Source: Candidatus Bathyarchaeia archaeon
GTDB taxonomy: Archaea; Thermoproteota; Bathyarchaeia; Bathyarchaeales; Bathycorpusculaceae
NCBI GenBank assembly: GCA_049970895.1
Contig: JBMFMB010000017.1
Coordinates: 1-30,599 of the forward strand
DNA: 30,599 nucleotides
Direction of reading: 5' to 3'
The notes beneath the pieces were generated by a model, which saw only the letters and a list, made by a program, of their open reading frames with translations, did not search any database and was not told the origin of the DNA. Positions 1 through 30,599 of the stretch are shown one piece after another (position 1 is the stretch's first letter; each line of letters begins with the position of its first letter). Both the position numbers and the translations under genes were made by a program.

Positions 1-633
1 GCAAGCGCAGCACCATACTTTCCAAAGGGCACAATACACATAGCCGTTGTAGACCCAGGTGTGGGAACAAAACGTAAACCAATATTGATAGAGACGGAGA
101 AAGGCTTCTTTATAGGACCGGACAACGGCATCCTCGCATTAGCAGTCGAGACACAAGGCATAAAACATGTTTATGAAATAGCAAATCCAAAGTATATGCT
201 GCCAAAAATTTCAACAACCTTCCATGGAAGAGACGTCTTCGCTCCAGCAGCAGCCCACCTATCTAAAGGAGTTTCGCCGTCAGAGTTTGGACCCGAAATC
301 TGGCAGATTGTGAAGCCTCGATTTGCAAAAATTGTTAGGAAAGGCTCTATGTTGGTGGGCGAAGTCATACACGTGGATGGCTTCGGGAATGTAATCACAA
401 ACTTTACAGCGAAAGAACTGGAATCGCTTGGAATAAGGGAAAATTTGAACTTGAAGATTGGTGAAACTGCATTAAAGCTTAGGCTTTGTAGGGCTTATGC
501 CGAAGTGGAAGCCAAAAAGCCGCTAGCGATAATAGGTAGCCACGACTTTTTGGAGATATCAGTAAATAAGGGAAATGCCGCCAGAATGTTTAAGGTTAAG
601 GCTGGAGACAAGGTTATACTTTATCGCTCTTAG
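1..633 (+). CDS. SAM hydroxide adenosyltransferase / SAM-dependent halogenase family protein (DUF62), 5'-truncated by window edge
   Basis: Frame is open from base 1 (ASAAPYFPKGTIHIAVVDPGVG). Family motifs VVDPGVG, GPDNG, STTFHGRDVFAP, DGFGNVITN, LEISVNKGNAA. Confidence 0.92.
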   Translation, partial: ASAAPYFPKGTIHIAVVDPGVGTKRKPILIETEKGFFIGPDNGILALAVETQGIKHVYEIANPKYMLPKISTTFHGRDVFAPAAAHLSKGVSPSEFGPEIWQIVKPRFAKIVRKGSMLVGEVIHVDGFGNVITNFTAKELESLGIRENLNLKIGETALKLRLCRAYAEVEAKKPLAIIGSHDFLEISVNKGNAARMFKVKAGDKVILYRS

Positions 634-1138
634 TTAAGTCCTTAAGCCTCTCAACACCGCCAATCTCTTTTATGAATTCAGCCACACTTTTTGGGACGAG
701 CTCTTCCCAGTTTCCATCTTTCAGCATTCTTTCCCTTATCTCTGTGGCGGAGTAAACTTTCCGCTTGTGGAAGCGTATTGACTTAACCTCGTAGCCAGCC
801 TCTATGAAAAGCCTCCGGGTTAAAGGCTCGTTGGAGTAGACAACATCGAAGCGTGGGGTGTAGCCCTCAACAGCCGAGACCCAAACCATGTGGATGTGGA
901 CGTCTGGAACTGGCACAATCCATATACGGTTTAGATCTATTCCGGCTTCCTCCATAGCCCTTCGAATCATGACTATTCTTTCGCCAGTTGTGAAGGGATT
1001 ATCAATGCGGTGGCTGTACTGGGCGCTGCCAACAACAATTACAAGCTCGTCAACCTCCTTCAAAATATCCCTTACAACGTTAAGGTGCCCCTTATGAAAG
1101 GGCTGAAACCTCCCAACAAAAAGACCACGCCTAACCAT
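614..1138 (-). CDS. nadM: Nicotinamide-nucleotide adenylyltransferase (archaeal NMNAT)
   Basis: GRFQPFHKGH (HxGH), GSAQYSH, NPFTTGER, SATEIR. Start placed at the ATG of MVRRGLF. Confidence 0.93.
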   Translation of the reverse strand: MVRRGLFVGRFQPFHKGHLNVVRDILKEVDELVIVVGSAQYSHRIDNPFTTGERIVMIRRAMEEAGIDLNRIWIVPVPDVHIHMVWVSAVEGYTPRFDVVYSNEPLTRRLFIEAGYEVKSIRFHKRKVYSATEIRERMLKDGNWEELVPKSVAEFIKEIGGVERLKDLTKSDKV

Positions 1139-1187
1139 GAAACCACTCTTTTCTCTAAATTCAGCCATTCGCTTTTATTATTTACGT

Positions 1188-1790
1188 TTAAAACTTTAAC
1201 GCTTCCTTTGAAGCCTTTTCCAAGACATACTCCACGGGGAAAATTTTCAACTTACCTCCATCTACGGGTATTTCACGTTCTTTGCTGTAGCCTCTCTTTT
1301 CGCGGCTCAATATTTCCAGCTTAACCCTTAAGCCTCCCCCATACCCGCCTAAAGAAAAGTCTGAAGCCACAACCCTATGGCAAGGAATAATGAGTGGAAA
1401 TGGATTTGAAGCCATAATCCGCCCAACAGCCCTTGGACTTCCACCAACAGCCCTAGCAACTGCTCCATAAGAAGCCACATAACCCACTAGAATATGGGCG
1501 GTGGCTTTCAAAACCCTTTGCGTATAGCCCGATAAAGATTCCATGCTTAAAGGAAATTTATTCTCTACATCCTTGCCTTGGTAAATGTCCCTTAAAGTGG
1601 CGACAACGTGTTCGGCAAGAACTCCGCCCTCCTTTGAATACTGGAATGGAACGTTAAATGGAATACCCTTCAATAGACTGCGCAGAACCAATTCTTGGCT
1701 TGGTGCAAATGCCGTGGCGAAAACACTTTTGTCATTGCATGCCACGCCAAACCACATGCCCTCGTAGGATTTCGCATACAAGTTTATCAT
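1188..1790 (-). CDS. ogt: Methylated-DNA--protein-cysteine methyltransferase
   Basis: SYGAVA...PRAVG...NPFPLIIPCHRVV with active Cys, followed by LGGYGGG. Confidence 0.92.
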   Translation of the reverse strand: MINLYAKSYEGMWFGVACNDKSVFATAFAPSQELVLRSLLKGIPFNVPFQYSKEGGVLAEHVVATLRDIYQGKDVENKFPLSMESLSGYTQRVLKATAHILVGYVASYGAVARAVGGSPRAVGRIMASNPFPLIIPCHRVVASDFSLGGYGGGLRVKLEILSREKRGYSKEREIPVDGGKLKIFPVEYVLEKASKEALKF

Positions 1791-1908
1791 TCTTGCCGCC
1801 TTCTCAGCATTGCTATGACACTTGTGGCTAATTTAGCTTTACATGGCTTAGGAAGACATTAAGTTTAATAGGTTGTGCTCGCATAACACGTGGAAAGGTG
1901 AAGACAGC

Positions 1909-2529
1909 GTGGAAAAGGAAGGGCAAATGCCCCAGTATCTGTGGATTCCAGGCGCCACCACGGTGGGCATAGTTTGCAAAGACGGTGTTATCCTCGCTTC
2001 TGAAAAGCGAGTTTCATATGGATATTTGGTTGTTAGCAGAGGCGGCAAAAAGGTCTTCAAAATAACAGACCACATAGGCGCGGCATGCGCTGGACTGGTT
2101 TCAGACATGCAAATTTTGGTGCGGGAAGTTGAGGCTTACGCAAACTTGTACAGTATGGATGTTGGAAGACCAATATCAGTTAGATCAGCCGCAAAACTCA
2201 TGTCAAACCTTCTTTTTGCTAATAGGCTTGCGCCGCTCATAACCCAAACAATTGTTGGAGGAATAGACGAAGAAGGAGCATCACTCTACGTTTTGGACGT
2301 TTTAGGCTCAGTTATACCCGACAAGTTTGCCGTTGTGGGTTCGGGAACAGAAATCGCCATGGGCGTCCTCGAAGAAAGCTATAGGGAAGGCTTAAGCGTG
2401 GAGGAGGGCAGAGAACTGGTCATAAGGGCGATAAAATCCGCCATAAGCAGAGACATAATGAGCGGCGACGGCATAGACTTCCTGTTCATAACAAAGGATG
2501 GAACCCGCGAGGAATCAATAAAATTCTAA
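1909..2529 (+). CDS. psmB: 20S proteasome beta subunit, Thr1->Ala (probably non-catalytic) paralogue
   Basis: GATTVGIVCKDGVILASEKR, AGLVSDMQ, GSG, SRDIMSG. GTG at 1909 follows an AGGTGA RBS. Confidence 0.92.
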   Translation: MEKEGQMPQYLWIPGATTVGIVCKDGVILASEKRVSYGYLVVSRGGKKVFKITDHIGAACAGLVSDMQILVREVEAYANLYSMDVGRPISVRSAAKLMSNLLFANRLAPLITQTIVGGIDEEGASLYVLDVLGSVIPDKFAVVGSGTEIAMGVLEESYREGLSVEEGRELVIRAIKSAISRDIMSGDGIDFLFITKDGTREESIKF

Positions 2530-2558
2530 ATTAACAGCCTAAACTGGGGATAAACGAC

Positions 2559-3185
2559 TTGTCTTTCGACTTAAGCCTAGAAGAGGGTAAAATTCTCGTT
2601 AGGCTTGCCCGCAACGCAGTTGAAGAATACTTAAAAACGAGAAGGCGCATCCGTGTCCCAGAAGGCGTATCTGAAAAATTGATGAAGCCTTGCGGCGTTT
2701 TCGTAACAATAAACAGCGTTGAAAATGGAGAAAAGGAACTGCGGGGATGCATTGGGCTTCCTTACCCAACAACCCAATTAGCCCAAGCGGTTATAGAATC
2801 AGCCATAAGCTCAGCAACCCAAGACCCAAGATTCTATCCCCTTTCCCTAAACGAGCTAGACAAAGTTATTTTCGAAGTAAGCGTATTAACCCCGCCGCAA
2901 CTAATTGAGGTTGAAAAACCGAACGAGTACCCATCAAAAATTAAGGTTGGCGTTGACGGGTTAATCGTTGAAAGAGGAATTTACAAGGGACTTCTTCTAC
3001 CGCAGGTGCCGGTGGAGTGGAACTGGGATGAAGAAGAGTTCTTATGCCAGTGCTGTGTGAAGGCTGGACTGCCACCGGACTGTTGGCTCATGAAAGGAAC
3101 AAAGGTCTACAAGTTTCAAGCCATAATTTTTGAGGAAGAGAAGCCAAGAGGTGAGGTTAGGCGGAAAACCCTCGGCGGGAAATAG
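2559..3185 (+). CDS. AMMECR1-domain protein (TIGR00296 family)
   Basis: GVFVT...LRGCIG, DPRF, EVSVLTPP, GLLLPQV, C-terminal KAGLP. Confidence 0.92.
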   Translation: MSFDLSLEEGKILVRLARNAVEEYLKTRRRIRVPEGVSEKLMKPCGVFVTINSVENGEKELRGCIGLPYPTTQLAQAVIESAISSATQDPRFYPLSLNELDKVIFEVSVLTPPQLIEVEKPNEYPSKIKVGVDGLIVERGIYKGLLLPQVPVEWNWDEEEFLCQCCVKAGLPPDCWLMKGTKVYKFQAIIFEEEKPRGEVRRKTLGGK

Positions 3186-3189
3186 GCTC

Positions 3190-4368
3190 ATGCGTGTTTA
3201 CTTTGCCCCATGCGGCATAGGACTGGGGCATGTTGGAAGATGTGTGCCAATTGCCAGAAAACTTCGAGAACAAAACGTCCAAGTGATGTTTTCAACATAC
3301 CGGGAAGGAATCCCCTACATAAAACATGAGAAGCTCCCCCTTTTTGAGGCGCCACCAATTGGCTTCCAAGTAAAACCAGATGGAACCATAGACTTTAAAC
3401 AGACAGCCATTAACCCAGGCCCATTCATCGCCTCCTTCACCCTCATGAAACAAGTTGACGCTGAAATATACGCAATTAAAAGCTTCAACCCAGATGTTGT
3501 TGTTTCGGATTCCCGTGCTTCCACACTGCTAGCCGCAAAAATTCTCAGAAAACCAAGAATCTGCATCCTGAACCAGTTCCAACCCATAATTCCGAGAAGA
3601 AAACGCTTCTTGAGACTGGCGAGACTGGCAGACTCAATTGCCCTAGCCCTTATTGGGAAAATATGGACCAGCGGAGACATGGTTTTAGTTCCAGACTTCC
3701 CCCAGCCCTACACGGTTTGCGCTGGCAACCTAAACATTCCAAAGACTTACGAGAATAAGGTTCGCCTCATAGGACCAATTTTGCCAGTTCGCCCGGAAAT
3801 ATTGCCAGATAAAAATGAAATTCGAGAAAGGCTTGAAATGCCACAATATAAGCCAGTAATTTTTGCGCCCATCAGTGGCAGCGTAAAAGAGAAGGCATTT
3901 TTTATTGGGGTTTTGAGGAAAATCTTGATGAAGTTTCCAAAGGATTACGAGATTGTTTTGTCGATGGGCTACCCAAACGCGGATGCCAATCCTGTGCGTT
4001 ATGGCAACCTAACAATTTACAAGTGGATTCCAAATCGTTTTGAATACTTGAAGGCTTGCGACTTGGTTATAAGCCGTGCTGGACATGGAACGATAACCCA
4101 GTGCGTGTGCTATGGCAAGCCAATGATTTTAGTGCCTACGCCAAATCATACAGAACAGATAAACAATGCTGCCCAAGCCAAGAAAATCGGCGTTGCAAAA
4201 GTCATTCAGCAAGAGAACTTGAGCCTAAACAAACTACTCAAGGCGGTCAAGGAAACCCTCAGAGTGGAAAATCTGGAGAGAGTTGAGCAAATAAAGGCTG
4301 AAGTTTCGCAATATGACGGACTGGAAAATGCTGTCAGCACAATAATTGAGATGGCAAATAAAGGCTGA
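3190..4368 (+). CDS. GT-B glycosyltransferase, MurG/GT28-like
   Basis: N-terminal CGIGLGH, PDVVVSD, C-terminal DLVISRAGHGT and PTPNHTEQINNA. Start at ATG 3190, just after the upstream stop. Confidence 0.85.
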   Translation: MRVYFAPCGIGLGHVGRCVPIARKLREQNVQVMFSTYREGIPYIKHEKLPLFEAPPIGFQVKPDGTIDFKQTAINPGPFIASFTLMKQVDAEIYAIKSFNPDVVVSDSRASTLLAAKILRKPRICILNQFQPIIPRRKRFLRLARLADSIALALIGKIWTSGDMVLVPDFPQPYTVCAGNLNIPKTYENKVRLIGPILPVRPEILPDKNEIRERLEMPQYKPVIFAPISGSVKEKAFFIGVLRKILMKFPKDYEIVLSMGYPNADANPVRYGNLTIYKWIPNRFEYLKACDLVISRAGHGTITQCVCYGKPMILVPTPNHTEQINNAAQAKKIGVAKVIQQENLSLNKLLKAVKETLRVENLERVEQIKAEVSQYDGLENAVSTIIEMANKG

Positions 4369-4410
4369 AAAGGTGAATGCTTTTTAAGTCTGATACTCAA
4401 AGTTGAGGGT

Positions 4411-5277
4411 ATGTTCTTGCCAAGGAAAATTTTGGAGGAAAAACTTAGGCAGCTGCTGGCTGAAGACATTGGACAAGGCGACATAACCTCAACCCTCATA
4501 GTCCCAGATGGATGCAACGCTGAAGCGGAAATAATTGCAAAAGAGAGTGGTGTGGCTGCTGGAATTGAAGAGGCTGAGGTGCTTCTTGAAAGCCTAGGTT
4601 TAAAACCCGAAGCCTTAGTCAAAGATGGAAATGAAATAAAGCCAAAGCAAGTTCTAATGAAGATTTACGGCGACGCAAGAACCATATTAGCTTTGGAGCG
4701 AACACTATTAAATATTGTTTCAAGGATGAGTGGCATAGCCACAACCACACGAAGGCTAGTTGAGAAGGTTAGGAGAGCAGGGTACAAAACCATAGTTGCA
4801 TGTACACGGAAAACGGCGCCTGGACTGCTATACTTTGACAAGAAGGCAGTCTCGGTGGGTGGAGGTGACACCCACAGGCTCCACTTGGATGACATGATTC
4901 TAATAAAGGACAATCATATCAGAATTGCTGGAAGCATTGAAAAAGCCGTCAAAACCGCCAAAGAAAAAGCCTCCTTTAGCAAGAAGGTTGAAGTTGAAGT
5001 GTCCAATATCGATGAGGCTTTAGAAGCGGCGAAAGCAGGAGCAGACATAATAATGTTGGATAATTTTCCGCCGAGTCAGATTAAAAGGGCTGTTGAGAAG
5101 CTGAAAAGGGCTGGTTTTCTGGGGAAAGTTTTGTTGGAGGCAAGCGGAGGAATAACAGCCGAAAATATTGTGGCATACGCATCCACAGGAGTGGACATTG
5201 TAAGCCTCGGCGAAATAACAGACAGCCCAAAAGCCTTGGACATAAGCTTAGAAATAAAAAGTTTCAAATTGCCATAG
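4411..5277 (+). CDS. nadC: Nicotinate-nucleotide diphosphorylase (carboxylating), quinolinate phosphoribosyltransferase
   Basis: EDIGQGDITS, ERTLLN, SGIAT, TRKTAPG, HRLHLDDMILIKDNH, EVEV, IMLDN, EASGGIT. Confidence 0.95.
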   Translation: MFLPRKILEEKLRQLLAEDIGQGDITSTLIVPDGCNAEAEIIAKESGVAAGIEEAEVLLESLGLKPEALVKDGNEIKPKQVLMKIYGDARTILALERTLLNIVSRMSGIATTTRRLVEKVRRAGYKTIVACTRKTAPGLLYFDKKAVSVGGGDTHRLHLDDMILIKDNHIRIAGSIEKAVKTAKEKASFSKKVEVEVSNIDEALEAAKAGADIIMLDNFPPSQIKRAVEKLKRAGFLGKVLLEASGGITAENIVAYASTGVDIVSLGEITDSPKALDISLEIKSFKLP

Positions 5278-5827
5278 ATAAGGCTTTGACTATTGTCATT
5301 TCAATAACTGCTGCTATTAACAATATTACCGCACAAATAGAAATTACAATGCACGTGTTTATAAGCTCCCTTTTCCATGCTCGTTGAATGATTCGGTATA
5401 TCAACCAGACACTTTGAGCAAAAGCCATAGAATAAGCCAAAAATTCCAGCCATGTAAAAGGGAAAATAAACAAAGAGAACAAGCCCACTAATGGGGGCAC
5501 TTTGCTGCTGATGCATTGAGCAGCAATTGCAACACCAGTACTATACAATACGCTAAACCCAAAGATAAGACCAAAAATTGGTATGAAAAAGATGAGGCAT
5601 AATACGAAATTGTTTCCAAAAATCATGGTTGTTCCGCGGAACAAGTCTGCACCTCTAACAAGTTCTTGCGTCTTATTTAGCTCTTGATTAATTTTAGCTG
5701 CCTCTTCCGTGTTTAAAGGCGTTAAAGTACCCGCAACTGTCACACATAACGAGATTAGGAAGAAGACAATTATTATGAGAAGCCTCTTAACTTTTGTCGG
5801 TGAGGTTTTCCAAGCGCGAAGCGTGAT
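5264..5827 (-). CDS. Stage II sporulation protein M (DUF95)-like membrane protein; start uncertain (ATC 5827 or GTG 5743)
   Basis: Multi-TM protein with IFGNN, IPIFG, PFTWLEFLAY, LLIAAVIE. The open frame extends 28 codons upstream of GTG 5743, through a hydrophobic helix, to a GGAGGT RBS. Confidence 0.78.
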   Translation of the reverse strand: MTLRAWKTSPTKVKRLLIIIVFFLISLCVTVAGTLTPLNTEEAAKINQELNKTQELVRGADLFRGTTMIFGNNFVLCLIFFIPIFGLIFGFSVLYSTGVAIAAQCISSKVPPLVGLFSLFIFPFTWLEFLAYSMAFAQSVWLIYRIIQRAWKRELINTCIVISICAVILLIAAVIEMTIVKALSMAI

Positions 5828-5848
5828 ATAAACCTCCTAGCCCATTAC

Positions 5849-6538
5849 TTATCTTAAACTTATTTTTAGTATTCTGAAACCTCTTGCCAACGGGTTGAGC
5901 ATCTCAACAATATTAACTTTTTTCAAGATTTCTCCGACGTCTTCAGCGTATCCCCTTACGTCGTGTTCAGCAGCCATCAAAGAATACACGTAAATGCTGT
6001 TATCTTTGAATCGCGGCTGGCATTTTACAGGTAATCCAAGCATTAAGGGGCTGTTTTCTTTTATAGCCTTTTCAGAAGCATATATTATGGCATGCGCCCC
6101 AGCGGTTAGCTCCGCCACTCTCACTGGGATGCTGTCCTTGCCTATGGCTAAGGTCTCAACTCCATATTTTTGTGTTATTTCGCCCGCAATTTTTCTAAGC
6201 CTTGGAAGAATCTTTATAAGGTTGCTTTTCGCCTTGCTGGAAATTTTCAGGTTTGACAGCTGTATGGGTGAAAGCTGCTCAAGCGGAATAGCTCCAAGCG
6301 ATATGTCAAGATGGACAACATCCGCGCCTACTTTTGCGACTAGTTGTTTGCAGAGTTCCGCCTCCCGCACTATAACTTCGTGGCTGTCTTCAGCGTCTGC
6401 AAAAACTGGTATGGCTAGACACTCGCTTGGCTCCCTGTATGGCGGTTTAACCAAGACGGCGGCGGTAGCCACAATATACATTGGCTCAAATCTTTCATTT
6501 AGAATGGCGGCAGAAGAGTCAGCAGCAACTATATTCAA
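5849..6538 (-). CDS. DUF4152 protein, PfuExo I (PF2046)-like 3'-5' ssDNA exonuclease
   Basis: From TTG 6538: NIVAAD(7)SSAAIL, ATAAVLVKPPY, DVVHLD, AIGKDSIPVRVAE, GLP, NPLARGF. These match the recalled Pyrococcus PF2046 sequence; 229 aa. Confidence 0.75.
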   Translation of the reverse strand: MNIVAADSSAAILNERFEPMYIVATAAVLVKPPYREPSECLAIPVFADAEDSHEVIVREAELCKQLVAKVGADVVHLDISLGAIPLEQLSPIQLSNLKISSKAKSNLIKILPRLRKIAGEITQKYGVETLAIGKDSIPVRVAELTAGAHAIIYASEKAIKENSPLMLGLPVKCQPRFKDNSIYVYSLMAAEHDVRGYAEDVGEILKKVNIVEMLNPLARGFRILKISLR

Positions 6539-6595
6539 ACCTTTTCCACCTTCACTACTAATTAGGGTTAGAAGTAATTTAGCTCTGCTGCTCAC

Positions 6596-7204
6596 TCAAC
6601 CTTTTAAGCGCATTCCCAATATGAAAATTTCTGAGCTTTTCGCTCTGCTCGCCTTAGGCTTTATCATCTTCACATCTTCGAAGTGCCGCTTAACCATGCC
6701 TATAAAGTCGTTTAACATGTCGCCTTGAAAAACTTTCACGAAAAAGTTTCCGCCTGGTTTTAGGGTTTCTAGGGCTATTTCAAGCGCCCTTTCTGCAAGA
6801 TCTATCTGGCGGGCATGGTCAAGCTCCCAGATTCCAGAAATGTTTGGCGAGACATCCGAAATAACAGCGTCCGCTTTTCTAGGAAGCATCCCTAAAATCT
6901 GTTCCACAGCGTCGGGCCCGGTTATATCGCCGACTATCGTCCTAACATTCTTCTCCGGGAAAGGTTCCATTGGTTTTAGGTCAACTCCTAAAACAAAGCC
7001 TTCTGCACCAACAATTTTTCTCGCAGCTTGTGTCCATCCGCCGGGAGCTGCGCCCAAGTCGACGACAACATCACCTTCTTTAATAAAATGGTATTTTTCC
7101 ACCGCTTGGAAGAGTTTGTAGGCTGCCCTTGAACGATATTTCTCTTCTTTTGCCTTTCTATAATAGTAGTCTCTTTTGCGTTCTTGTATCCATGCTTTGG
7201 GCAA
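6596..7204 (-). CDS. rlmE: 23S rRNA (uridine-2'-O)-methyltransferase RlmE/FtsJ
   Basis: YRSRAAYKL, VVDLGAAPGGWTQ, SDVSPNISG, KVFQG, KPKASRAKSSE. Confidence 0.95.
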   Translation of the reverse strand: MPKAWIQERKRDYYYRKAKEEKYRSRAAYKLFQAVEKYHFIKEGDVVVDLGAAPGGWTQAARKIVGAEGFVLGVDLKPMEPFPEKNVRTIVGDITGPDAVEQILGMLPRKADAVISDVSPNISGIWELDHARQIDLAERALEIALETLKPGGNFFVKVFQGDMLNDFIGMVKRHFEDVKMIKPKASRAKSSEIFILGMRLKG

Positions 7205-7206
7205 AA

Positions 7207-7584
7207 CTAGCTGTCACCTAATATTTTGTACTCGCCTTCAGCCAACCGTAGGAGCCAATCCGTTAGCTTTTCGCAGTTCTGTGGCGTTATTGTGCCTGTC
7301 GGTCCGCATCTTGAGGTGTCCGGACACATCATGCATGGGCAGTCGGCTATTGAGTCTATGGATGCCGGAAGCCTTTTTGGATAAAGCCTATAGGTCCATC
7401 TTCCATTGCGGAGCTCCCTTTCACGGCGTATTAAACCCTTGCTCTCAAGTTTTAAGGCTATTCTTGAGCCTTCCCTGCTGCTGGCTCCAAGCTTTCTCCA
7501 GAGTTCTGATTGGAGCAATCCCTCGTTTCCAGAGCTCATTATTATTTGTAAAGCTTTTTGTTCCAAATCGTTTTGTTTTGGCAT
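7207..7584 (-). CDS. Transcription factor TFE-beta (archaeal RPC34/C39 homologue): winged HTH plus C-terminal Fe-S cysteine cluster
   Basis: GLLQSELWRKLGASSREGSRIALKLE...GRWTYRL wHTH, then CPCMMC...RCG...PQNCEKLTDWL. Confidence 0.82.
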   Translation of the reverse strand: MPKQNDLEQKALQIIMSSGNEGLLQSELWRKLGASSREGSRIALKLESKGLIRRERELRNGRWTYRLYPKRLPASIDSIADCPCMMCPDTSRCGPTGTITPQNCEKLTDWLLRLAEGEYKILGDS

Positions 7585-7678
7585 CTCCCTCTCCGTTTCC
7601 ACGCAGATATATAGGTGTTTTCAAATAATTATTGTTTGTTCAAAGATAAAATAATTTAGGTGAAATGAGGCGCCTACG

Positions 7679-8698
7679 ATGCCAGCAAAAACAAGGGAGG
7701 GATACTGTCTAGGCATTGAGAGCACTGCCGACGACTTCAGCGTTGGAATAGCCAACTTTAAAGGAGAAATCTTGGCAAACGCGATAAGCGCCTATTTACC
7801 TCAAAAGGGGGGAATACATCCAAGAGAAGCCGCACGGCACCACGCCGAAGCTGCAAACAAGGTTCTGGAAGAGGCATTCCAAAAAGCTGGAATAAAACCA
7901 AAAGACATAACAGTCATTGCCTTCTCCCAAGGACCTGGGTTGGGTCCATGCCTCAGAACAGGCGCCACAGTTGCAAGAGCCCTAGCCTCTTATCTGGGTG
8001 TTCCTCTTGTGGGCGTCAACCACTGTGTGGCTCACATAGAAATAGGCAAATTGAAAACTGGCGCCTTAGATCCGGTCACGCTTTACGTTTCGGGCGGGAA
8101 CACCATAGTGGCGGCTTTTGATTCTGGACGCTACAGAGTTTTCGGTGAAACATTAGATATAGCCCTTGGAAACTGTCTAGACGTTTTCGCAAGAGAAGCT
8201 GGCTTGAGGCAAAAACCAGGCGAACCTTTCGGGGCTATTGTGGAAAAACTCGCGAAGAATGGACGGAAGCTTATTCCACTGCCATACACTGTTAAAGGGA
8301 TGGATATGTCCTTCAGCGGCTTGCTCACGGCAGTCGTTAACTTGCTCAAGAAAGGTGAGGATAGGCTGGAGGATTTGTGCTATAGCCTCCAAGAAACAGC
8401 CTTCTCGATGGTTACTGAAGTCACGGAGAGAGCCCTAGCCCACACAGAGAAAAGGGAAGTGTTATTGACGGGTGGTGTTGCCGCGAATAAGAGGCTTCAA
8501 GAAATGGTTAAGTTGATAGCTGAGGAGCACGACGCTGAATTCTGTGTTGTGCCAAGTCAGTTTGCCATAGATAATGGCGCCATGATAGCTTGGACTGGTG
8601 TTTTAGCCTTCACTCATGGCATTGTAACGCCAATTCATGAGAGCTTTGTGAAGTTGAGGTGGCGGCTTGAAGAGGTTGAAGTTCCTTGGGTGAAATAA
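7679..8698 (+). CDS. kae1: KEOPS t6A synthase subunit Kae1
   Basis: GIESTA, GGIHPREAA.HH, GPGLGPCL, VNHCVAHIE, LYVSGGNT, GGVAAN, DNGAMIAW. Confidence 0.96.
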   Translation: MPAKTREGYCLGIESTADDFSVGIANFKGEILANAISAYLPQKGGIHPREAARHHAEAANKVLEEAFQKAGIKPKDITVIAFSQGPGLGPCLRTGATVARALASYLGVPLVGVNHCVAHIEIGKLKTGALDPVTLYVSGGNTIVAAFDSGRYRVFGETLDIALGNCLDVFAREAGLRQKPGEPFGAIVEKLAKNGRKLIPLPYTVKGMDMSFSGLLTAVVNLLKKGEDRLEDLCYSLQETAFSMVTEVTERALAHTEKREVLLTGGVAANKRLQEMVKLIAEEHDAEFCVVPSQFAIDNGAMIAWTGVLAFTHGIVTPIHESFVKLRWRLEEVEVPWVK

Positions 8699-9348
8699 GC
8701 CAGCCTCAGCTGATTAAAAGGGGAGCAGAAGCGTGCCTATACCTTGCGGATTGGCATGGCAGAAAAGTAGTGATGAAGAAGAGGTTGCCCAAAAAGTATA
8801 GGGCTCCAGCCCTAGACGAGCATATAAGAGCCTATAGAACAATTCACGAGCCTCAACTAATGCATGAAGCTAAAAAGGCGGGGGTGCCCACACCAACAAT
8901 TTATTTGATTGACGCAAAAAACGCCACAATCATAATGGAGTACATCGAGGGCGAACAAGTAAAAAGGTTGTTAGCTAAGGTTTCAGAGGGCGAAAGGCAA
9001 GTTCTGTGCCGCAAAATAGGCGAGTTGATAGGCAAATTGCACAAAAACGGCATAGTTCACGGCGACTTAACAACTTCAAATATGATTCAAACTTCTGAGG
9101 GCAAAATATTCTTTGTTGATTTTGGGCTTGGCGAGAAAACAAAGGAGCTTGAGGCAAAAGGCGTGGATTTACACTTAATGAAGAGGGCGTTACAAAGCAC
9201 GCATTTCCAGTTTGCCGAAAAATGCTTTAACGCCATAATTGAGGGTTATGTAAGCGTTTTAGGGGTTAAGGAAGTGAAAAACGTTTTAGACAAAATAAGG
9301 GAAATAGAAAGGAGAGGACGATACATAGCCGAAAGAAGGAGTGAATAA
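8686..9348 (+). CDS. bud32: KEOPS kinase/ATPase Bud32
   Basis: GAEA, KKRLPKKYR, HGDLTTSN, DFGL, RGRY. Overlaps the end of kae1. Confidence 0.95.
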   Translation: MGEISQPQLIKRGAEACLYLADWHGRKVVMKKRLPKKYRAPALDEHIRAYRTIHEPQLMHEAKKAGVPTPTIYLIDAKNATIIMEYIEGEQVKRLLAKVSEGERQVLCRKIGELIGKLHKNGIVHGDLTTSNMIQTSEGKIFFVDFGLGEKTKELEAKGVDLHLMKRALQSTHFQFAEKCFNAIIEGYVSVLGVKEVKNVLDKIREIERRGRYIAERRSE

Positions 9349-9349
9349 G

Positions 9350-9563
9350 ACAATAAAAACAGTTTGGTGCAAAACCCTCCACAATAAAGCTAAGAGCAAG
9401 AATGTGAGATTTGTTAAAGAATTACATGAAGAGCCTTGGGGTGGGGAACACGCCACATTTCATGGATCCAGACGGAAACCTTTTAGAAATTGTGCAGATT
9501 AATTGGGAAAAATATTTCAGCGTGTCAGCTGAAGAAGCCAAAAAGAAACGTGGGCCAACATGA
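9350..9563 (+). pseudogene. Frameshifted C-terminal remnant of a VOC/glyoxalase-bleomycin resistance family gene
   Basis: Manual translation: ...KSKNVRFVKELHEEPWGGEHAT / +1 shift at TTT 9458-9460 / FMDPDGNLLEIVQINWEKYF...KRGPT*. The stop overlaps the rdgB ATG. The N-terminal half is absent. Confidence 0.8.
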
Positions 9564-10150
9564 GCTTTCAATTGAAAGGCAAAGTAATATTCTTCGCAAC
9601 AAACAACATCAACAAGTTCAACGAAGCCCGCAAAATTTTAGGCAGCTATAAGATAGCCGTAGGCATGATAAGGGTTAAAACCCTTGAAATCCAAAGCGAA
9701 AGCCTCGAAGAAATTGCAAAAATAAGCGTCATCCACGCCTTCAAACAGTGCGGTCTCCCCCTCATAGTTGAGGACGCTGGACTTTTCGTTGAAGCCTTGA
9801 ACGGTTTTCCGGGCCCATACTCATCCTACGTTTACAAGACTATAGGCAACGAGGGATTGTTGAGGCTTATGGAGAAAAATGCTAACAGAAAGGCAAAGTT
9901 TCAGTCGGTGGTGGCGTACTTCTCTGAAGAATTGGACGCCCCAATATGTTTTAAGGGAGAAGTTTTGGGCGAGATAACCGAACAACCACGAAGAGAAAGC
10001 CATTATGGCTTTGGTTTTGACCCAATATTTAAGCCAGCTAACAGCCAAAAAACCTTTGCCGAGATGAGCATCGCCGAAAAGAACAAGTATTCCCATAGAG
10101 CAAAGGCTTTCAGAGAGTTTGCAAAATGGTACAAAAGCCTAAAGGTTTAA
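9560..10150 (+). CDS. rdgB: XTP/dITP diphosphatase (Ham1/RdgB)
   Basis: FATNNINK, EIQ, VEDAGLFVEALNGFPGPYS, GFGFDPIF, KNKYSHR. Confidence 0.95.
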   Translation: MSFQLKGKVIFFATNNINKFNEARKILGSYKIAVGMIRVKTLEIQSESLEEIAKISVIHAFKQCGLPLIVEDAGLFVEALNGFPGPYSSYVYKTIGNEGLLRLMEKNANRKAKFQSVVAYFSEELDAPICFKGEVLGEITEQPRRESHYGFGFDPIFKPANSQKTFAEMSIAEKNKYSHRAKAFREFAKWYKSLKV

Positions 10151-10223
10151 GTGGAAAAGAGCCATAGAAGGTCTTAAATATCCGTCTAACATCGCTCTTA
10201 CAGAACTGAAAAGGGATAACAGT

Positions 10224-10664
10224 ATGCCAAAACAGGAAAAGGGCAAATCCCATTCAACAAGACCGGTTAGCAAACGCCCCCCAAGCTGGTGCAAATACCA
10301 GCCAGAAGAAGTGGAAGCCCTCATCATTAAGCTGGCGAGAGAGGGTCATCCTCCAAGCCGCATTGGGACAATTCTTAGGGACCAGTACGCCATTCCATTA
10401 GTCAAGCCTTTAACTGGCAAGACCATAACTCAGATTCTTAAAGAGGCTGATCTTGCGCCTTCAATACCGGAAGACCTTGGGAACTTGCTTAAGAAGGCAG
10501 CGAGGCTTTCAGCCCACCTTGAAAAGCATAAGAAGGACTTGCACAACAAGAGGGCTTTGCAGCTTATAGAAGCCAAAATTCACAAGCTTGCAAGATATTA
10601 TAAGCGGGAGGGTGTTTTGCCACCAAACTGGAAGTACGAGCCAAAAATAGCGTCAATAGCCTAA
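10224..10664 (+). CDS. rps15: 30S ribosomal protein S15 (uS15)
   Basis: GKSHSTRP, PSRIGTILRDQYAIP, IPEDL, HKKDLHNKRALQLIEAKI. Confidence 0.96.
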   Translation: MPKQEKGKSHSTRPVSKRPPSWCKYQPEEVEALIIKLAREGHPPSRIGTILRDQYAIPLVKPLTGKTITQILKEADLAPSIPEDLGNLLKKAARLSAHLEKHKKDLHNKRALQLIEAKIHKLARYYKREGVLPPNWKYEPKIASIA

Positions 10665-10725
10665 TTAATGCATCCCCGCTCACAGCCTCCATTTTAAATT
10701 CCTTGAATTTGCATCATTGTGTGTG

Positions 10726-12192
10726 ATGGAAATGGGGTTGGACGAAAAACAAACAGCAAAGTTCTTTGAAAGCGTTTCAATTGCCGCAAAGACGATCTTG
10801 GAAGTTGTTAAGGAAGATGGCTTTATCCATGTTTTTTCGCATTTGGATGCTGATGGTGTGGCTGCTGCCGGCATTGTCGGGAAAGCCCTTTACAGGCTTG
10901 ACGCAAGGTTTCGCATCAGGATAACCCAGTGGGTTGATGAAAAACTGGTGGCTGAAATACTTCAGGAAAAGCCTCAAATGGTTATTTTTACAGACCTTGG
11001 AAGCGACTACGCAAACTTGTTAAGACAGAAAACTCAGGACATAAAAGTTGTTGTTTTGGACCACCATCAGCTTGGCGAGGGATTAAGCGGCGATTTTCCG
11101 TGCGTTAATCCTCACTTGTTTGGCATTGATGGGGCACGGGACATTAGCAGCGCCGGTGTAGCCTATTTTGTGGCTAAAGAGATTGACAAGGTTAACGTGG
11201 ATTTGGCTCCGATAGCCGTTGTTGGGGCGCTCGGGGACTTGCAGGACAAATATGAACAGCGAATGCTCGGAGGACTTAACGAGAAAATAGTGGAAGATGC
11301 AAAAAGCCAAGGATTGCTAACCGTTGAGAAGGACCTAATATTTTTCGGTAGGGAAACCCGCCCAATCCATAAAACATTAGCGTCCACAACAAACCCCTTT
11401 ATTCCAGGCATAAGCGGAGAAGAAGACAAAAGTTTGGCCTTTCTAGCGAGTATTGATATAAAGCCAAAATACGGTGATAAGTGGCGGGCGTTAAGAGACC
11501 TCTCAGAAGAAGAGAAAAAGAGACTTTGTTCGGCACTGGCTGATTACTTGCTCTCGAGGGGGTTGCATTACGAGATATCCAACCTCATAGGACATGTTTA
11601 CACCCTCAGCAAGGAAGAACCTTGGACACCGCTAAGAGATGGGAGGGAGTTCGCCGTCTTGCTTAATGCTGTTGGGCGCATGGACAAGCCCGGCGTTGGC
11701 GTGGCGGTTTGCATGGGTGATAGAGGATCCGCCCTGGAAGAAGCCAGCAAAATCCTTGAGGAGTATAGGCGGACAATTAATAGGTACTTGGGCTGGATTA
11801 TGGAGAGACCCGAAAGAATAAGGGAAATGGAAAACATTTATGTTGTTTATGGCGAAGACTTCATTGACGATAAAATTGTTGGTGCCATCTCATCAATTCT
11901 AACAACAAGCCTTCCAAACCCGGAAAAACCCCTCATTGCCTACGCAGACGTCAAAGAAGAAGGACTCGTGAAGGTTTCAGCAAGAACCATAGACGCAACA
12001 ACCTCCAAGGGCGTTAATCTTGGAGAAGTGATGCAAATTGCAGCCGAGAAATGCTTGGGGAAAGGCGGAGGTCACAATGTGGCGGCTGGTGCCCAAATCC
12101 CAATAGAAAATGTTGAAACTTTCATAAAGCTTGTTAATGAGCTTGTTGGGAAGCAGTTGGCTGGGGGAGAAAAATGGAAGCTGAAATCATAA
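10726..12192 (+). CDS. RecJ/Cdc45-like DHH nuclease (GAN-type, GINS-associated)
   Basis: SHLDADG, FTDLG, LDHH, GALGDLQD, DHHA1 GGGHNVAAG. Lies in the conserved position between rps15 and pcc1. Confidence 0.88.
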   Translation: MEMGLDEKQTAKFFESVSIAAKTILEVVKEDGFIHVFSHLDADGVAAAGIVGKALYRLDARFRIRITQWVDEKLVAEILQEKPQMVIFTDLGSDYANLLRQKTQDIKVVVLDHHQLGEGLSGDFPCVNPHLFGIDGARDISSAGVAYFVAKEIDKVNVDLAPIAVVGALGDLQDKYEQRMLGGLNEKIVEDAKSQGLLTVEKDLIFFGRETRPIHKTLASTTNPFIPGISGEEDKSLAFLASIDIKPKYGDKWRALRDLSEEEKKRLCSALADYLLSRGLHYEISNLIGHVYTLSKEEPWTPLRDGREFAVLLNAVGRMDKPGVGVAVCMGDRGSALEEASKILEEYRRTINRYLGWIMERPERIREMENIYVVYGEDFIDDKIVGAISSILTTSLPNPEKPLIAYADVKEEGLVKVSARTIDATTSKGVNLGEVMQIAAEKCLGKGGGHNVAAGAQIPIENVETFIKLVNELVGKQLAGGEKWKLKS

Positions 12193-12422
12193 TAAGCTAT
12201 GATAGCGCGGAAAGTGCCAAGGCAGTTGCTGAAGCTGTTTCACCAGACAACTTTAAAGTGCCGCCTGGCTTGTCCATTAGGACGGAAAGGGAAGGCAGCG
12301 ATGTTGTGACGCGTATAAAATGTAGGGGGAAGCTTCAAACTTTTATTGCGACAATTGATGATTTACTTTTCGCCGTATCATTGGCGGAGAAAACTCTAAA
12401 AACTGCGCGGAAACTTGAATAG
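12174..12422 (+). CDS. pcc1: KEOPS subunit Pcc1
   Basis: 82 aa, AVAEAVSPDN...TFIATIDDLL. Conserved position downstream of the DHH gene. Confidence 0.8.
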   Translation: MEAEIIISYDSAESAKAVAEAVSPDNFKVPPGLSIRTEREGSDVVTRIKCRGKLQTFIATIDDLLFAVSLAEKTLKTARKLE

Positions 12423-12432
12423 TGGTTTCAGG

Positions 12433-13722
12433 ATGTTGGACATAAAGTTAATCCGTGAAAACCCAGAGTTCGTGAGAGAAAATCTCAGCAGAAGGGGAGA
12501 GCCTGAATTTTTAAGGATGCTTGATGAGCTAATTGATTGCGATAAGCTTTGGCGCCAGCACTTGACAAGGCTTAATGATTTACGACGGGAGAGAAACCGC
12601 ATAACAATGGAAATTGCCGCTTCAAAAAAGAAGGGCTTAGACGCCACTGCAATGGTTTCTAGAGCTAAGGAAATCGACAAAGAAATTGCGAATTTAGAAC
12701 GGTTGGTCGGCGAGTACGAGGAGAAAGTGCGCTATTACCTTATGAGAATCCCAAACCTTTTACACGATTCTGTTCCTATAGGCAAGGATGAGCATGACAA
12801 TGTTACGGTTAGGACTTGGGGAGAAATACCCCGCTTCAATTTTCCAGTTAAGGACCACATAGAGCTTGGTTTAAGCCTAGACATAATGGACATTGAAAGG
12901 GCTGGAAAAATAGCTGGCGCAAGATTCTTTTACCTTAAAAAGGAAGGCGTCCTGCTCGACATCGCCTTGCTAATTTTTGCATTAGAGGAGATGGTTAAGA
13001 AGGGTTACACGCCCATAGAACCGCCCTTCATGATGAGGCGCAAACCCTATGAGGGAGTCACAGCCCTCAGCGACTTCGAAGATAGCCTCTACAAAATTGA
13101 GGATGAAGACCTATACTTAATTGCGACTTCGGAGCATCCCATGGCGGCAATGTTTATGGACGAAGTTTTGAAGGCTGAGGACTTGCCAATAAAATTTGTT
13201 GGAATAAGCCCAAACTTCAGAAAGGAAGCGGGTGCCCACGGCAAAGACACCCGCGGGATTTTCCGCACCCACCAGTTTAACAAGGTTGAACAATTCATAT
13301 TCTGCAAGCCAGAAGATTCATGGAAGTTTCATGAAGAGCTTATTAGAAACGCTGAGGAGCTTGTTCAAAAGCTTGGCTTACCATACCGTGTAGTAAACGT
13401 CTGCACCGGTGATATTGGAACAGTTGCCGCCAAAAAGTATGACATTGAAGTTTGGATGCCAGCGCAAAACGCGTATAGGGAAATAATTTCATGCAGCAAC
13501 TGCACTGATTATCAGGCTAGAAGGTTAAATATAAGGTATAGGGAAAAAGAGGGTGAGCCACCGAAAGGCTTTGTGCATACACTTAACTCCACAGCTCTAG
13601 CCACTGGAAGAACCATTGTGGCAATATTGGAAAATTATCAGCAGGCGGACGGTTCAGTGATTATTCCAGAGGTTTTGAGAAAGTATATGGGCGGATTGGA
13701 AAAAATTGAGCCGAAAAGGTAA
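12433..13722 (+). CDS. serS: Serine--tRNA ligase (type 1)
   Basis: MLDIKLIRENP, YLIATSEHP, FRKEAG, GIFRTHQFNKVEQF, EIISCSNCTDYQARR, HTLNST. Confidence 0.97.
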   Translation: MLDIKLIRENPEFVRENLSRRGEPEFLRMLDELIDCDKLWRQHLTRLNDLRRERNRITMEIAASKKKGLDATAMVSRAKEIDKEIANLERLVGEYEEKVRYYLMRIPNLLHDSVPIGKDEHDNVTVRTWGEIPRFNFPVKDHIELGLSLDIMDIERAGKIAGARFFYLKKEGVLLDIALLIFALEEMVKKGYTPIEPPFMMRRKPYEGVTALSDFEDSLYKIEDEDLYLIATSEHPMAAMFMDEVLKAEDLPIKFVGISPNFRKEAGAHGKDTRGIFRTHQFNKVEQFIFCKPEDSWKFHEELIRNAEELVQKLGLPYRVVNVCTGDIGTVAAKKYDIEVWMPAQNAYREIISCSNCTDYQARRLNIRYREKEGEPPKGFVHTLNSTALATGRTIVAILENYQQADGSVIIPEVLRKYMGGLEKIEPKR

Positions 13723-13768
13723 AGCTTAATACCCTCGTGATGTGACTTTTCTCTGCTATTAAGGATGG

Positions 13769-14404
13769 ATGACGACATTGTCCACGAAGAAGGTAAGGGA
13801 TAGGTGGCGCAGCAAGATATGGTATACGGTTGTTGCTCCACCATACTTTGGAAATGTTGAGTTAGGCGCAATTCCAGCAGATGAACCTGAAAAACTCATT
13901 GGAAGGGTTATGGAGGTAACGCTTTACGATATCACTGGCGACTTTTCCCATCAGTACATGAAATTGTATTTCCAAATAACCCAGGTTGAGGGAAAAACAG
14001 CCCGTACCATGTTTAAGGGGCATGAATACTCAAGGGATTACCTTAGAAGTCTTGTGAGGCGGAGGACAACGAAGGTTGATGGAATCTTCAACGTTTCAAC
14101 TAAAGACGGCTACAGATTTAGAGTAGCGGTCTGCGCCTTCACTCTCACAAGAATTAAGACCTCGCAGGAGCGTGCCATACGCAAAATTATGGCGAAAATA
14201 GTTGAGGAGAAAAGTGCAGCCCTAACAATGGACCAATTTGTCCAAGAAATGGTTCTTGGAAAAATCGCATCAGACATATATAATGAAGCTAGAAAAATTG
14301 TGCCACTCCGCCATGTTGGCGTCAGAAAGTCTAAGCTTCTAATGCAGGTGGCTCAAATACAAGCGTTACAAGTGCCACTGCAAAGGGTCGAGGAGCAAAG
14401 TTAG
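13769..14404 (+). CDS. rps3ae: 30S ribosomal protein S3Ae (eS1)
   Basis: RDRWRSKIWY, LIGRVMEVTLYDITGD, RDYLRSLVRRRTTKVD, IVPLRHVGVRKSK. Confidence 0.95.
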   Translation: MTTLSTKKVRDRWRSKIWYTVVAPPYFGNVELGAIPADEPEKLIGRVMEVTLYDITGDFSHQYMKLYFQITQVEGKTARTMFKGHEYSRDYLRSLVRRRTTKVDGIFNVSTKDGYRFRVAVCAFTLTRIKTSQERAIRKIMAKIVEEKSAALTMDQFVQEMVLGKIASDIYNEARKIVPLRHVGVRKSKLLMQVAQIQALQVPLQRVEEQS

Positions 14405-14946
14405 CCTTCAACAAGCTTTTTACCATATTCATAGCCCATTTCAAAGGCTTTTAGGTTCAGCGCTTCAGTTCCCTTTGGAACATTAGCCCTAATAGACTCT
14501 TTTAGGGCTTCCTTATCCACCATGCTTGTTATTGCTGTGAAGGCTCCTAACATAACAACGTTTGCAACTATTCTTCTTCCAAGCTCTTCAGCCATTCTCG
14601 TGGCTGGAACCCGAAAAACTTTCACGCCTTTAAGTTCCCTCTCGTTGGGGATCATGTCCGGGTCGAGTATTATTGTTCCGCCCTTTTTCACGGTCTCTGC
14701 ATACTCGTTGTAGGCGTGTTGGGACATCACCACCAAAATGTCTGGCTCGGTAACTTTTGGAAAGTCTATTTCTTCATCGGCTATTACAACTTCTGAGCGA
14801 CATGCTCCGCCCCGCGACTCTGGTCCATAAGACTGCGTTTGCACAGCGTGCTTCCCACAGTATATGCATGCGGCCATAGCCACCATAATCCCGGACTTAA
14901 TTATTCCTTGACCGCCGAAACCTGCAAATCTAATTTCAACACGCAT
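14401..14946 (-). CDS. korC: 2-oxoacid:ferredoxin oxidoreductase gamma subunit
   Basis: IRFAGFGGQG, QSYGPESRGG, ANVVMLGA, NLKAFEMG. Confidence 0.9.
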   Translation of the reverse strand: MRVEIRFAGFGGQGIIKSGIMVAMAACIYCGKHAVQTQSYGPESRGGACRSEVVIADEEIDFPKVTEPDILVVMSQHAYNEYAETVKKGGTIILDPDMIPNERELKGVKVFRVPATRMAEELGRRIVANVVMLGAFTAITSMVDKEALKESIRANVPKGTEALNLKAFEMGYEYGKKLVEG

Positions 14947-14958
14947 AAGGCATTCACC

Positions 14959-15798
14959 TTATTCTTCAATTTCTTTCATTATTTGCGCCATTTTATTATG
15001 GAGAAGCTCCTCATAAGTTGGCTTTTCAATATCTACAAATTCTCCAACAACTATTTTTTCAGGGGTTATTTCCGCCTCTGCAGGATCCGAAAAGTTGGCG
15101 ATTACCGAAACTTTCTTAAACCATTCCATCATTTCGAGGCCTGTTCGCATTTTGTTGTGGCGTCCATAGATTTCTGGGCATGGTGATATAACTTCTATGA
15201 AGGAGAAGCCCTTCCTTTGTAGAAGCTTCTTGATAGACATTGTTAGCATTCGCACGTGGAGGGTTGTCCACCTTGCCACATAAGTTGCTCCGGCTGCCGC
15301 TGCTAAATGGACAAGGTTGAAGGGGTGCTCAATGTTCCCGTAAGGTGTTGTCGTTGTTAAAGCATTTAGTGGTGTTGTTGGTCCAACTTGTCCGCCTGTC
15401 ATTCCGTAGTTGAAGTTGTTGGCGCATATCACTTTGATTCCAATGTTTCTCCTTGCAGCGTGGATGAAGTGGTTTCCCCCTATCGCGAAAAGGTCGCCAT
15501 CACCACTTATAACAACAACTTCGAGTTCCGGATTTGCAAGTTTAACGCCTGTTGCAAAGGCTATTGGACGCCCGTGGGTCGCGTGGAAAGAATCCACATT
15601 TGTGTAGCCAGCTGCTCGCCCAATACAACCTATTCCTGAAACGACAACAAGCTTGTCCAAGTTTATCTGCAACTCGTCAAGCGCATGCACAAAAGCGTTA
15701 AGGATTATGCCGTTCCCACATCCGGTGCACCATATGTGGGGCATCATGGTGGCTCTCAGATATTTTGAAAAGGGATGTTGCTCAACAGCTTCTGTCAT
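14959..15798 (-). CDS. korB: 2-oxoacid:ferredoxin oxidoreductase beta subunit (TPP-binding)
   Basis: WCTGCG, SGIGC, HGR, GDGD...NNFNYGMTGGQ, SPCP. Confidence 0.92.
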   Translation of the reverse strand: MTEAVEQHPFSKYLRATMMPHIWCTGCGNGIILNAFVHALDELQINLDKLVVVSGIGCIGRAAGYTNVDSFHATHGRPIAFATGVKLANPELEVVVISGDGDLFAIGGNHFIHAARRNIGIKVICANNFNYGMTGGQVGPTTPLNALTTTTPYGNIEHPFNLVHLAAAAGATYVARWTTLHVRMLTMSIKKLLQRKGFSFIEVISPCPEIYGRHNKMRTGLEMMEWFKKVSVIANFSDPAEAEITPEKIVVGEFVDIEKPTYEELLHNKMAQIMKEIEE

Positions 15799-16949
15799 TT
15801 GCTATACCTCCCGATAAATTCGAGAATCTCCATTGGCGTATGCGGCTCCTCACCCAACTTCGGCATGTGGAAAACTGGTGTTCCTTTTGCAGCCCTTTCA
15901 ACCTCCCTAGCCATCTGCCCACAATTCATTTCCGGAACAATTATTGCTTTGGCATTTTCAGCAGCCTTCGCCACGTGCTTTTCTGGGAAGGGCCAAAGGG
16001 TTATTGGGCGGAGGAGCCCGGCTTTTACACCTTGCTGTCTTGCTTTTCTCACAGCGCTTAGGGCTGCCCGCGCAACTATTCCGTAGGCAAAAACCACAAT
16101 TTCGGCGTCATTCAACATATGCTCCTCAACACGGATTATTTTGTCAGCGTTCTTCCTTATTTTGTCGCAGAGTCTCTGCACAAGCCGCATCTGAACCTCT
16201 GAGCTTTGTGTACGTGGATAACCATGCTCATCGTGGGTTAGGCCTGTAGCATGAAAGCGGAAGCCCTCACCGAAACAAGCCATAGGTGGAACCAAGTCAT
16301 CGTCTGGCATGAAAGGTGCATACTTTTCTGGCGGCGTGTTAGGCTTTTTGCGGTTAACAATCCTTATCTCTTCAGCTGGTGGTATAACCACTTTCTCCCA
16401 CATGTGAGCAACAACCTCATCAGCCATCACAAAAGTTGGAACACGATAGGTTTCAGCCAAGTTGAAGGCTTCAATCGTCAGATCAAACATTTCCTGAACA
16501 GAAGAGGGGGCTAAGGCTATAATTTCGTAATCGCCATGGGAACCCCATTTTGCTTGCATAACATCCTGCTGTCCCGGAAGGGTTGGCTGTCCAGTGCTTG
16601 GGCCTCCACGCATTACGTCAACGATTACACAAGGGGCTTCTGTCATGGCAGCCAAGCCTATGTTCTCCTGCATTAGACTAAAGCCAGGCCCAGAGGTGGC
16701 TGTCATAGCCTTCAAGCCAGCGTAGGATGCGCCTATAACTGCGGCTATTGAGGCTATCTCGTCTTCCATTTGAATGTAGATTCCTCCAACTTTCGGCATT
16801 CTGGCCGCTAAATGCTCCGCTATTTCTGTTGCTGGTGTTATTGGGTATCCAGCGAAGAACCGGCATCCGGCTGCTATGGCGCCTTCTGCACATGCAATGT
16901 CGCCGCTCATGAAGTGCACACCGGTCAAAACTGCTTTTTTACCAGCCAT
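15795..16949 (-). CDS. korA: 2-oxoacid:ferredoxin oxidoreductase alpha subunit
   Basis: FFAGYPITP, QMEDEIAS, TATSGPGFSLMQE, RGGPSTGQPT, EMNCGQ. Confidence 0.92.
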   Translation of the reverse strand: MAGKKAVLTGVHFMSGDIACAEGAIAAGCRFFAGYPITPATEIAEHLAARMPKVGGIYIQMEDEIASIAAVIGASYAGLKAMTATSGPGFSLMQENIGLAAMTEAPCVIVDVMRGGPSTGQPTLPGQQDVMQAKWGSHGDYEIIALAPSSVQEMFDLTIEAFNLAETYRVPTFVMADEVVAHMWEKVVIPPAEEIRIVNRKKPNTPPEKYAPFMPDDDLVPPMACFGEGFRFHATGLTHDEHGYPRTQSSEVQMRLVQRLCDKIRKNADKIIRVEEHMLNDAEIVVFAYGIVARAALSAVRKARQQGVKAGLLRPITLWPFPEKHVAKAAENAKAIIVPEMNCGQMAREVERAAKGTPVFHMPKLGEEPHTPMEILEFIGRYSK

Positions 16950-17228
16950 TTAACATCCATCCTTACATTGTTTCTCTTTAACGAAAATTGCAAAGTCTGG
17001 GCAAACAGCTGTGCAGAAACTGCATAGAATACAACTATTTTCATCAACAACTCTTGGGGGGTGAACCCCTCTCGCGTTAATTTCGTCAGATTCCTCTAAA
17101 ACTTTTTTGGGGCAGTATTGGATGCAGAAGCCGCATCCCTTACACTGGTCTTTTAATATGTGGATTTCAGCCTTCGGCCTGGAAACCTTCTCAATGTTTA
17201 ATGGTGTTCTCCAAAATCTTTCCGGCAT
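16950..17228 (-). CDS. korD: 2-oxoacid:ferredoxin oxidoreductase delta subunit, 2x[4Fe-4S]
   Basis: CKGCGFCIQYCP and CILCSFCTAVCPDFAI. Directly upstream of the alpha subunit. Confidence 0.88.
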   Translation of the reverse strand: MPERFWRTPLNIEKVSRPKAEIHILKDQCKGCGFCIQYCPKKVLEESDEINARGVHPPRVVDENSCILCSFCTAVCPDFAIFVKEKQCKDGC

Positions 17229-17229
17229 T

Positions 17230-19635
17230 TTAGGTTCCCCCGGCTTTTTGGAAAACTTTTTTGGCGAGTTCTATCTCCTCTGGGGTTACGCTTTCCACGA
17301 TCTTCTGCATTTCGTAAATTTTGGAGGCGAACCTTTCTCCTTCAGCTGCTGAAACCCATAACAATTGAAGCCTCTCCTTGTTTAACCCGTTTTGTTCCAT
17401 CTTTTTCCATAAACGTTCTACACGCCTCTGAGTGTGATAGTTGGCATTTATATAGTGGCAGTCTCCAGGGTGGCAGCCCGCCACGATGACTGCAGCAGCA
17501 CCTCTCGCGAAGGCCCTTTCAACAAATTTTGGAGCTACCCTTCCAGAGCACATCGTTCTAATTATCCGCACGTTTGGTGGGTATTGCATTCTACTGACTC
17601 CAGCGAAGTCTGCACCGGCATAAGCACACCAGTTGCAGCAGAAGGCAACAATTTTCTTATCAGCATCGTGCTCCGTAACAGCGTCTATTTGAGCTATTAT
17701 CTGCTCGTCTGTAAAATGATTCTGCGTCAACGCGTCGGAAGGGCACTCAGCAGCGCATGTTCCGCATCCTCCGCAAGCAGCCTCAACGATTTCGATGCGT
17801 TTAAGCTCCTTGTTTAGAGTTATCGCATTATAGGGGCAAACCTTTGTGCAAAGCCCACAAGCCTTACACTTTTCCACGTCCAAAATCGGCGTGATAGCCT
17901 CAACCGTAACCTTGCCCTTAGCCATAAGAATGCCAGCTCTGGCTGCGGCTGCGCTTGCCTGTGTTACGCTGTCTTTTATGTCCTTTGGGGCTTCAGCACA
18001 TCCAGCGAAGAATATGCCTCCGGTTGCAGCGTCCACTGGTCGGAGCTTTGGATGGGCTTCCATGAAGAATCCGTCTTGCGTTCTGGAAAGTGTCAGTAAT
18101 CGCTGTATTACTTCGCTGTCTTTCCGCGGCTCAAGCCCAACGGATAGAATAACCATGTCGAAGTTCATTTTGTATGGTTCTTTCAGGAGCGTGTTTTCGC
18201 CTATTAGCCAAAGGTTGCGGGTCCTCTTATCCTCAATTATTTCTGCTGGAAGCCCCCGGATGAATATTACGCCTTCCTTTTTCGACCTCTTGTAGAGGTC
18301 TTCGAAACCCTTCCCATACGCGCGGATGTCAACGTAAAAGACGTAGATTTCAGTTTCAGGCCAATGCTCCTTAATGAGGAGACTGTCCTTTATTGTGTTC
18401 ATGCAACAAACATTACTGCAGTAAGTTCGTCCAGTCCTATTAGAGCGGGAGCCAACACATTGTATAAAGGCTACACGCTTCGGAACCTTCATATCACTAG
18501 GCCTTATCAACCTCCCACCAGATGGACCGCCAGCATTAATCAGCCTTTCAAATTCAAGGGATGTAATCACGTTTAGATATTTGCCATAACCATACTGTGG
18601 AAGCGCTGAAGGGTCAAAAACGTCTGCGCCCGTCGCCACTATTATTGTTCCCACTTCTAGTTCTATAGTTTCAGGTTTCATTGTGAAGTCTATGGCTTGT
18701 CTTTCGCAAGCCTTAACGCATTTGTCGCACACCATCACGCCGTCTTTGTTGAGGCATAGGTTCATGTCAATAATGTATGTTGATGGGACAGCTTGTGCAA
18801 ACGGCGTGTAAATGGCGTGTCTTAGGGCTAGGCCAGCGTCAAACTCGTTTGGCGCTGTCATGGGACAAACTTTCGAGCATTCGCCACACGCTGAACAGTC
18901 TTCCTTCACATATCGCGGTTTCTTTAAGACTTTGACTCGGAAGTTGCCTATGTATCCTTTTACATCGATAACTTCACTGTTGGTTAATAGTTCAATGTTT
19001 GAATGGCGCCCTACATCCGACATTTTAGGCGCAAGAATACATATGGAACAGTCCATTGTTGGGAAAGTCTTGTCTATCCTTGCCATCATCCCGCCGATGC
19101 TCGGCTCCCTCTCCACCAAATAAACTTTATAACCAGTATCCGCAAGGTCCAAAGCTGCTTGAATGCCTGCAACGCCCCCACCAATGATTAATGCTTTCCT
19201 TATAATTGGCACTTCAATTTCGCTGGCTGATCTAAGTAGGGCTGCCTTTGCCACAGCCATTTTAACAATGTCTTTAGCCTTTTCTGTTGCCGCCTTCCTA
19301 TCGTAGAGGTGAACCCAACTACACTGCTCACGTATGTTAGCCATCTCAAAAAGGTACTTGTTTAACCCAGCCTCTTCACACACTTTCCGAAATGTTGGTT
19401 CATGAAGACGCGGAGAACACGAAGCAACAACCACACGGTTGAGCCTATACTCCCTAATATCATTCTTTATAAGCGCTTGTCCCTGGTCTGAACACGTATA
19501 GCGGTAATCCCTTGCCAAAACAACATGGGGAAGTGTTGCAGCAAACTCTGCAACTTCTTTGCAGTCAACAGAACCAGCGATGTTTAAACCGCAATGACAA
19601 ACATAAACTCCAATGCGAATTTCCTCTTTTGCCAT
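17230..19635 (-). CDS. hdrA: HdrA-MvhD fusion (flavin-based electron-bifurcation module)
   Basis: GVYVCHCGLNI, SCSPRLHE, GGGVAG, TFPTMDCSICI, inserted ferredoxin, LEFER, CVGSR...YCSNVCCMNTIK, C-terminal ferredoxin, then MvhD (FCCNWCAY, MCSGR, GCHPGDCHY). Confidence 0.95.
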   Translation of the reverse strand: MAKEEIRIGVYVCHCGLNIAGSVDCKEVAEFAATLPHVVLARDYRYTCSDQGQALIKNDIREYRLNRVVVASCSPRLHEPTFRKVCEEAGLNKYLFEMANIREQCSWVHLYDRKAATEKAKDIVKMAVAKAALLRSASEIEVPIIRKALIIGGGVAGIQAALDLADTGYKVYLVEREPSIGGMMARIDKTFPTMDCSICILAPKMSDVGRHSNIELLTNSEVIDVKGYIGNFRVKVLKKPRYVKEDCSACGECSKVCPMTAPNEFDAGLALRHAIYTPFAQAVPSTYIIDMNLCLNKDGVMVCDKCVKACERQAIDFTMKPETIELEVGTIIVATGADVFDPSALPQYGYGKYLNVITSLEFERLINAGGPSGGRLIRPSDMKVPKRVAFIQCVGSRSNRTGRTYCSNVCCMNTIKDSLLIKEHWPETEIYVFYVDIRAYGKGFEDLYKRSKKEGVIFIRGLPAEIIEDKRTRNLWLIGENTLLKEPYKMNFDMVILSVGLEPRKDSEVIQRLLTLSRTQDGFFMEAHPKLRPVDAATGGIFFAGCAEAPKDIKDSVTQASAAAARAGILMAKGKVTVEAITPILDVEKCKACGLCTKVCPYNAITLNKELKRIEIVEAACGGCGTCAAECPSDALTQNHFTDEQIIAQIDAVTEHDADKKIVAFCCNWCAYAGADFAGVSRMQYPPNVRIIRTMCSGRVAPKFVERAFARGAAAVIVAGCHPGDCHYINANYHTQRRVERLWKKMEQNGLNKERLQLLWVSAAEGERFASKIYEMQKIVESVTPEEIELAKKVFQKAGGT

Positions 19636-19642
19636 TCTCCAC

Positions 19643-21082
19643 TCACCTTAAACCTAAAGACTTTAGGTAACAATCAATAGAAGCGGCGGCAATTTTCCCA
19701 GAACATATAGCCTCAATAATTGAGGCTGGACCAGTTACGGCGTCCCCGCCGGCAAACACGCCTTTAAGGGTTGTCTCCATGGTTAATGGGTTAACCCAAA
19801 TAGTGCCATCCTCGTTTAGCTCAACTTCTTTCGGCAAAAAAGACAGATCTGGAACCTCACCAATCGCCAAAATCACCACGTCCGCCTCTTTAACAAATTC
19901 AGAACCCTCAATAGGAATCGGTTTCCTCCTTCCTGTCTCATCTAACCCGCCTAACTGCATTCGGACAAATTCAACAGCAGAAACCTTTCCGCCATTGCCC
20001 AGAAAACTTTTAGGAGAAACCAAAAACTCGATTTTTACACCCTCATTTTGAGCCTCCTTAACTTCCCATGGGTTTGCAGGCATCTCCTCCACGGATCTCC
20101 GATAAAATATCGTTGCCTCTCCAGCACCACATTTTAGGGCTGTTCTTGCAGAGTCAACTGCAACGTTCCCACCGCCAATCACAACCACGCGTTTGCCCCT
20201 AACGTCCGGCATCTTTCCAGAATTAACCATCCAGAGAAAGTCTAAAGCATGCATCACCCCATTTAAGTCGACACCTTCAACCCTCAACTCTTGCCCTTTA
20301 TGAGCGCCTACACCGATAAAAATAGCATCATACCCTTGCCTCAAACTACTAAAATCAACATCCTTACCAACAGCAACACCAGTTTCTATTTCTACGCCAA
20401 GATCTTTCAAAACTTCTATGTCCTTGTCCAAAAATTCCCTCGGGAGACGATAAGTTGGCAAACACTTTCTCAACATCCCGCCCGACTCTGAAAGAACTTC
20501 AAAAACCGTAACCTTATAGTTTTTTAGAGCTAAGTCGTGTGCAACAGTAAGCCCTGCTGGCCCTGAGCCTATAACTGCAACCTTCCTATTTGATAATTCT
20601 GCTTGAGCTTCCTTCTTTTTCTCGCCTAAAAATTCCTTCCTCAGCTTTTCAGCCTCGTTTATGACTTTGTTTAGATTTAACCCCGCGCGCTCCGGATGGA
20701 AACACGCAAGAATCGTGACTAAGGGGAGGGGGGATACCTTAACAATTTTTCTTATGGCATTTTCAAACACTCGCCCATATCCCCATTTAACAGCAAACTT
20801 TTTGACGTGAAGGAATATTTCTGGCGGCTTCAGGGCTTGTGGGCAATGCCTACAACAACGGTAACACCAAGCACAAAGCCAAAGCTCATCTGAAGCCAAA
20901 GCATATTCAATGCTTAAGAAAATCTTTTCAAGAATATTTCTCGGGTTATATTCTCCTTTTAGGAGTCCCGCCATGGGGCAGCTTGCCGTGCATATTCCAC
21001 ATTCAAAACAGAACTTGAGTTTCTCAGCGTCTGGATATTCGGCGAGAACCTCTTTGTAGGTCACGGTTTTTGCCGTGCTCAA
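19643..21082 (-). CDS. Chimeric HdrC-like 2x[4Fe-4S] domain plus GltD/NfnB/SudA-like FAD/NAD(P)H oxidoreductase
   Basis: N-terminal CFECGICTASCP and WLCAWCYRCCRHCPQ, then IGSGPAG, GGML...LPTYRLP, IGGGNVAVD, YRRS, FAGGDAVTGP. Confidence 0.85.
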   Translation of the reverse strand: MSTAKTVTYKEVLAEYPDAEKLKFCFECGICTASCPMAGLLKGEYNPRNILEKIFLSIEYALASDELWLCAWCYRCCRHCPQALKPPEIFLHVKKFAVKWGYGRVFENAIRKIVKVSPLPLVTILACFHPERAGLNLNKVINEAEKLRKEFLGEKKKEAQAELSNRKVAVIGSGPAGLTVAHDLALKNYKVTVFEVLSESGGMLRKCLPTYRLPREFLDKDIEVLKDLGVEIETGVAVGKDVDFSSLRQGYDAIFIGVGAHKGQELRVEGVDLNGVMHALDFLWMVNSGKMPDVRGKRVVVIGGGNVAVDSARTALKCGAGEATIFYRRSVEEMPANPWEVKEAQNEGVKIEFLVSPKSFLGNGGKVSAVEFVRMQLGGLDETGRRKPIPIEGSEFVKEADVVILAIGEVPDLSFLPKEVELNEDGTIWVNPLTMETTLKGVFAGGDAVTGPASIIEAICSGKIAAASIDCYLKSLGLR

Positions 21083-21122
21083 TTTAATTCGCCTTACTAT
21101 TATTGGGAATGCTCACGGATAT

Positions 21123-21144
21123 AAACTTTACAAATGTAAAGTTT
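21123..21144. promoter_or_regulatory. Inverted repeat AAACTTTACA-aa-TGTAAAGTTT, a putative operator in the divergent promoter
   Basis: 10-bp arms are exact reverse complements. TATA-like boxes flank it (TTTATA on the minus strand at ~21120-21125; TTTTATAA on the plus strand at 21163-21170). Confidence 0.6.
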
Positions 21145-21209
21145 TAAATCACAAGCAACTCCTTTTATAATCACAAAGACAATTAAACCATAAGCACGGG
21201 GAACAACAA

Positions 21210-22235
21210 ATGGACGAAGTCAAAGTTGTTTTATATGGGGTTGGCACAGTTGGAAGCCTCATAGCGAGGGCACTTCTTGAAAAAAGGGGGGTAAAGATAG
21301 TTGGTGCAATTGATGTTGCAAAGGACAAAGTTGACAAGGATTTAGGCGAAGTTTTAGGCTTAAACAAGAAAATCGGCATAATAGTTTCAAGCGACGCTGA
21401 CGCTGTACTTGCGAAGACCAAGCCAGACATAGCCATCCACGCCACATCATCCTATCTTAGAGACACGTACCCACAGATAGCCTCCATTATTAAGCATGGC
21501 GTAAATGTGATATCTACATGCGAAGAACTCTCCTATCCATACTGTTCAGAACCAAGAATCGCAGAGGAACTAGATAAACTAGCTAAAAAGCATGACGCAA
21601 CAGTTTTGGGCACGGGGATAAATCCGGGATTTTTAATGGACACCCTTGTGATAACACTGACGGCGGCGTGCCAAAAAATAGAGAAAATTGAAGCTGTTAG
21701 GGTTATGAACGCCGCTAAAAGACGCTTACCTTTCCAAAAGAAGATAGGCGCGGGCTTAACAGTTGAGGAGTTTAAACAAAAAATTGAAAAGGGAGAAATA
21801 ACTGGACACGTTGGGCTTGTGCAGTCCATTGCAATGATTGCAGCCGCTTTGGCATGGAAACTTGATGAAATAAAGGTTGACCCAGTTGAGCCAGTAATAG
21901 CCAAAGAACAAGTGAAAAGCGATTTCATAAAAGTTGACGCTGGAAAAATTGCAGGTTTGAGGCAAACGGCAAGAGGCATTATGAAAGGCAAAGAAGTCAT
22001 AGTCCTAGACTTTAAAGCCTACATTAGCGCAGAAGAAGAGTATGACGCCATAACAATCACTGGTGTCCCAACAATAAAGCAGAAAATTCAGCCTTGTATC
22101 CACGGAGACGCAGGAACGGTGGCGGTAATCATAAACTCTATTCCAAAAGTTTTGAAGGCACCAGCTGGCTTGGTCACAATGAAAGATTTGCCTGTTCCCT
22201 CAGCCGTGGTTGAGGATATGCAGAAATACTTGTAA
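21210..22235 (+). CDS. NAD(P)H-dependent amine dehydrogenase, 2,4-diaminopentanoate dehydrogenase (Ord)-like / DapB N-terminal family
   Basis: YGVGTVG Rossmann motif, NVISTCEEL.YP, TVLGTGINPGFLMD, KKIGAG, GHVGL, GD.GT...IPKV..A..GLVTMKDLP. Confidence 0.82.
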   Translation: MDEVKVVLYGVGTVGSLIARALLEKRGVKIVGAIDVAKDKVDKDLGEVLGLNKKIGIIVSSDADAVLAKTKPDIAIHATSSYLRDTYPQIASIIKHGVNVISTCEELSYPYCSEPRIAEELDKLAKKHDATVLGTGINPGFLMDTLVITLTAACQKIEKIEAVRVMNAAKRRLPFQKKIGAGLTVEEFKQKIEKGEITGHVGLVQSIAMIAAALAWKLDEIKVDPVEPVIAKEQVKSDFIKVDAGKIAGLRQTARGIMKGKEVIVLDFKAYISAEEEYDAITITGVPTIKQKIQPCIHGDAGTVAVIINSIPKVLKAPAGLVTMKDLPVPSAVVEDMQKYL

Positions 22236-22253
22236 TTTTAATGTTTCCATGGA

Positions 22254-23036
22254 GTGATGAGGTTGAGGTTTCAAGTTGATATAAACTGTGATTTGGGGGA
22301 AAGCTTTGGCGCATTCAAGGTTGGAAACGACGCGGAAATAATGCCCTACATAACTTCTGCTAATGTTGCGTGTGGTTTTCACGCTGGAGAACCCTTAACA
22401 ATGGCGCAGACCATAGCTCTGGCAAAAAAGCACGGGGTGGCTGTGGGTGCTCACCCCGGATATCCAGATCTAATGGGGTTTGGAAGAAGGGAGATGCAAT
22501 TAACAAGCGAAGAAGCGAAAAGTTATATTATCTACCAGATTGGTGCGCTTCAAGCGTTCGCCAAAGTTTTCGGTGTCAACCTTCAGCATGTAAAACCGCA
22601 TGGGGCTATGTATAACATGGCGTTAAAGGATAGAGAGCTTTCTAGGGCTATAGCTGAAGCCATCGCAAAGCTAGATCTTGACCTTATTGTTTTTGCACCT
22701 CCAAAATCGGCATTGGCTGAAATGGCAGCAAACACTGGACTGCGGGTTGCCTACGAGTTTTTCGCCGACAGAGCCTACAACTCGGATGGGAGCCTAGTTT
22801 CTAGGAAAATGCCCGGTGCTATAATTGAGAAGCCAGACAAAGCCTTAAAGCGAGCCCTACGAGCCGTAAAGGAAGGTGTAGTTGAGGCTTTTGACGGCAC
22901 ACTTGTGGAACTTGGACAAGTGCACACTATCTGTGTTCATGGTGACACGCCAACAGCGGTCAAGTTAGCTGAAGCTTTAAAGAAGGGACTTGTTAAAGCT
23001 GGGATAGAGGTTAAACCAGTAAGCCAATTTATTTAA
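22254..23036 (+). CDS. pxpA: 5-oxoprolinase subunit A (LamB/YcsF)
   Basis: DINCDLGESFG, SANVACGFHAG, GAHPGYPD, HVKPHGAMYN, FADRAY, TICVHGD. Confidence 0.94.
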   Translation: MMRLRFQVDINCDLGESFGAFKVGNDAEIMPYITSANVACGFHAGEPLTMAQTIALAKKHGVAVGAHPGYPDLMGFGRREMQLTSEEAKSYIIYQIGALQAFAKVFGVNLQHVKPHGAMYNMALKDRELSRAIAEAIAKLDLDLIVFAPPKSALAEMAANTGLRVAYEFFADRAYNSDGSLVSRKMPGAIIEKPDKALKRALRAVKEGVVEAFDGTLVELGQVHTICVHGDTPTAVKLAEALKKGLVKAGIEVKPVSQFI

Positions 23037-23045
23037 TGATGCCCC

Positions 23046-23792
23046 ATGAAAGACGCTGTTTACCCGTCCGCACGGTATTTTCCCTTTGGCGACAGCGCAC
23101 TGGTTGTTGAGTTTGGCGATATAATTGATTTGGCGGTAAATAGCAAGGTTATTGCTTTAAATGAGGCTCTTTTGAATGCAGGAATAAGAGGAGTCGAGGA
23201 AATTGTCCCGACTTATAGGTCGCTGCTCATTCGTTATGAGCCGGCTGAAATATCCTACGAACAACTTGTTTTGCGTGTTAAGGAAATTGAAAAGATGCTG
23301 GGAGAAAAGCCAGCAAAAACAGATGGAAGAAAGCTTGTTGTTCCAGTGGTTTATGGTGGGGTTTATGGACCAGACTTGGCTTATGTGGCTCAGTATCATG
23401 GGTTAAATGAGGAGCAAGTTGTTAGGCTTCATTCCGGAAAAGAGTATAGGGTTTACATGATAGGCTTTGTCGCTGGCTTTCCATATTTAGGCGATGTTCC
23501 GGAAGAAATTGCAACACCACGCCTTGAAACCCCACGCTTAAGAGTGCCAGCCGGATCCGTTGGGATTGCAGAAAAACAGACGGGAATATATCCATGCGAG
23601 GCTCCTGGAGGCTGGCGGATAATAGGCAGGACCCCCATAAAACTTTTTGACCCGCAGTGGCAGCCTCCAGCCTTGCTAAAACCCGGAGACATCGTCAAAT
23701 TCAATCCAATTTCAGAAAGTGAATTCAGGAAGATTGAAGAGCTTGTCAAGATGGGCACTTACAAATCGCAATTTGAGGAGCAGACAAAATGA
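23046..23792 (+). CDS. pxpB: 5-oxoprolinase subunit B (KipI/AHS1)
   Basis: GDSALVVEF, VPTYRSL, PVVYGG..GPDL, YMIGFVAGFPY, PAGSVGIA, PGGWRIIGRTP. Confidence 0.93.
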   Translation: MKDAVYPSARYFPFGDSALVVEFGDIIDLAVNSKVIALNEALLNAGIRGVEEIVPTYRSLLIRYEPAEISYEQLVLRVKEIEKMLGEKPAKTDGRKLVVPVVYGGVYGPDLAYVAQYHGLNEEQVVRLHSGKEYRVYMIGFVAGFPYLGDVPEEIATPRLETPRLRVPAGSVGIAEKQTGIYPCEAPGGWRIIGRTPIKLFDPQWQPPALLKPGDIVKFNPISESEFRKIEELVKMGTYKSQFEEQTK

Positions 23793-24739
23793 GTGTTTTC
23801 CAAGTTTTGAAGCCCGGGTTCTTCACAACAGTGCAGGATTTGGGTAGATATGGCTACCTCAAATATGGTGTTCCGATTTCTGGGGCTATGGACTCGTTTT
23901 CCATGGTCGCCGCAAATCTGCTGGTTGGCAATAGCCCCAACGCTGCATGTTTAGAAATAACTCTCATAGGACCAGAGTTTCAAGCATTGGCGGATACGCA
24001 GATTGCCATAACTGGTGGGAGAATTTCTGTGGAAATTAATGGAGAAGAGGCGTCCATGTGGCAAACATTAACCGTTCATAAAGGGGATTTTGTTTCCCTG
24101 GGAAAAGTGGAGAGCGGATGCAGATGCTATCTTTCCATTAGGGGTGGAATAAACACGCCTATGATTCTTGGAAGTAGGTCAACGTATGTGCGTGGCAGAT
24201 TCGGCGGCATAGAAGGCAGACAGTTAAAGACCGGAGACGTAATCGAAGGTTTCAGCGCCCCACTTTTGAAAGCTGGTTTTAAAATGCCGGAAAGCCTCAT
24301 GCCAAACTTCACAAATAACTTTACGGTACATGTTGTTTTGGGACCACAAGCCGACATGTTCGCAGAAAAGGGCATAGAAAAATTCCTTTCAAACCATTAC
24401 AAGGTTACAATAGAGTCCGACCGCATGGGCTACCGCCTCGAGGGACCAGCAATAGAGCATAAGGGAAAAGCGGAAATAGTTTCGGATGCCCTTCTGCCCG
24501 GGGCAATTCAGGTTCCCCGAAATGGAAAACCAATTATAATAATGAAGGATGCCCAAACGACTGGAGGCTATCCCAAAATAGCTGTTGTTGTAACGCCAGA
24601 TTTGGATAGGCTTGGACAGGCTAAGCCTAATGACACCATAAAGTTTTCGGAAATAACATTAAAAGAGGCTCATGAAAAGCTTTTAGAATATCGGAAAACG
24701 CTTGCTAGTCTGTCTGAGAAGCTAATTCAATTAACTTAA
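23789..24739 (+). CDS. pxpC: 5-oxoprolinase subunit C (KipA/AHS2)
   Basis: TTVQDLGR.G, SGAMD, LEITL.GP, GSRST, SDRMGYRL, GAIQVP..GKPII, DAQTTGGYPKI. Confidence 0.93.
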   Translation: MSVFQVLKPGFFTTVQDLGRYGYLKYGVPISGAMDSFSMVAANLLVGNSPNAACLEITLIGPEFQALADTQIAITGGRISVEINGEEASMWQTLTVHKGDFVSLGKVESGCRCYLSIRGGINTPMILGSRSTYVRGRFGGIEGRQLKTGDVIEGFSAPLLKAGFKMPESLMPNFTNNFTVHVVLGPQADMFAEKGIEKFLSNHYKVTIESDRMGYRLEGPAIEHKGKAEIVSDALLPGAIQVPRNGKPIIIMKDAQTTGGYPKIAVVVTPDLDRLGQAKPNDTIKFSEITLKEAHEKLLEYRKTLASLSEKLIQLT

Positions 24740-24782
24740 ACCTTTAAATCAGCTTTTCAACATTGTAGTGCGTGGTGCTTCA

Positions 24783-25238
24783 ATGCCAACAAAACATGTT
24801 CACGAGAAAGGCTCCCTATCCATTGTAGAACTTATTGAAAATGTTAGGGGAAACGCGAATTTTCAAAAGGCAGGAGCCATCGCCATTTTCATAGGTGTTG
24901 TTCGTGGGAAGAACCCAAAAGGGGAGAAGGTTCAGAAACTGGAGATTGAGGCTTATAATGAAAAGGCGGATGAGGTTTTGTCAAACATATGCCAAGACCT
25001 AAAAAGTAGGGATGGCATTGTGGATGTTCAAATACACCATTTTGTCGGTGAGTTTAATGTTGGCGAGGACCTTGTTTATGTTTTGGTTGCCGGCTCGCAT
25101 AGGGAGGATGTCTTTCCAGTTTTAAGGGAGGCTGTTGAAAGGTACAAGAAGGAAGCCCCAATTTTTAAGAAGGAATATGTTGTTTCAAAGGATGGTATTG
25201 GGAAGGCTTACTGGGTTGCAGAAGCCGAAGAACCATAG
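24783..25238 (+). CDS. moaE: Molybdopterin synthase catalytic subunit
   Basis: GAIAIFIGVVR, LEIEAY, VGE..V.V.VAGSHR, KKEAPIFKKE, YWV. Confidence 0.9.
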   Translation: MPTKHVHEKGSLSIVELIENVRGNANFQKAGAIAIFIGVVRGKNPKGEKVQKLEIEAYNEKADEVLSNICQDLKSRDGIVDVQIHHFVGEFNVGEDLVYVLVAGSHREDVFPVLREAVERYKKEAPIFKKEYVVSKDGIGKAYWVAEAEEP

Positions 25239-25304
25239 CCTTCTGGTTTGCAAAGTGTTATTAAGCATTTCATGATAGCTTATTGTTAAGGAGATGAGTC
25301 TGGT

Positions 25305-25973
25305 TTGGAGAAGAAGAGCTATGCCTGGTTTGAGAGGCGTAGAAGAACAAAAGCCCTTGATTTAGCACAGGAGCAGATTACGAAGGCTTTGGACACCGTG
25401 ACGCTTCTCCATTATGCTATGCAGAAGATGGCTGAGGGCAATAGGAAGGAAGCCATGCAGCACATTGAAAACATTTTCAAGGTTGAGAAGGAGGTTGATA
25501 GGCTGCGAACCGAAGTCTTCAAGGAGCTTTCGAAGGGGGTGGCTCTTTTTGCGGATTACCGTGAAGACCTAATGCATCTTGTGAAGAGGCTGGATACGTT
25601 GGCTGACCACGTGAAGGATGCAGCAAGATGCATAAAAATGCTTGAGGAAGCAAAAATTCCAAAGGAGCTTTGGGAGAACACAGCCCACACAACCTCATTC
25701 CTAGTGGATTGCGCCCAAGCCTTGAGAGGCAGCATTGAGAAAATTACTGTGGATTCCTCTGCGGCTATAGGTGGAGCAAAGAAGGTTGAGGAAATTGAGA
25801 GGAAAATTGACGATGACTATCTTAAAACCAAAGCCTTGTTCATCAAGTACGCAGGTCAAATGGACAGCGGTTCAATGGTTATTTTCGATGATCTTGTGGA
25901 GTTTATTGAGCACGCTGCGGACATGTGTGCTGACACAGCAGACTATATCGTTATACTGGCAAGCAGAGAATAG
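25305..25973 (+). CDS. DUF47 / PhoU-like phosphate transport regulator
   Basis: All-helical, with repeated EKEVD / ERKID and REDL...D.LAD / IEHAAD...D motifs. TTG start follows an AGGAGA RBS. Confidence 0.85.
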   Translation: MEKKSYAWFERRRRTKALDLAQEQITKALDTVTLLHYAMQKMAEGNRKEAMQHIENIFKVEKEVDRLRTEVFKELSKGVALFADYREDLMHLVKRLDTLADHVKDAARCIKMLEEAKIPKELWENTAHTTSFLVDCAQALRGSIEKITVDSSAAIGGAKKVEEIERKIDDDYLKTKALFIKYAGQMDSGSMVIFDDLVEFIEHAADMCADTADYIVILASRE

Positions 25974-25989
25974 CCCGGTTCAGCAATCT

Positions 25990-26274
25990 TACTTTGTGTT
26001 TTGTTCTGTTTTGATATTAGCTCGCCTAGGGCGTTATGCTGCTGCCGAAACTATGATTAAGCCGAAGAGGCCCGCCGCTAATGTCGATAAGTATTGATTT
26101 ACAATAGGTGGGTAGGGTGTAGTCTGGCATCAGTCCCTTCCAGAGGGGCTGTGACTCTTGCACATGTAGGGTTTCAGTCACCTTTTCCGAGCCGTCTAGA
26201 TAGGAGGAGGCGAAGGGTATTAGGATTGCAAGCCCAACTATTATCAGGATTAGTGCCTTTACATAGCCTTTCAA
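25990..26274 (-). pseudogene. Decayed PDGLE-domain (CbiN/NikN-like) gene
   Basis: TTG 26274: KGYVKALILIIVGLAILIPFASSY-LDGSE-KV...LMPDYTLP, then a frameshift to NQYLSTLAAGLFGLIIVSAAA. The 3' end is approximate. Confidence 0.72.
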
Positions 26275-26864
26275 ATCGCTTCCCTCTTTAGGAAAGCTAA
26301 ACCGTTCAGTACTGCGGGCTGCACTCGGTATAGCTTTGTTATGGCTGTTGTTTATATTGCTCCGCCGGCCTCTGCGAAAGCTGGAGAAAAGCCTATCTCC
26401 AAGCCGCATGCCAGAGCGCCCAAAACAACTGATAGCCACGAGGCTGCGAACACGCCTAGGAAGAAGCGTTTGCCATTTGCTGAGTTTCCAGCTATGAGTT
26501 TGACTATGAAGAAGCTTAGTCCACCTATTACCGCCATGTTGAAGATGTTTGCCCCCAGAGCTATTATTCCGCCATCTGCGAAGAAAAGCGCCTGCATCAA
26601 CAGAACTGTTGTCATGCTCAGGACTGCCTCGTAAGGGCCTAGAACTATTGAGAGGAATGTCCCGCCCACAAGGTGCCCGCTTGTTCCGTAGTTGGAAGTT
26701 AATCATTTGGGCTGCAAAGACGAAGACATTTGAAACCGCCAGTACTGGGCTAGTATTTCGGGTTTGTGGCTTTCGCTCTTCCATGACAGGACAAGGGATA
26801 TTATGGATATTGCAGCCATTGTGGCTGCGATTTCTAGGCTTATGTGGCCGTTTGGTATATGCCT
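26271..26864 (-). pseudogene. cbiM: Decayed CbiM/NikM Co/Ni ECF transporter S-component
   Basis: AGG(lost ATG)-HIPNGHISLEIAA..., frameshift, VFAAQMINF, frameshift, GTSGHLVGG...LGP...QALFFADGGIIALGANIFNM, premature TAA at 26352-26354. Confidence 0.85.
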
Positions 26865-26942
26865 TTTGTTGCTCGCGTTACTTTTAAGTTGAAAAGCAAT
26901 GCTATAAAACTTTGCCGTTCAAAGCCGTGAAAAATTAAGAGG

Positions 26943-27218
26943 TTAAGAGAATAGTTCAGTTAAGATTTGGTTTAGCTGGTTTTTGTCTTTAACTTTTTTG
27001 AAGATGGCTTTTCCTGTTGCGTATAGGTGTATCTGGGTTTCTTTGTAGGTTAAGTCAAAGATTATTTTAGCTACGGCTTTTTGCACTATGGCTTTTTCCA
27101 GTATTTTGGCTATTGCCTCTTCTTTTTTATCGTGTCTGAAGAAGATTATGTAGTCTTTTTCTTCTCCGCATGCCTCTTCGATTCTTGCTATGTAAGTGTC
27201 CAGAACGGTGGTGCTCAT
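26943..27218 (-). CDS. Small hypothetical protein (91 aa, single Cys), last gene of the Fe-S operon
   Basis: ATGA overlap with the sufS stop and an upstream AGGAGA RBS. Base composition is similar to the operon. Confidence 0.72.
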   Translation of the reverse strand: MSTTVLDTYIARIEEACGEEKDYIIFFRHDKKEEAIAKILEKAIVQKAVAKIIFDLTYKETQIHLYATGKAIFKKVKDKNQLNQILTELFS

Positions 27219-28453
27219 AGGGACTGCTCAATCTCCTTTAGGACTTCCACTAGCCGGTCTATTTCTTCTTGGGTGTTGTATATGTAGAAGCTTGCCCTTG
27301 CCGATGATTTTATTCCGAGTTTTTGGTGGAGGGGTTGGGCGCAGTGGAAGCCGCTTCTAATCATTATGCCATAAGTGTCGAGGATCAAAGCCAAGTCATG
27401 GGAGTCGAAGTCTTCAATGTTGAAAGGTACTATGCCACATTTTATTTTCACGTCTTTTGGTCCGTAAACTTTGACTTTTCGGCATTCTTGTAGGCGTTTT
27501 ATGGCGTATTCTGTTAAGGCGCATTCGTGGGTTTGTACGTTTTCCATCCCGAGGTTTTTTAGGTATTTTATGGCCGCCATTAGACCTACTCCACCGCATA
27601 TATTTGGCGTTCCAGCCTCGAATTTCCATGGCAGGTCGTTCCATGTTACTTTGCAGCTTTTAGTTTTTGGGTTGTAGGAGACTTCTCGTATCATTTCGCC
27701 TCCTCCGTGGAAGGGTTCCATTTCTTCTAGGATTTCTCGCCTGCCGTATAGGACGCCTATTCCCGTTGGTCCAAGCATTTTATGTCCGGAGAAGGCTAGG
27801 AAGTCGCAGCCGAGTTCTTTTACATTTATTGGTAGGTGGGGGACGGATTGGGCTCCGTCTACGAGGATTAGGGCGTTGTTTTCGTGGGCTAGTTTTGCGG
27901 CATAACGCACATCATTTATTACGCCCGTAACATTTGAGACGTGGGTTATGCAGACCATTTTTGCTTTTGGTGTGATGGCTTTTTCTAGGGCTTGCCTGTT
28001 TAGGGTTCCGTCTTCGTTTATATCTATGTAGCGCACTTTGAAGCCCTTTATTTTTGATAGGATTTCCCATGGGACTATGTTGCTGTGGTGTTCCATTAAA
28101 GTTACGAGGACTTCGTCTCCTTTTTTGAGGTTCCGTAGTCCCCATGAGTAGGCGACCGTGTTTATGGCTTCTGTTGTTCCCCTTGTGAAGATTATTTCTT
28201 CTATGCTTTCTGCGCCTATAAATTTGGCTGTTTCTTCGTGGGCTTCTTCGTAAAGCTCTGTTGCTTCCAATGAGAGCGTGTGTACGGCTCTGTGGACGTT
28301 GGCATTATGTTGCTCATAGTATTCTTTTATGGCTTCTATAACTTGTTTTGGTTTTTGGGATGTGGCTGCATTGTCAAAGTATATGAGGGGATGATTGTTT
28401 ATTTTCCGTTTTAGAATTGGGAAGTCTTCTCGGATTTTATAGGGGTCGAACAT
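27215..28453 (-). CDS. sufS: Cysteine desulfurase, group II (SufS/CsdA)
   Basis: YFDNAATSQKP, NVHR, MEHHSNIVPW, DGAQ, FSGHKMLGPTG, KFEAGTP, RSGFHCAQPL, RASFY. Confidence 0.95.
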   Translation of the reverse strand: MFDPYKIREDFPILKRKINNHPLIYFDNAATSQKPKQVIEAIKEYYEQHNANVHRAVHTLSLEATELYEEAHEETAKFIGAESIEEIIFTRGTTEAINTVAYSWGLRNLKKGDEVLVTLMEHHSNIVPWEILSKIKGFKVRYIDINEDGTLNRQALEKAITPKAKMVCITHVSNVTGVINDVRYAAKLAHENNALILVDGAQSVPHLPINVKELGCDFLAFSGHKMLGPTGIGVLYGRREILEEMEPFHGGGEMIREVSYNPKTKSCKVTWNDLPWKFEAGTPNICGGVGLMAAIKYLKNLGMENVQTHECALTEYAIKRLQECRKVKVYGPKDVKIKCGIVPFNIEDFDSHDLALILDTYGIMIRSGFHCAQPLHQKLGIKSSARASFYIYNTQEEIDRLVEVLKEIEQSL

Positions 28454-28953
28454 TATTTTTCCTCTGCCATCTTCATTTTTTTCTCTAGGATTTTTGCCAG
28501 TTCCTCCTCTTCTAGGGCTTGTTTTTCTTCAAAGGTCAAGTCTTTTGAGAGCCACTCCGGTGTTGTTTGTTTGTTTTTGTAGTAGGTTCTTATGGCTCTT
28601 CTTAGCGCGCCGACAGCCAGTATTCCGCAGTGGAATTTTACCGCTGGGAGCCCGCCGACCTCTTCTGCTATGCTTTTCCATGTGATTTTCCATGCGTCTT
28701 CAAGTTTCATTCCCCTCACTTTTTCTGTCACTATACTGGATGTGGCTATGTTGGCGGCGCATCCGTAGCTTTCGAAGGATGCCCTTTCAATTATGTCATG
28801 GTCGTTTATTTTTAGGTAGAAGGTTATCATGTCTCCGCATTGGGGGTTTCCAGCCACAGCTGAAACTGTGGCGTCTTCCATTTTTCCAAGGTTTTTGGGG
28901 TTTCTGAAAAGTTCGAGGATTTTTTGGCTGTAGGGTAAGGGTGCACGGGACAT
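28453..28953 (-). CDS. iscU: Fe-S cluster scaffold, IscU/NifU-N type
   Basis: YSQKILELF.NPKNLG, GNPQCGD, YGCAANIA, GGLPAVKFHC. Confidence 0.92.
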   Translation of the reverse strand: MSRAPLPYSQKILELFRNPKNLGKMEDATVSAVAGNPQCGDMITFYLKINDHDIIERASFESYGCAANIATSSIVTEKVRGMKLEDAWKITWKSIAEEVGGLPAVKFHCGILAVGALRRAIRTYYKNKQTTPEWLSKDLTFEEKQALEEEELAKILEKKMKMAEEK

Positions 28954-30176
28954 TATTCCACCACTGTTGTGCCCGTTATTCCCCTAAGCCTTTCAACGGC
29001 TTTTGGCAAAACTTCCAGAACATAGTCTATATCTTCTTCTGTGTGATAGCGTGTTACTTTCATGAGGATGCTTCCGTGGGCTTCTTCGAATTTTCTTCTT
29101 ATGGCGGTTAGGACGTGGCTTGGTTGTAGTAGGCGTCTTGTGCATGCGCTTCCGCTTGATACGTAAACGCCGTTTAGGCTTAGCTCTATTGTTAGGGATT
29201 CTCCTTCGCAGCGAAGGAAGCTTATGTTGGCGTTGTCCGGCGCCCGTTTCTCGCCTTTCGGTCCGTTTAGGCGCACGTCCGTTATTTTTTCGAAGATTCC
29301 GTTTATGAGTTTGTCCCTTAGCCTCTGCATGTGCCTGACGTTTTCTTCGAAGTTTTTGAAGGCTAGTTCTGAGGCTTTTGCAAAGCCAACTATCAAGGGC
29401 GTGTTTTCAACTCCTGGCCAAAGTTTTTGTGTGCCTATTTGCCCCTCTAAGATTCTTTCTATGTTTATGCCTTCTCGCACGTAGAGGGCTCCTATTCCGC
29501 GGGGTCCCAGTATTTTGTAGCTGCTTATTGTTGCCATGTCCACGCCTATTTCACGCACTTTGAAGGGTGTTTTTCCGTAGGCATCTGAGGCGTCTGTGTG
29601 GAATATGGTGTTTGGGTTTTTGTCCTTAACTATTTTTAAGGCTTCTTTTATGGGTTGTATTGTTCCTATTTCGTGGTTTACGGCTGAAAGGCTTACGAGG
29701 ACTGTTTCGCTGTCGACGGCTTCTTTCAGTTTTTCTAGTTTTATGAAGCCTTCAGCATCCACTGGAATCTTTGTTACTGTGAAGCCGTATCTGGTTAGCA
29801 TTTCAGCCACGTGTATTATGCTTAGGGGCTCAACTTCCGAAATCACAATTTTTTTGCCTTTCCCCCGCATTTGGAGGGTTGTGCCTAAAAGGGCTAGGTT
29901 GTTGGCTTCTGTTTCGCCAGGCGTGAAATTTACCTCTTCAAGGTTTTTGCAGCCTATGTAGCCTGCCATTTTTTGGGCTGAATCCATTATGGCTTCGTAG
30001 GCTTCCCATCCAGGCTTGTGGGTAAGCGTGGGATTGCCATAGGCGCGCTGGTTGAAGTATGGGAGCATTGCCTCAACGACTTCGGCTGGGACGAAGCTTG
30101 AGTTTTCTATGTCTAGGTAAACCTCACGCCTTAACCCTTCATGAGCCTTTAATAGTTCGCGGACGTTTTCCACCAT
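28953..30176 (-). CDS. iscS: IscS/NifS-like (group I) cysteine desulfurase homologue with a degenerate active site
   Basis: YGNP, TEANNLA, VNHEIGTIQPI, FHTDA, K.LGPRGIGALY and VSSGSAC are retained. Several PLP/substrate residues are altered (see findings). Confidence 0.85.
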   Translation of the reverse strand: MVENVRELLKAHEGLRREVYLDIENSSFVPAEVVEAMLPYFNQRAYGNPTLTHKPGWEAYEAIMDSAQKMAGYIGCKNLEEVNFTPGETEANNLALLGTTLQMRGKGKKIVISEVEPLSIIHVAEMLTRYGFTVTKIPVDAEGFIKLEKLKEAVDSETVLVSLSAVNHEIGTIQPIKEALKIVKDKNPNTIFHTDASDAYGKTPFKVREIGVDMATISSYKILGPRGIGALYVREGINIERILEGQIGTQKLWPGVENTPLIVGFAKASELAFKNFEENVRHMQRLRDKLINGIFEKITDVRLNGPKGEKRAPDNANISFLRCEGESLTIELSLNGVYVSSGSACTRRLLQPSHVLTAIRRKFEEAHGSILMKVTRYHTEEDIDYVLEVLPKAVERLRGITGTTVVE

Positions 30177-30599
30177 AACCTTTCAAGTCCGTTTAGCTTT
30201 TAGGCTTACACCACTTCCTAAATGGTTTGAGCTTATACAAAAAGCTATTTGACGCTGTTAAATGCCCTTAAACGCCAGAAGGTCACATTTGTGGCTGGTT
30301 CCAAACAACAAATACACTACCCCCTCTCTATACAATTTTTGGCTTGAAAAACAGCCAATAGCACCCCTCCTCCTATAAATTTCCAAACCCAAAAGCCTTA
30401 AACATCAAATTTAACAAAAGAAAAACACTTAAATAGAATACCCCTCTAGAAAACAAGCACGCATTTTGAGAAACAGTACTTAATGTGGTTCGCTTGCTAT
30501 GTTTTTCTAATAATTTTACCTACTAACCTGAAGAGTACTGGGAAGCTATAGGGAACGCTTAACTTGCCGGTCTAGATTTTTAGGTATTCGCTTTCGGAC

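Follow-up and report, generated by a model that had tools for sequence, protein, structure and literature searches.

The window analyzed in this work, i.e., the whole stretch of 30,599 nt at positions 1-30,599 (forward strand) of contig JBMFMB010000017.1 of Candidatus Bathyarchaeia archaeon (assembly GCA_049970895.1), harbors an operon of six minus-strand genes coding for an HdrC-domain/GltD fusion flavoprotein, an HdrA-MvhD fusion, and the KorD, KorA, KorB, and KorC subunits of a 2-oxoacid:ferredoxin oxidoreductase (Table 1). In gene order, hdrA follows the fusion gene after 7 nt and korD follows hdrA after 1 nt; korA directly abuts korD, korB overlaps korA by 4 nt, and korC lies 12 nt beyond korB. 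All six ORFs lie on the minus strand where a preliminary description of this DNA had placed them, and the domain content that it had assigned (HdrC/GltD, HdrA-MvhD, and four Kor proteins) agrees with Pfam and NCBIfam profile matches. The start codon of the fusion gene matches the N-termini of its orthologues (alignment A1), and the intergenic region that separates it from a divergent Ord-like gene is likely the promoter region. Of the 38 complete loci, 30 have a homologue of the Ord-like gene in the flanking sequence that was retrieved, mostly divergent and directly upstream, and we infer that it may be tied to the function of the operon.

Table 1. Features of the operon and of its upstream neighborhood (positions in the window).
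Feature	Position	Strand	Remarks
HdrC-domain/GltD fusion flavoprotein gene	19643-21082	-	479 aa; proposed NADP(H) port
HdrC-type domain of the fusion, residues 20-104	20771-21025	-	two CxxCxxCxxxCP motifs
Degenerate GltD Fer4_20 Fe-S remnant, residues 105-165	20588-20770	-	just C127 and the conserved CFHPER string left
FAD and NAD(P)H Rossmann domains, residues 166-475	19658-20587	-	GSGPAGL, GGGNVAVD, YRRS strings
HdrA-MvhD fusion gene	17230-19635	-	801 aa; proposed bifurcating hub
MvhD ([2Fe-2S]) domain of the HdrA fusion, residues 659-789	17269-17661	-	proposed port for a partner encoded outside the operon
korD	16950-17228	-	92 aa; 2x[4Fe-4S] delta subunit
korA	15795-16949	-	384 aa; alpha subunit
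korB	14959-15798	-	279 aa; TPP-binding beta subunit
korC	14401-14946	-	181 aa; gamma subunit
Intergenic region, fusion gene/divergent Ord-like gene	21083-21209	.	contains an A+T-rich, TATA-like segment preceding the TTG start codon of the fusion gene
Ord-like NAD(P)-dependent amine dehydrogenase family protein	21210-22235	+	DAP_DH_C 181 bits; ornith_Ord 352 bits, below cut-off 400
5-oxoprolinase genes pxpABC	22254-24739		after the Ord-like gene; PxpA, PxpB, PxpC-family above cut-offs

The first protein of the operon joins two modules. Residues 17-104 match Fer4_8 and HdrC models and residues 76-474 a Pyr_redox_2/GltD-type body (Pfam: Fer4_8 at 22-82; Pyr_redox_2 at 167-460, 107.8 bits). The scores against PRK12771 (347 bits, cut-off 516) and the gltA model (301 bits, cut-off 472) remain below the cut-offs; NCBIfam HdrC models give 54-63 bits, and with 63.2 bits against TIGR03290 (cut-off 160) the protein is not a full-length HdrC. 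Its N-terminus covers only residues 29-108 of the 184 of HdrC 5odc_C (E 4.8e-15) and is 32-37% identical to the HdrC paralogues of the same genome; the alignment stops at residue 108, so that the C-terminal part of HdrC, which wraps HdrB, is missing. None of the eight cysteines of the two motifs (C25/28/31/35 and C70/73/76/80) varies in any of the 25 sequences of alignment A1, and the same holds for the residues of the Rossmann motifs, whose YRR string presumably indicates a preference for NADPH. The Fer4_20 cysteine motifs are deleted or replaced in the fusion (no Pfam match to Fer4_20 at E <= 0.01), and they are intact in a bacterial homologue and in the 574-aa paralogue of the same genome (alignment A4). 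Since the GltD Fe-S domain has lost its ligands and the eight HdrC-type cysteines are invariant, the HdrC-type clusters would represent the sole Fe-S route to the FAD of the fusion. Thus, the idea of an HdrC/GltD chimera is borne out by the alignments with 5odc_C and Nfn and by the loss of the Fer4_20 cysteines: a two-cluster domain of the HdrC type sits on an NAD(P)H/FAD body of the GltD type.

The fusion resembles the NfnSL/GltD/DPD family (NfnI 5jca_L, NfnB 4ylf_B, NfnABC 9n5u_A) in overall fold (TM 0.72-0.74 to 5jca_L) and in its FAD/NADPH domains (269-305 bits), whereas its N-terminal cluster domain is HdrC-like by sequence and the Cys ligands typical of that family are lost. The best PDB sequence matches of the Rossmann part are NfnA 9n5u_A (304.7 bits) and the NfnI large subunit 5jca_L (269 bits), and the AlphaFold2 model (pLDDT 90.9, pTM 0.90) was aligned by Foldseek to the latter with TM 0.72/0.74 over about 505 columns. 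No NfnS/NfnA-type partner lies beside the fusion gene, the GltD paralogues of the genome include no visible NfnAB-type pair, and no GOGAT large subunit scores above the cut-off in it (best Glu_synthase match, 18.3 bits). Both GltD-type proteins of the genome adjoin HdrA genes.

The 801-aa protein matches the HdrA2 model NF040770 with 1278.2 bits (cut-off 1100; residues 7-789 on model positions 1-777) and the solved HdrA 5odc_A with 861.6 bits (residues 4-653). The Cys motifs of its N-terminal, thioredoxin-reductase-like, inserted, and C-terminal ferredoxin domains were matched to 5odc_A and do not vary in any of the 25 aligned orthologues. By its match to 5odc_A, the HdrA of the operon is of the canonical bifurcating type. 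Likewise present, as the preliminary description had stated for LEFER and CCMxxxK, and constant throughout these 25 orthologues are the strings LEFER and CCMNTIK, which we take to be associated with the bifurcating FAD. The fused MvhD domain is recognized by Pfam FlpD (residues 662-781, 168 bits) and by MvhD 5odc_D (156.9 bits). HdrA is the most conserved member of the operon: its identity averages 86% over 38 loci, while the fusion reaches 65% and the neighboring ribosomal protein S3Ae 80%.

Of the usual partners of HdrA, HdrC is present as a domain only, and no CCG/HdrB gene occurs in the operon or in the window. Indeed, Pfam scans of the six operon proteins and of 30 further ORFs of the window returned no match for CCG (HdrB), [NiFe]-hydrogenase, molybdopterin, or Flx-type domains, in agreement with the claim that hdrB, mvhAG, fdh, and flx are missing from it. 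The designation "HdrB-less" thus holds for the operon and the window, but not for the organism: elsewhere the genome encodes two mvhAG sets and four CCG-domain proteins, two of which are HdrB-like and lie beside HdrC. On contig C7, which carries the genes for HdrB and HdrC, each mvhAG set belongs to its own hdr cluster with its own MvhD; these are the only [NiFe]-hydrogenases of the genome, a further match on contig C6 having been rejected as NuoCD of an Fpo/Nuo-like complex. An HdrD-like CCG protein on contig C21 adjoins another HdrA-MvhD. Hence, the HdrA-MvhD of the operon might act with HdrBC or MvhAG encoded elsewhere. In the genome, estimated to be 97% complete, mcrA was not found, which makes the suggested CoM/CoB-independent role plausible.

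The four Kor proteins (POR_N+PFOR_II, TPP_enzyme_C, POR, and the 2x[4Fe-4S] delta subunit) have together the composition of a four-subunit KOR-type 2-oxoacid:ferredoxin oxidoreductase, with an alpha, a TPP-binding beta, a gamma, and a 2x[4Fe-4S] delta chain. KorA and KorC exceed the cut-offs of PRK08659 (594 bits, cut-off 411) and PRK08537 (248.4 bits, cut-off 235), respectively. The OGOR-specific models are the best or nearly the best matches, all of them below the cut-offs: 407 bits (cut-off 579) for KorA with the alpha model, 270.6 bits (cut-off 364) for KorB with PRK09628, its best NCBIfam match (TPP_enzyme_C, 114.5 bits), and 68.5 bits (cut-off 125) for KorD, whose eight cysteines are invariant (alignment A3), with NF042987. 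KorA matches the alpha subunit of 2-oxoglutarate synthase 8ys5_A with 289 bits, and the nearest solved chain, 1yd7_A (451.7 bits), is an unassigned 2-keto acid enzyme. In our reading, this enzyme would probably act as a 2-oxoglutarate synthase.

The gene order, which the preliminary description had proposed to check, is strongly kept in Bathyarchaeia. In archaea, 43 loci extend for 5286 nt or more beyond the downstream end of the fusion gene; of these, 38 show fusion-hdrA-korD-korA-korB-korC on the same strand, and a 39th (L055) keeps the order with hdrA split into two ORFs; for this reason, the arrangement is not due to chance. It is maintained down to 52% identity of the fusion protein, with a median gap of 14 nt between the aligned hdrA and korD stretches. 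The distribution of the operon is patchy: among 400 genomes sampled from the class, about 45 carry the fusion gene, and of the three other genomes of the same genus in this sample only one has it at full length. Outside this arrangement, the pair of fusion gene and hdrA follows mtd and ftr and lacks kor in a member of Hadarchaeota (L080), and in BA2 (L077) an hdrA/mvhD/hdrC/hdrB/mvhG cluster begins with a fusion-type gene. In bacteria, a gene for an HdrC-domain+GltD protein is paired with two HdrA-like genes (with MvhD in one, L097, of the two loci checked with Pfam), and the fusion-type/hdrA pair occurs without kor within 10 kb; at four bacterial loci (three checked with Pfam), GltD is fused into HdrA, giving HdrL-type proteins of 1284-1505 aa.

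Starting from gene content, domain anatomy, gene order, and genomic inventory, we infer contacts, cofactor specificity, substrate, direction, and third partner as follows. The operon would encode a soluble HdrA-based redox machine independent of CoM/CoB, with HdrA-MvhD as flavin hub. The 479-aa fusion would dock through its two-cluster domain at the usual site of HdrC, so that this branch would lead via the FAD of the fusion to NADP(H), replacing HdrB and the heterodisulfide, whereas the low-potential branch would lead from the inserted ferredoxin domain of HdrA to the KOR-type enzyme, either by direct contact with KorD or by free ferredoxin. The fused MvhD would accept a mid-potential partner encoded outside the operon, most likely the Mvh [NiFe]-hydrogenase of contig C7. 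The net reaction would be nearly reversible: 2 H2 + NADP+ + succinyl-CoA + CO2 <-> NADPH + H+ + 2-oxoglutarate + CoA. In the host, we would expect the anabolic direction, in which bifurcation drives the synthesis of 2-oxoglutarate and also yields NADPH. As a whole, this model has, in our opinion, somewhat less than an even chance of being correct, and its parts differ in strength. A complex of HdrA and the fusion with NADP(H) at the HdrC side is probable, and a functional coupling of the two to Kor only a little less so; a direct docking of HdrA and Kor must be regarded as tentative, and H2, delivered via Mvh, is a rather doubtful third partner.

Different observations bear on this model. The anatomy of the fusion and of HdrA, the conserved gene order with its short gaps, the strong conservation of HdrA, the position of both GltD-type proteins of the genome beside HdrA genes, the two Mvh sets as its only [NiFe]-hydrogenases, and the failure to find mcrA count in its favor, as do the bacterial HdrC-domain+GltD/HdrA pairs, the HdrL-type fusions, and the BA2 cluster. 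The operon alone, embedding only NAD(P)H, ferredoxin, and 2-oxoacid functions, does not define a bifurcating reaction, since it provides no mid-potential donor between two acceptors; this thermodynamic argument rests on standard potentials. The missing donor module counts against the model, as do the mvhAG sets having each their own hdr cluster and MvhD, the patchy distribution, and the weak docking score. In its favor, [NiFe] large-subunit matches were obtained in five of five operon-bearing genomes checked.

As for the anabolic direction, it is favored by the genomic inventory: no citrate synthase was detected in the genome, whose completeness is estimated at 97% and which encodes SucC, a TfrAB-like fumarate reductase, and CdhC, and the control methanogen M. 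jannaschii likewise lacks a detectable citrate synthase and possesses SucC. Against it, citrate synthase occurs in one of five operon-bearing genomes; the contrast with four of five operon-less genomes was drawn from hand-picked genomes and is confounded by lineage. The Kor of the operon need not be the anabolic enzyme, because a second KOR-type set is located on contig C1.

The strongest competitor, which we nevertheless consider unlikely, is a linear, non-bifurcating 2-oxoacid:NADP+ oxidoreductase that would yield NADPH directly from the oxidation of 2-oxoacids in amino-acid fermentation. Electrons would flow from Kor through KorD, the clusters and FAD of HdrA, the HdrC-type clusters, and the GltD FAD to NADP+, HdrA being merely a wire or a one-to-two-electron converter. 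The operon encodes all the parts that such a route needs and nothing more; moreover, its neighborhood is centered on glutamate (5-oxoprolinase PxpABC and the Ord-like amine dehydrogenase), SucC is available to harvest ATP from succinyl-CoA, and NCBIfam PadE/F/G/I models gave weak matches here. The 2-oxoglutarate:NADP+ and phenylglyoxylate:NAD+ enzymes of Azoarcus, i.e., 2-oxoacid oxidoreductases with an added flavoprotein subunit, represent a precedent. Yet a lone GltD-type flavoprotein would be sufficient for this task and would make superfluous an 801-aa HdrA with inserted ferredoxin and MvhD domains, which is instead the most conserved protein. In addition, the linear reaction would waste about 180 mV, and the failure to find citrate synthase argues that 2-oxoglutarate must be made and not only consumed.

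A still less likely explanation is that two separate enzymes are simply co-transcribed, Kor working with free ferredoxin and HdrA/fusion replacing Nfn or FNR as a general module linked to ferredoxin and NADP(H), with no Kor-Hdr contact. The Hadarchaeota and bacterial pairs lacking kor and the lack of a visible NfnAB-type pair fit this reading; the six-gene order, kept in such divergent loci with so short a gap between hdrA and korD, does not. The modeling of complexes, which the preliminary description had called for, bears on both sides. KorD/HdrA docking returned no interface; for KorD against HdrA plus the HdrC domain, the median score was 0.47 (best control, 0.00), at least 65% of the contacts agreed between runs, and the pLDDT of the partner was at least 72. 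Of 80 solved complexes, 58 passed the docking mark, as did 2 of 110 mismatched pairs; at scores <= 0.60, only 7 of the 80 solved complexes passed, together with both of the passing mismatched pairs. The prediction thus lends weak support to a docking of KorD onto HdrA, and its score may reflect the memory of solved Hdr-polyferredoxin assemblies.

Two further schemes appear quite improbable. In the first one, electrons from the 2-oxoacid and from NADPH would meet (confurcation) at the FAD of HdrA to reduce F420, as modeled on the Methanosarcina HdrA2, which oxidizes F420H2 by itself, and would feed an Fpo/Nuo-like complex or F420-dependent C1 enzymes. The score of HdrA above the curated HdrA2 cut-off, the FpoF/FrhB-like protein beside the Nuo-like complex of the genome, and the use of F420H2 and ferredoxin by the purified HdrA2-MvhD of M. 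acetivorans, as described in PMC5296606, would fit; however, the operon HdrA resembles 5odc_A, the HdrA linked to H2, no less closely (862 bits), the operon has no F420-binding subunit, and working forward, in the anabolic sense, the scheme would have to overcome about 100 mV per pair. In the second one, NADPH would be the mid-potential donor via the fusion, and HdrA would bifurcate to Kor/ferredoxin and, via MvhD, to a high-potential acceptor, which could be an HdrB/HdrD-type thiol-disulfide reductase encoded elsewhere, such as one of the four CCG-domain proteins, including the HdrD-like one beside the other HdrA-MvhD. In the structure of MvhAGD-HdrABC, donors are said to enter by MvhD and the HdrC side to lead to the acceptor, which disagrees with this scheme, given that in the operon NADP(H) sits on the HdrC side; moreover, no linked acceptor gene occurs in the 38 loci. 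NAD(P)H is the donor in the Flx-Hdr and MetFV-Hdr systems, according to PMC6315080 and PMC9012536, and this speaks for it.

Compared with the methanogen H2:CoM-S-S-CoB, ferredoxin oxidoreductase MvhAGD-HdrABC (PDB 5odc), HdrA and MvhD are close homologues and the N-terminus of the fusion aligns with the HdrC cluster domain. The operon differs from it in lacking HdrB, the HdrB-wrapping tail of HdrC, and mvhAG, in having the HdrC domain fused to an FAD/NAD(P)H body, MvhD fused to HdrA, and kor attached, and in occurring in a genome where mcrA was not found. Such a variant may reveal the role of Hdr in archaea that make no methane.

The novelty is lower than the preliminary description implied, HdrL, type III HdrA with its GltD insertion, HdrAL/POR, and korABCD among flxABCD-hdrABC having already been published; HdrL, HdrAL/POR, and the kor genes among flx-hdr are bacterial precedents. 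HdrL and type III HdrA likewise combine a GltD-type NAD(P)H module with HdrA, MvhD coming after it, and the authors propose NAD(P)H as redox partner (PMC2702500, PMC12054007, PMC9012536). These are single polypeptides with a GltD bearing an intact Fer4_20 inserted inside HdrA, whereas the operon has two genes 7 nt apart and a GltD part with an HdrC-type domain and without its own Fer4_20 cysteines; besides, their clusters carry metF, fdh, dsr, or mvh, not kor. Since their GltD lies at the ferredoxin-domain side and not at the HdrC side, the wiring of GltD to HdrA is not uniform, an observation counting against the HdrA-hub model. The "HdrAL/POR" cluster of Syntrophobacter fumaroxidans (Sfum_0012-0018) encodes an HdrA/HdrL-type module with pyruvate:ferredoxin oxidoreductase; likened to the operon on the basis of a one-sentence description, it belongs to a bacterium, is of the POR type, and went undetected in the proteome of that study (PMC5947623). 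In tubeworm symbionts and Thioflavicoccus, korABCD is interspersed with flxABCD-hdrABC, and an Hdr-type bifurcating complex is described as the direct electron donor of the 2-oxoglutarate synthase in a reductive pathway; this system differs in being gammaproteobacterial, in using NADH via FlxABCD, and in keeping HdrB and HdrC (PMC6315080).

The Hdr-Fwd/Fmd super-assemblies of methanogens (PMC13518236) offer a precedent for low-potential electrons of HdrA moving straight into a CO2-fixing enzyme via a ferredoxin-like subunit. In the operon, the acceptor would be a TPP-dependent 2-oxoacid synthase reached via KorD, a weakly predicted contact, and not formylmethanofuran dehydrogenase reached via a polyferredoxin. 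Chains of PDB 7bkb and 9sw6 are among the PDB sequence matches of the operon HdrA-MvhD. Lastly, QmoABC of sulfate reducers comprises an HdrA-like pair, one with an MvhD domain, and a third subunit in which a membrane cytochrome b is joined to an N-terminal HdrC-like cluster domain. The deltaproteobacterial loci resemble it in layout, with an hdrA-like gene of about 450 aa, an hdrA-like gene of about 700 aa (bearing FlpD in L097), and then an HdrC-domain+GltD gene of about 585 aa; in these loci, as in the operon, the HdrC-like domain is instead fused to a soluble NAD(P)H flavoprotein.

The six genes of the operon are co-oriented and closely spaced, as the preliminary description had it and as ORF calls, Pfam and NCBIfam bear out: read 5' to 3', successive genes are separated by 7 nt, 1 nt and 0 nt, then overlap by 4 nt, and the last two lie 12 nt apart. 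A divergent intergenic region of 127 nt with a TATA-like stretch lies 5' of the operon, and its last gene overlaps the end of the convergent ribosomal protein S3Ae gene by 4 nt. The window makes up all of contig C17 of a 1.34 Mb genome (79 contigs, estimated to be 97% complete). A Pfam scan of the six operon proteins and 30 further ORFs of the window returned no domain of the CCG (HdrB), hydrogenase, molybdopterin or Flx type, in agreement with the earlier statement that hdrB, mvhAG, fdh and flx genes are absent from the window.

Genes of the operon and composition of the two Hdr gene sets on contig C7 of the same genome
Feature	Position	Strand	Basis
Fusion protein gene, 479 aa	19643-21082	-	ORF call
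HdrA-MvhD gene, 801 aa	17230-19635	-	ORF call
KorD gene, 92 aa	16950-17228	-	ORF call
KorA gene, 384 aa	15795-16949	-	ORF call
KorB gene, 279 aa	14959-15798	-	ORF call
KorC gene, 181 aa	14401-14946	-	ORF call
C7 set 1: GcvH-like, GltD-like 574 aa, MvhD-like, 1010-aa double HdrA, MvhD, HdrC, HdrB, MvhG, MvhA, HycI
C7 set 2: MvhA, HdrA-MvhD 855 aa, HdrC, HdrB

The fusion protein has thousands of relatives in databases; the best 120 are of similar length, mostly 61-100% identical and mostly from Bathyarchaeia, and are named 'FAD-dependent oxidoreductase', 'glutamate synthase beta subunit-like', 'heterodisulfide reductase subunit A' or similar. A locus scan with one genome per species returned 80 loci, and in 61 of them the fusion gene is at least 45% identical; almost all of these are titled Bathyarchaeia or Bathyarchaeota and one Hadarchaeota. 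Two bear the titles of bacterial MAGs, namely L063 (Krumholzibacteriaceae), with a bathyarchaeal operon whose HdrA is 81% identical, and L066 (Anaerolineales), with the fusion gene and an Ord-like neighbour; both are probably mis-binned contigs in public MAGs. Conservation of the gene order, which had been proposed as a check, was assessed in the 43 loci whose downstream sequence reaches at least 5286 nt, and the order hdrA-korD-korA-korB-korC is kept in 38 of them. The order also holds in locus L055, where a pair of ORFs (425 and 415 aa; L055:1-3700) stands for hdrA, flanked by the fusion gene and korD, and could reflect a frameshift, an assembly error or a true split; it is not kept in L076, L077, L080 and L082. 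Where at least 2500 nt of downstream sequence are available (50 loci), hdrA is directly next to the fusion gene in 44. Over the 38 loci, mean identity to the window proteins is 86% for HdrA, 82% for KorA, 81% for KorB, 76% for KorD, 75% for KorC and 65% for the fusion protein, and 80% for the neighbouring ribosomal protein S3Ae. Among 401 sampled genomes of the class, about 45 besides the one analyzed here carry a full-length fusion orthologue (at least 47% identity, starting at query residue 20 or earlier); 24 of these fall among the 103 genomes of its own family, and one of the three other genomes of its genus has a full-length fusion gene. The operon is strongly conserved where it occurs, but its distribution is patchy.

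Two neighbouring gene groups were also observed. Divergently from the operon (21210-24739) stands an Ord-like gene of the 2,4-diaminopentanoate dehydrogenase family, just below the curated cut-off, and after it come the genes for 5-oxoprolinase PxpABC. In 30 of the 38 complete loci, the fetched flanks contain a homologue of the Ord-like gene, and this hints at a tie with amino-acid (glutamate) metabolism. At 6 kb from the operon (27215-30176), a NifU-like scaffold gene (Fe-S assembly) is placed between two cysteine desulfurase-type genes, and ORFs matching the genes of this stretch in length alone also stand 5' of the operon in relatives.

Concerning the fusion protein, its residues 20-101 match residues 29-108 (of 184) of HdrC from the solved MvhAGD-HdrABC complex (5odc_C, E 4.8e-15), residues 1-101 share 32-37% identity with the two HdrC proteins encoded elsewhere in this genome, and all eight cysteines of its two CxxCxxCxxxCP motifs are invariant in the orthologue alignment. 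Residues 164-475 form a GltD/NfnB-type FAD and NAD(P)H body, whose best matches are NfnA of NfnABC (9n5u_A, 305 bits) and NfnI-L (5jca_L, 269 bits). Since the AlphaFold2 model (pLDDT 90.9, pTM 0.90) fits NfnI-L with a TM of 0.72-0.74 across about 505 columns, the overall architecture is that of the GltD family. When the protein is aligned with its homologues, a deltaproteobacterial one combines an HdrC-like domain with a GltD Fer4_20 domain that is intact, the 574-aa paralogue of the same genome has the Fer4_20 domain only, and the window protein has the HdrC-type domain and a Fer4_20 remnant, with one Cys-rich stretch deleted; the Fer4_20 motif C.HPCE..C.R has become CFHPER, and one invariant cysteine (C127) is left. 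Because of this loss of Fer4_20, the alignment argues that the HdrC-type clusters have replaced the GltD family's own, and the name 'chimera' given to the protein is therefore apt. The C-terminal part of HdrC, which wraps HdrB, is missing from it. An invariant YRRS string follows the second GGGNVAVD motif; by analogy with NfnB, GltD and TrxR, it suggests NADPH rather than NADH as the cofactor. A role as glutamate synthase small subunit was discarded, no large subunit scoring above the cut-off in this genome, whose two GltD-type proteins are both encoded next to HdrA genes. The sole glutamate dehydrogenase match of the genome is a C-terminal fragment (C31:437-979) with an in-frame TAA near the contig end.

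The HdrA-MvhD protein scores 1278 bits against the NCBIfam HdrA2 model (cut-off 1100), with a FlpD/MvhD domain at residues 662-781; residues 4-653 match HdrA of the solved complex (862 bits), cysteine motifs included, and residues 659-787 match MvhD (157 bits). The strings LEFER and CCMNTIK, already noticed in the preliminary description, are both there and are invariant in 25 of 25 orthologues; they are presumably residues at the bifurcating flavin. As regards the oxidoreductase, the alpha and gamma subunits score above the curated NCBIfam cut-offs, and a TPP-binding beta subunit and a two-cluster delta subunit are also encoded. The enzyme is called only KOR-type here, and its substrate putative, because the OGOR-specific NCBIfam models rank first or nearly so for delta, beta and alpha yet score under their cut-offs, and because KorA is nearest to a Pyrococcus '2-keto acid' alpha subunit with no assigned substrate (1yd7_A, 452 bits), followed by the alpha subunit of a 2-oxoglutarate synthase (8ys5_A, 289 bits). 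In most, not all, orthologues KorD ends in a C-x3-C pair (KQCKDGC here).

In the structure of MvhAGD-HdrABC, donors reportedly enter via MvhD, high-potential electrons are said to pass from the C-terminal ferredoxin domain of HdrA to HdrC and HdrB, and low-potential ones from its inserted ferredoxin domain to ferredoxin. On the reading that we favour, the HdrC side would here end at NADP(H), the low-potential side would face KorD and Kor, and the MvhD port would be free. NADP(H) lies at about -320 mV and the Kor side at about -500 mV, and bifurcation needs a donor near -410 mV; H2, delivered to the MvhD port via Mvh, would fit this need. The net reaction would be 2 H2 + NADP+ + succinyl-CoA + CO2 <-> NADPH + 2-oxoglutarate + CoA, near equilibrium and reversible. 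It is conceivable, albeit rather improbable, that an H2-bifurcating Mvh-HdrA-MvhD unit is hard-wired in this way to C-C carboxylation, with low-potential electrons passing via KorD to form 2-oxoglutarate and high-potential ones via the HdrC-type domain to NADP+, which would therefore replace the CoM-S-S-CoB heterodisulfide as the sink. Such a system would be the [NiFe]/Hdr counterpart of bifurcating [FeFe] hydrogenases fused to a CO2-fixing enzyme. A three-chain prediction (HdrA and the HdrC-type domain 1-105, with KorD or one of three controls as partner) gave KorD a median of 0.47 vs 0.00 for the controls, with the verdict 'weak support'. Of 80 solved complexes, 58 pass the mark for such predictions, as do 2 of 110 mismatches; at 0.60 or less, the passing cases comprise only 7 of the 80 solved complexes and both of the passing mismatches. 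At least 65% of contacts agree between the KorD runs and the partner pLDDT is at least 72, no interface being returned. The modelling thus lends thin support to a Kor-HdrA contact, and the score may arise from likeness to known assemblies, since solved Hdr-polyferredoxin assemblies exist.

Different readings have to be weighed against the proposed H2-driven coupling. The operon might encode a plain 2-oxoacid:NADP+ wire, or two separate enzymes that are co-transcribed, and in both cases it would be an ordinary variant of known Fe-S flavoprotein modules; the strongest counter-argument is that no protein of the operon is better conserved than HdrA, which is large and has all its ports. Confurcation to F420 might also be considered, by analogy with Methanosarcina HdrA2 (PMC5296606), as might a system with NADPH as the donor, in which some high-potential acceptor would be reached via MvhD. 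Forward bifurcation from F420H2 to NADP+ and Kor was rejected because it would be uphill on the potentials of these couples, and only the reverse was retained, as one of these alternatives.

The genome bears on both the donor and the direction of the proposed reaction. The label 'HdrB-less' holds for the operon but not for the organism, because HdrB is encoded in both C7 sets; the proposed search for hdrB, mvhAG and mcr located the first two there, and mcrA was not found in the genome, estimated to be 97% complete. The C7 sets are two Mvh/Hdr superclusters (C7:42756-61784); the 574-aa GltD-type protein has a C-terminal 2x[4Fe-4S] domain, and set 1 is a second NAD(P)H module linked to Hdr, there with HdrB and hydrogenase. 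The Mvh sets are the only hydrogenases seen, since a third [NiFe]-like match, on contig C6, was rejected as a hydrogenase partner, being NuoCD of an Fpo/Nuo-like complex. This complex (C6:43590-57100) comprises NuoB, fused NuoCD, NuoH, NuoI and three antiporter-like subunits, and an FrhB/FpoF-like protein with two CBS domains is encoded nearby. All five operon-bearing genomes checked have [NiFe] large-subunit matches, in G391 as short C-terminal pieces only. Citrate synthase was not found in the genome at the same estimated 97% completeness, and SucC and CdhC are both present; in the control genome of M. jannaschii, SucC is likewise present and citrate synthase absent. Methanogens of the M. 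jannaschii type synthesize 2-oxoglutarate reductively via Tfr, Suc and Kor. The anabolic direction is favoured because citrate synthase is missing and energy-converting hydrogenases are absent. As a clean anti-marker of the operon, citrate synthase was rejected: it occurs in one of five operon-bearing vs four of five operon-less genomes, a hand-picked and lineage-confounded comparison, and within genus g42 it is found both where the operon is present and where it is not. Contig C1 carries a second KOR-type set, lacking the delta subunit, beside an acyl-CoA dehydrogenase gene, and contig C4 a polyferredoxin gene followed by an HdrA-MvhD gene (54% identity to that of the window), as well as a TfrAB-like fumarate reductase with a CCG domain. 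Yet another unusual Hdr module, on contig C21 (C21:1315-8240), has HdrA-MvhD opposite an HdrD-like gene (HdrC domain and CCG), together with a thioredoxin-reductase-like flavoprotein, a 2x[4Fe-4S]/double MvhD protein and a PyrK/NfnA-like protein.

Many non-methanogenic archaea, Bathyarchaeia and Asgard lineages among them, carry Hdr and Mvh genes; because these organisms lack CoM and CoB, their high-potential Hdr acceptor is a long-standing question. The operon, which is real, conserved and mechanistically suggestive, and whose function we infer throughout, provides, for one HdrA paralogue, an answer that is concrete, conserved and open to test: an NADP(H) flavoprotein end linked to a 2-oxoacid:ferredoxin oxidoreductase. 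Should this coupling be true, TPP-dependent carboxylation would be a new output among known Hdr assemblies, and the origin of low-potential electrons for biosynthesis would be explained in an abundant sediment lineage without energy-converting hydrogenases. If the hard-wired reading is true, 2-oxoglutarate and NADPH would be delivered 1:1, the ratio needed for glutamate, and the role of Hdr and Mvh in archaea without methanogenesis would be answered. Precedents of a related kind exist: HdrL is described as an HdrA/glutamate-synthase fusion followed by MvhD (PMC2702500), an 'HdrAL/POR' cluster of S. fumaroxidans is mentioned in one sentence, its protein not being detected (PMC5947623), and korABCD is interspersed with flxABCD-hdrABC, for which direct electron delivery to the 2-oxoglutarate enzyme was proposed (PMC6315080). 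The operon itself is uncharacterised; no description of the exact arrangement was found in the main texts of the open-access literature searched, and the available portions of the Bathyarchaeia/HdrA surveys PMC7886697, PMC11237513 and bioRxiv 10.1101/2024.09.26.615249 do not mention it.

The pair formed by the fusion gene and hdrA is reused with other partners, since in Hadarchaeota (L080:4481-14474) it comes after mtd and ftr, without kor; downstream are the genes for a 584-aa protein (no Pfam match at E <= 1e-12) and an amidohydrolase. In the Bathyarchaeote BA2 (L077), a fusion-type gene is the first of an hdrA/mvhD/hdrA/mvhD/hdrC/hdrB/mvhG cluster resembling that on C7. At 18 bacterial loci, the match either comes third, behind two HdrA-like genes (in L097 the second of these carries an MvhD domain), or is part of an HdrL-type fusion (1284-1505 aa) followed by mvhD. 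These were rejected as instances of the same operon: L091, L097, L098 and L104 keep an intact Fer4_20 (Pfam), and none of the 18 has a kor match in the fetched flanks (E <= 1e-8, at least half of the query covered). Some of the bacterial HdrL-type fusions adjoin a metF, fhs or fdh-like gene; in L104 and L091, HdrL-type proteins of 1495-1505 aa followed by mvhD stand beside a gene for methylenetetrahydrofolate reductase, formate-tetrahydrofolate ligase or a molybdopterin (Fdh-like) protein, a setting that fits the Wood-Ljungdahl gene context known for MetF-Hdr systems.

Follow-up and report, generated by a model that had tools for sequence, protein, structure and literature searches.

A stand-alone HdrC-domain flavoprotein encoded beside HdrA-MvhD in Bathyarchaeia: a proposed NADP(H) module of an HdrA-centred redox complex

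Only four scaffolds are known for flavin-based electron bifurcation. HdrA is one of them, and the modules that dock on it set what each HdrA complex couples. The window analysed here is a stretch of 30,599 nucleotides from one of the Bathyarchaeia, abundant uncultured archaea whose energy metabolism is largely inferred. It encodes an HdrA whose operon contains no hdrBC genes and opens instead with a gene for an iron-sulfur flavoprotein of mixed parentage. What is this protein made of, and to what would it connect HdrA?

Composition of the fusion protein

The first gene of the operon (19643-21082, on the reverse strand, as are all features below) starts with a TTG codon. Its open reading frame, its domains and an AF2 model (pLDDT 89.2, pTM 0.89) describe a 479-residue HdrC-domain/NfnL(GltD)-like iron-sulfur flavoprotein, and the top structural matches of the model are 9bov_A (Z 39.2) and 5jca_L (Z 38.3). 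Pfam places Fer4_8 at residues 22-82 and Pyr_redox_2 at 167-460 (9e-31), with no Fer4_20 match at E<=0.01; NCBIfam HdrC models match residues 17-104 (2.5e-17 to 1.7e-14) and GltD/NfnB-type models match the remainder, all of them under their cut-offs. Read from its sequence, the protein is a chimera of an HdrC part and an NfnB/GltD-type NADPH-binding part.

The HdrC-type dicluster domain spans residues 19-103 (20774-21028) and is supported by PDB matches, hhalign and cysteine conservation. It has the two CxxCxxCxxxCP motifs of HdrC with a helical spacer between them: motif A, CFECGICTASCP, at 20975-21010 (C25, C28, C31, C35-P36), and motif B, WLCAWCYRCCRHCP, at 20840-20881 (W68, C70, C73, C76, C80-P81). 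Each of these eight cysteines is kept in 123-125 of 125 aligned family members. Comparison by hhalign with 18 HdrC-size proteins gives a probability of 99.9 and E 5.3e-34 over columns 9-116 of the fusion. A PDB search with residues 1-165 returns HdrC chains only as its top five matches (7.5e-16, for 5odc_C, to 4.2e-13), the first non-HdrC match being a NuoI-type ferredoxin at 5e-4, and the family profile matches 5odc_C at 2.4e-23. By homology to HdrC, the domain is predicted to carry two [4Fe-4S] sites. It does not score as a full-length HdrC (TIGR03290, 63.2 bits against a cut-off of 160; NF041779, 55.6 against 350; NF041890, 53.8 against 270), and the operon has no CCG-domain gene, the sign of HdrC's partnership with HdrB.

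The FAD/NAD(P)H two-Rossmann part occupies residues 160-479 (19643-20605) and is supported by the Pyr_redox_2 and PDB matches. Translation locates GSGPAG at residues 172-177 (20552-20569), GGGNVA at 303-308 (20159-20176) and YRRS at 327-330 (20093-20104), the GltD/NfnL pattern of GxGxxG, GxGxxA and YRR after the second beta strand. Scores with the curated GltD/NfnL models fall short (PRK12771, 347 against 516; TIGR01316, 301 against 472). GSGPAG is conserved in 121 of the 125 family members, GGGNVA in 119, YRRS in 120 and YRR(S/T) in 122; motif conservation in this aligned family is far beyond chance. YRR(S/T) occurs too in the PDB sequence matches 9n5u_A (1.1e-89), 9bov_A (1.2e-88) and 5jca_L (6.3e-79), and homology points to a preference for NADP(H). 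Three of the 125 members have C(I/P/L)E(D/S) at the YRRS position, so the choice of nucleotide may differ within the family.

Residues 104-135 (20678-20773), which alignments and hhalign identify as a remnant of the second half of Fer4_20, keep one of four ancestral cysteines (C127); the other three are gone. The remnant motif PLPLVTILACFHPE lies at residues 118-131 (20690-20731). Against Fer4_20-type N-termini, hhalign gives E 3.6e-15 over about columns 76-175 of the fusion, and residues 104-135 align to 'PfPasigrvCphPCeeaC' of 9bov_A, to 9n5u_A and 8oh5_C, and to a Fer4_20 paralog of the same genome. Counted over the opening 45 residues of the flavoprotein half as aligned, cysteines number 0-3 in the fusions and 3-4 in 59 HdrL proteins, and the N-terminal Fer4_20 with ligands for two [4Fe-4S] clusters that characterizes GltD and NfnL is missing. 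Conservation of C127 (124 of the 125 members), H129 (119) and E131 (119) shows that the remnant is not decaying. In sequence alignments, motif B (C70-C80) falls on Fer4_20 motif 1; to judge by the end points of structural alignments, C35 corresponds to DPD residue ~90-91 and residue 27 to NfnI-L residue 48. As aligned, the HdrC/Fer4_20 junction lies in a 'C-x3-CP + helix' element common to both families, and the fusion family illustrates clearly how homologous CP-helix elements serve as exchange points for Fe-S 'connector' domains.

An earlier note, made from the DNA letters, had described two HdrC-style cysteine motifs at the N-terminus, intact FAD and pyridine-nucleotide motifs, and a GltD/NfnB vestige with a single cysteine. 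The first are borne out by translation, coordinates and profile matches, the second by the translated positions given above, and the vestige by the alignment of residues 104-135 to the Fer4_20 second half of NfnA/StnC and of the paralog. Pfam, NCBIfam and the PDB agree that the N-terminus is HdrC-type, neither a generic ferredoxin nor Fer4_20. The note's further proposal, a swap of the native Fe-S domain, is supported with a refinement: an HdrC-type domain has been gained, but Fer4_20 has been replaced in its N-terminal half only.

Family and conserved neighbourhood

Full-length members of the family number well over 100; most are from Bathyarchaeia, and the family occurs also in a Methanoliparum and a Bacteroidales MAG. 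This rules out that the fusion is restricted to one assembly, the eventuality that would have undone the earlier note's reading. When a separate tree is built for each half, the fusions cluster both times: in the N-domain tree a single clade takes in 18 of 19 fusion rows, separate from 121 HdrC-type rows (SH-aLRT 82-86), and all 21 fusions form one clade (96) in the flavoprotein-half tree, which also holds 59 HdrL-type proteins. The fusion had a single origin, supported by the trees of both halves. Nor is it an assembly artefact; one 2803-nt contig from a public run (which may be that of the source sample) covers 19400-21245 with 4 letters different, and a run from a different study yields pieces that span 20138-20898.

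The six genes of the operon are tightly packed, with gaps of 7, 1, 0, -4 and 12 nt. A stop codon and 7 nt separate the fusion gene from the next, so that the protein stands alone, outside the HdrL/type III arrangement. Its neighbour is an 801-residue HdrA2-type HdrA with a C-terminal MvhD fusion (17230-19635), the presumed docking partner. This HdrA passes the NCBIfam HdrA2 model NF040770 (1278 bits; cut-off 1100); its residues 4-653 align to 5odc_A 2-649 (E 4.7e-258) and 659-787 to the MvhD chain 5odc_D. To judge by these alignments it is complete: no domain of the bifurcating enzyme is missing, and MvhD is added. There follow the subunits of a 2-oxoacid:ferredoxin oxidoreductase: a KorD-like delta subunit with 2x[4Fe-4S] (16950-17228; NF042987 at 4.1e-19, under cut-off, and Fer4), a KorA-like alpha subunit (15795-16949; NF006412, 594 bits against a cut-off of 411), a KorB-like beta (TPP) subunit (14959-15798; NF007207 at 1.7e-80, under cut-off) and, as the operon's last gene, a KorC-like gamma subunit (14401-14946; NF006323, 248 bits against 235). 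The operon has no NfnS-like or GltB-like gene.

In all 8 genome loci with a stand-alone fusion, the gene that follows it is HdrA(-MvhD), and so it is in each of the 49 metagenome loci whose downstream sequence reaches 600 nt or more (48 by a strict rule); at locus L134 the fusion gene and the HdrA gene, from its called start, share 70 nt. HdrA-MvhD is likewise beside the fusion in each of the 7 sampled genomes that carry it. The 36 loci that extend 4.5 kb or more downstream all have HdrA-MvhD together with KorD, KorA and KorB. In two divergent genomes the order has turned into a divergent pair, with HdrA-MvhD still adjacent, and this adjacency is invariant over N-domain identities of 41 to 99%. 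The more divergent members L035, L169 and L170 lack KorDABC next to the fusion. The genomic association with HdrA and MvhD that marks an HdrA module is conserved. Pxp genes upstream (PxpA in 31, PxpB in 27 and PxpC in 26 of 80 loci) were considered as part of the system and dropped; they occur in about a third of loci and hence count as neighbourhood only.

Proposed function and its alternatives

Because HdrA-MvhD adjacency is invariant, docking on HdrA is the putative role of the HdrC-type domain, and it is strongly suggested. We regard it as fairly probable that the fusion protein belongs to a soluble redox complex centred on HdrA, as its NADP(H)-binding subunit, where it would replace HdrBC. 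The HdrC-type domain would dock on HdrA at the HdrC site of HdrABC, and the flavoprotein part would fill the functional place of HdrB. From this arrangement follows a proposed electron path, reversible throughout, from NADP(H) to FAD, to the two [4Fe-4S] clusters, to the HdrA clusters and to the bifurcating FAD of HdrA; the NADP+/NADPH couple would take over from the heterodisulfide/thiol couple. The inserted ferredoxin domain of HdrA would serve low-potential ferredoxin, which KorDABC would make or consume, and a third leg would run through the [2Fe-2S] domain of the fused MvhD. GltD-like modules joined to HdrA are known NAD(P)H sites (PMC9430772, PMC12054007, PMC2702500, PMC9012536; these and the papers below are cited from the parts of their text available). 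The fusion family would then be a natural module exchange, one that retains the HdrC 'plug' and puts an NADPH flavoprotein in the place of HdrB, the subunit that reduces the heterodisulfide. If this is true, here is an HdrA enzyme with no need for a thiol cofactor, and NADP(H) is linked in Bathyarchaeia to the ferredoxin derived from 2-oxoacid oxidation.

The same conserved adjacency bears on a simpler proposition, that the fusion protein works alone as a soluble NADPH:ferredoxin or NADPH-dependent oxidoreductase, SudA- or NfnL-like, and that its proximity to hdrA reflects co-regulation only. A two-cluster domain and an FAD/NADPH part would suffice for ferredoxin:NADP+ chemistry. The fusion protein is, moreover, always a separate polypeptide; with residues 1-135 as query, no longer fused form is found at E<=1e-10 among 120 candidates, which is weak evidence. 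On the other hand, co-regulation would have to account for an adjacency that survives altered gene order and orientation, for an Fe-S domain that is specifically HdrC-type and no generic ferredoxin, and for an operon that gives the partner HdrA no separate HdrC. These features make independent action very improbable. The same genome has two other Hdr clusters, both on contig C7, each with its own HdrC and HdrB.

The flavoprotein half raises a different alternative: that its FAD is a second bifurcating flavin, like that of NfnL in NfnSL, splitting the electrons of NADPH between the HdrC-type clusters and a further one-electron acceptor, for example the [2Fe-2S] cluster of MvhD, which would give the complex two bifurcation sites. 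Structural likeness to NfnL (5jca_L, Z 38.3; 4ylf_B, Z 37.8) is in keeping with this, and a two-site arrangement has been speculated upon for the HdrA-NfnB fusions of ANME-1 (PMC9012536). The operon, however, lacks an NfnS-like subunit; the genome's NfnS/NfnA-like gene is on contig C21, beside a canonical NfnL-like gene. In sequence, moreover, the flavoprotein half is nearest to the NfnL-like domain of NfnA or StnC, whose FAD lies at the end of the chain, a position called incompatible with bifurcation (PMC11829005). In NfnA (of NfnABC) and StnC the module is a plain NADPH entry point, passing single electrons to [4Fe-4S] clusters (PMC11829005). A second bifurcating flavin is thus very improbable.

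The operon as a whole, one tight and strongly conserved unit of six genes in which none for a third partner is present, could also be read as a non-bifurcating wire. KorDABC, HdrA-MvhD and the fusion protein would then form a 2-oxoacid (or ferredoxin):NADP+ oxidoreductase with neither third partner nor energy coupling, electrons running downhill from the 2-oxoacid through the clusters and FAD of HdrA to NADP+. Elsewhere a GltD-like gene lies directly among KOR genes (KorC, GltD-like, KorA, KorB in loci L044 and L078), so that a direct link from OFOR to NAD(P)+ is plausible, and non-bifurcating HdrA homologues are said to exist (PMC9430772). Yet the operons of L044 and L078 do without HdrA, which would therefore be superfluous in a plain wire, whereas the partner here is a full HdrA with all the domains of the bifurcating enzyme, and MvhD besides. 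The genome, furthermore, already has an NfnAB-like pair, the one on C21. In a ferredoxin/2-oxoacid wire the drop is ~180 mV from standard potentials, and an energy-limited anaerobe would be wasting it. This reading we consider rather unlikely.

If, as we prefer, the fusion protein is the NADP(H)-binding subunit of an HdrA-centred complex, what is the third leg attached to? Tentatively, and with more doubt than confidence, the operon may represent an undescribed HdrA-based bifurcating/confurcating class, in which the fusion replaces HdrBC, NADP+/NADPH is the higher-potential couple, KOR (possibly bound in the complex) is the low-potential one, and MvhD leads to a third carrier, for example by way of an Mvh-type hydrogenase. 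For this third leg our preferred version, though unlikely in itself, is a reversible coupling in which reduced ferredoxin and NADPH stand against a carrier of middle potential, such as H2 by way of an Mvh-type [NiFe] hydrogenase. NADP-specific bifurcating hydrogenases exist, and the H2 version would be their [NiFe]/HdrA counterpart. Of the 7 fusion-bearing genomes, 5 have a [NiFe] hydrogenase large subunit, as do 99 of 121 genomes class-wide; the two fusion-bearing genomes that have none are 77-78% complete. With no enrichment, hydrogenase was set aside as an obligate third partner, and synteny and co-occurrence therefore lend a hydrogenase no support. F420 was also set aside: the genome has one FrhB-like gene, yet in this genome, 97% complete, nothing passes the cut-off for CofH, of F420 synthesis, which makes F420 unlikely as the third partner. 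It may be observed that the H2 version fits amino-acid fermentation, in which one NADPH and one reduced ferredoxin arise per 2-oxoacid formed and oxidised. Should the undescribed-class reading be true, Bathyarchaeia would have a [NiFe]/HdrA means of keeping NADPH, ferredoxin and H2 in balance in amino-acid fermentation or 2-oxoacid synthesis.

Relation to known systems

The best match of residues ~104-479 is the NfnL-like domain of NfnA and StnC (9bov_A, 9n5u_A, 8oh5_C; E 1e-89 to 1e-75, profile E 1e-125 to 1e-110, Z 37-39, 39-43% identity), with which the fusion protein has its FAD and NADP-type motifs in common, YRR(S/T) included. NfnA and StnC retain the Cys-rich second motif of Fer4_20 (vCphPCeeaC), however, where the fusion protein retains C127 only, and their module is a domain of 950-1180-residue subunits of the FMN-based Bfu complex rather than a partner of HdrA with an HdrC-type domain. 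NfnL/NfnB of NfnSL and GltD (5jca_L, 4ylf_B, 6s6s, 2vdc) resemble it in the sequence of helical Fe-S domain, FAD domain and NADPH Rossmann domain (for 5jca_L, Foldseek TM 0.70 and VIA Z 38.3 over model residues 27-475); they differ from it in having Fer4_20, for which Pfam finds no match in the fusion protein, and an NfnS or GltB partner, neither of which its operon encodes.

With HdrC (5odc_C, 8rvu_c, 7bkb_C), residues ~19-109 have in common both CxxCxxCxxxCP motifs, the YNPR and WLC signatures and the helical spacer, and the genes of both proteins adjoin an HdrA gene. Only the ferredoxin-like domain of HdrC is represented (chain residues ~28-116 of 184); in place of the C-terminal part there is a flavoprotein. 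The HdrA2B2C2 of Methanosarcina acetivorans contains an HdrA of the same HdrA2 family as the partner described here, which passes the HdrA2 model and has MvhD fused to it; HdrA2B2C2 has HdrB2C2, in whose stead the present operon has the HdrC-domain flavoprotein, with F420 an unlikely carrier. In the available text of PMC5296606 a term search finds neither 'glutamate synthase' nor 'Bathyarchaeota', and its sole mention of NADPH is in an assay table.

The closest parallel in design is the NAD(P)H module joined to HdrA, with MvhD adjoining, in HdrL of Desulfobacterium autotrophicum and other sulfate reducers, in type III HdrA, in the HdrA-NfnB of ANME-1 and in the HdrA with GltD of Moorella (PMC2702500, PMC12054007, PMC9012536, PMC9430772). 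The flavoprotein halves are homologous (36-43% identity), but the HdrL-type module lies inside the HdrA chain, after the first motif of the inserted ferredoxin domain, and keeps an intact Fer4_20 (Pfam, on four proteins), whereas the fusion protein is a separate subunit with an HdrC-type domain and, unlike the HdrL type, is linked to KorDABC. These two properties, separateness and the HdrC-type domain, point to the HdrC site of HdrA and not to its ferredoxin site. Fifty-nine bacterial and archaeal proteins that at first resembled HdrA joined to the fusion protein were rejected as fused forms of it; they have an intact Fer4_20, and the motif before it is the ordinary Fer4 motif of HdrA's inserted ferredoxin domain instead of an HdrC-type domain. 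The literature searched (subscription journals and supplements lay outside it, and reviews of HdrA modules may cover the subject) describes neither a stand-alone HdrC-domain/GltD-like protein nor its KOR operon. The insertion of a GltD-like domain in HdrA, as HdrL and as type III HdrA, has already been published; the stand-alone version with an HdrC domain appears to be new.

A chimeric iron-sulfur domain on an NfnL-like flavoprotein

The whole feature at 19643-21082 (-) is one open reading frame with a TTG start, encoding a 479-aa protein. Every motif that the earlier note had listed is present in translations of sub-ranges of this strand: the HdrC-type cysteine motifs A, CFECGICTASCP (C25-P36), and B, WLCAWCYRCCRHCP (W68-P81); the Fer4_20-like PLPLVTILACFHPE (residues 118-131); and GSGPAG (172-177), GGGNVA (303-308) and YRRS (327-330). 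Together with the domain matches, these translations confirm the observation. Pfam places Fer4_8 at residues 22-82 and Pyr_redox_2 at 167-460, with no match to Fer4_20 in the protein; three NCBIfam HdrC models match residues 17-104 (2.5e-17 to 1.7e-14) and GltD/NfnB-type models match the remainder (best, PRK12771, 1.8e-103), all under their cut-offs.

Compared with solved structures, residues 1-165 find HdrC chains as their top five matches (7.5e-16 to 4.2e-13), the next being a NuoI-type ferredoxin (5e-4), and a 12-member family profile matches 5odc_C at 2.4e-23 over positions 19-109. The same profile aligns at positions 104-135 with the second half of the NfnA/StnC Fer4_20 domain (PlP..vCphPCeeaC) and at positions 70-80 with the first cysteine motif of DPD and GltD. 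In profile-profile comparison, the N-terminal 165 aa of nine members match 18 HdrC-size proteins (probability 99.9, E 5.3e-34, columns 9-116) and ten Fer4_20-type N-termini (probability 98.5, E 3.6e-15, columns 76-175). The two matches overlap at a 'C-x3-CP plus helix' element that is common to both families, and it is in this element that the HdrC/Fer4_20 join falls. The host genome also encodes a canonical paralog of 574 aa (Pfam Fer4_20 1.7e-19), which aligns with the remnant (residues 104-135) column by column and shares P118, P120, C127 and P130; three of the paralog's four motif cysteines are missing from the fusion. The profile matches to HdrC and Fer4_20 and the alignment with the paralog therefore bear out the proposed domain swap with a vestige, with two refinements: the swap covers only the N-terminal half of Fer4_20, and the vestige, real as it is, is under selection, C127 being kept in 124 of 125 members and H129 and E131 in 119 each.

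Sequence identity over residues ~160-479 is 40-55% with the NfnL-like domains of NfnA, with StnC (8oh5_C) and with NfnL itself (5jca_L, 4ylf_B), the NfnA matches having E values of 1.1e-89 (9n5u_A) and 1.2e-88 (9bov_A). An AF2 model built on the family profile (pLDDT 89.2, pTM 0.89) has 5jca_L as its top Foldseek match (TM 0.70), and VIA-align superimposes it on 9bov_A (Z 39.2) and 5jca_L (Z 38.3, model 27-475 on chain 48-472). Judged by their end points (C35 on DPD residue ~90; residue 27 on NfnI-L residue 48), these superpositions would set motif A at the position of the first Fer4_20 motif, which the sequence alignments assign to motif B; the fold of the dicluster domain has pseudo-symmetry. 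GGGNVA (GxGxxA) and YRR(S/T) are common to the fusion and its NADPH-dependent relatives, and a preference for NADP(H) is thus a reasonable inference by homology; C(I/P/L)E(D/S) stands at the YRRS position in three of 125 members.

Family and distribution

The best 120 of 7998 scored homologues are 63-100% identical to the fusion and nearly all 470-516 aa long; Fer4_8 is missing only from four that are truncated at the N-terminus. Searching residues 1-104 against 1.84 billion representatives (235 matches at E<=1e-10) retrieves fusions and fusion fragments at the top and then HdrC-size proteins at 30-45% identity; the flavoprotein half is also matched by 15 of 150 among the matches listed. In the tree of the N-domain (155 rows), 121 HdrC-type rows lie apart from a clade (SH-aLRT 82-86, not starred) that gathers 18 of 19 fusion rows; the fusion P0252 lies outside this clade, and several 'HdrC-size' rows within it are truncated fusions. 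Proteins with two tandem HdrC-like domains (P0139-P0261, 20 representatives, 270-334 aa) form a clade of their own in this tree (99, starred). All 21 fusions form one clade (96, starred) in the flavoprotein-half tree (95 rows), with Bathyarchaeal HdrA-GltD proteins and the same-genome paralog nearest to it at weak support. The fusions are a real, monophyletic family, and the trees of both halves, with the profile matches, support the earlier interpretation as refined here.

The closest named relatives, among the matches listed, are Candidatus Bathyarchaeia MAGs; members beyond that class include a Candidatus Methanoliparum and a Bacteroidales MAG protein. Of 121 genomes sampled from the class, 24 have a match at E<=1e-20; in only seven of them does an open frame of 476 aa or more extend as far as the remnant, and the others have ordinary HdrC genes. 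The host genome is 1.34 Mb in 79 contigs (completeness 97%). The window is present in public runs labelled hot-springs metagenome: one 2803-nt contig from one run spans the gene, and a second study contributes a run with pieces over 20138-20898.

A probable HdrA partner and a proposed electron path

The fusion gene is first in an operon with HdrA-MvhD, KorD, KorA, KorB and KorC (gaps 7, 1, 0, -4 and 12 nt). The 801-aa HdrA-MvhD protein passes the NCBIfam HdrA2 model; its HdrA part can be aligned over the full length of the bifurcating HdrA of 5odc (E 4.7e-258), and its remainder with MvhD. HdrA comes next in all eight genome loci with a stand-alone fusion, followed by Kor genes in six. Among the best 80 metagenome loci (N-domain identity 53-99%), it comes next in all 49 with at least 600 nt downstream (48 by the strict rule, the exception being L134, where the HdrA start as called gives a 70-nt overlap), and MvhD, KorD, KorA and KorB continue in all 36 with at least 4.5 kb. 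In a divergent Bathyarchaeia family, represented by L169 (1-4818) and L170 (174-5445) from two genomes, the fusion and the adjoining HdrA-MvhD are divergently oriented and a 316-aa polyferredoxin takes the place of KorDABC. Neither hdrB nor hdrC occurs in the operon, both HdrBC pairs of the genome lying in other clusters that have HdrA and Mvh genes of their own. The fusion is invariably paired with a complete HdrA-MvhD that is without HdrBC of its own, and frequently with KOR.

Elsewhere in the genome, cluster L007 (C7:42001-61953, 1295-11130 (-)) encodes NAD(P)H module, Hdr and hydrogenase together. It begins with the GltD-like 574-aa paralog, which has an intact Fer4_20 and, at its C-terminus, a 2x ferredoxin; after a 250-aa MvhD-like protein comes an HdrA of 1010 aa that has two flavin-binding regions, and then MvhD, HdrC, HdrB, MvhG and MvhA. 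At L008 (C21, 3-5765 (-)), an NfnL-like gene with full Fer4_20 (6.3e-45) adjoins an NfnS/PyrK-like gene, after which come genes for a polyferredoxin-MvhD fusion (410 aa), a thioredoxin-reductase-like protein and an HdrD-like protein with Fer4_8 and CCG.

Divergent from the operon, 21210-22235 (+) encodes a 341-aa member of the 2,4-diaminopentanoate dehydrogenase family (DAP_DH_C 2.1e-53; NF040740, 352 bits against a cut-off of 400), a homologue of which lies upstream of the fusion in 63 of the best 80 metagenome loci; it could supply NAD(P)H and 2-oxoacid or be a mere conserved neighbour. PxpA, PxpB and PxpC (5-oxoprolinase, glutamate-making) follow at 22254-24739 (+), but just a third or so of the related loci have them upstream of the fusion (31, 27 and 26 of 80). 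The genome's sole glutamate dehydrogenase match (ELFV_dehydrog, C31:437-979 (+)), an open frame of just 191 aa near the contig start with an in-frame TAA within the match, could be a disrupted gene or a misassembly.

We propose that the HdrC-type domain plugs into the HdrC site of HdrA and that the NfnL-like part would then occupy the place of HdrB; on this branch of its bifurcating FAD, HdrA would therefore work with NADP+/NADPH and not with the heterodisulfide couple, the KOR-linked ferredoxin using HdrA's inserted ferredoxin domain. In its nearest solved relatives (PMC11829005), the flavoprotein module simply admits electrons from NADPH, which supports a non-bifurcating role for the fusion's own FAD. 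The operon contains no gene for the partner of the third, MvhD branch. The main rival has KOR, HdrA-MvhD and the fusion as a plain 2-oxoacid:NADP+ wire without energy coupling; the HdrA at hand is complete and has all the domains of the bifurcating one. For a coupled complex, Mvh hydrogenase is thermodynamically attractive at the MvhD branch, since the mean of the standard potentials of reduced ferredoxin and NADPH lies near that of H2; yet fusion-bearing genomes show no enrichment in [NiFe] hydrogenase genes (5 of 7, versus 99 of 121 in the class sample). F420 is unlikely, because CofH has no match over cut-off in the host genome. The family is of moderate interest: it offers a convenient system in which to test for an HdrA complex working with NADP(H) in place of heterodisulfide.

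Comparison with known HdrA-GltD proteins

The whole-protein profile also fetched 59 loci encoding a large HdrA with a GltD-like insert and an adjoining MvhD. To these correspond HdrL of Desulfobacterium autotrophicum (PMC2702500; PMC5947623), 'type III HdrA' (PMC12054007), the ANME-1 HdrA-NfnB fusions (PMC9012536) and the GltD domain of Moorella HdrA (PMC9430772). Unlike the fusion, HdrL-type proteins keep an intact Fer4_20 (Pfam, alignment), and their insert comes after the first motif of HdrA's inserted ferredoxin domain; they are related to the flavoprotein half of the fusion and not to its chimeric Fe-S domain. At L044 (6177-10583, Fraserbacteria MAG) and L078 (4534-10770, Hatepunaea MAG), a GltD-like gene (551-570 aa, intact cysteine motif) lies between KorC and KorA/KorB; such operons may encode NAD(P)+-linked 2-oxoacid oxidoreductases that work without HdrA. 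The literature searched, outside subscription journals and supplements, describes neither the stand-alone HdrC-domain form nor its KOR operon. Attaching GltD/NfnL-type NAD(P)H modules to HdrA is already known, and the stand-alone HdrC-domain version appears to be new within that practice.

Follow-up and report, generated by a model that had tools for sequence, protein, structure and literature searches.

In the published descriptions of the Archaeoglobus fulgidus IscS–IscU pair, IscS lacks desulfurase activity, and its loop Cys serves as a ligand of the [2Fe-2S] cluster that IscU carries (PMC8918507, PMC7585200). The protein is reported to bind PMP despite having no Lys (the Schiff-base position is Asp199), sulfide has been proposed as the sulfur source of the pair, and a review of cysteine desulfurases treats [2Fe-2S] assembly on A. 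fulgidus IscS–IscU without desulfurase function as an open question (PMC8918507). An archaeal paralog in Methanosarcina acetivorans, IscS1, is described as encoded with an IscU and lacking a catalytically essential residue, and a role like that of A. fulgidus IscS has been suggested for it (PMC7585200). The minimal ISC system (MIS), a two-gene unit as described, pairs a desulfurase homolog (MisS) with an IscU-type scaffold (MisU), has no chaperones or carriers, and is mostly archaeal. For SufU, the U-type protein of the Bacillus subtilis SufS–SufU pair, descent from MisU has been proposed.

The window analyzed here, 30,599 nucleotides of a contig from a Candidatus Bathyarchaeia archaeon, holds an operon for an IscS-like protein, IscU, SufS, and a 91-aa protein (Table 1). 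Its genes abut tightly: TAATG at 28953 shares one base between the stop codon of the IscS-like gene and the start codon of iscU, TAATG at 28453 does the same for iscU and sufS, and an ATGA overlap (27215–27218) joins sufS to the gene for the 91-aa protein. These minus-strand overlaps bear out the four translationally coupled genes proposed in an earlier note on this DNA. On balance, we favor a reading in which the product of the first gene belongs to the IscS family but acts as a partner of IscU without desulfurase activity, similar to IscS of A. fulgidus, with SufS supplying the sulfur.

Table 1. Operon features in the analyzed window, with the basis of each assignment.
Feature	Position	Strand	Basis and remarks
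IscS-like protein, 407 aa	28953–30176	minus	ORF list; type I desulfurase homolog, MisS/IscS family, remodeled PLP/substrate pocket
IscU-type scaffold, 166 aa	28453–28953	minus	NifU_N (Pfam); all cluster ligands present
Canonical type II cysteine desulfurase SufS, 412 aa	27215–28453	minus	Aminotran_5 (Pfam), TIGR01979
91-aa protein, no known family, one invariant Cys (C17)	26943–27218	minus	ORF list
Non-coding, upstream of first gene to window end; presumed promoter/leader	30177–30599	minus	no ORF of at least 50 aa on either strand

The IscS-like protein has the class V aminotransferase fold over its full length (PF00266, residues 19–386, 196 bits); Pfam finds Aminotran_5 in both desulfurase homologs and NifU_N in IscU. 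It matches solved IscS chains in the PDB at 300–309 bits and lies below every NifS/IscS equivalog cut-off in NCBIfam, scoring best against NifS (376.2 vs. 530.75 bits) and lower against the IscS models (307.4 vs. 548; 304.2 vs. 643.2). Residue numbers are drawn from an alignment of the window protein (L001) to Escherichia coli IscS, in which the active site is extensively altered: the motif D8-Y-S-A-T-T13 becomes D22-I-E-N-S-S27, the PLP-stacking acid–base His H104 is P117, the O3′ ligand Q183 is D198, H205 is Y220, R240 is W253, T243 (which we take to be a cross-subunit phosphate ligand) is V256, and R354, the Arg for the substrate α-carboxylate, is L371. All pocket substitutions listed previously are found here, to which N155H (H168), A/G75E (E88), and H96K (K109) can be added. 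Equally in keeping with the earlier reading, the Schiff-base Lys K206 (K221) and the mobile-loop catalytic Cys C328 (C345, within SSGSAC) are retained; so are the pyridine-N Asp D180 (D195), T89 (E. coli T76), and S218 (E. coli S203). A clade-specific N-terminal extension of ~14 residues carries an invariant H12 and E18. For E. coli IscS, Arg354 is described as the ligand of the substrate α-carboxylate, and H104Q and Q183E are reported as inactive (PMC9978102). Because H104, Q183, and R354 are Pro, Asp, and Leu here, these residues make a normal cysteine desulfurase very unlikely, and to that extent the suggestion of a pseudo-enzyme holds.

The window protein resembles A. fulgidus IscS2 (PDB 4EB5, 4EB7, 4HVK, 4R5F), a precedent that the earlier note had described correctly (PMC8918507). 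The two proteins have the type I fold in common (~300 bits), and both are encoded with an IscU, that of A. fulgidus (NifU-1/IscU, 4eb5_C, 126 bits) being the best PDB match of the window IscU. Both have R354L, have lost Q183, H205, T243, and the “ATT” motif, and keep the loop Cys; at R354, Q183, H205, and T243 the window protein has L, D, Y, and V, and A. fulgidus IscS has L, A, N, and S. The shared R354L and the common loss of the other three residues are absent from the earlier note. However, A. fulgidus IscS2 has lost the Lys (Asp199) and keeps H104, N155, and R240, whereas the window protein keeps the Lys and has P104, H155, and W240. The likeness to M. acetivorans IscS1, which also has no Lys, is one of published description and not of sequence. 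In the tree, an A. fulgidus-like representative (P0141) is placed apart from the window clade, in a part of the backbone without resolution. The comparison shows what appears to be a loss of IscS catalysis by different sets of substitutions, with the loop Cys and the partnership with IscU always kept. Inactive IscS of the A. fulgidus type was already known; the Lys-retaining clade is, provisionally, new, since the literature search that returned no description of it did not extend to the study defining MIS (Garcia et al., 2022).

The altered pocket is a shared trait. Across 120 homologs of 406–434 aa (mostly 407), P104 and Y205 each occur in 119, and D183, W240, L354, and V or I at position 243 occur in all, as do K206, C328, and D180; among clade loci whose sequence reaches that site, L354 is likewise found in 25/25. 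As an outgroup, 53 canonical loci from the same scan retain R240, T243, C328, and R354 without exception and H104, Q183, and K206 in 52 cases (the exception being L058). The 26 substituted sequences group in the tree as a single archaeal clade (SH-aLRT 99) that lacks long branches and spans identities of 51–89%. The pattern of substitution is, by this sampling, ancient and two-layered, a feature absent from the earlier note: A11N, T12S, Q183D, R240W, and R354L are clade-wide, and H104P and H205Y are restricted to a Bathyarchaeia subclade. Of 83 columns conserved in the 53 canonical proteins, 58 are retained in the clade. Fixed changes affect six clade-wide (A11N, T12S, H96K, Q183D, R240W, R354L) and four more in Bathyarchaeia only (H104P, H205Y, K211R, S330R), a distribution that places the divergence of the clade, as read from the alignment, mainly in the pocket.

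It could be argued that the IscS-like gene is simply a dying paralog. All NCBIfam equivalog cut-offs are failed, and split copies occur in two loci (L012, L028); but these splits, like that of sufS in L008, lie on contigs named contig_N and are taken for putative assembly frameshifts. Between the window and L007, dN/dS is 0.077 for the IscS-like gene, 0.063 for iscU, 0.075 for sufS, and 0.27 for the 91-aa protein; in most pairs the synonymous sites have reached saturation (median pS ~0.8), and this pair provides the only good estimate, with window–L024 less so. The IscS-like protein is at least as conserved as SufS in most loci (81 vs. 76% identity in L002, 75 vs. 67% in L005), SufS being marginally higher in L007 and L013. 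The gene is under strong purifying selection and is not decaying. The combination that the earlier note had set as the mark of decay, private substitutions with relaxed dN/dS, is contradicted by the pattern common to 120 homologs and 27 loci, by the low dN/dS, and by ordinary branch lengths, and decay is rejected as vanishingly improbable.

Altered chemistry, which the earlier note had named as its alternative in the form of a changed substrate, deserves more consideration. The protein might still bind PLP or PMP through K221, D195, T89, and S218 and act on a substrate without a free α-carboxylate—for example, an amine, or a thiol bound to a carrier or protein—or else carry out a different PLP reaction that feeds IscU. 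Only the aberrant L025 (K206R) departs from the clade-wide retention of K206, D180, T76, and S203; a pure scaffold would have no need of these residues, which would fit continued cofactor binding. The 11 non-Bathyarchaeia loci also keep H104 and H205, and these members may therefore still bind PLP; PMP binding by Lys-less A. fulgidus IscS offers a precedent (PMC8918507). E10, N11, D183, W240, and L354 vary little or not at all, as might be expected if the pocket held a particular new ligand. However, in Bathyarchaeia His104 itself has become Pro, and changes at positions 104 and 183 inactivate the E. coli enzyme (PMC9978102). The neighborhood, moreover, suggests no candidate substrate. Position 243, presumably a phosphate contact in canonical enzymes, is hydrophobic throughout the clade. 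We regard altered chemistry as possible but unlikely, and the non-desulfurase partner of IscU as the preferred interpretation.

The two other recognizable components keep their motifs, in agreement with what the earlier note had reported of them. SufS scores 590.5 bits against TIGR01979 (cut-off 475.1) and is most similar to B. subtilis SufS (475 bits), to which it aligns with its His, Asn, Asp/Gln, His–Lys, catalytic Cys, and Arg motifs intact. IscU carries the ligand set C39, D41, C65, H108, and C109 (E. coli C37, D39, C63, H105, C106), invariant in 14/14 and 26/26 sequences, together with a conserved C-terminal extension of ~35 residues; it too falls under NCBIfam equivalog cut-offs (135.2 vs. 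187.9; 114 vs. 192.4). As in B. subtilis, the sufS gene adjoins that of a U-type protein, but the window protein has the IscU-type His–Cys pair that distinguishes it from SufU, and the SufU model matches only its first 91 residues, below the cut-off (65.8 vs. 92.5). The locus also differs from MIS, whose desulfurase is described as active, in two ways: the corresponding component here has lost the substrate residues of canonical enzymes, and the operon adds a SufS of type II.

Gene neighborhoods tie these components together. The iscU gene lies immediately downstream of the IscS-like gene in 27/27 clade loci, and 11 of them have all four genes in the order seen here. In 18/27 clade loci a SufS gene occurs no more than 7 kb away, compared with 1/53 canonical IscS loci (Fisher p = 2e-10, uncorrected for shared ancestry), so that the association proposed from a single operon proves both conserved and specific. 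The arrangement recurs across Bathyarchaeia and related lineages (Wolframiiraptoraceae, Desulfurococcales). In the remaining nine loci the fetched DNA contains no SufS gene. Three of these stretches stop short at the end of a contig, whereas the flanks of L021, L022, L023, and L025 are complete or nearly so; the gene is missing from L011 and L027 as well. SufS in cis is therefore not obligatory. These nine loci would suit an arrangement in which SufS is a neighbor and not the donor: the IscS-like protein and IscU would use free sulfide, as proposed for A. fulgidus (PMC8918507) and as described as established for archaeal SMS, and SufS and the small Cys protein would serve other thiolation pathways. 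A MoaE gene near the operon, at 24768–25238 of the same window, is compatible with such pathways. Yet iscU, sufS, and the small gene are translationally coupled through overlaps of one and four bases, and the link to SufS recurs in separate lineages with differing gene orders while being nearly absent at canonical IscS loci. A SufS that is a neighbor only is, in our estimation, rather improbable, and SufS remains the preferred donor.

The small proteins encoded beside SufS recall the IscS–TusA and SufS–SufE persulfide relays, in which small single-Cys proteins are likewise encoded next to the desulfurase. The description of the last gene product as a small Cys protein is correct insofar as a Cys is present and invariant (39/39 aligned homologs), but it is a single residue, C17, and not one of several; it sits in a β-hairpin turn. 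The 91-aa protein differs from TusA and SufE in its predicted fold. The AF2 model (pLDDT 86.3, pTM 0.71) superposes best, in Foldseek, on the TATA-binding protein TBP (1ais_A, probability 0.98, TMq 0.55), with no match at E ≤ 0.001 and no recognizable sulfur-carrier fold; a TBP-like fold is a prediction of the model. No Pfam family matches at E ≤ 0.01 (DUF7585 appears at E 0.051 only), and the one NCBIfam match, with a family of lipoproteins to which it is unrelated, stays below threshold (17.6 vs. a cut-off of 65). A SufE-, TusA-, or frataxin-type accessory was considered and rejected, given the absence of any such family profile and the best superpositions on TBP and TBP-like domains. A search for fused forms of 166–2000 aa found none, which is weak evidence. 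A complex prediction with the IscS-like protein and IscU scored the 91-aa partner at 0.00 and 0.00; run without controls, it is evidence neither way.

In sister lineages (L013, L015, L016, L017, L018), an ORF of ~80 aa with invariant C16 and P20 replaces the 91-aa protein. Pfam finds no TusA match in these ORFs, and their top PDB match, the SirA-like 3hz7, lies under usual significance (profile E 0.43; fold E 6.9e-3, probability 1.00, TM 0.60/0.64). They are probably TusA/SirA-like proteins, candidate members of the UPF0033 family of sulfur carriers.

Under the reading that we favor, the IscS-like protein would represent an old archaeal type I subfamily (IscS/MisS) that has presumably lost canonical L-cysteine desulfuration, by analogy with the E. 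coli IscS mutants, and would be an obligate partner of IscU, with complex formation expected from homology. Most likely, a dimer would hold two IscU molecules, after the A. fulgidus (IscS–IscU)2 complex, and the invariant loop Cys345 would reach the IscU assembly site as either the fourth cluster ligand or a persulfide-carrying arm; the relay and cluster-ligand roles are indistinguishable by sequence. Most likely, the canonical SufS, translated together with IscU, would release the sulfur from cysteine, and this sulfur would pass to the IscS-like/IscU site directly or through the small single-Cys protein, that is, the TBP-like 91-aa protein in Bathyarchaeia and the probable TusA/SirA-like protein in sister lineages. 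SufS could hand its sulfur either straight to IscU or to the small protein, and sulfide could also be the source, as suggested for A. fulgidus.

The clade offers a natural experiment, in which a remodeled IscS-like protein, an intact SufS, and small single-Cys proteins are brought together in one operon, and it suggests how archaea with a non-catalytic IscS get sulfur into iron–sulfur clusters. The operon therefore predicts a hybrid pathway in which a desulfurase of type II would supply sulfur to IscU and an adaptor of type I descent. Where source annotations name these homologs, they are called “cysteine desulfurase”; inferences about sulfur sources in Bathyarchaeia may therefore miscount them.

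It is also conceivable, though we consider it a long shot, that what was once the PLP pocket is now a selected site for a new ligand, putatively Fe(II), making the IscS-like protein a deliverer of iron. Most of the replacements that are invariant or almost invariant in the clade could in principle bind a metal: E24, H168, and D198, plus E88 and Y220 in Bathyarchaeia. If Fe(II) were bound, the IscS-like protein would constitute the iron half of the pathway and SufS with the small Cys carrier the sulfur half, the two meeting on IscU via the Cys345 loop, and the site would be a candidate answer, at least in these archaea, to the question of the iron donor in Fe–S assembly. D195 and K221, both retained, would be next to these putative metal ligands, and the N-terminal extension adds its invariant H12.

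The IscS-like protein belongs to an operon of four overlapping genes (see the table), as the earlier note had described: one-base TAATG overlaps join the IscS-like gene to IscU and IscU to SufS, and an ATGA overlap joins SufS to the gene for a 91-aa protein. The two desulfurase homologues of this operon are sharply split by NCBIfam. SufS clears the threshold of its family, with 590.5 vs 475.1 bits; it comes nearest to B. subtilis SufS, at 475 bits, and its motifs are intact in that alignment, as had been claimed. The IscS-like protein falls below every NifS/IscS equivalog cut-off, at best 376.2 vs 530.75. In IscU, too, the expected ligand residues are intact, with C39, D41, C65, H108 and C109 present in every copy aligned; among solved structures it is closest to the IscU of the A. 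fulgidus IscS-IscU complex. IscU of this clade also carries a conserved, acidic C-terminal extension of ~35 residues (~131-166), with none in E. coli IscU, in which P132, W134, E143, E148 and E150 are nearly invariant. Otherwise the window contains typical archaeal housekeeping genes.

Table. Coordinates of the operon, its neighbours and related features at other loci (L numbers)
Feature	Location	Strand	Description
IscS-like protein, 407 aa	28953-30176	minus	ORF; Pfam Aminotran_5
IscS-like residues 1-16	30129-30176	minus	N-terminal extension
IscU, 166 aa	28453-28953	minus	ORF; Pfam NifU_N
SufS, 412 aa	27215-28453	minus	ORF; Pfam Aminotran_5
91-aa protein	26943-27218	minus	ORF; no Pfam match
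cbiM-like gene	26026-26918	minus	disrupted; in-frame TGA at 26703-26705
MoaE	24768-25238
Fe-S client genes	17230-21082; 14401-16949
~80-aa ORF	L013:8867-9109; L017:8730-8969; L018:8760-9005; L015:8727-9050; L016:2409-2720		IscU-SufS slot
PALP-family and HTH genes	L013:9312-10432		between IscU and SufS
TauE/SafE-family permease	L007:5559-6332		upstream of operon, same strand as operon
Split IscS-like gene	L012:7001-8220; L028:6977-8222		two ORFs
Split SufS gene	L008:8739-9978		two ORFs

Aligned to E. coli IscS, which serves as the numbering reference, the window IscS-like protein shows every substitution that the earlier note had listed: S10-A11-T12-T13 is replaced by E24-N25-S26-S27, H104 by P117, Q183 by D198, H205 by Y220, R240 by W253, T243 by V256 and R354 by L371. 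Three further changes, N155H, A/G75E and H96K, were absent from that list. K206 (K221) and C328 (C345) are kept, as are D180, T76 and S203. We take the ligands of the PLP phosphate to be T76, S203 and H205, together with T243 from the other subunit. A clade-specific N-terminal extension precedes the E. coli IscS start, and H12 and E18 in this region are invariant (31/31 sequences). H104 of IscS is described as stacking on the PLP ring and is proposed as an acid-base catalyst, D180 and Q183 as hydrogen-bonding PLP, and Arg354 as holding the substrate alpha-carboxylate; activity is reported lost in H104Q, D180G, Q183E, K206A and C328S, while an R354K variant remains active (PMC9978102).

The substitution pattern is nearly fixed, and is no private accident of the window genome. 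Among the best 120 homologues (82-100% identity, 406-434 aa, the window protein included), P104 and Y205 each occur in 119, D183, W240 and L354 in all 120, and position 243 is Val in 114 and Ile in 6; K206, D180 and C328 are each found in 120/120. The closest homologues come from Bathyarchaeia or Bathyarchaeota wherever the source gives an organism. In a protein library clustered at 50% identity, scores fall from 498 bits (representative P0121, 57% identity) to ~330 bits at 46% identity or less, and the canonical residues prevail among the 150 representatives listed (H104 in 139, Q183 in 125, R354 in 134). A scan of species-representative genomes recovered 80 loci, of which 27 (L002-L028, 51-89% identity) carry the pattern. 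These are mostly labelled Bathyarchaeota, with other labels naming Wolframiiraptor, Terraquivivens, Geocrenenecus, Zestosphaera/Desulfurococcales and Methanomethyliaceae. The 53 canonical loci (L029-L081, 35-46% identity) all have R240, T243, C328 and R354, and H104, Q183 and K206 are present in 52, the exception being L058.

The substitutions fall into two layers. Characteristic of the clade as a whole are E10, N11, S12, D183, W240, L354 and a hydrophobic side chain at position 243; only L023 (A183) and L025, an aberrant sequence (G12, S183, S240, D205, K206R), depart from this. P104 (15 loci), Y/F/N205 and E75 are limited to a Bathyarchaeia subclade; the other 11 loci covering position 104 retain H104, and ten of these also retain H205, with Asp in L025. 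An unbiased column scan (24 clade and 53 canonical rows, excluding the fragments L012, L027 and L028, L025 and L058) agrees with this picture: of 83 canonically conserved columns, 58 are retained in the clade, six are fixed otherwise clade-wide (A11N, T12S, H96K, Q183D, R240W, R354L), and four more are fixed otherwise only in Bathyarchaeia (H104P, H205Y, K211R, S330R). In a quick LG+G4 tree of 89 rows, without the same three fragments, the 26 substituted sequences form one clade (SH-aLRT 99) with the P104 layer nested inside it (SH-aLRT 98); terminal branch lengths are unremarkable. The invariance of K206, D180, T76 and S203, and the retention of H104 and H205 outside Bathyarchaeia, would suit a PLP enzyme whose substrate has changed, a reading that we consider unlikely.

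The next two sisters of the substituted clade, P0126 and P0131, are degenerate too. These and the library representatives P0141, P0158 and P0160, along with L058, bear other degenerate signatures, in which M, D, T or L stands in place of K206, or several residues of the pocket are altered; such differing signatures imply that canonical residues have been lost repeatedly across the IscS family. Four operon-bearing loci, L006, L011, L016 and L025, are labelled Sulfotelmatobacter (Acidobacteriota), Thaumarchaeota, Thermoplasmata and Heimdallarchaeota, respectively, yet nest among Bathyarchaeia or other clade members; their contigs are probably mis-binned or mislabelled.

Simple decay of the IscS-like gene, which the earlier note had set against its own reading, is contradicted by the recurrence of the pattern in the best 120 homologues and the 27 loci and by strong constraint. 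For the window and L007, the only clearly unsaturated pair (dS 0.5-0.8; Nei-Gojobori), dN/dS is 0.077 for the IscS-like gene, 0.063 for IscU, 0.075 for SufS and 0.27 for the small protein. In most loci, moreover, the IscS-like protein is at least as similar to its orthologues as is SufS of the same locus. Decay is therefore rejected and seems extremely improbable. Because the replacement residues are themselves invariant, the remodelled pocket points to selection for a new function or to a structural one, rather than to a drifting relic. Genes split into two ORFs occur at L012 and L028 (IscS-like) and L008 (SufS), all on contig_N-named contigs from one isolate series; we suspect assembly frameshifts, not pseudogenes.

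A precedent that the earlier note had invoked holds in the published accounts. A. fulgidus IscS is described as having Asp199 in place of Lys, binding PMP and lacking desulfurase activity, and in the IscS-IscU(D35A) structure its loop Cys is the fourth [2Fe-2S] ligand (PMC8918507, PMC13066941). M. acetivorans IscS1 is also reported without the Lys (PMC7585200). In the 4eb5_A alignment, A. fulgidus IscS shares R354L with the window protein and likewise lacks Q183 (Ala), H205 (Asn), T243 (Ser) and the ATT motif. Unlike the window protein, however, it retains H104, N155 and R240, and it has Asp199 where the window protein keeps Lys. These common losses suggest, on alignment evidence, that the window protein is of the A. 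fulgidus IscS kind, apparently reached by partly different changes. The literature searched yielded, provisionally, no description of Lys retention in such a protein, nor of its conserved association with SufS and small Cys proteins in an operon.

IscU is the next gene after the IscS-like one at 27/27 loci (26 by automated counting, in which half of the split L012 copy fell below the score filter). Eleven loci have the four-gene order (L002, L004-L008, L012, L014, L024, L026, L028), and three (L009-L011) the order IscS-like, IscU, small protein, followed directly in L010 by a convergent SufS-like gene. In L025, a weak homologue of the small protein lies upstream. One to three other genes separate IscU from SufS in L013, L015, L017 and L018, among them a TatA-like gene in L015 and, in Desulfurococcales-labelled L013, genes for a PALP-family (cysteine-synthase-type fold) protein and an HTH protein; in L019 and L020, SufS lies 2-3 kb upstream. 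SufS was not found in the DNA fetched for nine loci, three of which end at contig ends. Overall, 18/27 clade loci have SufS no more than 7 kb away, vs 1/53 canonical loci (Fisher p = 2e-10, uncorrected for shared ancestry).

How sulfur reaches A. fulgidus IscS-IscU is acknowledged as an open question in the accounts of that system, which hypothesize sulfide (PMC8918507, PMC13066941). Assembly fed by sulfide here, with SufS serving other pathways, strikes us as rather improbable. We lean, by a little, towards the IscS-like protein being a non-desulfurase adaptor, with SufS providing the sulfur. The protein would form a dimer, bind IscU and bring Cys345 to the assembly site, and the sulfur from SufS would arrive there possibly via the small Cys protein; all of these sulfur-transfer steps we infer. 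What the earlier note observed, an IscS-like protein with substituted PLP/substrate positions beside IscU, intact SufS and a small Cys protein, is borne out, and its interpretation is supported in part.

The small protein does have an invariant Cys (39/39 aligned sequences), one per protein. Its 73 homologues are from Bathyarchaeia or Bathyarchaeota wherever an organism is given, most rows carrying no name. A confident model (pLDDT 86.3, pTM 0.71) places the Cys in a hairpin turn. Foldseek returned no match at E<=0.001; the best-superposing matches are TBP (1ais_A, TMq 0.55, prob 0.98) and the TBP-like domains found in RNase HIII. A protein atlas gave the same TBP-like lead and also placed a similar domain within archaeal proteins of the ThiF/MoeB family and HTH proteins that bind Fe-S (TM 0.62-0.65). 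These model-based resemblances may serve as leads only. In the non-Bathyarchaeia members L013, L017, L018, L015 and L016, the IscU-SufS slot holds a different ORF of ~80 aa with invariant Cys and Pro. Its top solved match by sequence profile is the SirA-like protein 3hz7 (E 0.43), which its model (pLDDT 80) also resembles in fold (E 6.9e-3, prob 1.00, TM 0.60/0.64, 25% identity). UPF0033/SirA is the TusA family, and the ORF probably encodes a TusA-like sulfur carrier, a reading that is moderately supported.

Upstream of the operon at L007, which is the nearest syntenic locus, lies a gene for a TauE/SafE-family permease of the sulfite exporter type; the window ends short of the matching position. 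The cbiM-like gene directly after the window operon is disrupted: one frame covers only profile positions 61-163 of 205, and the downstream part lies in another frame. Its L007 counterpart encodes a complete 220-aa CbiM, with a PDGLE-domain gene after it. The window copy represents a pseudogene or else an error of assembly. The window also encodes MoaE and heavy Fe-S cluster clients, namely three subunits of 2-oxoacid:ferredoxin oxidoreductase and two Fe-S flavoproteins, of which one is large and HdrA-like, combining an FlpD (MvhD) domain with several 4Fe-4S domains.
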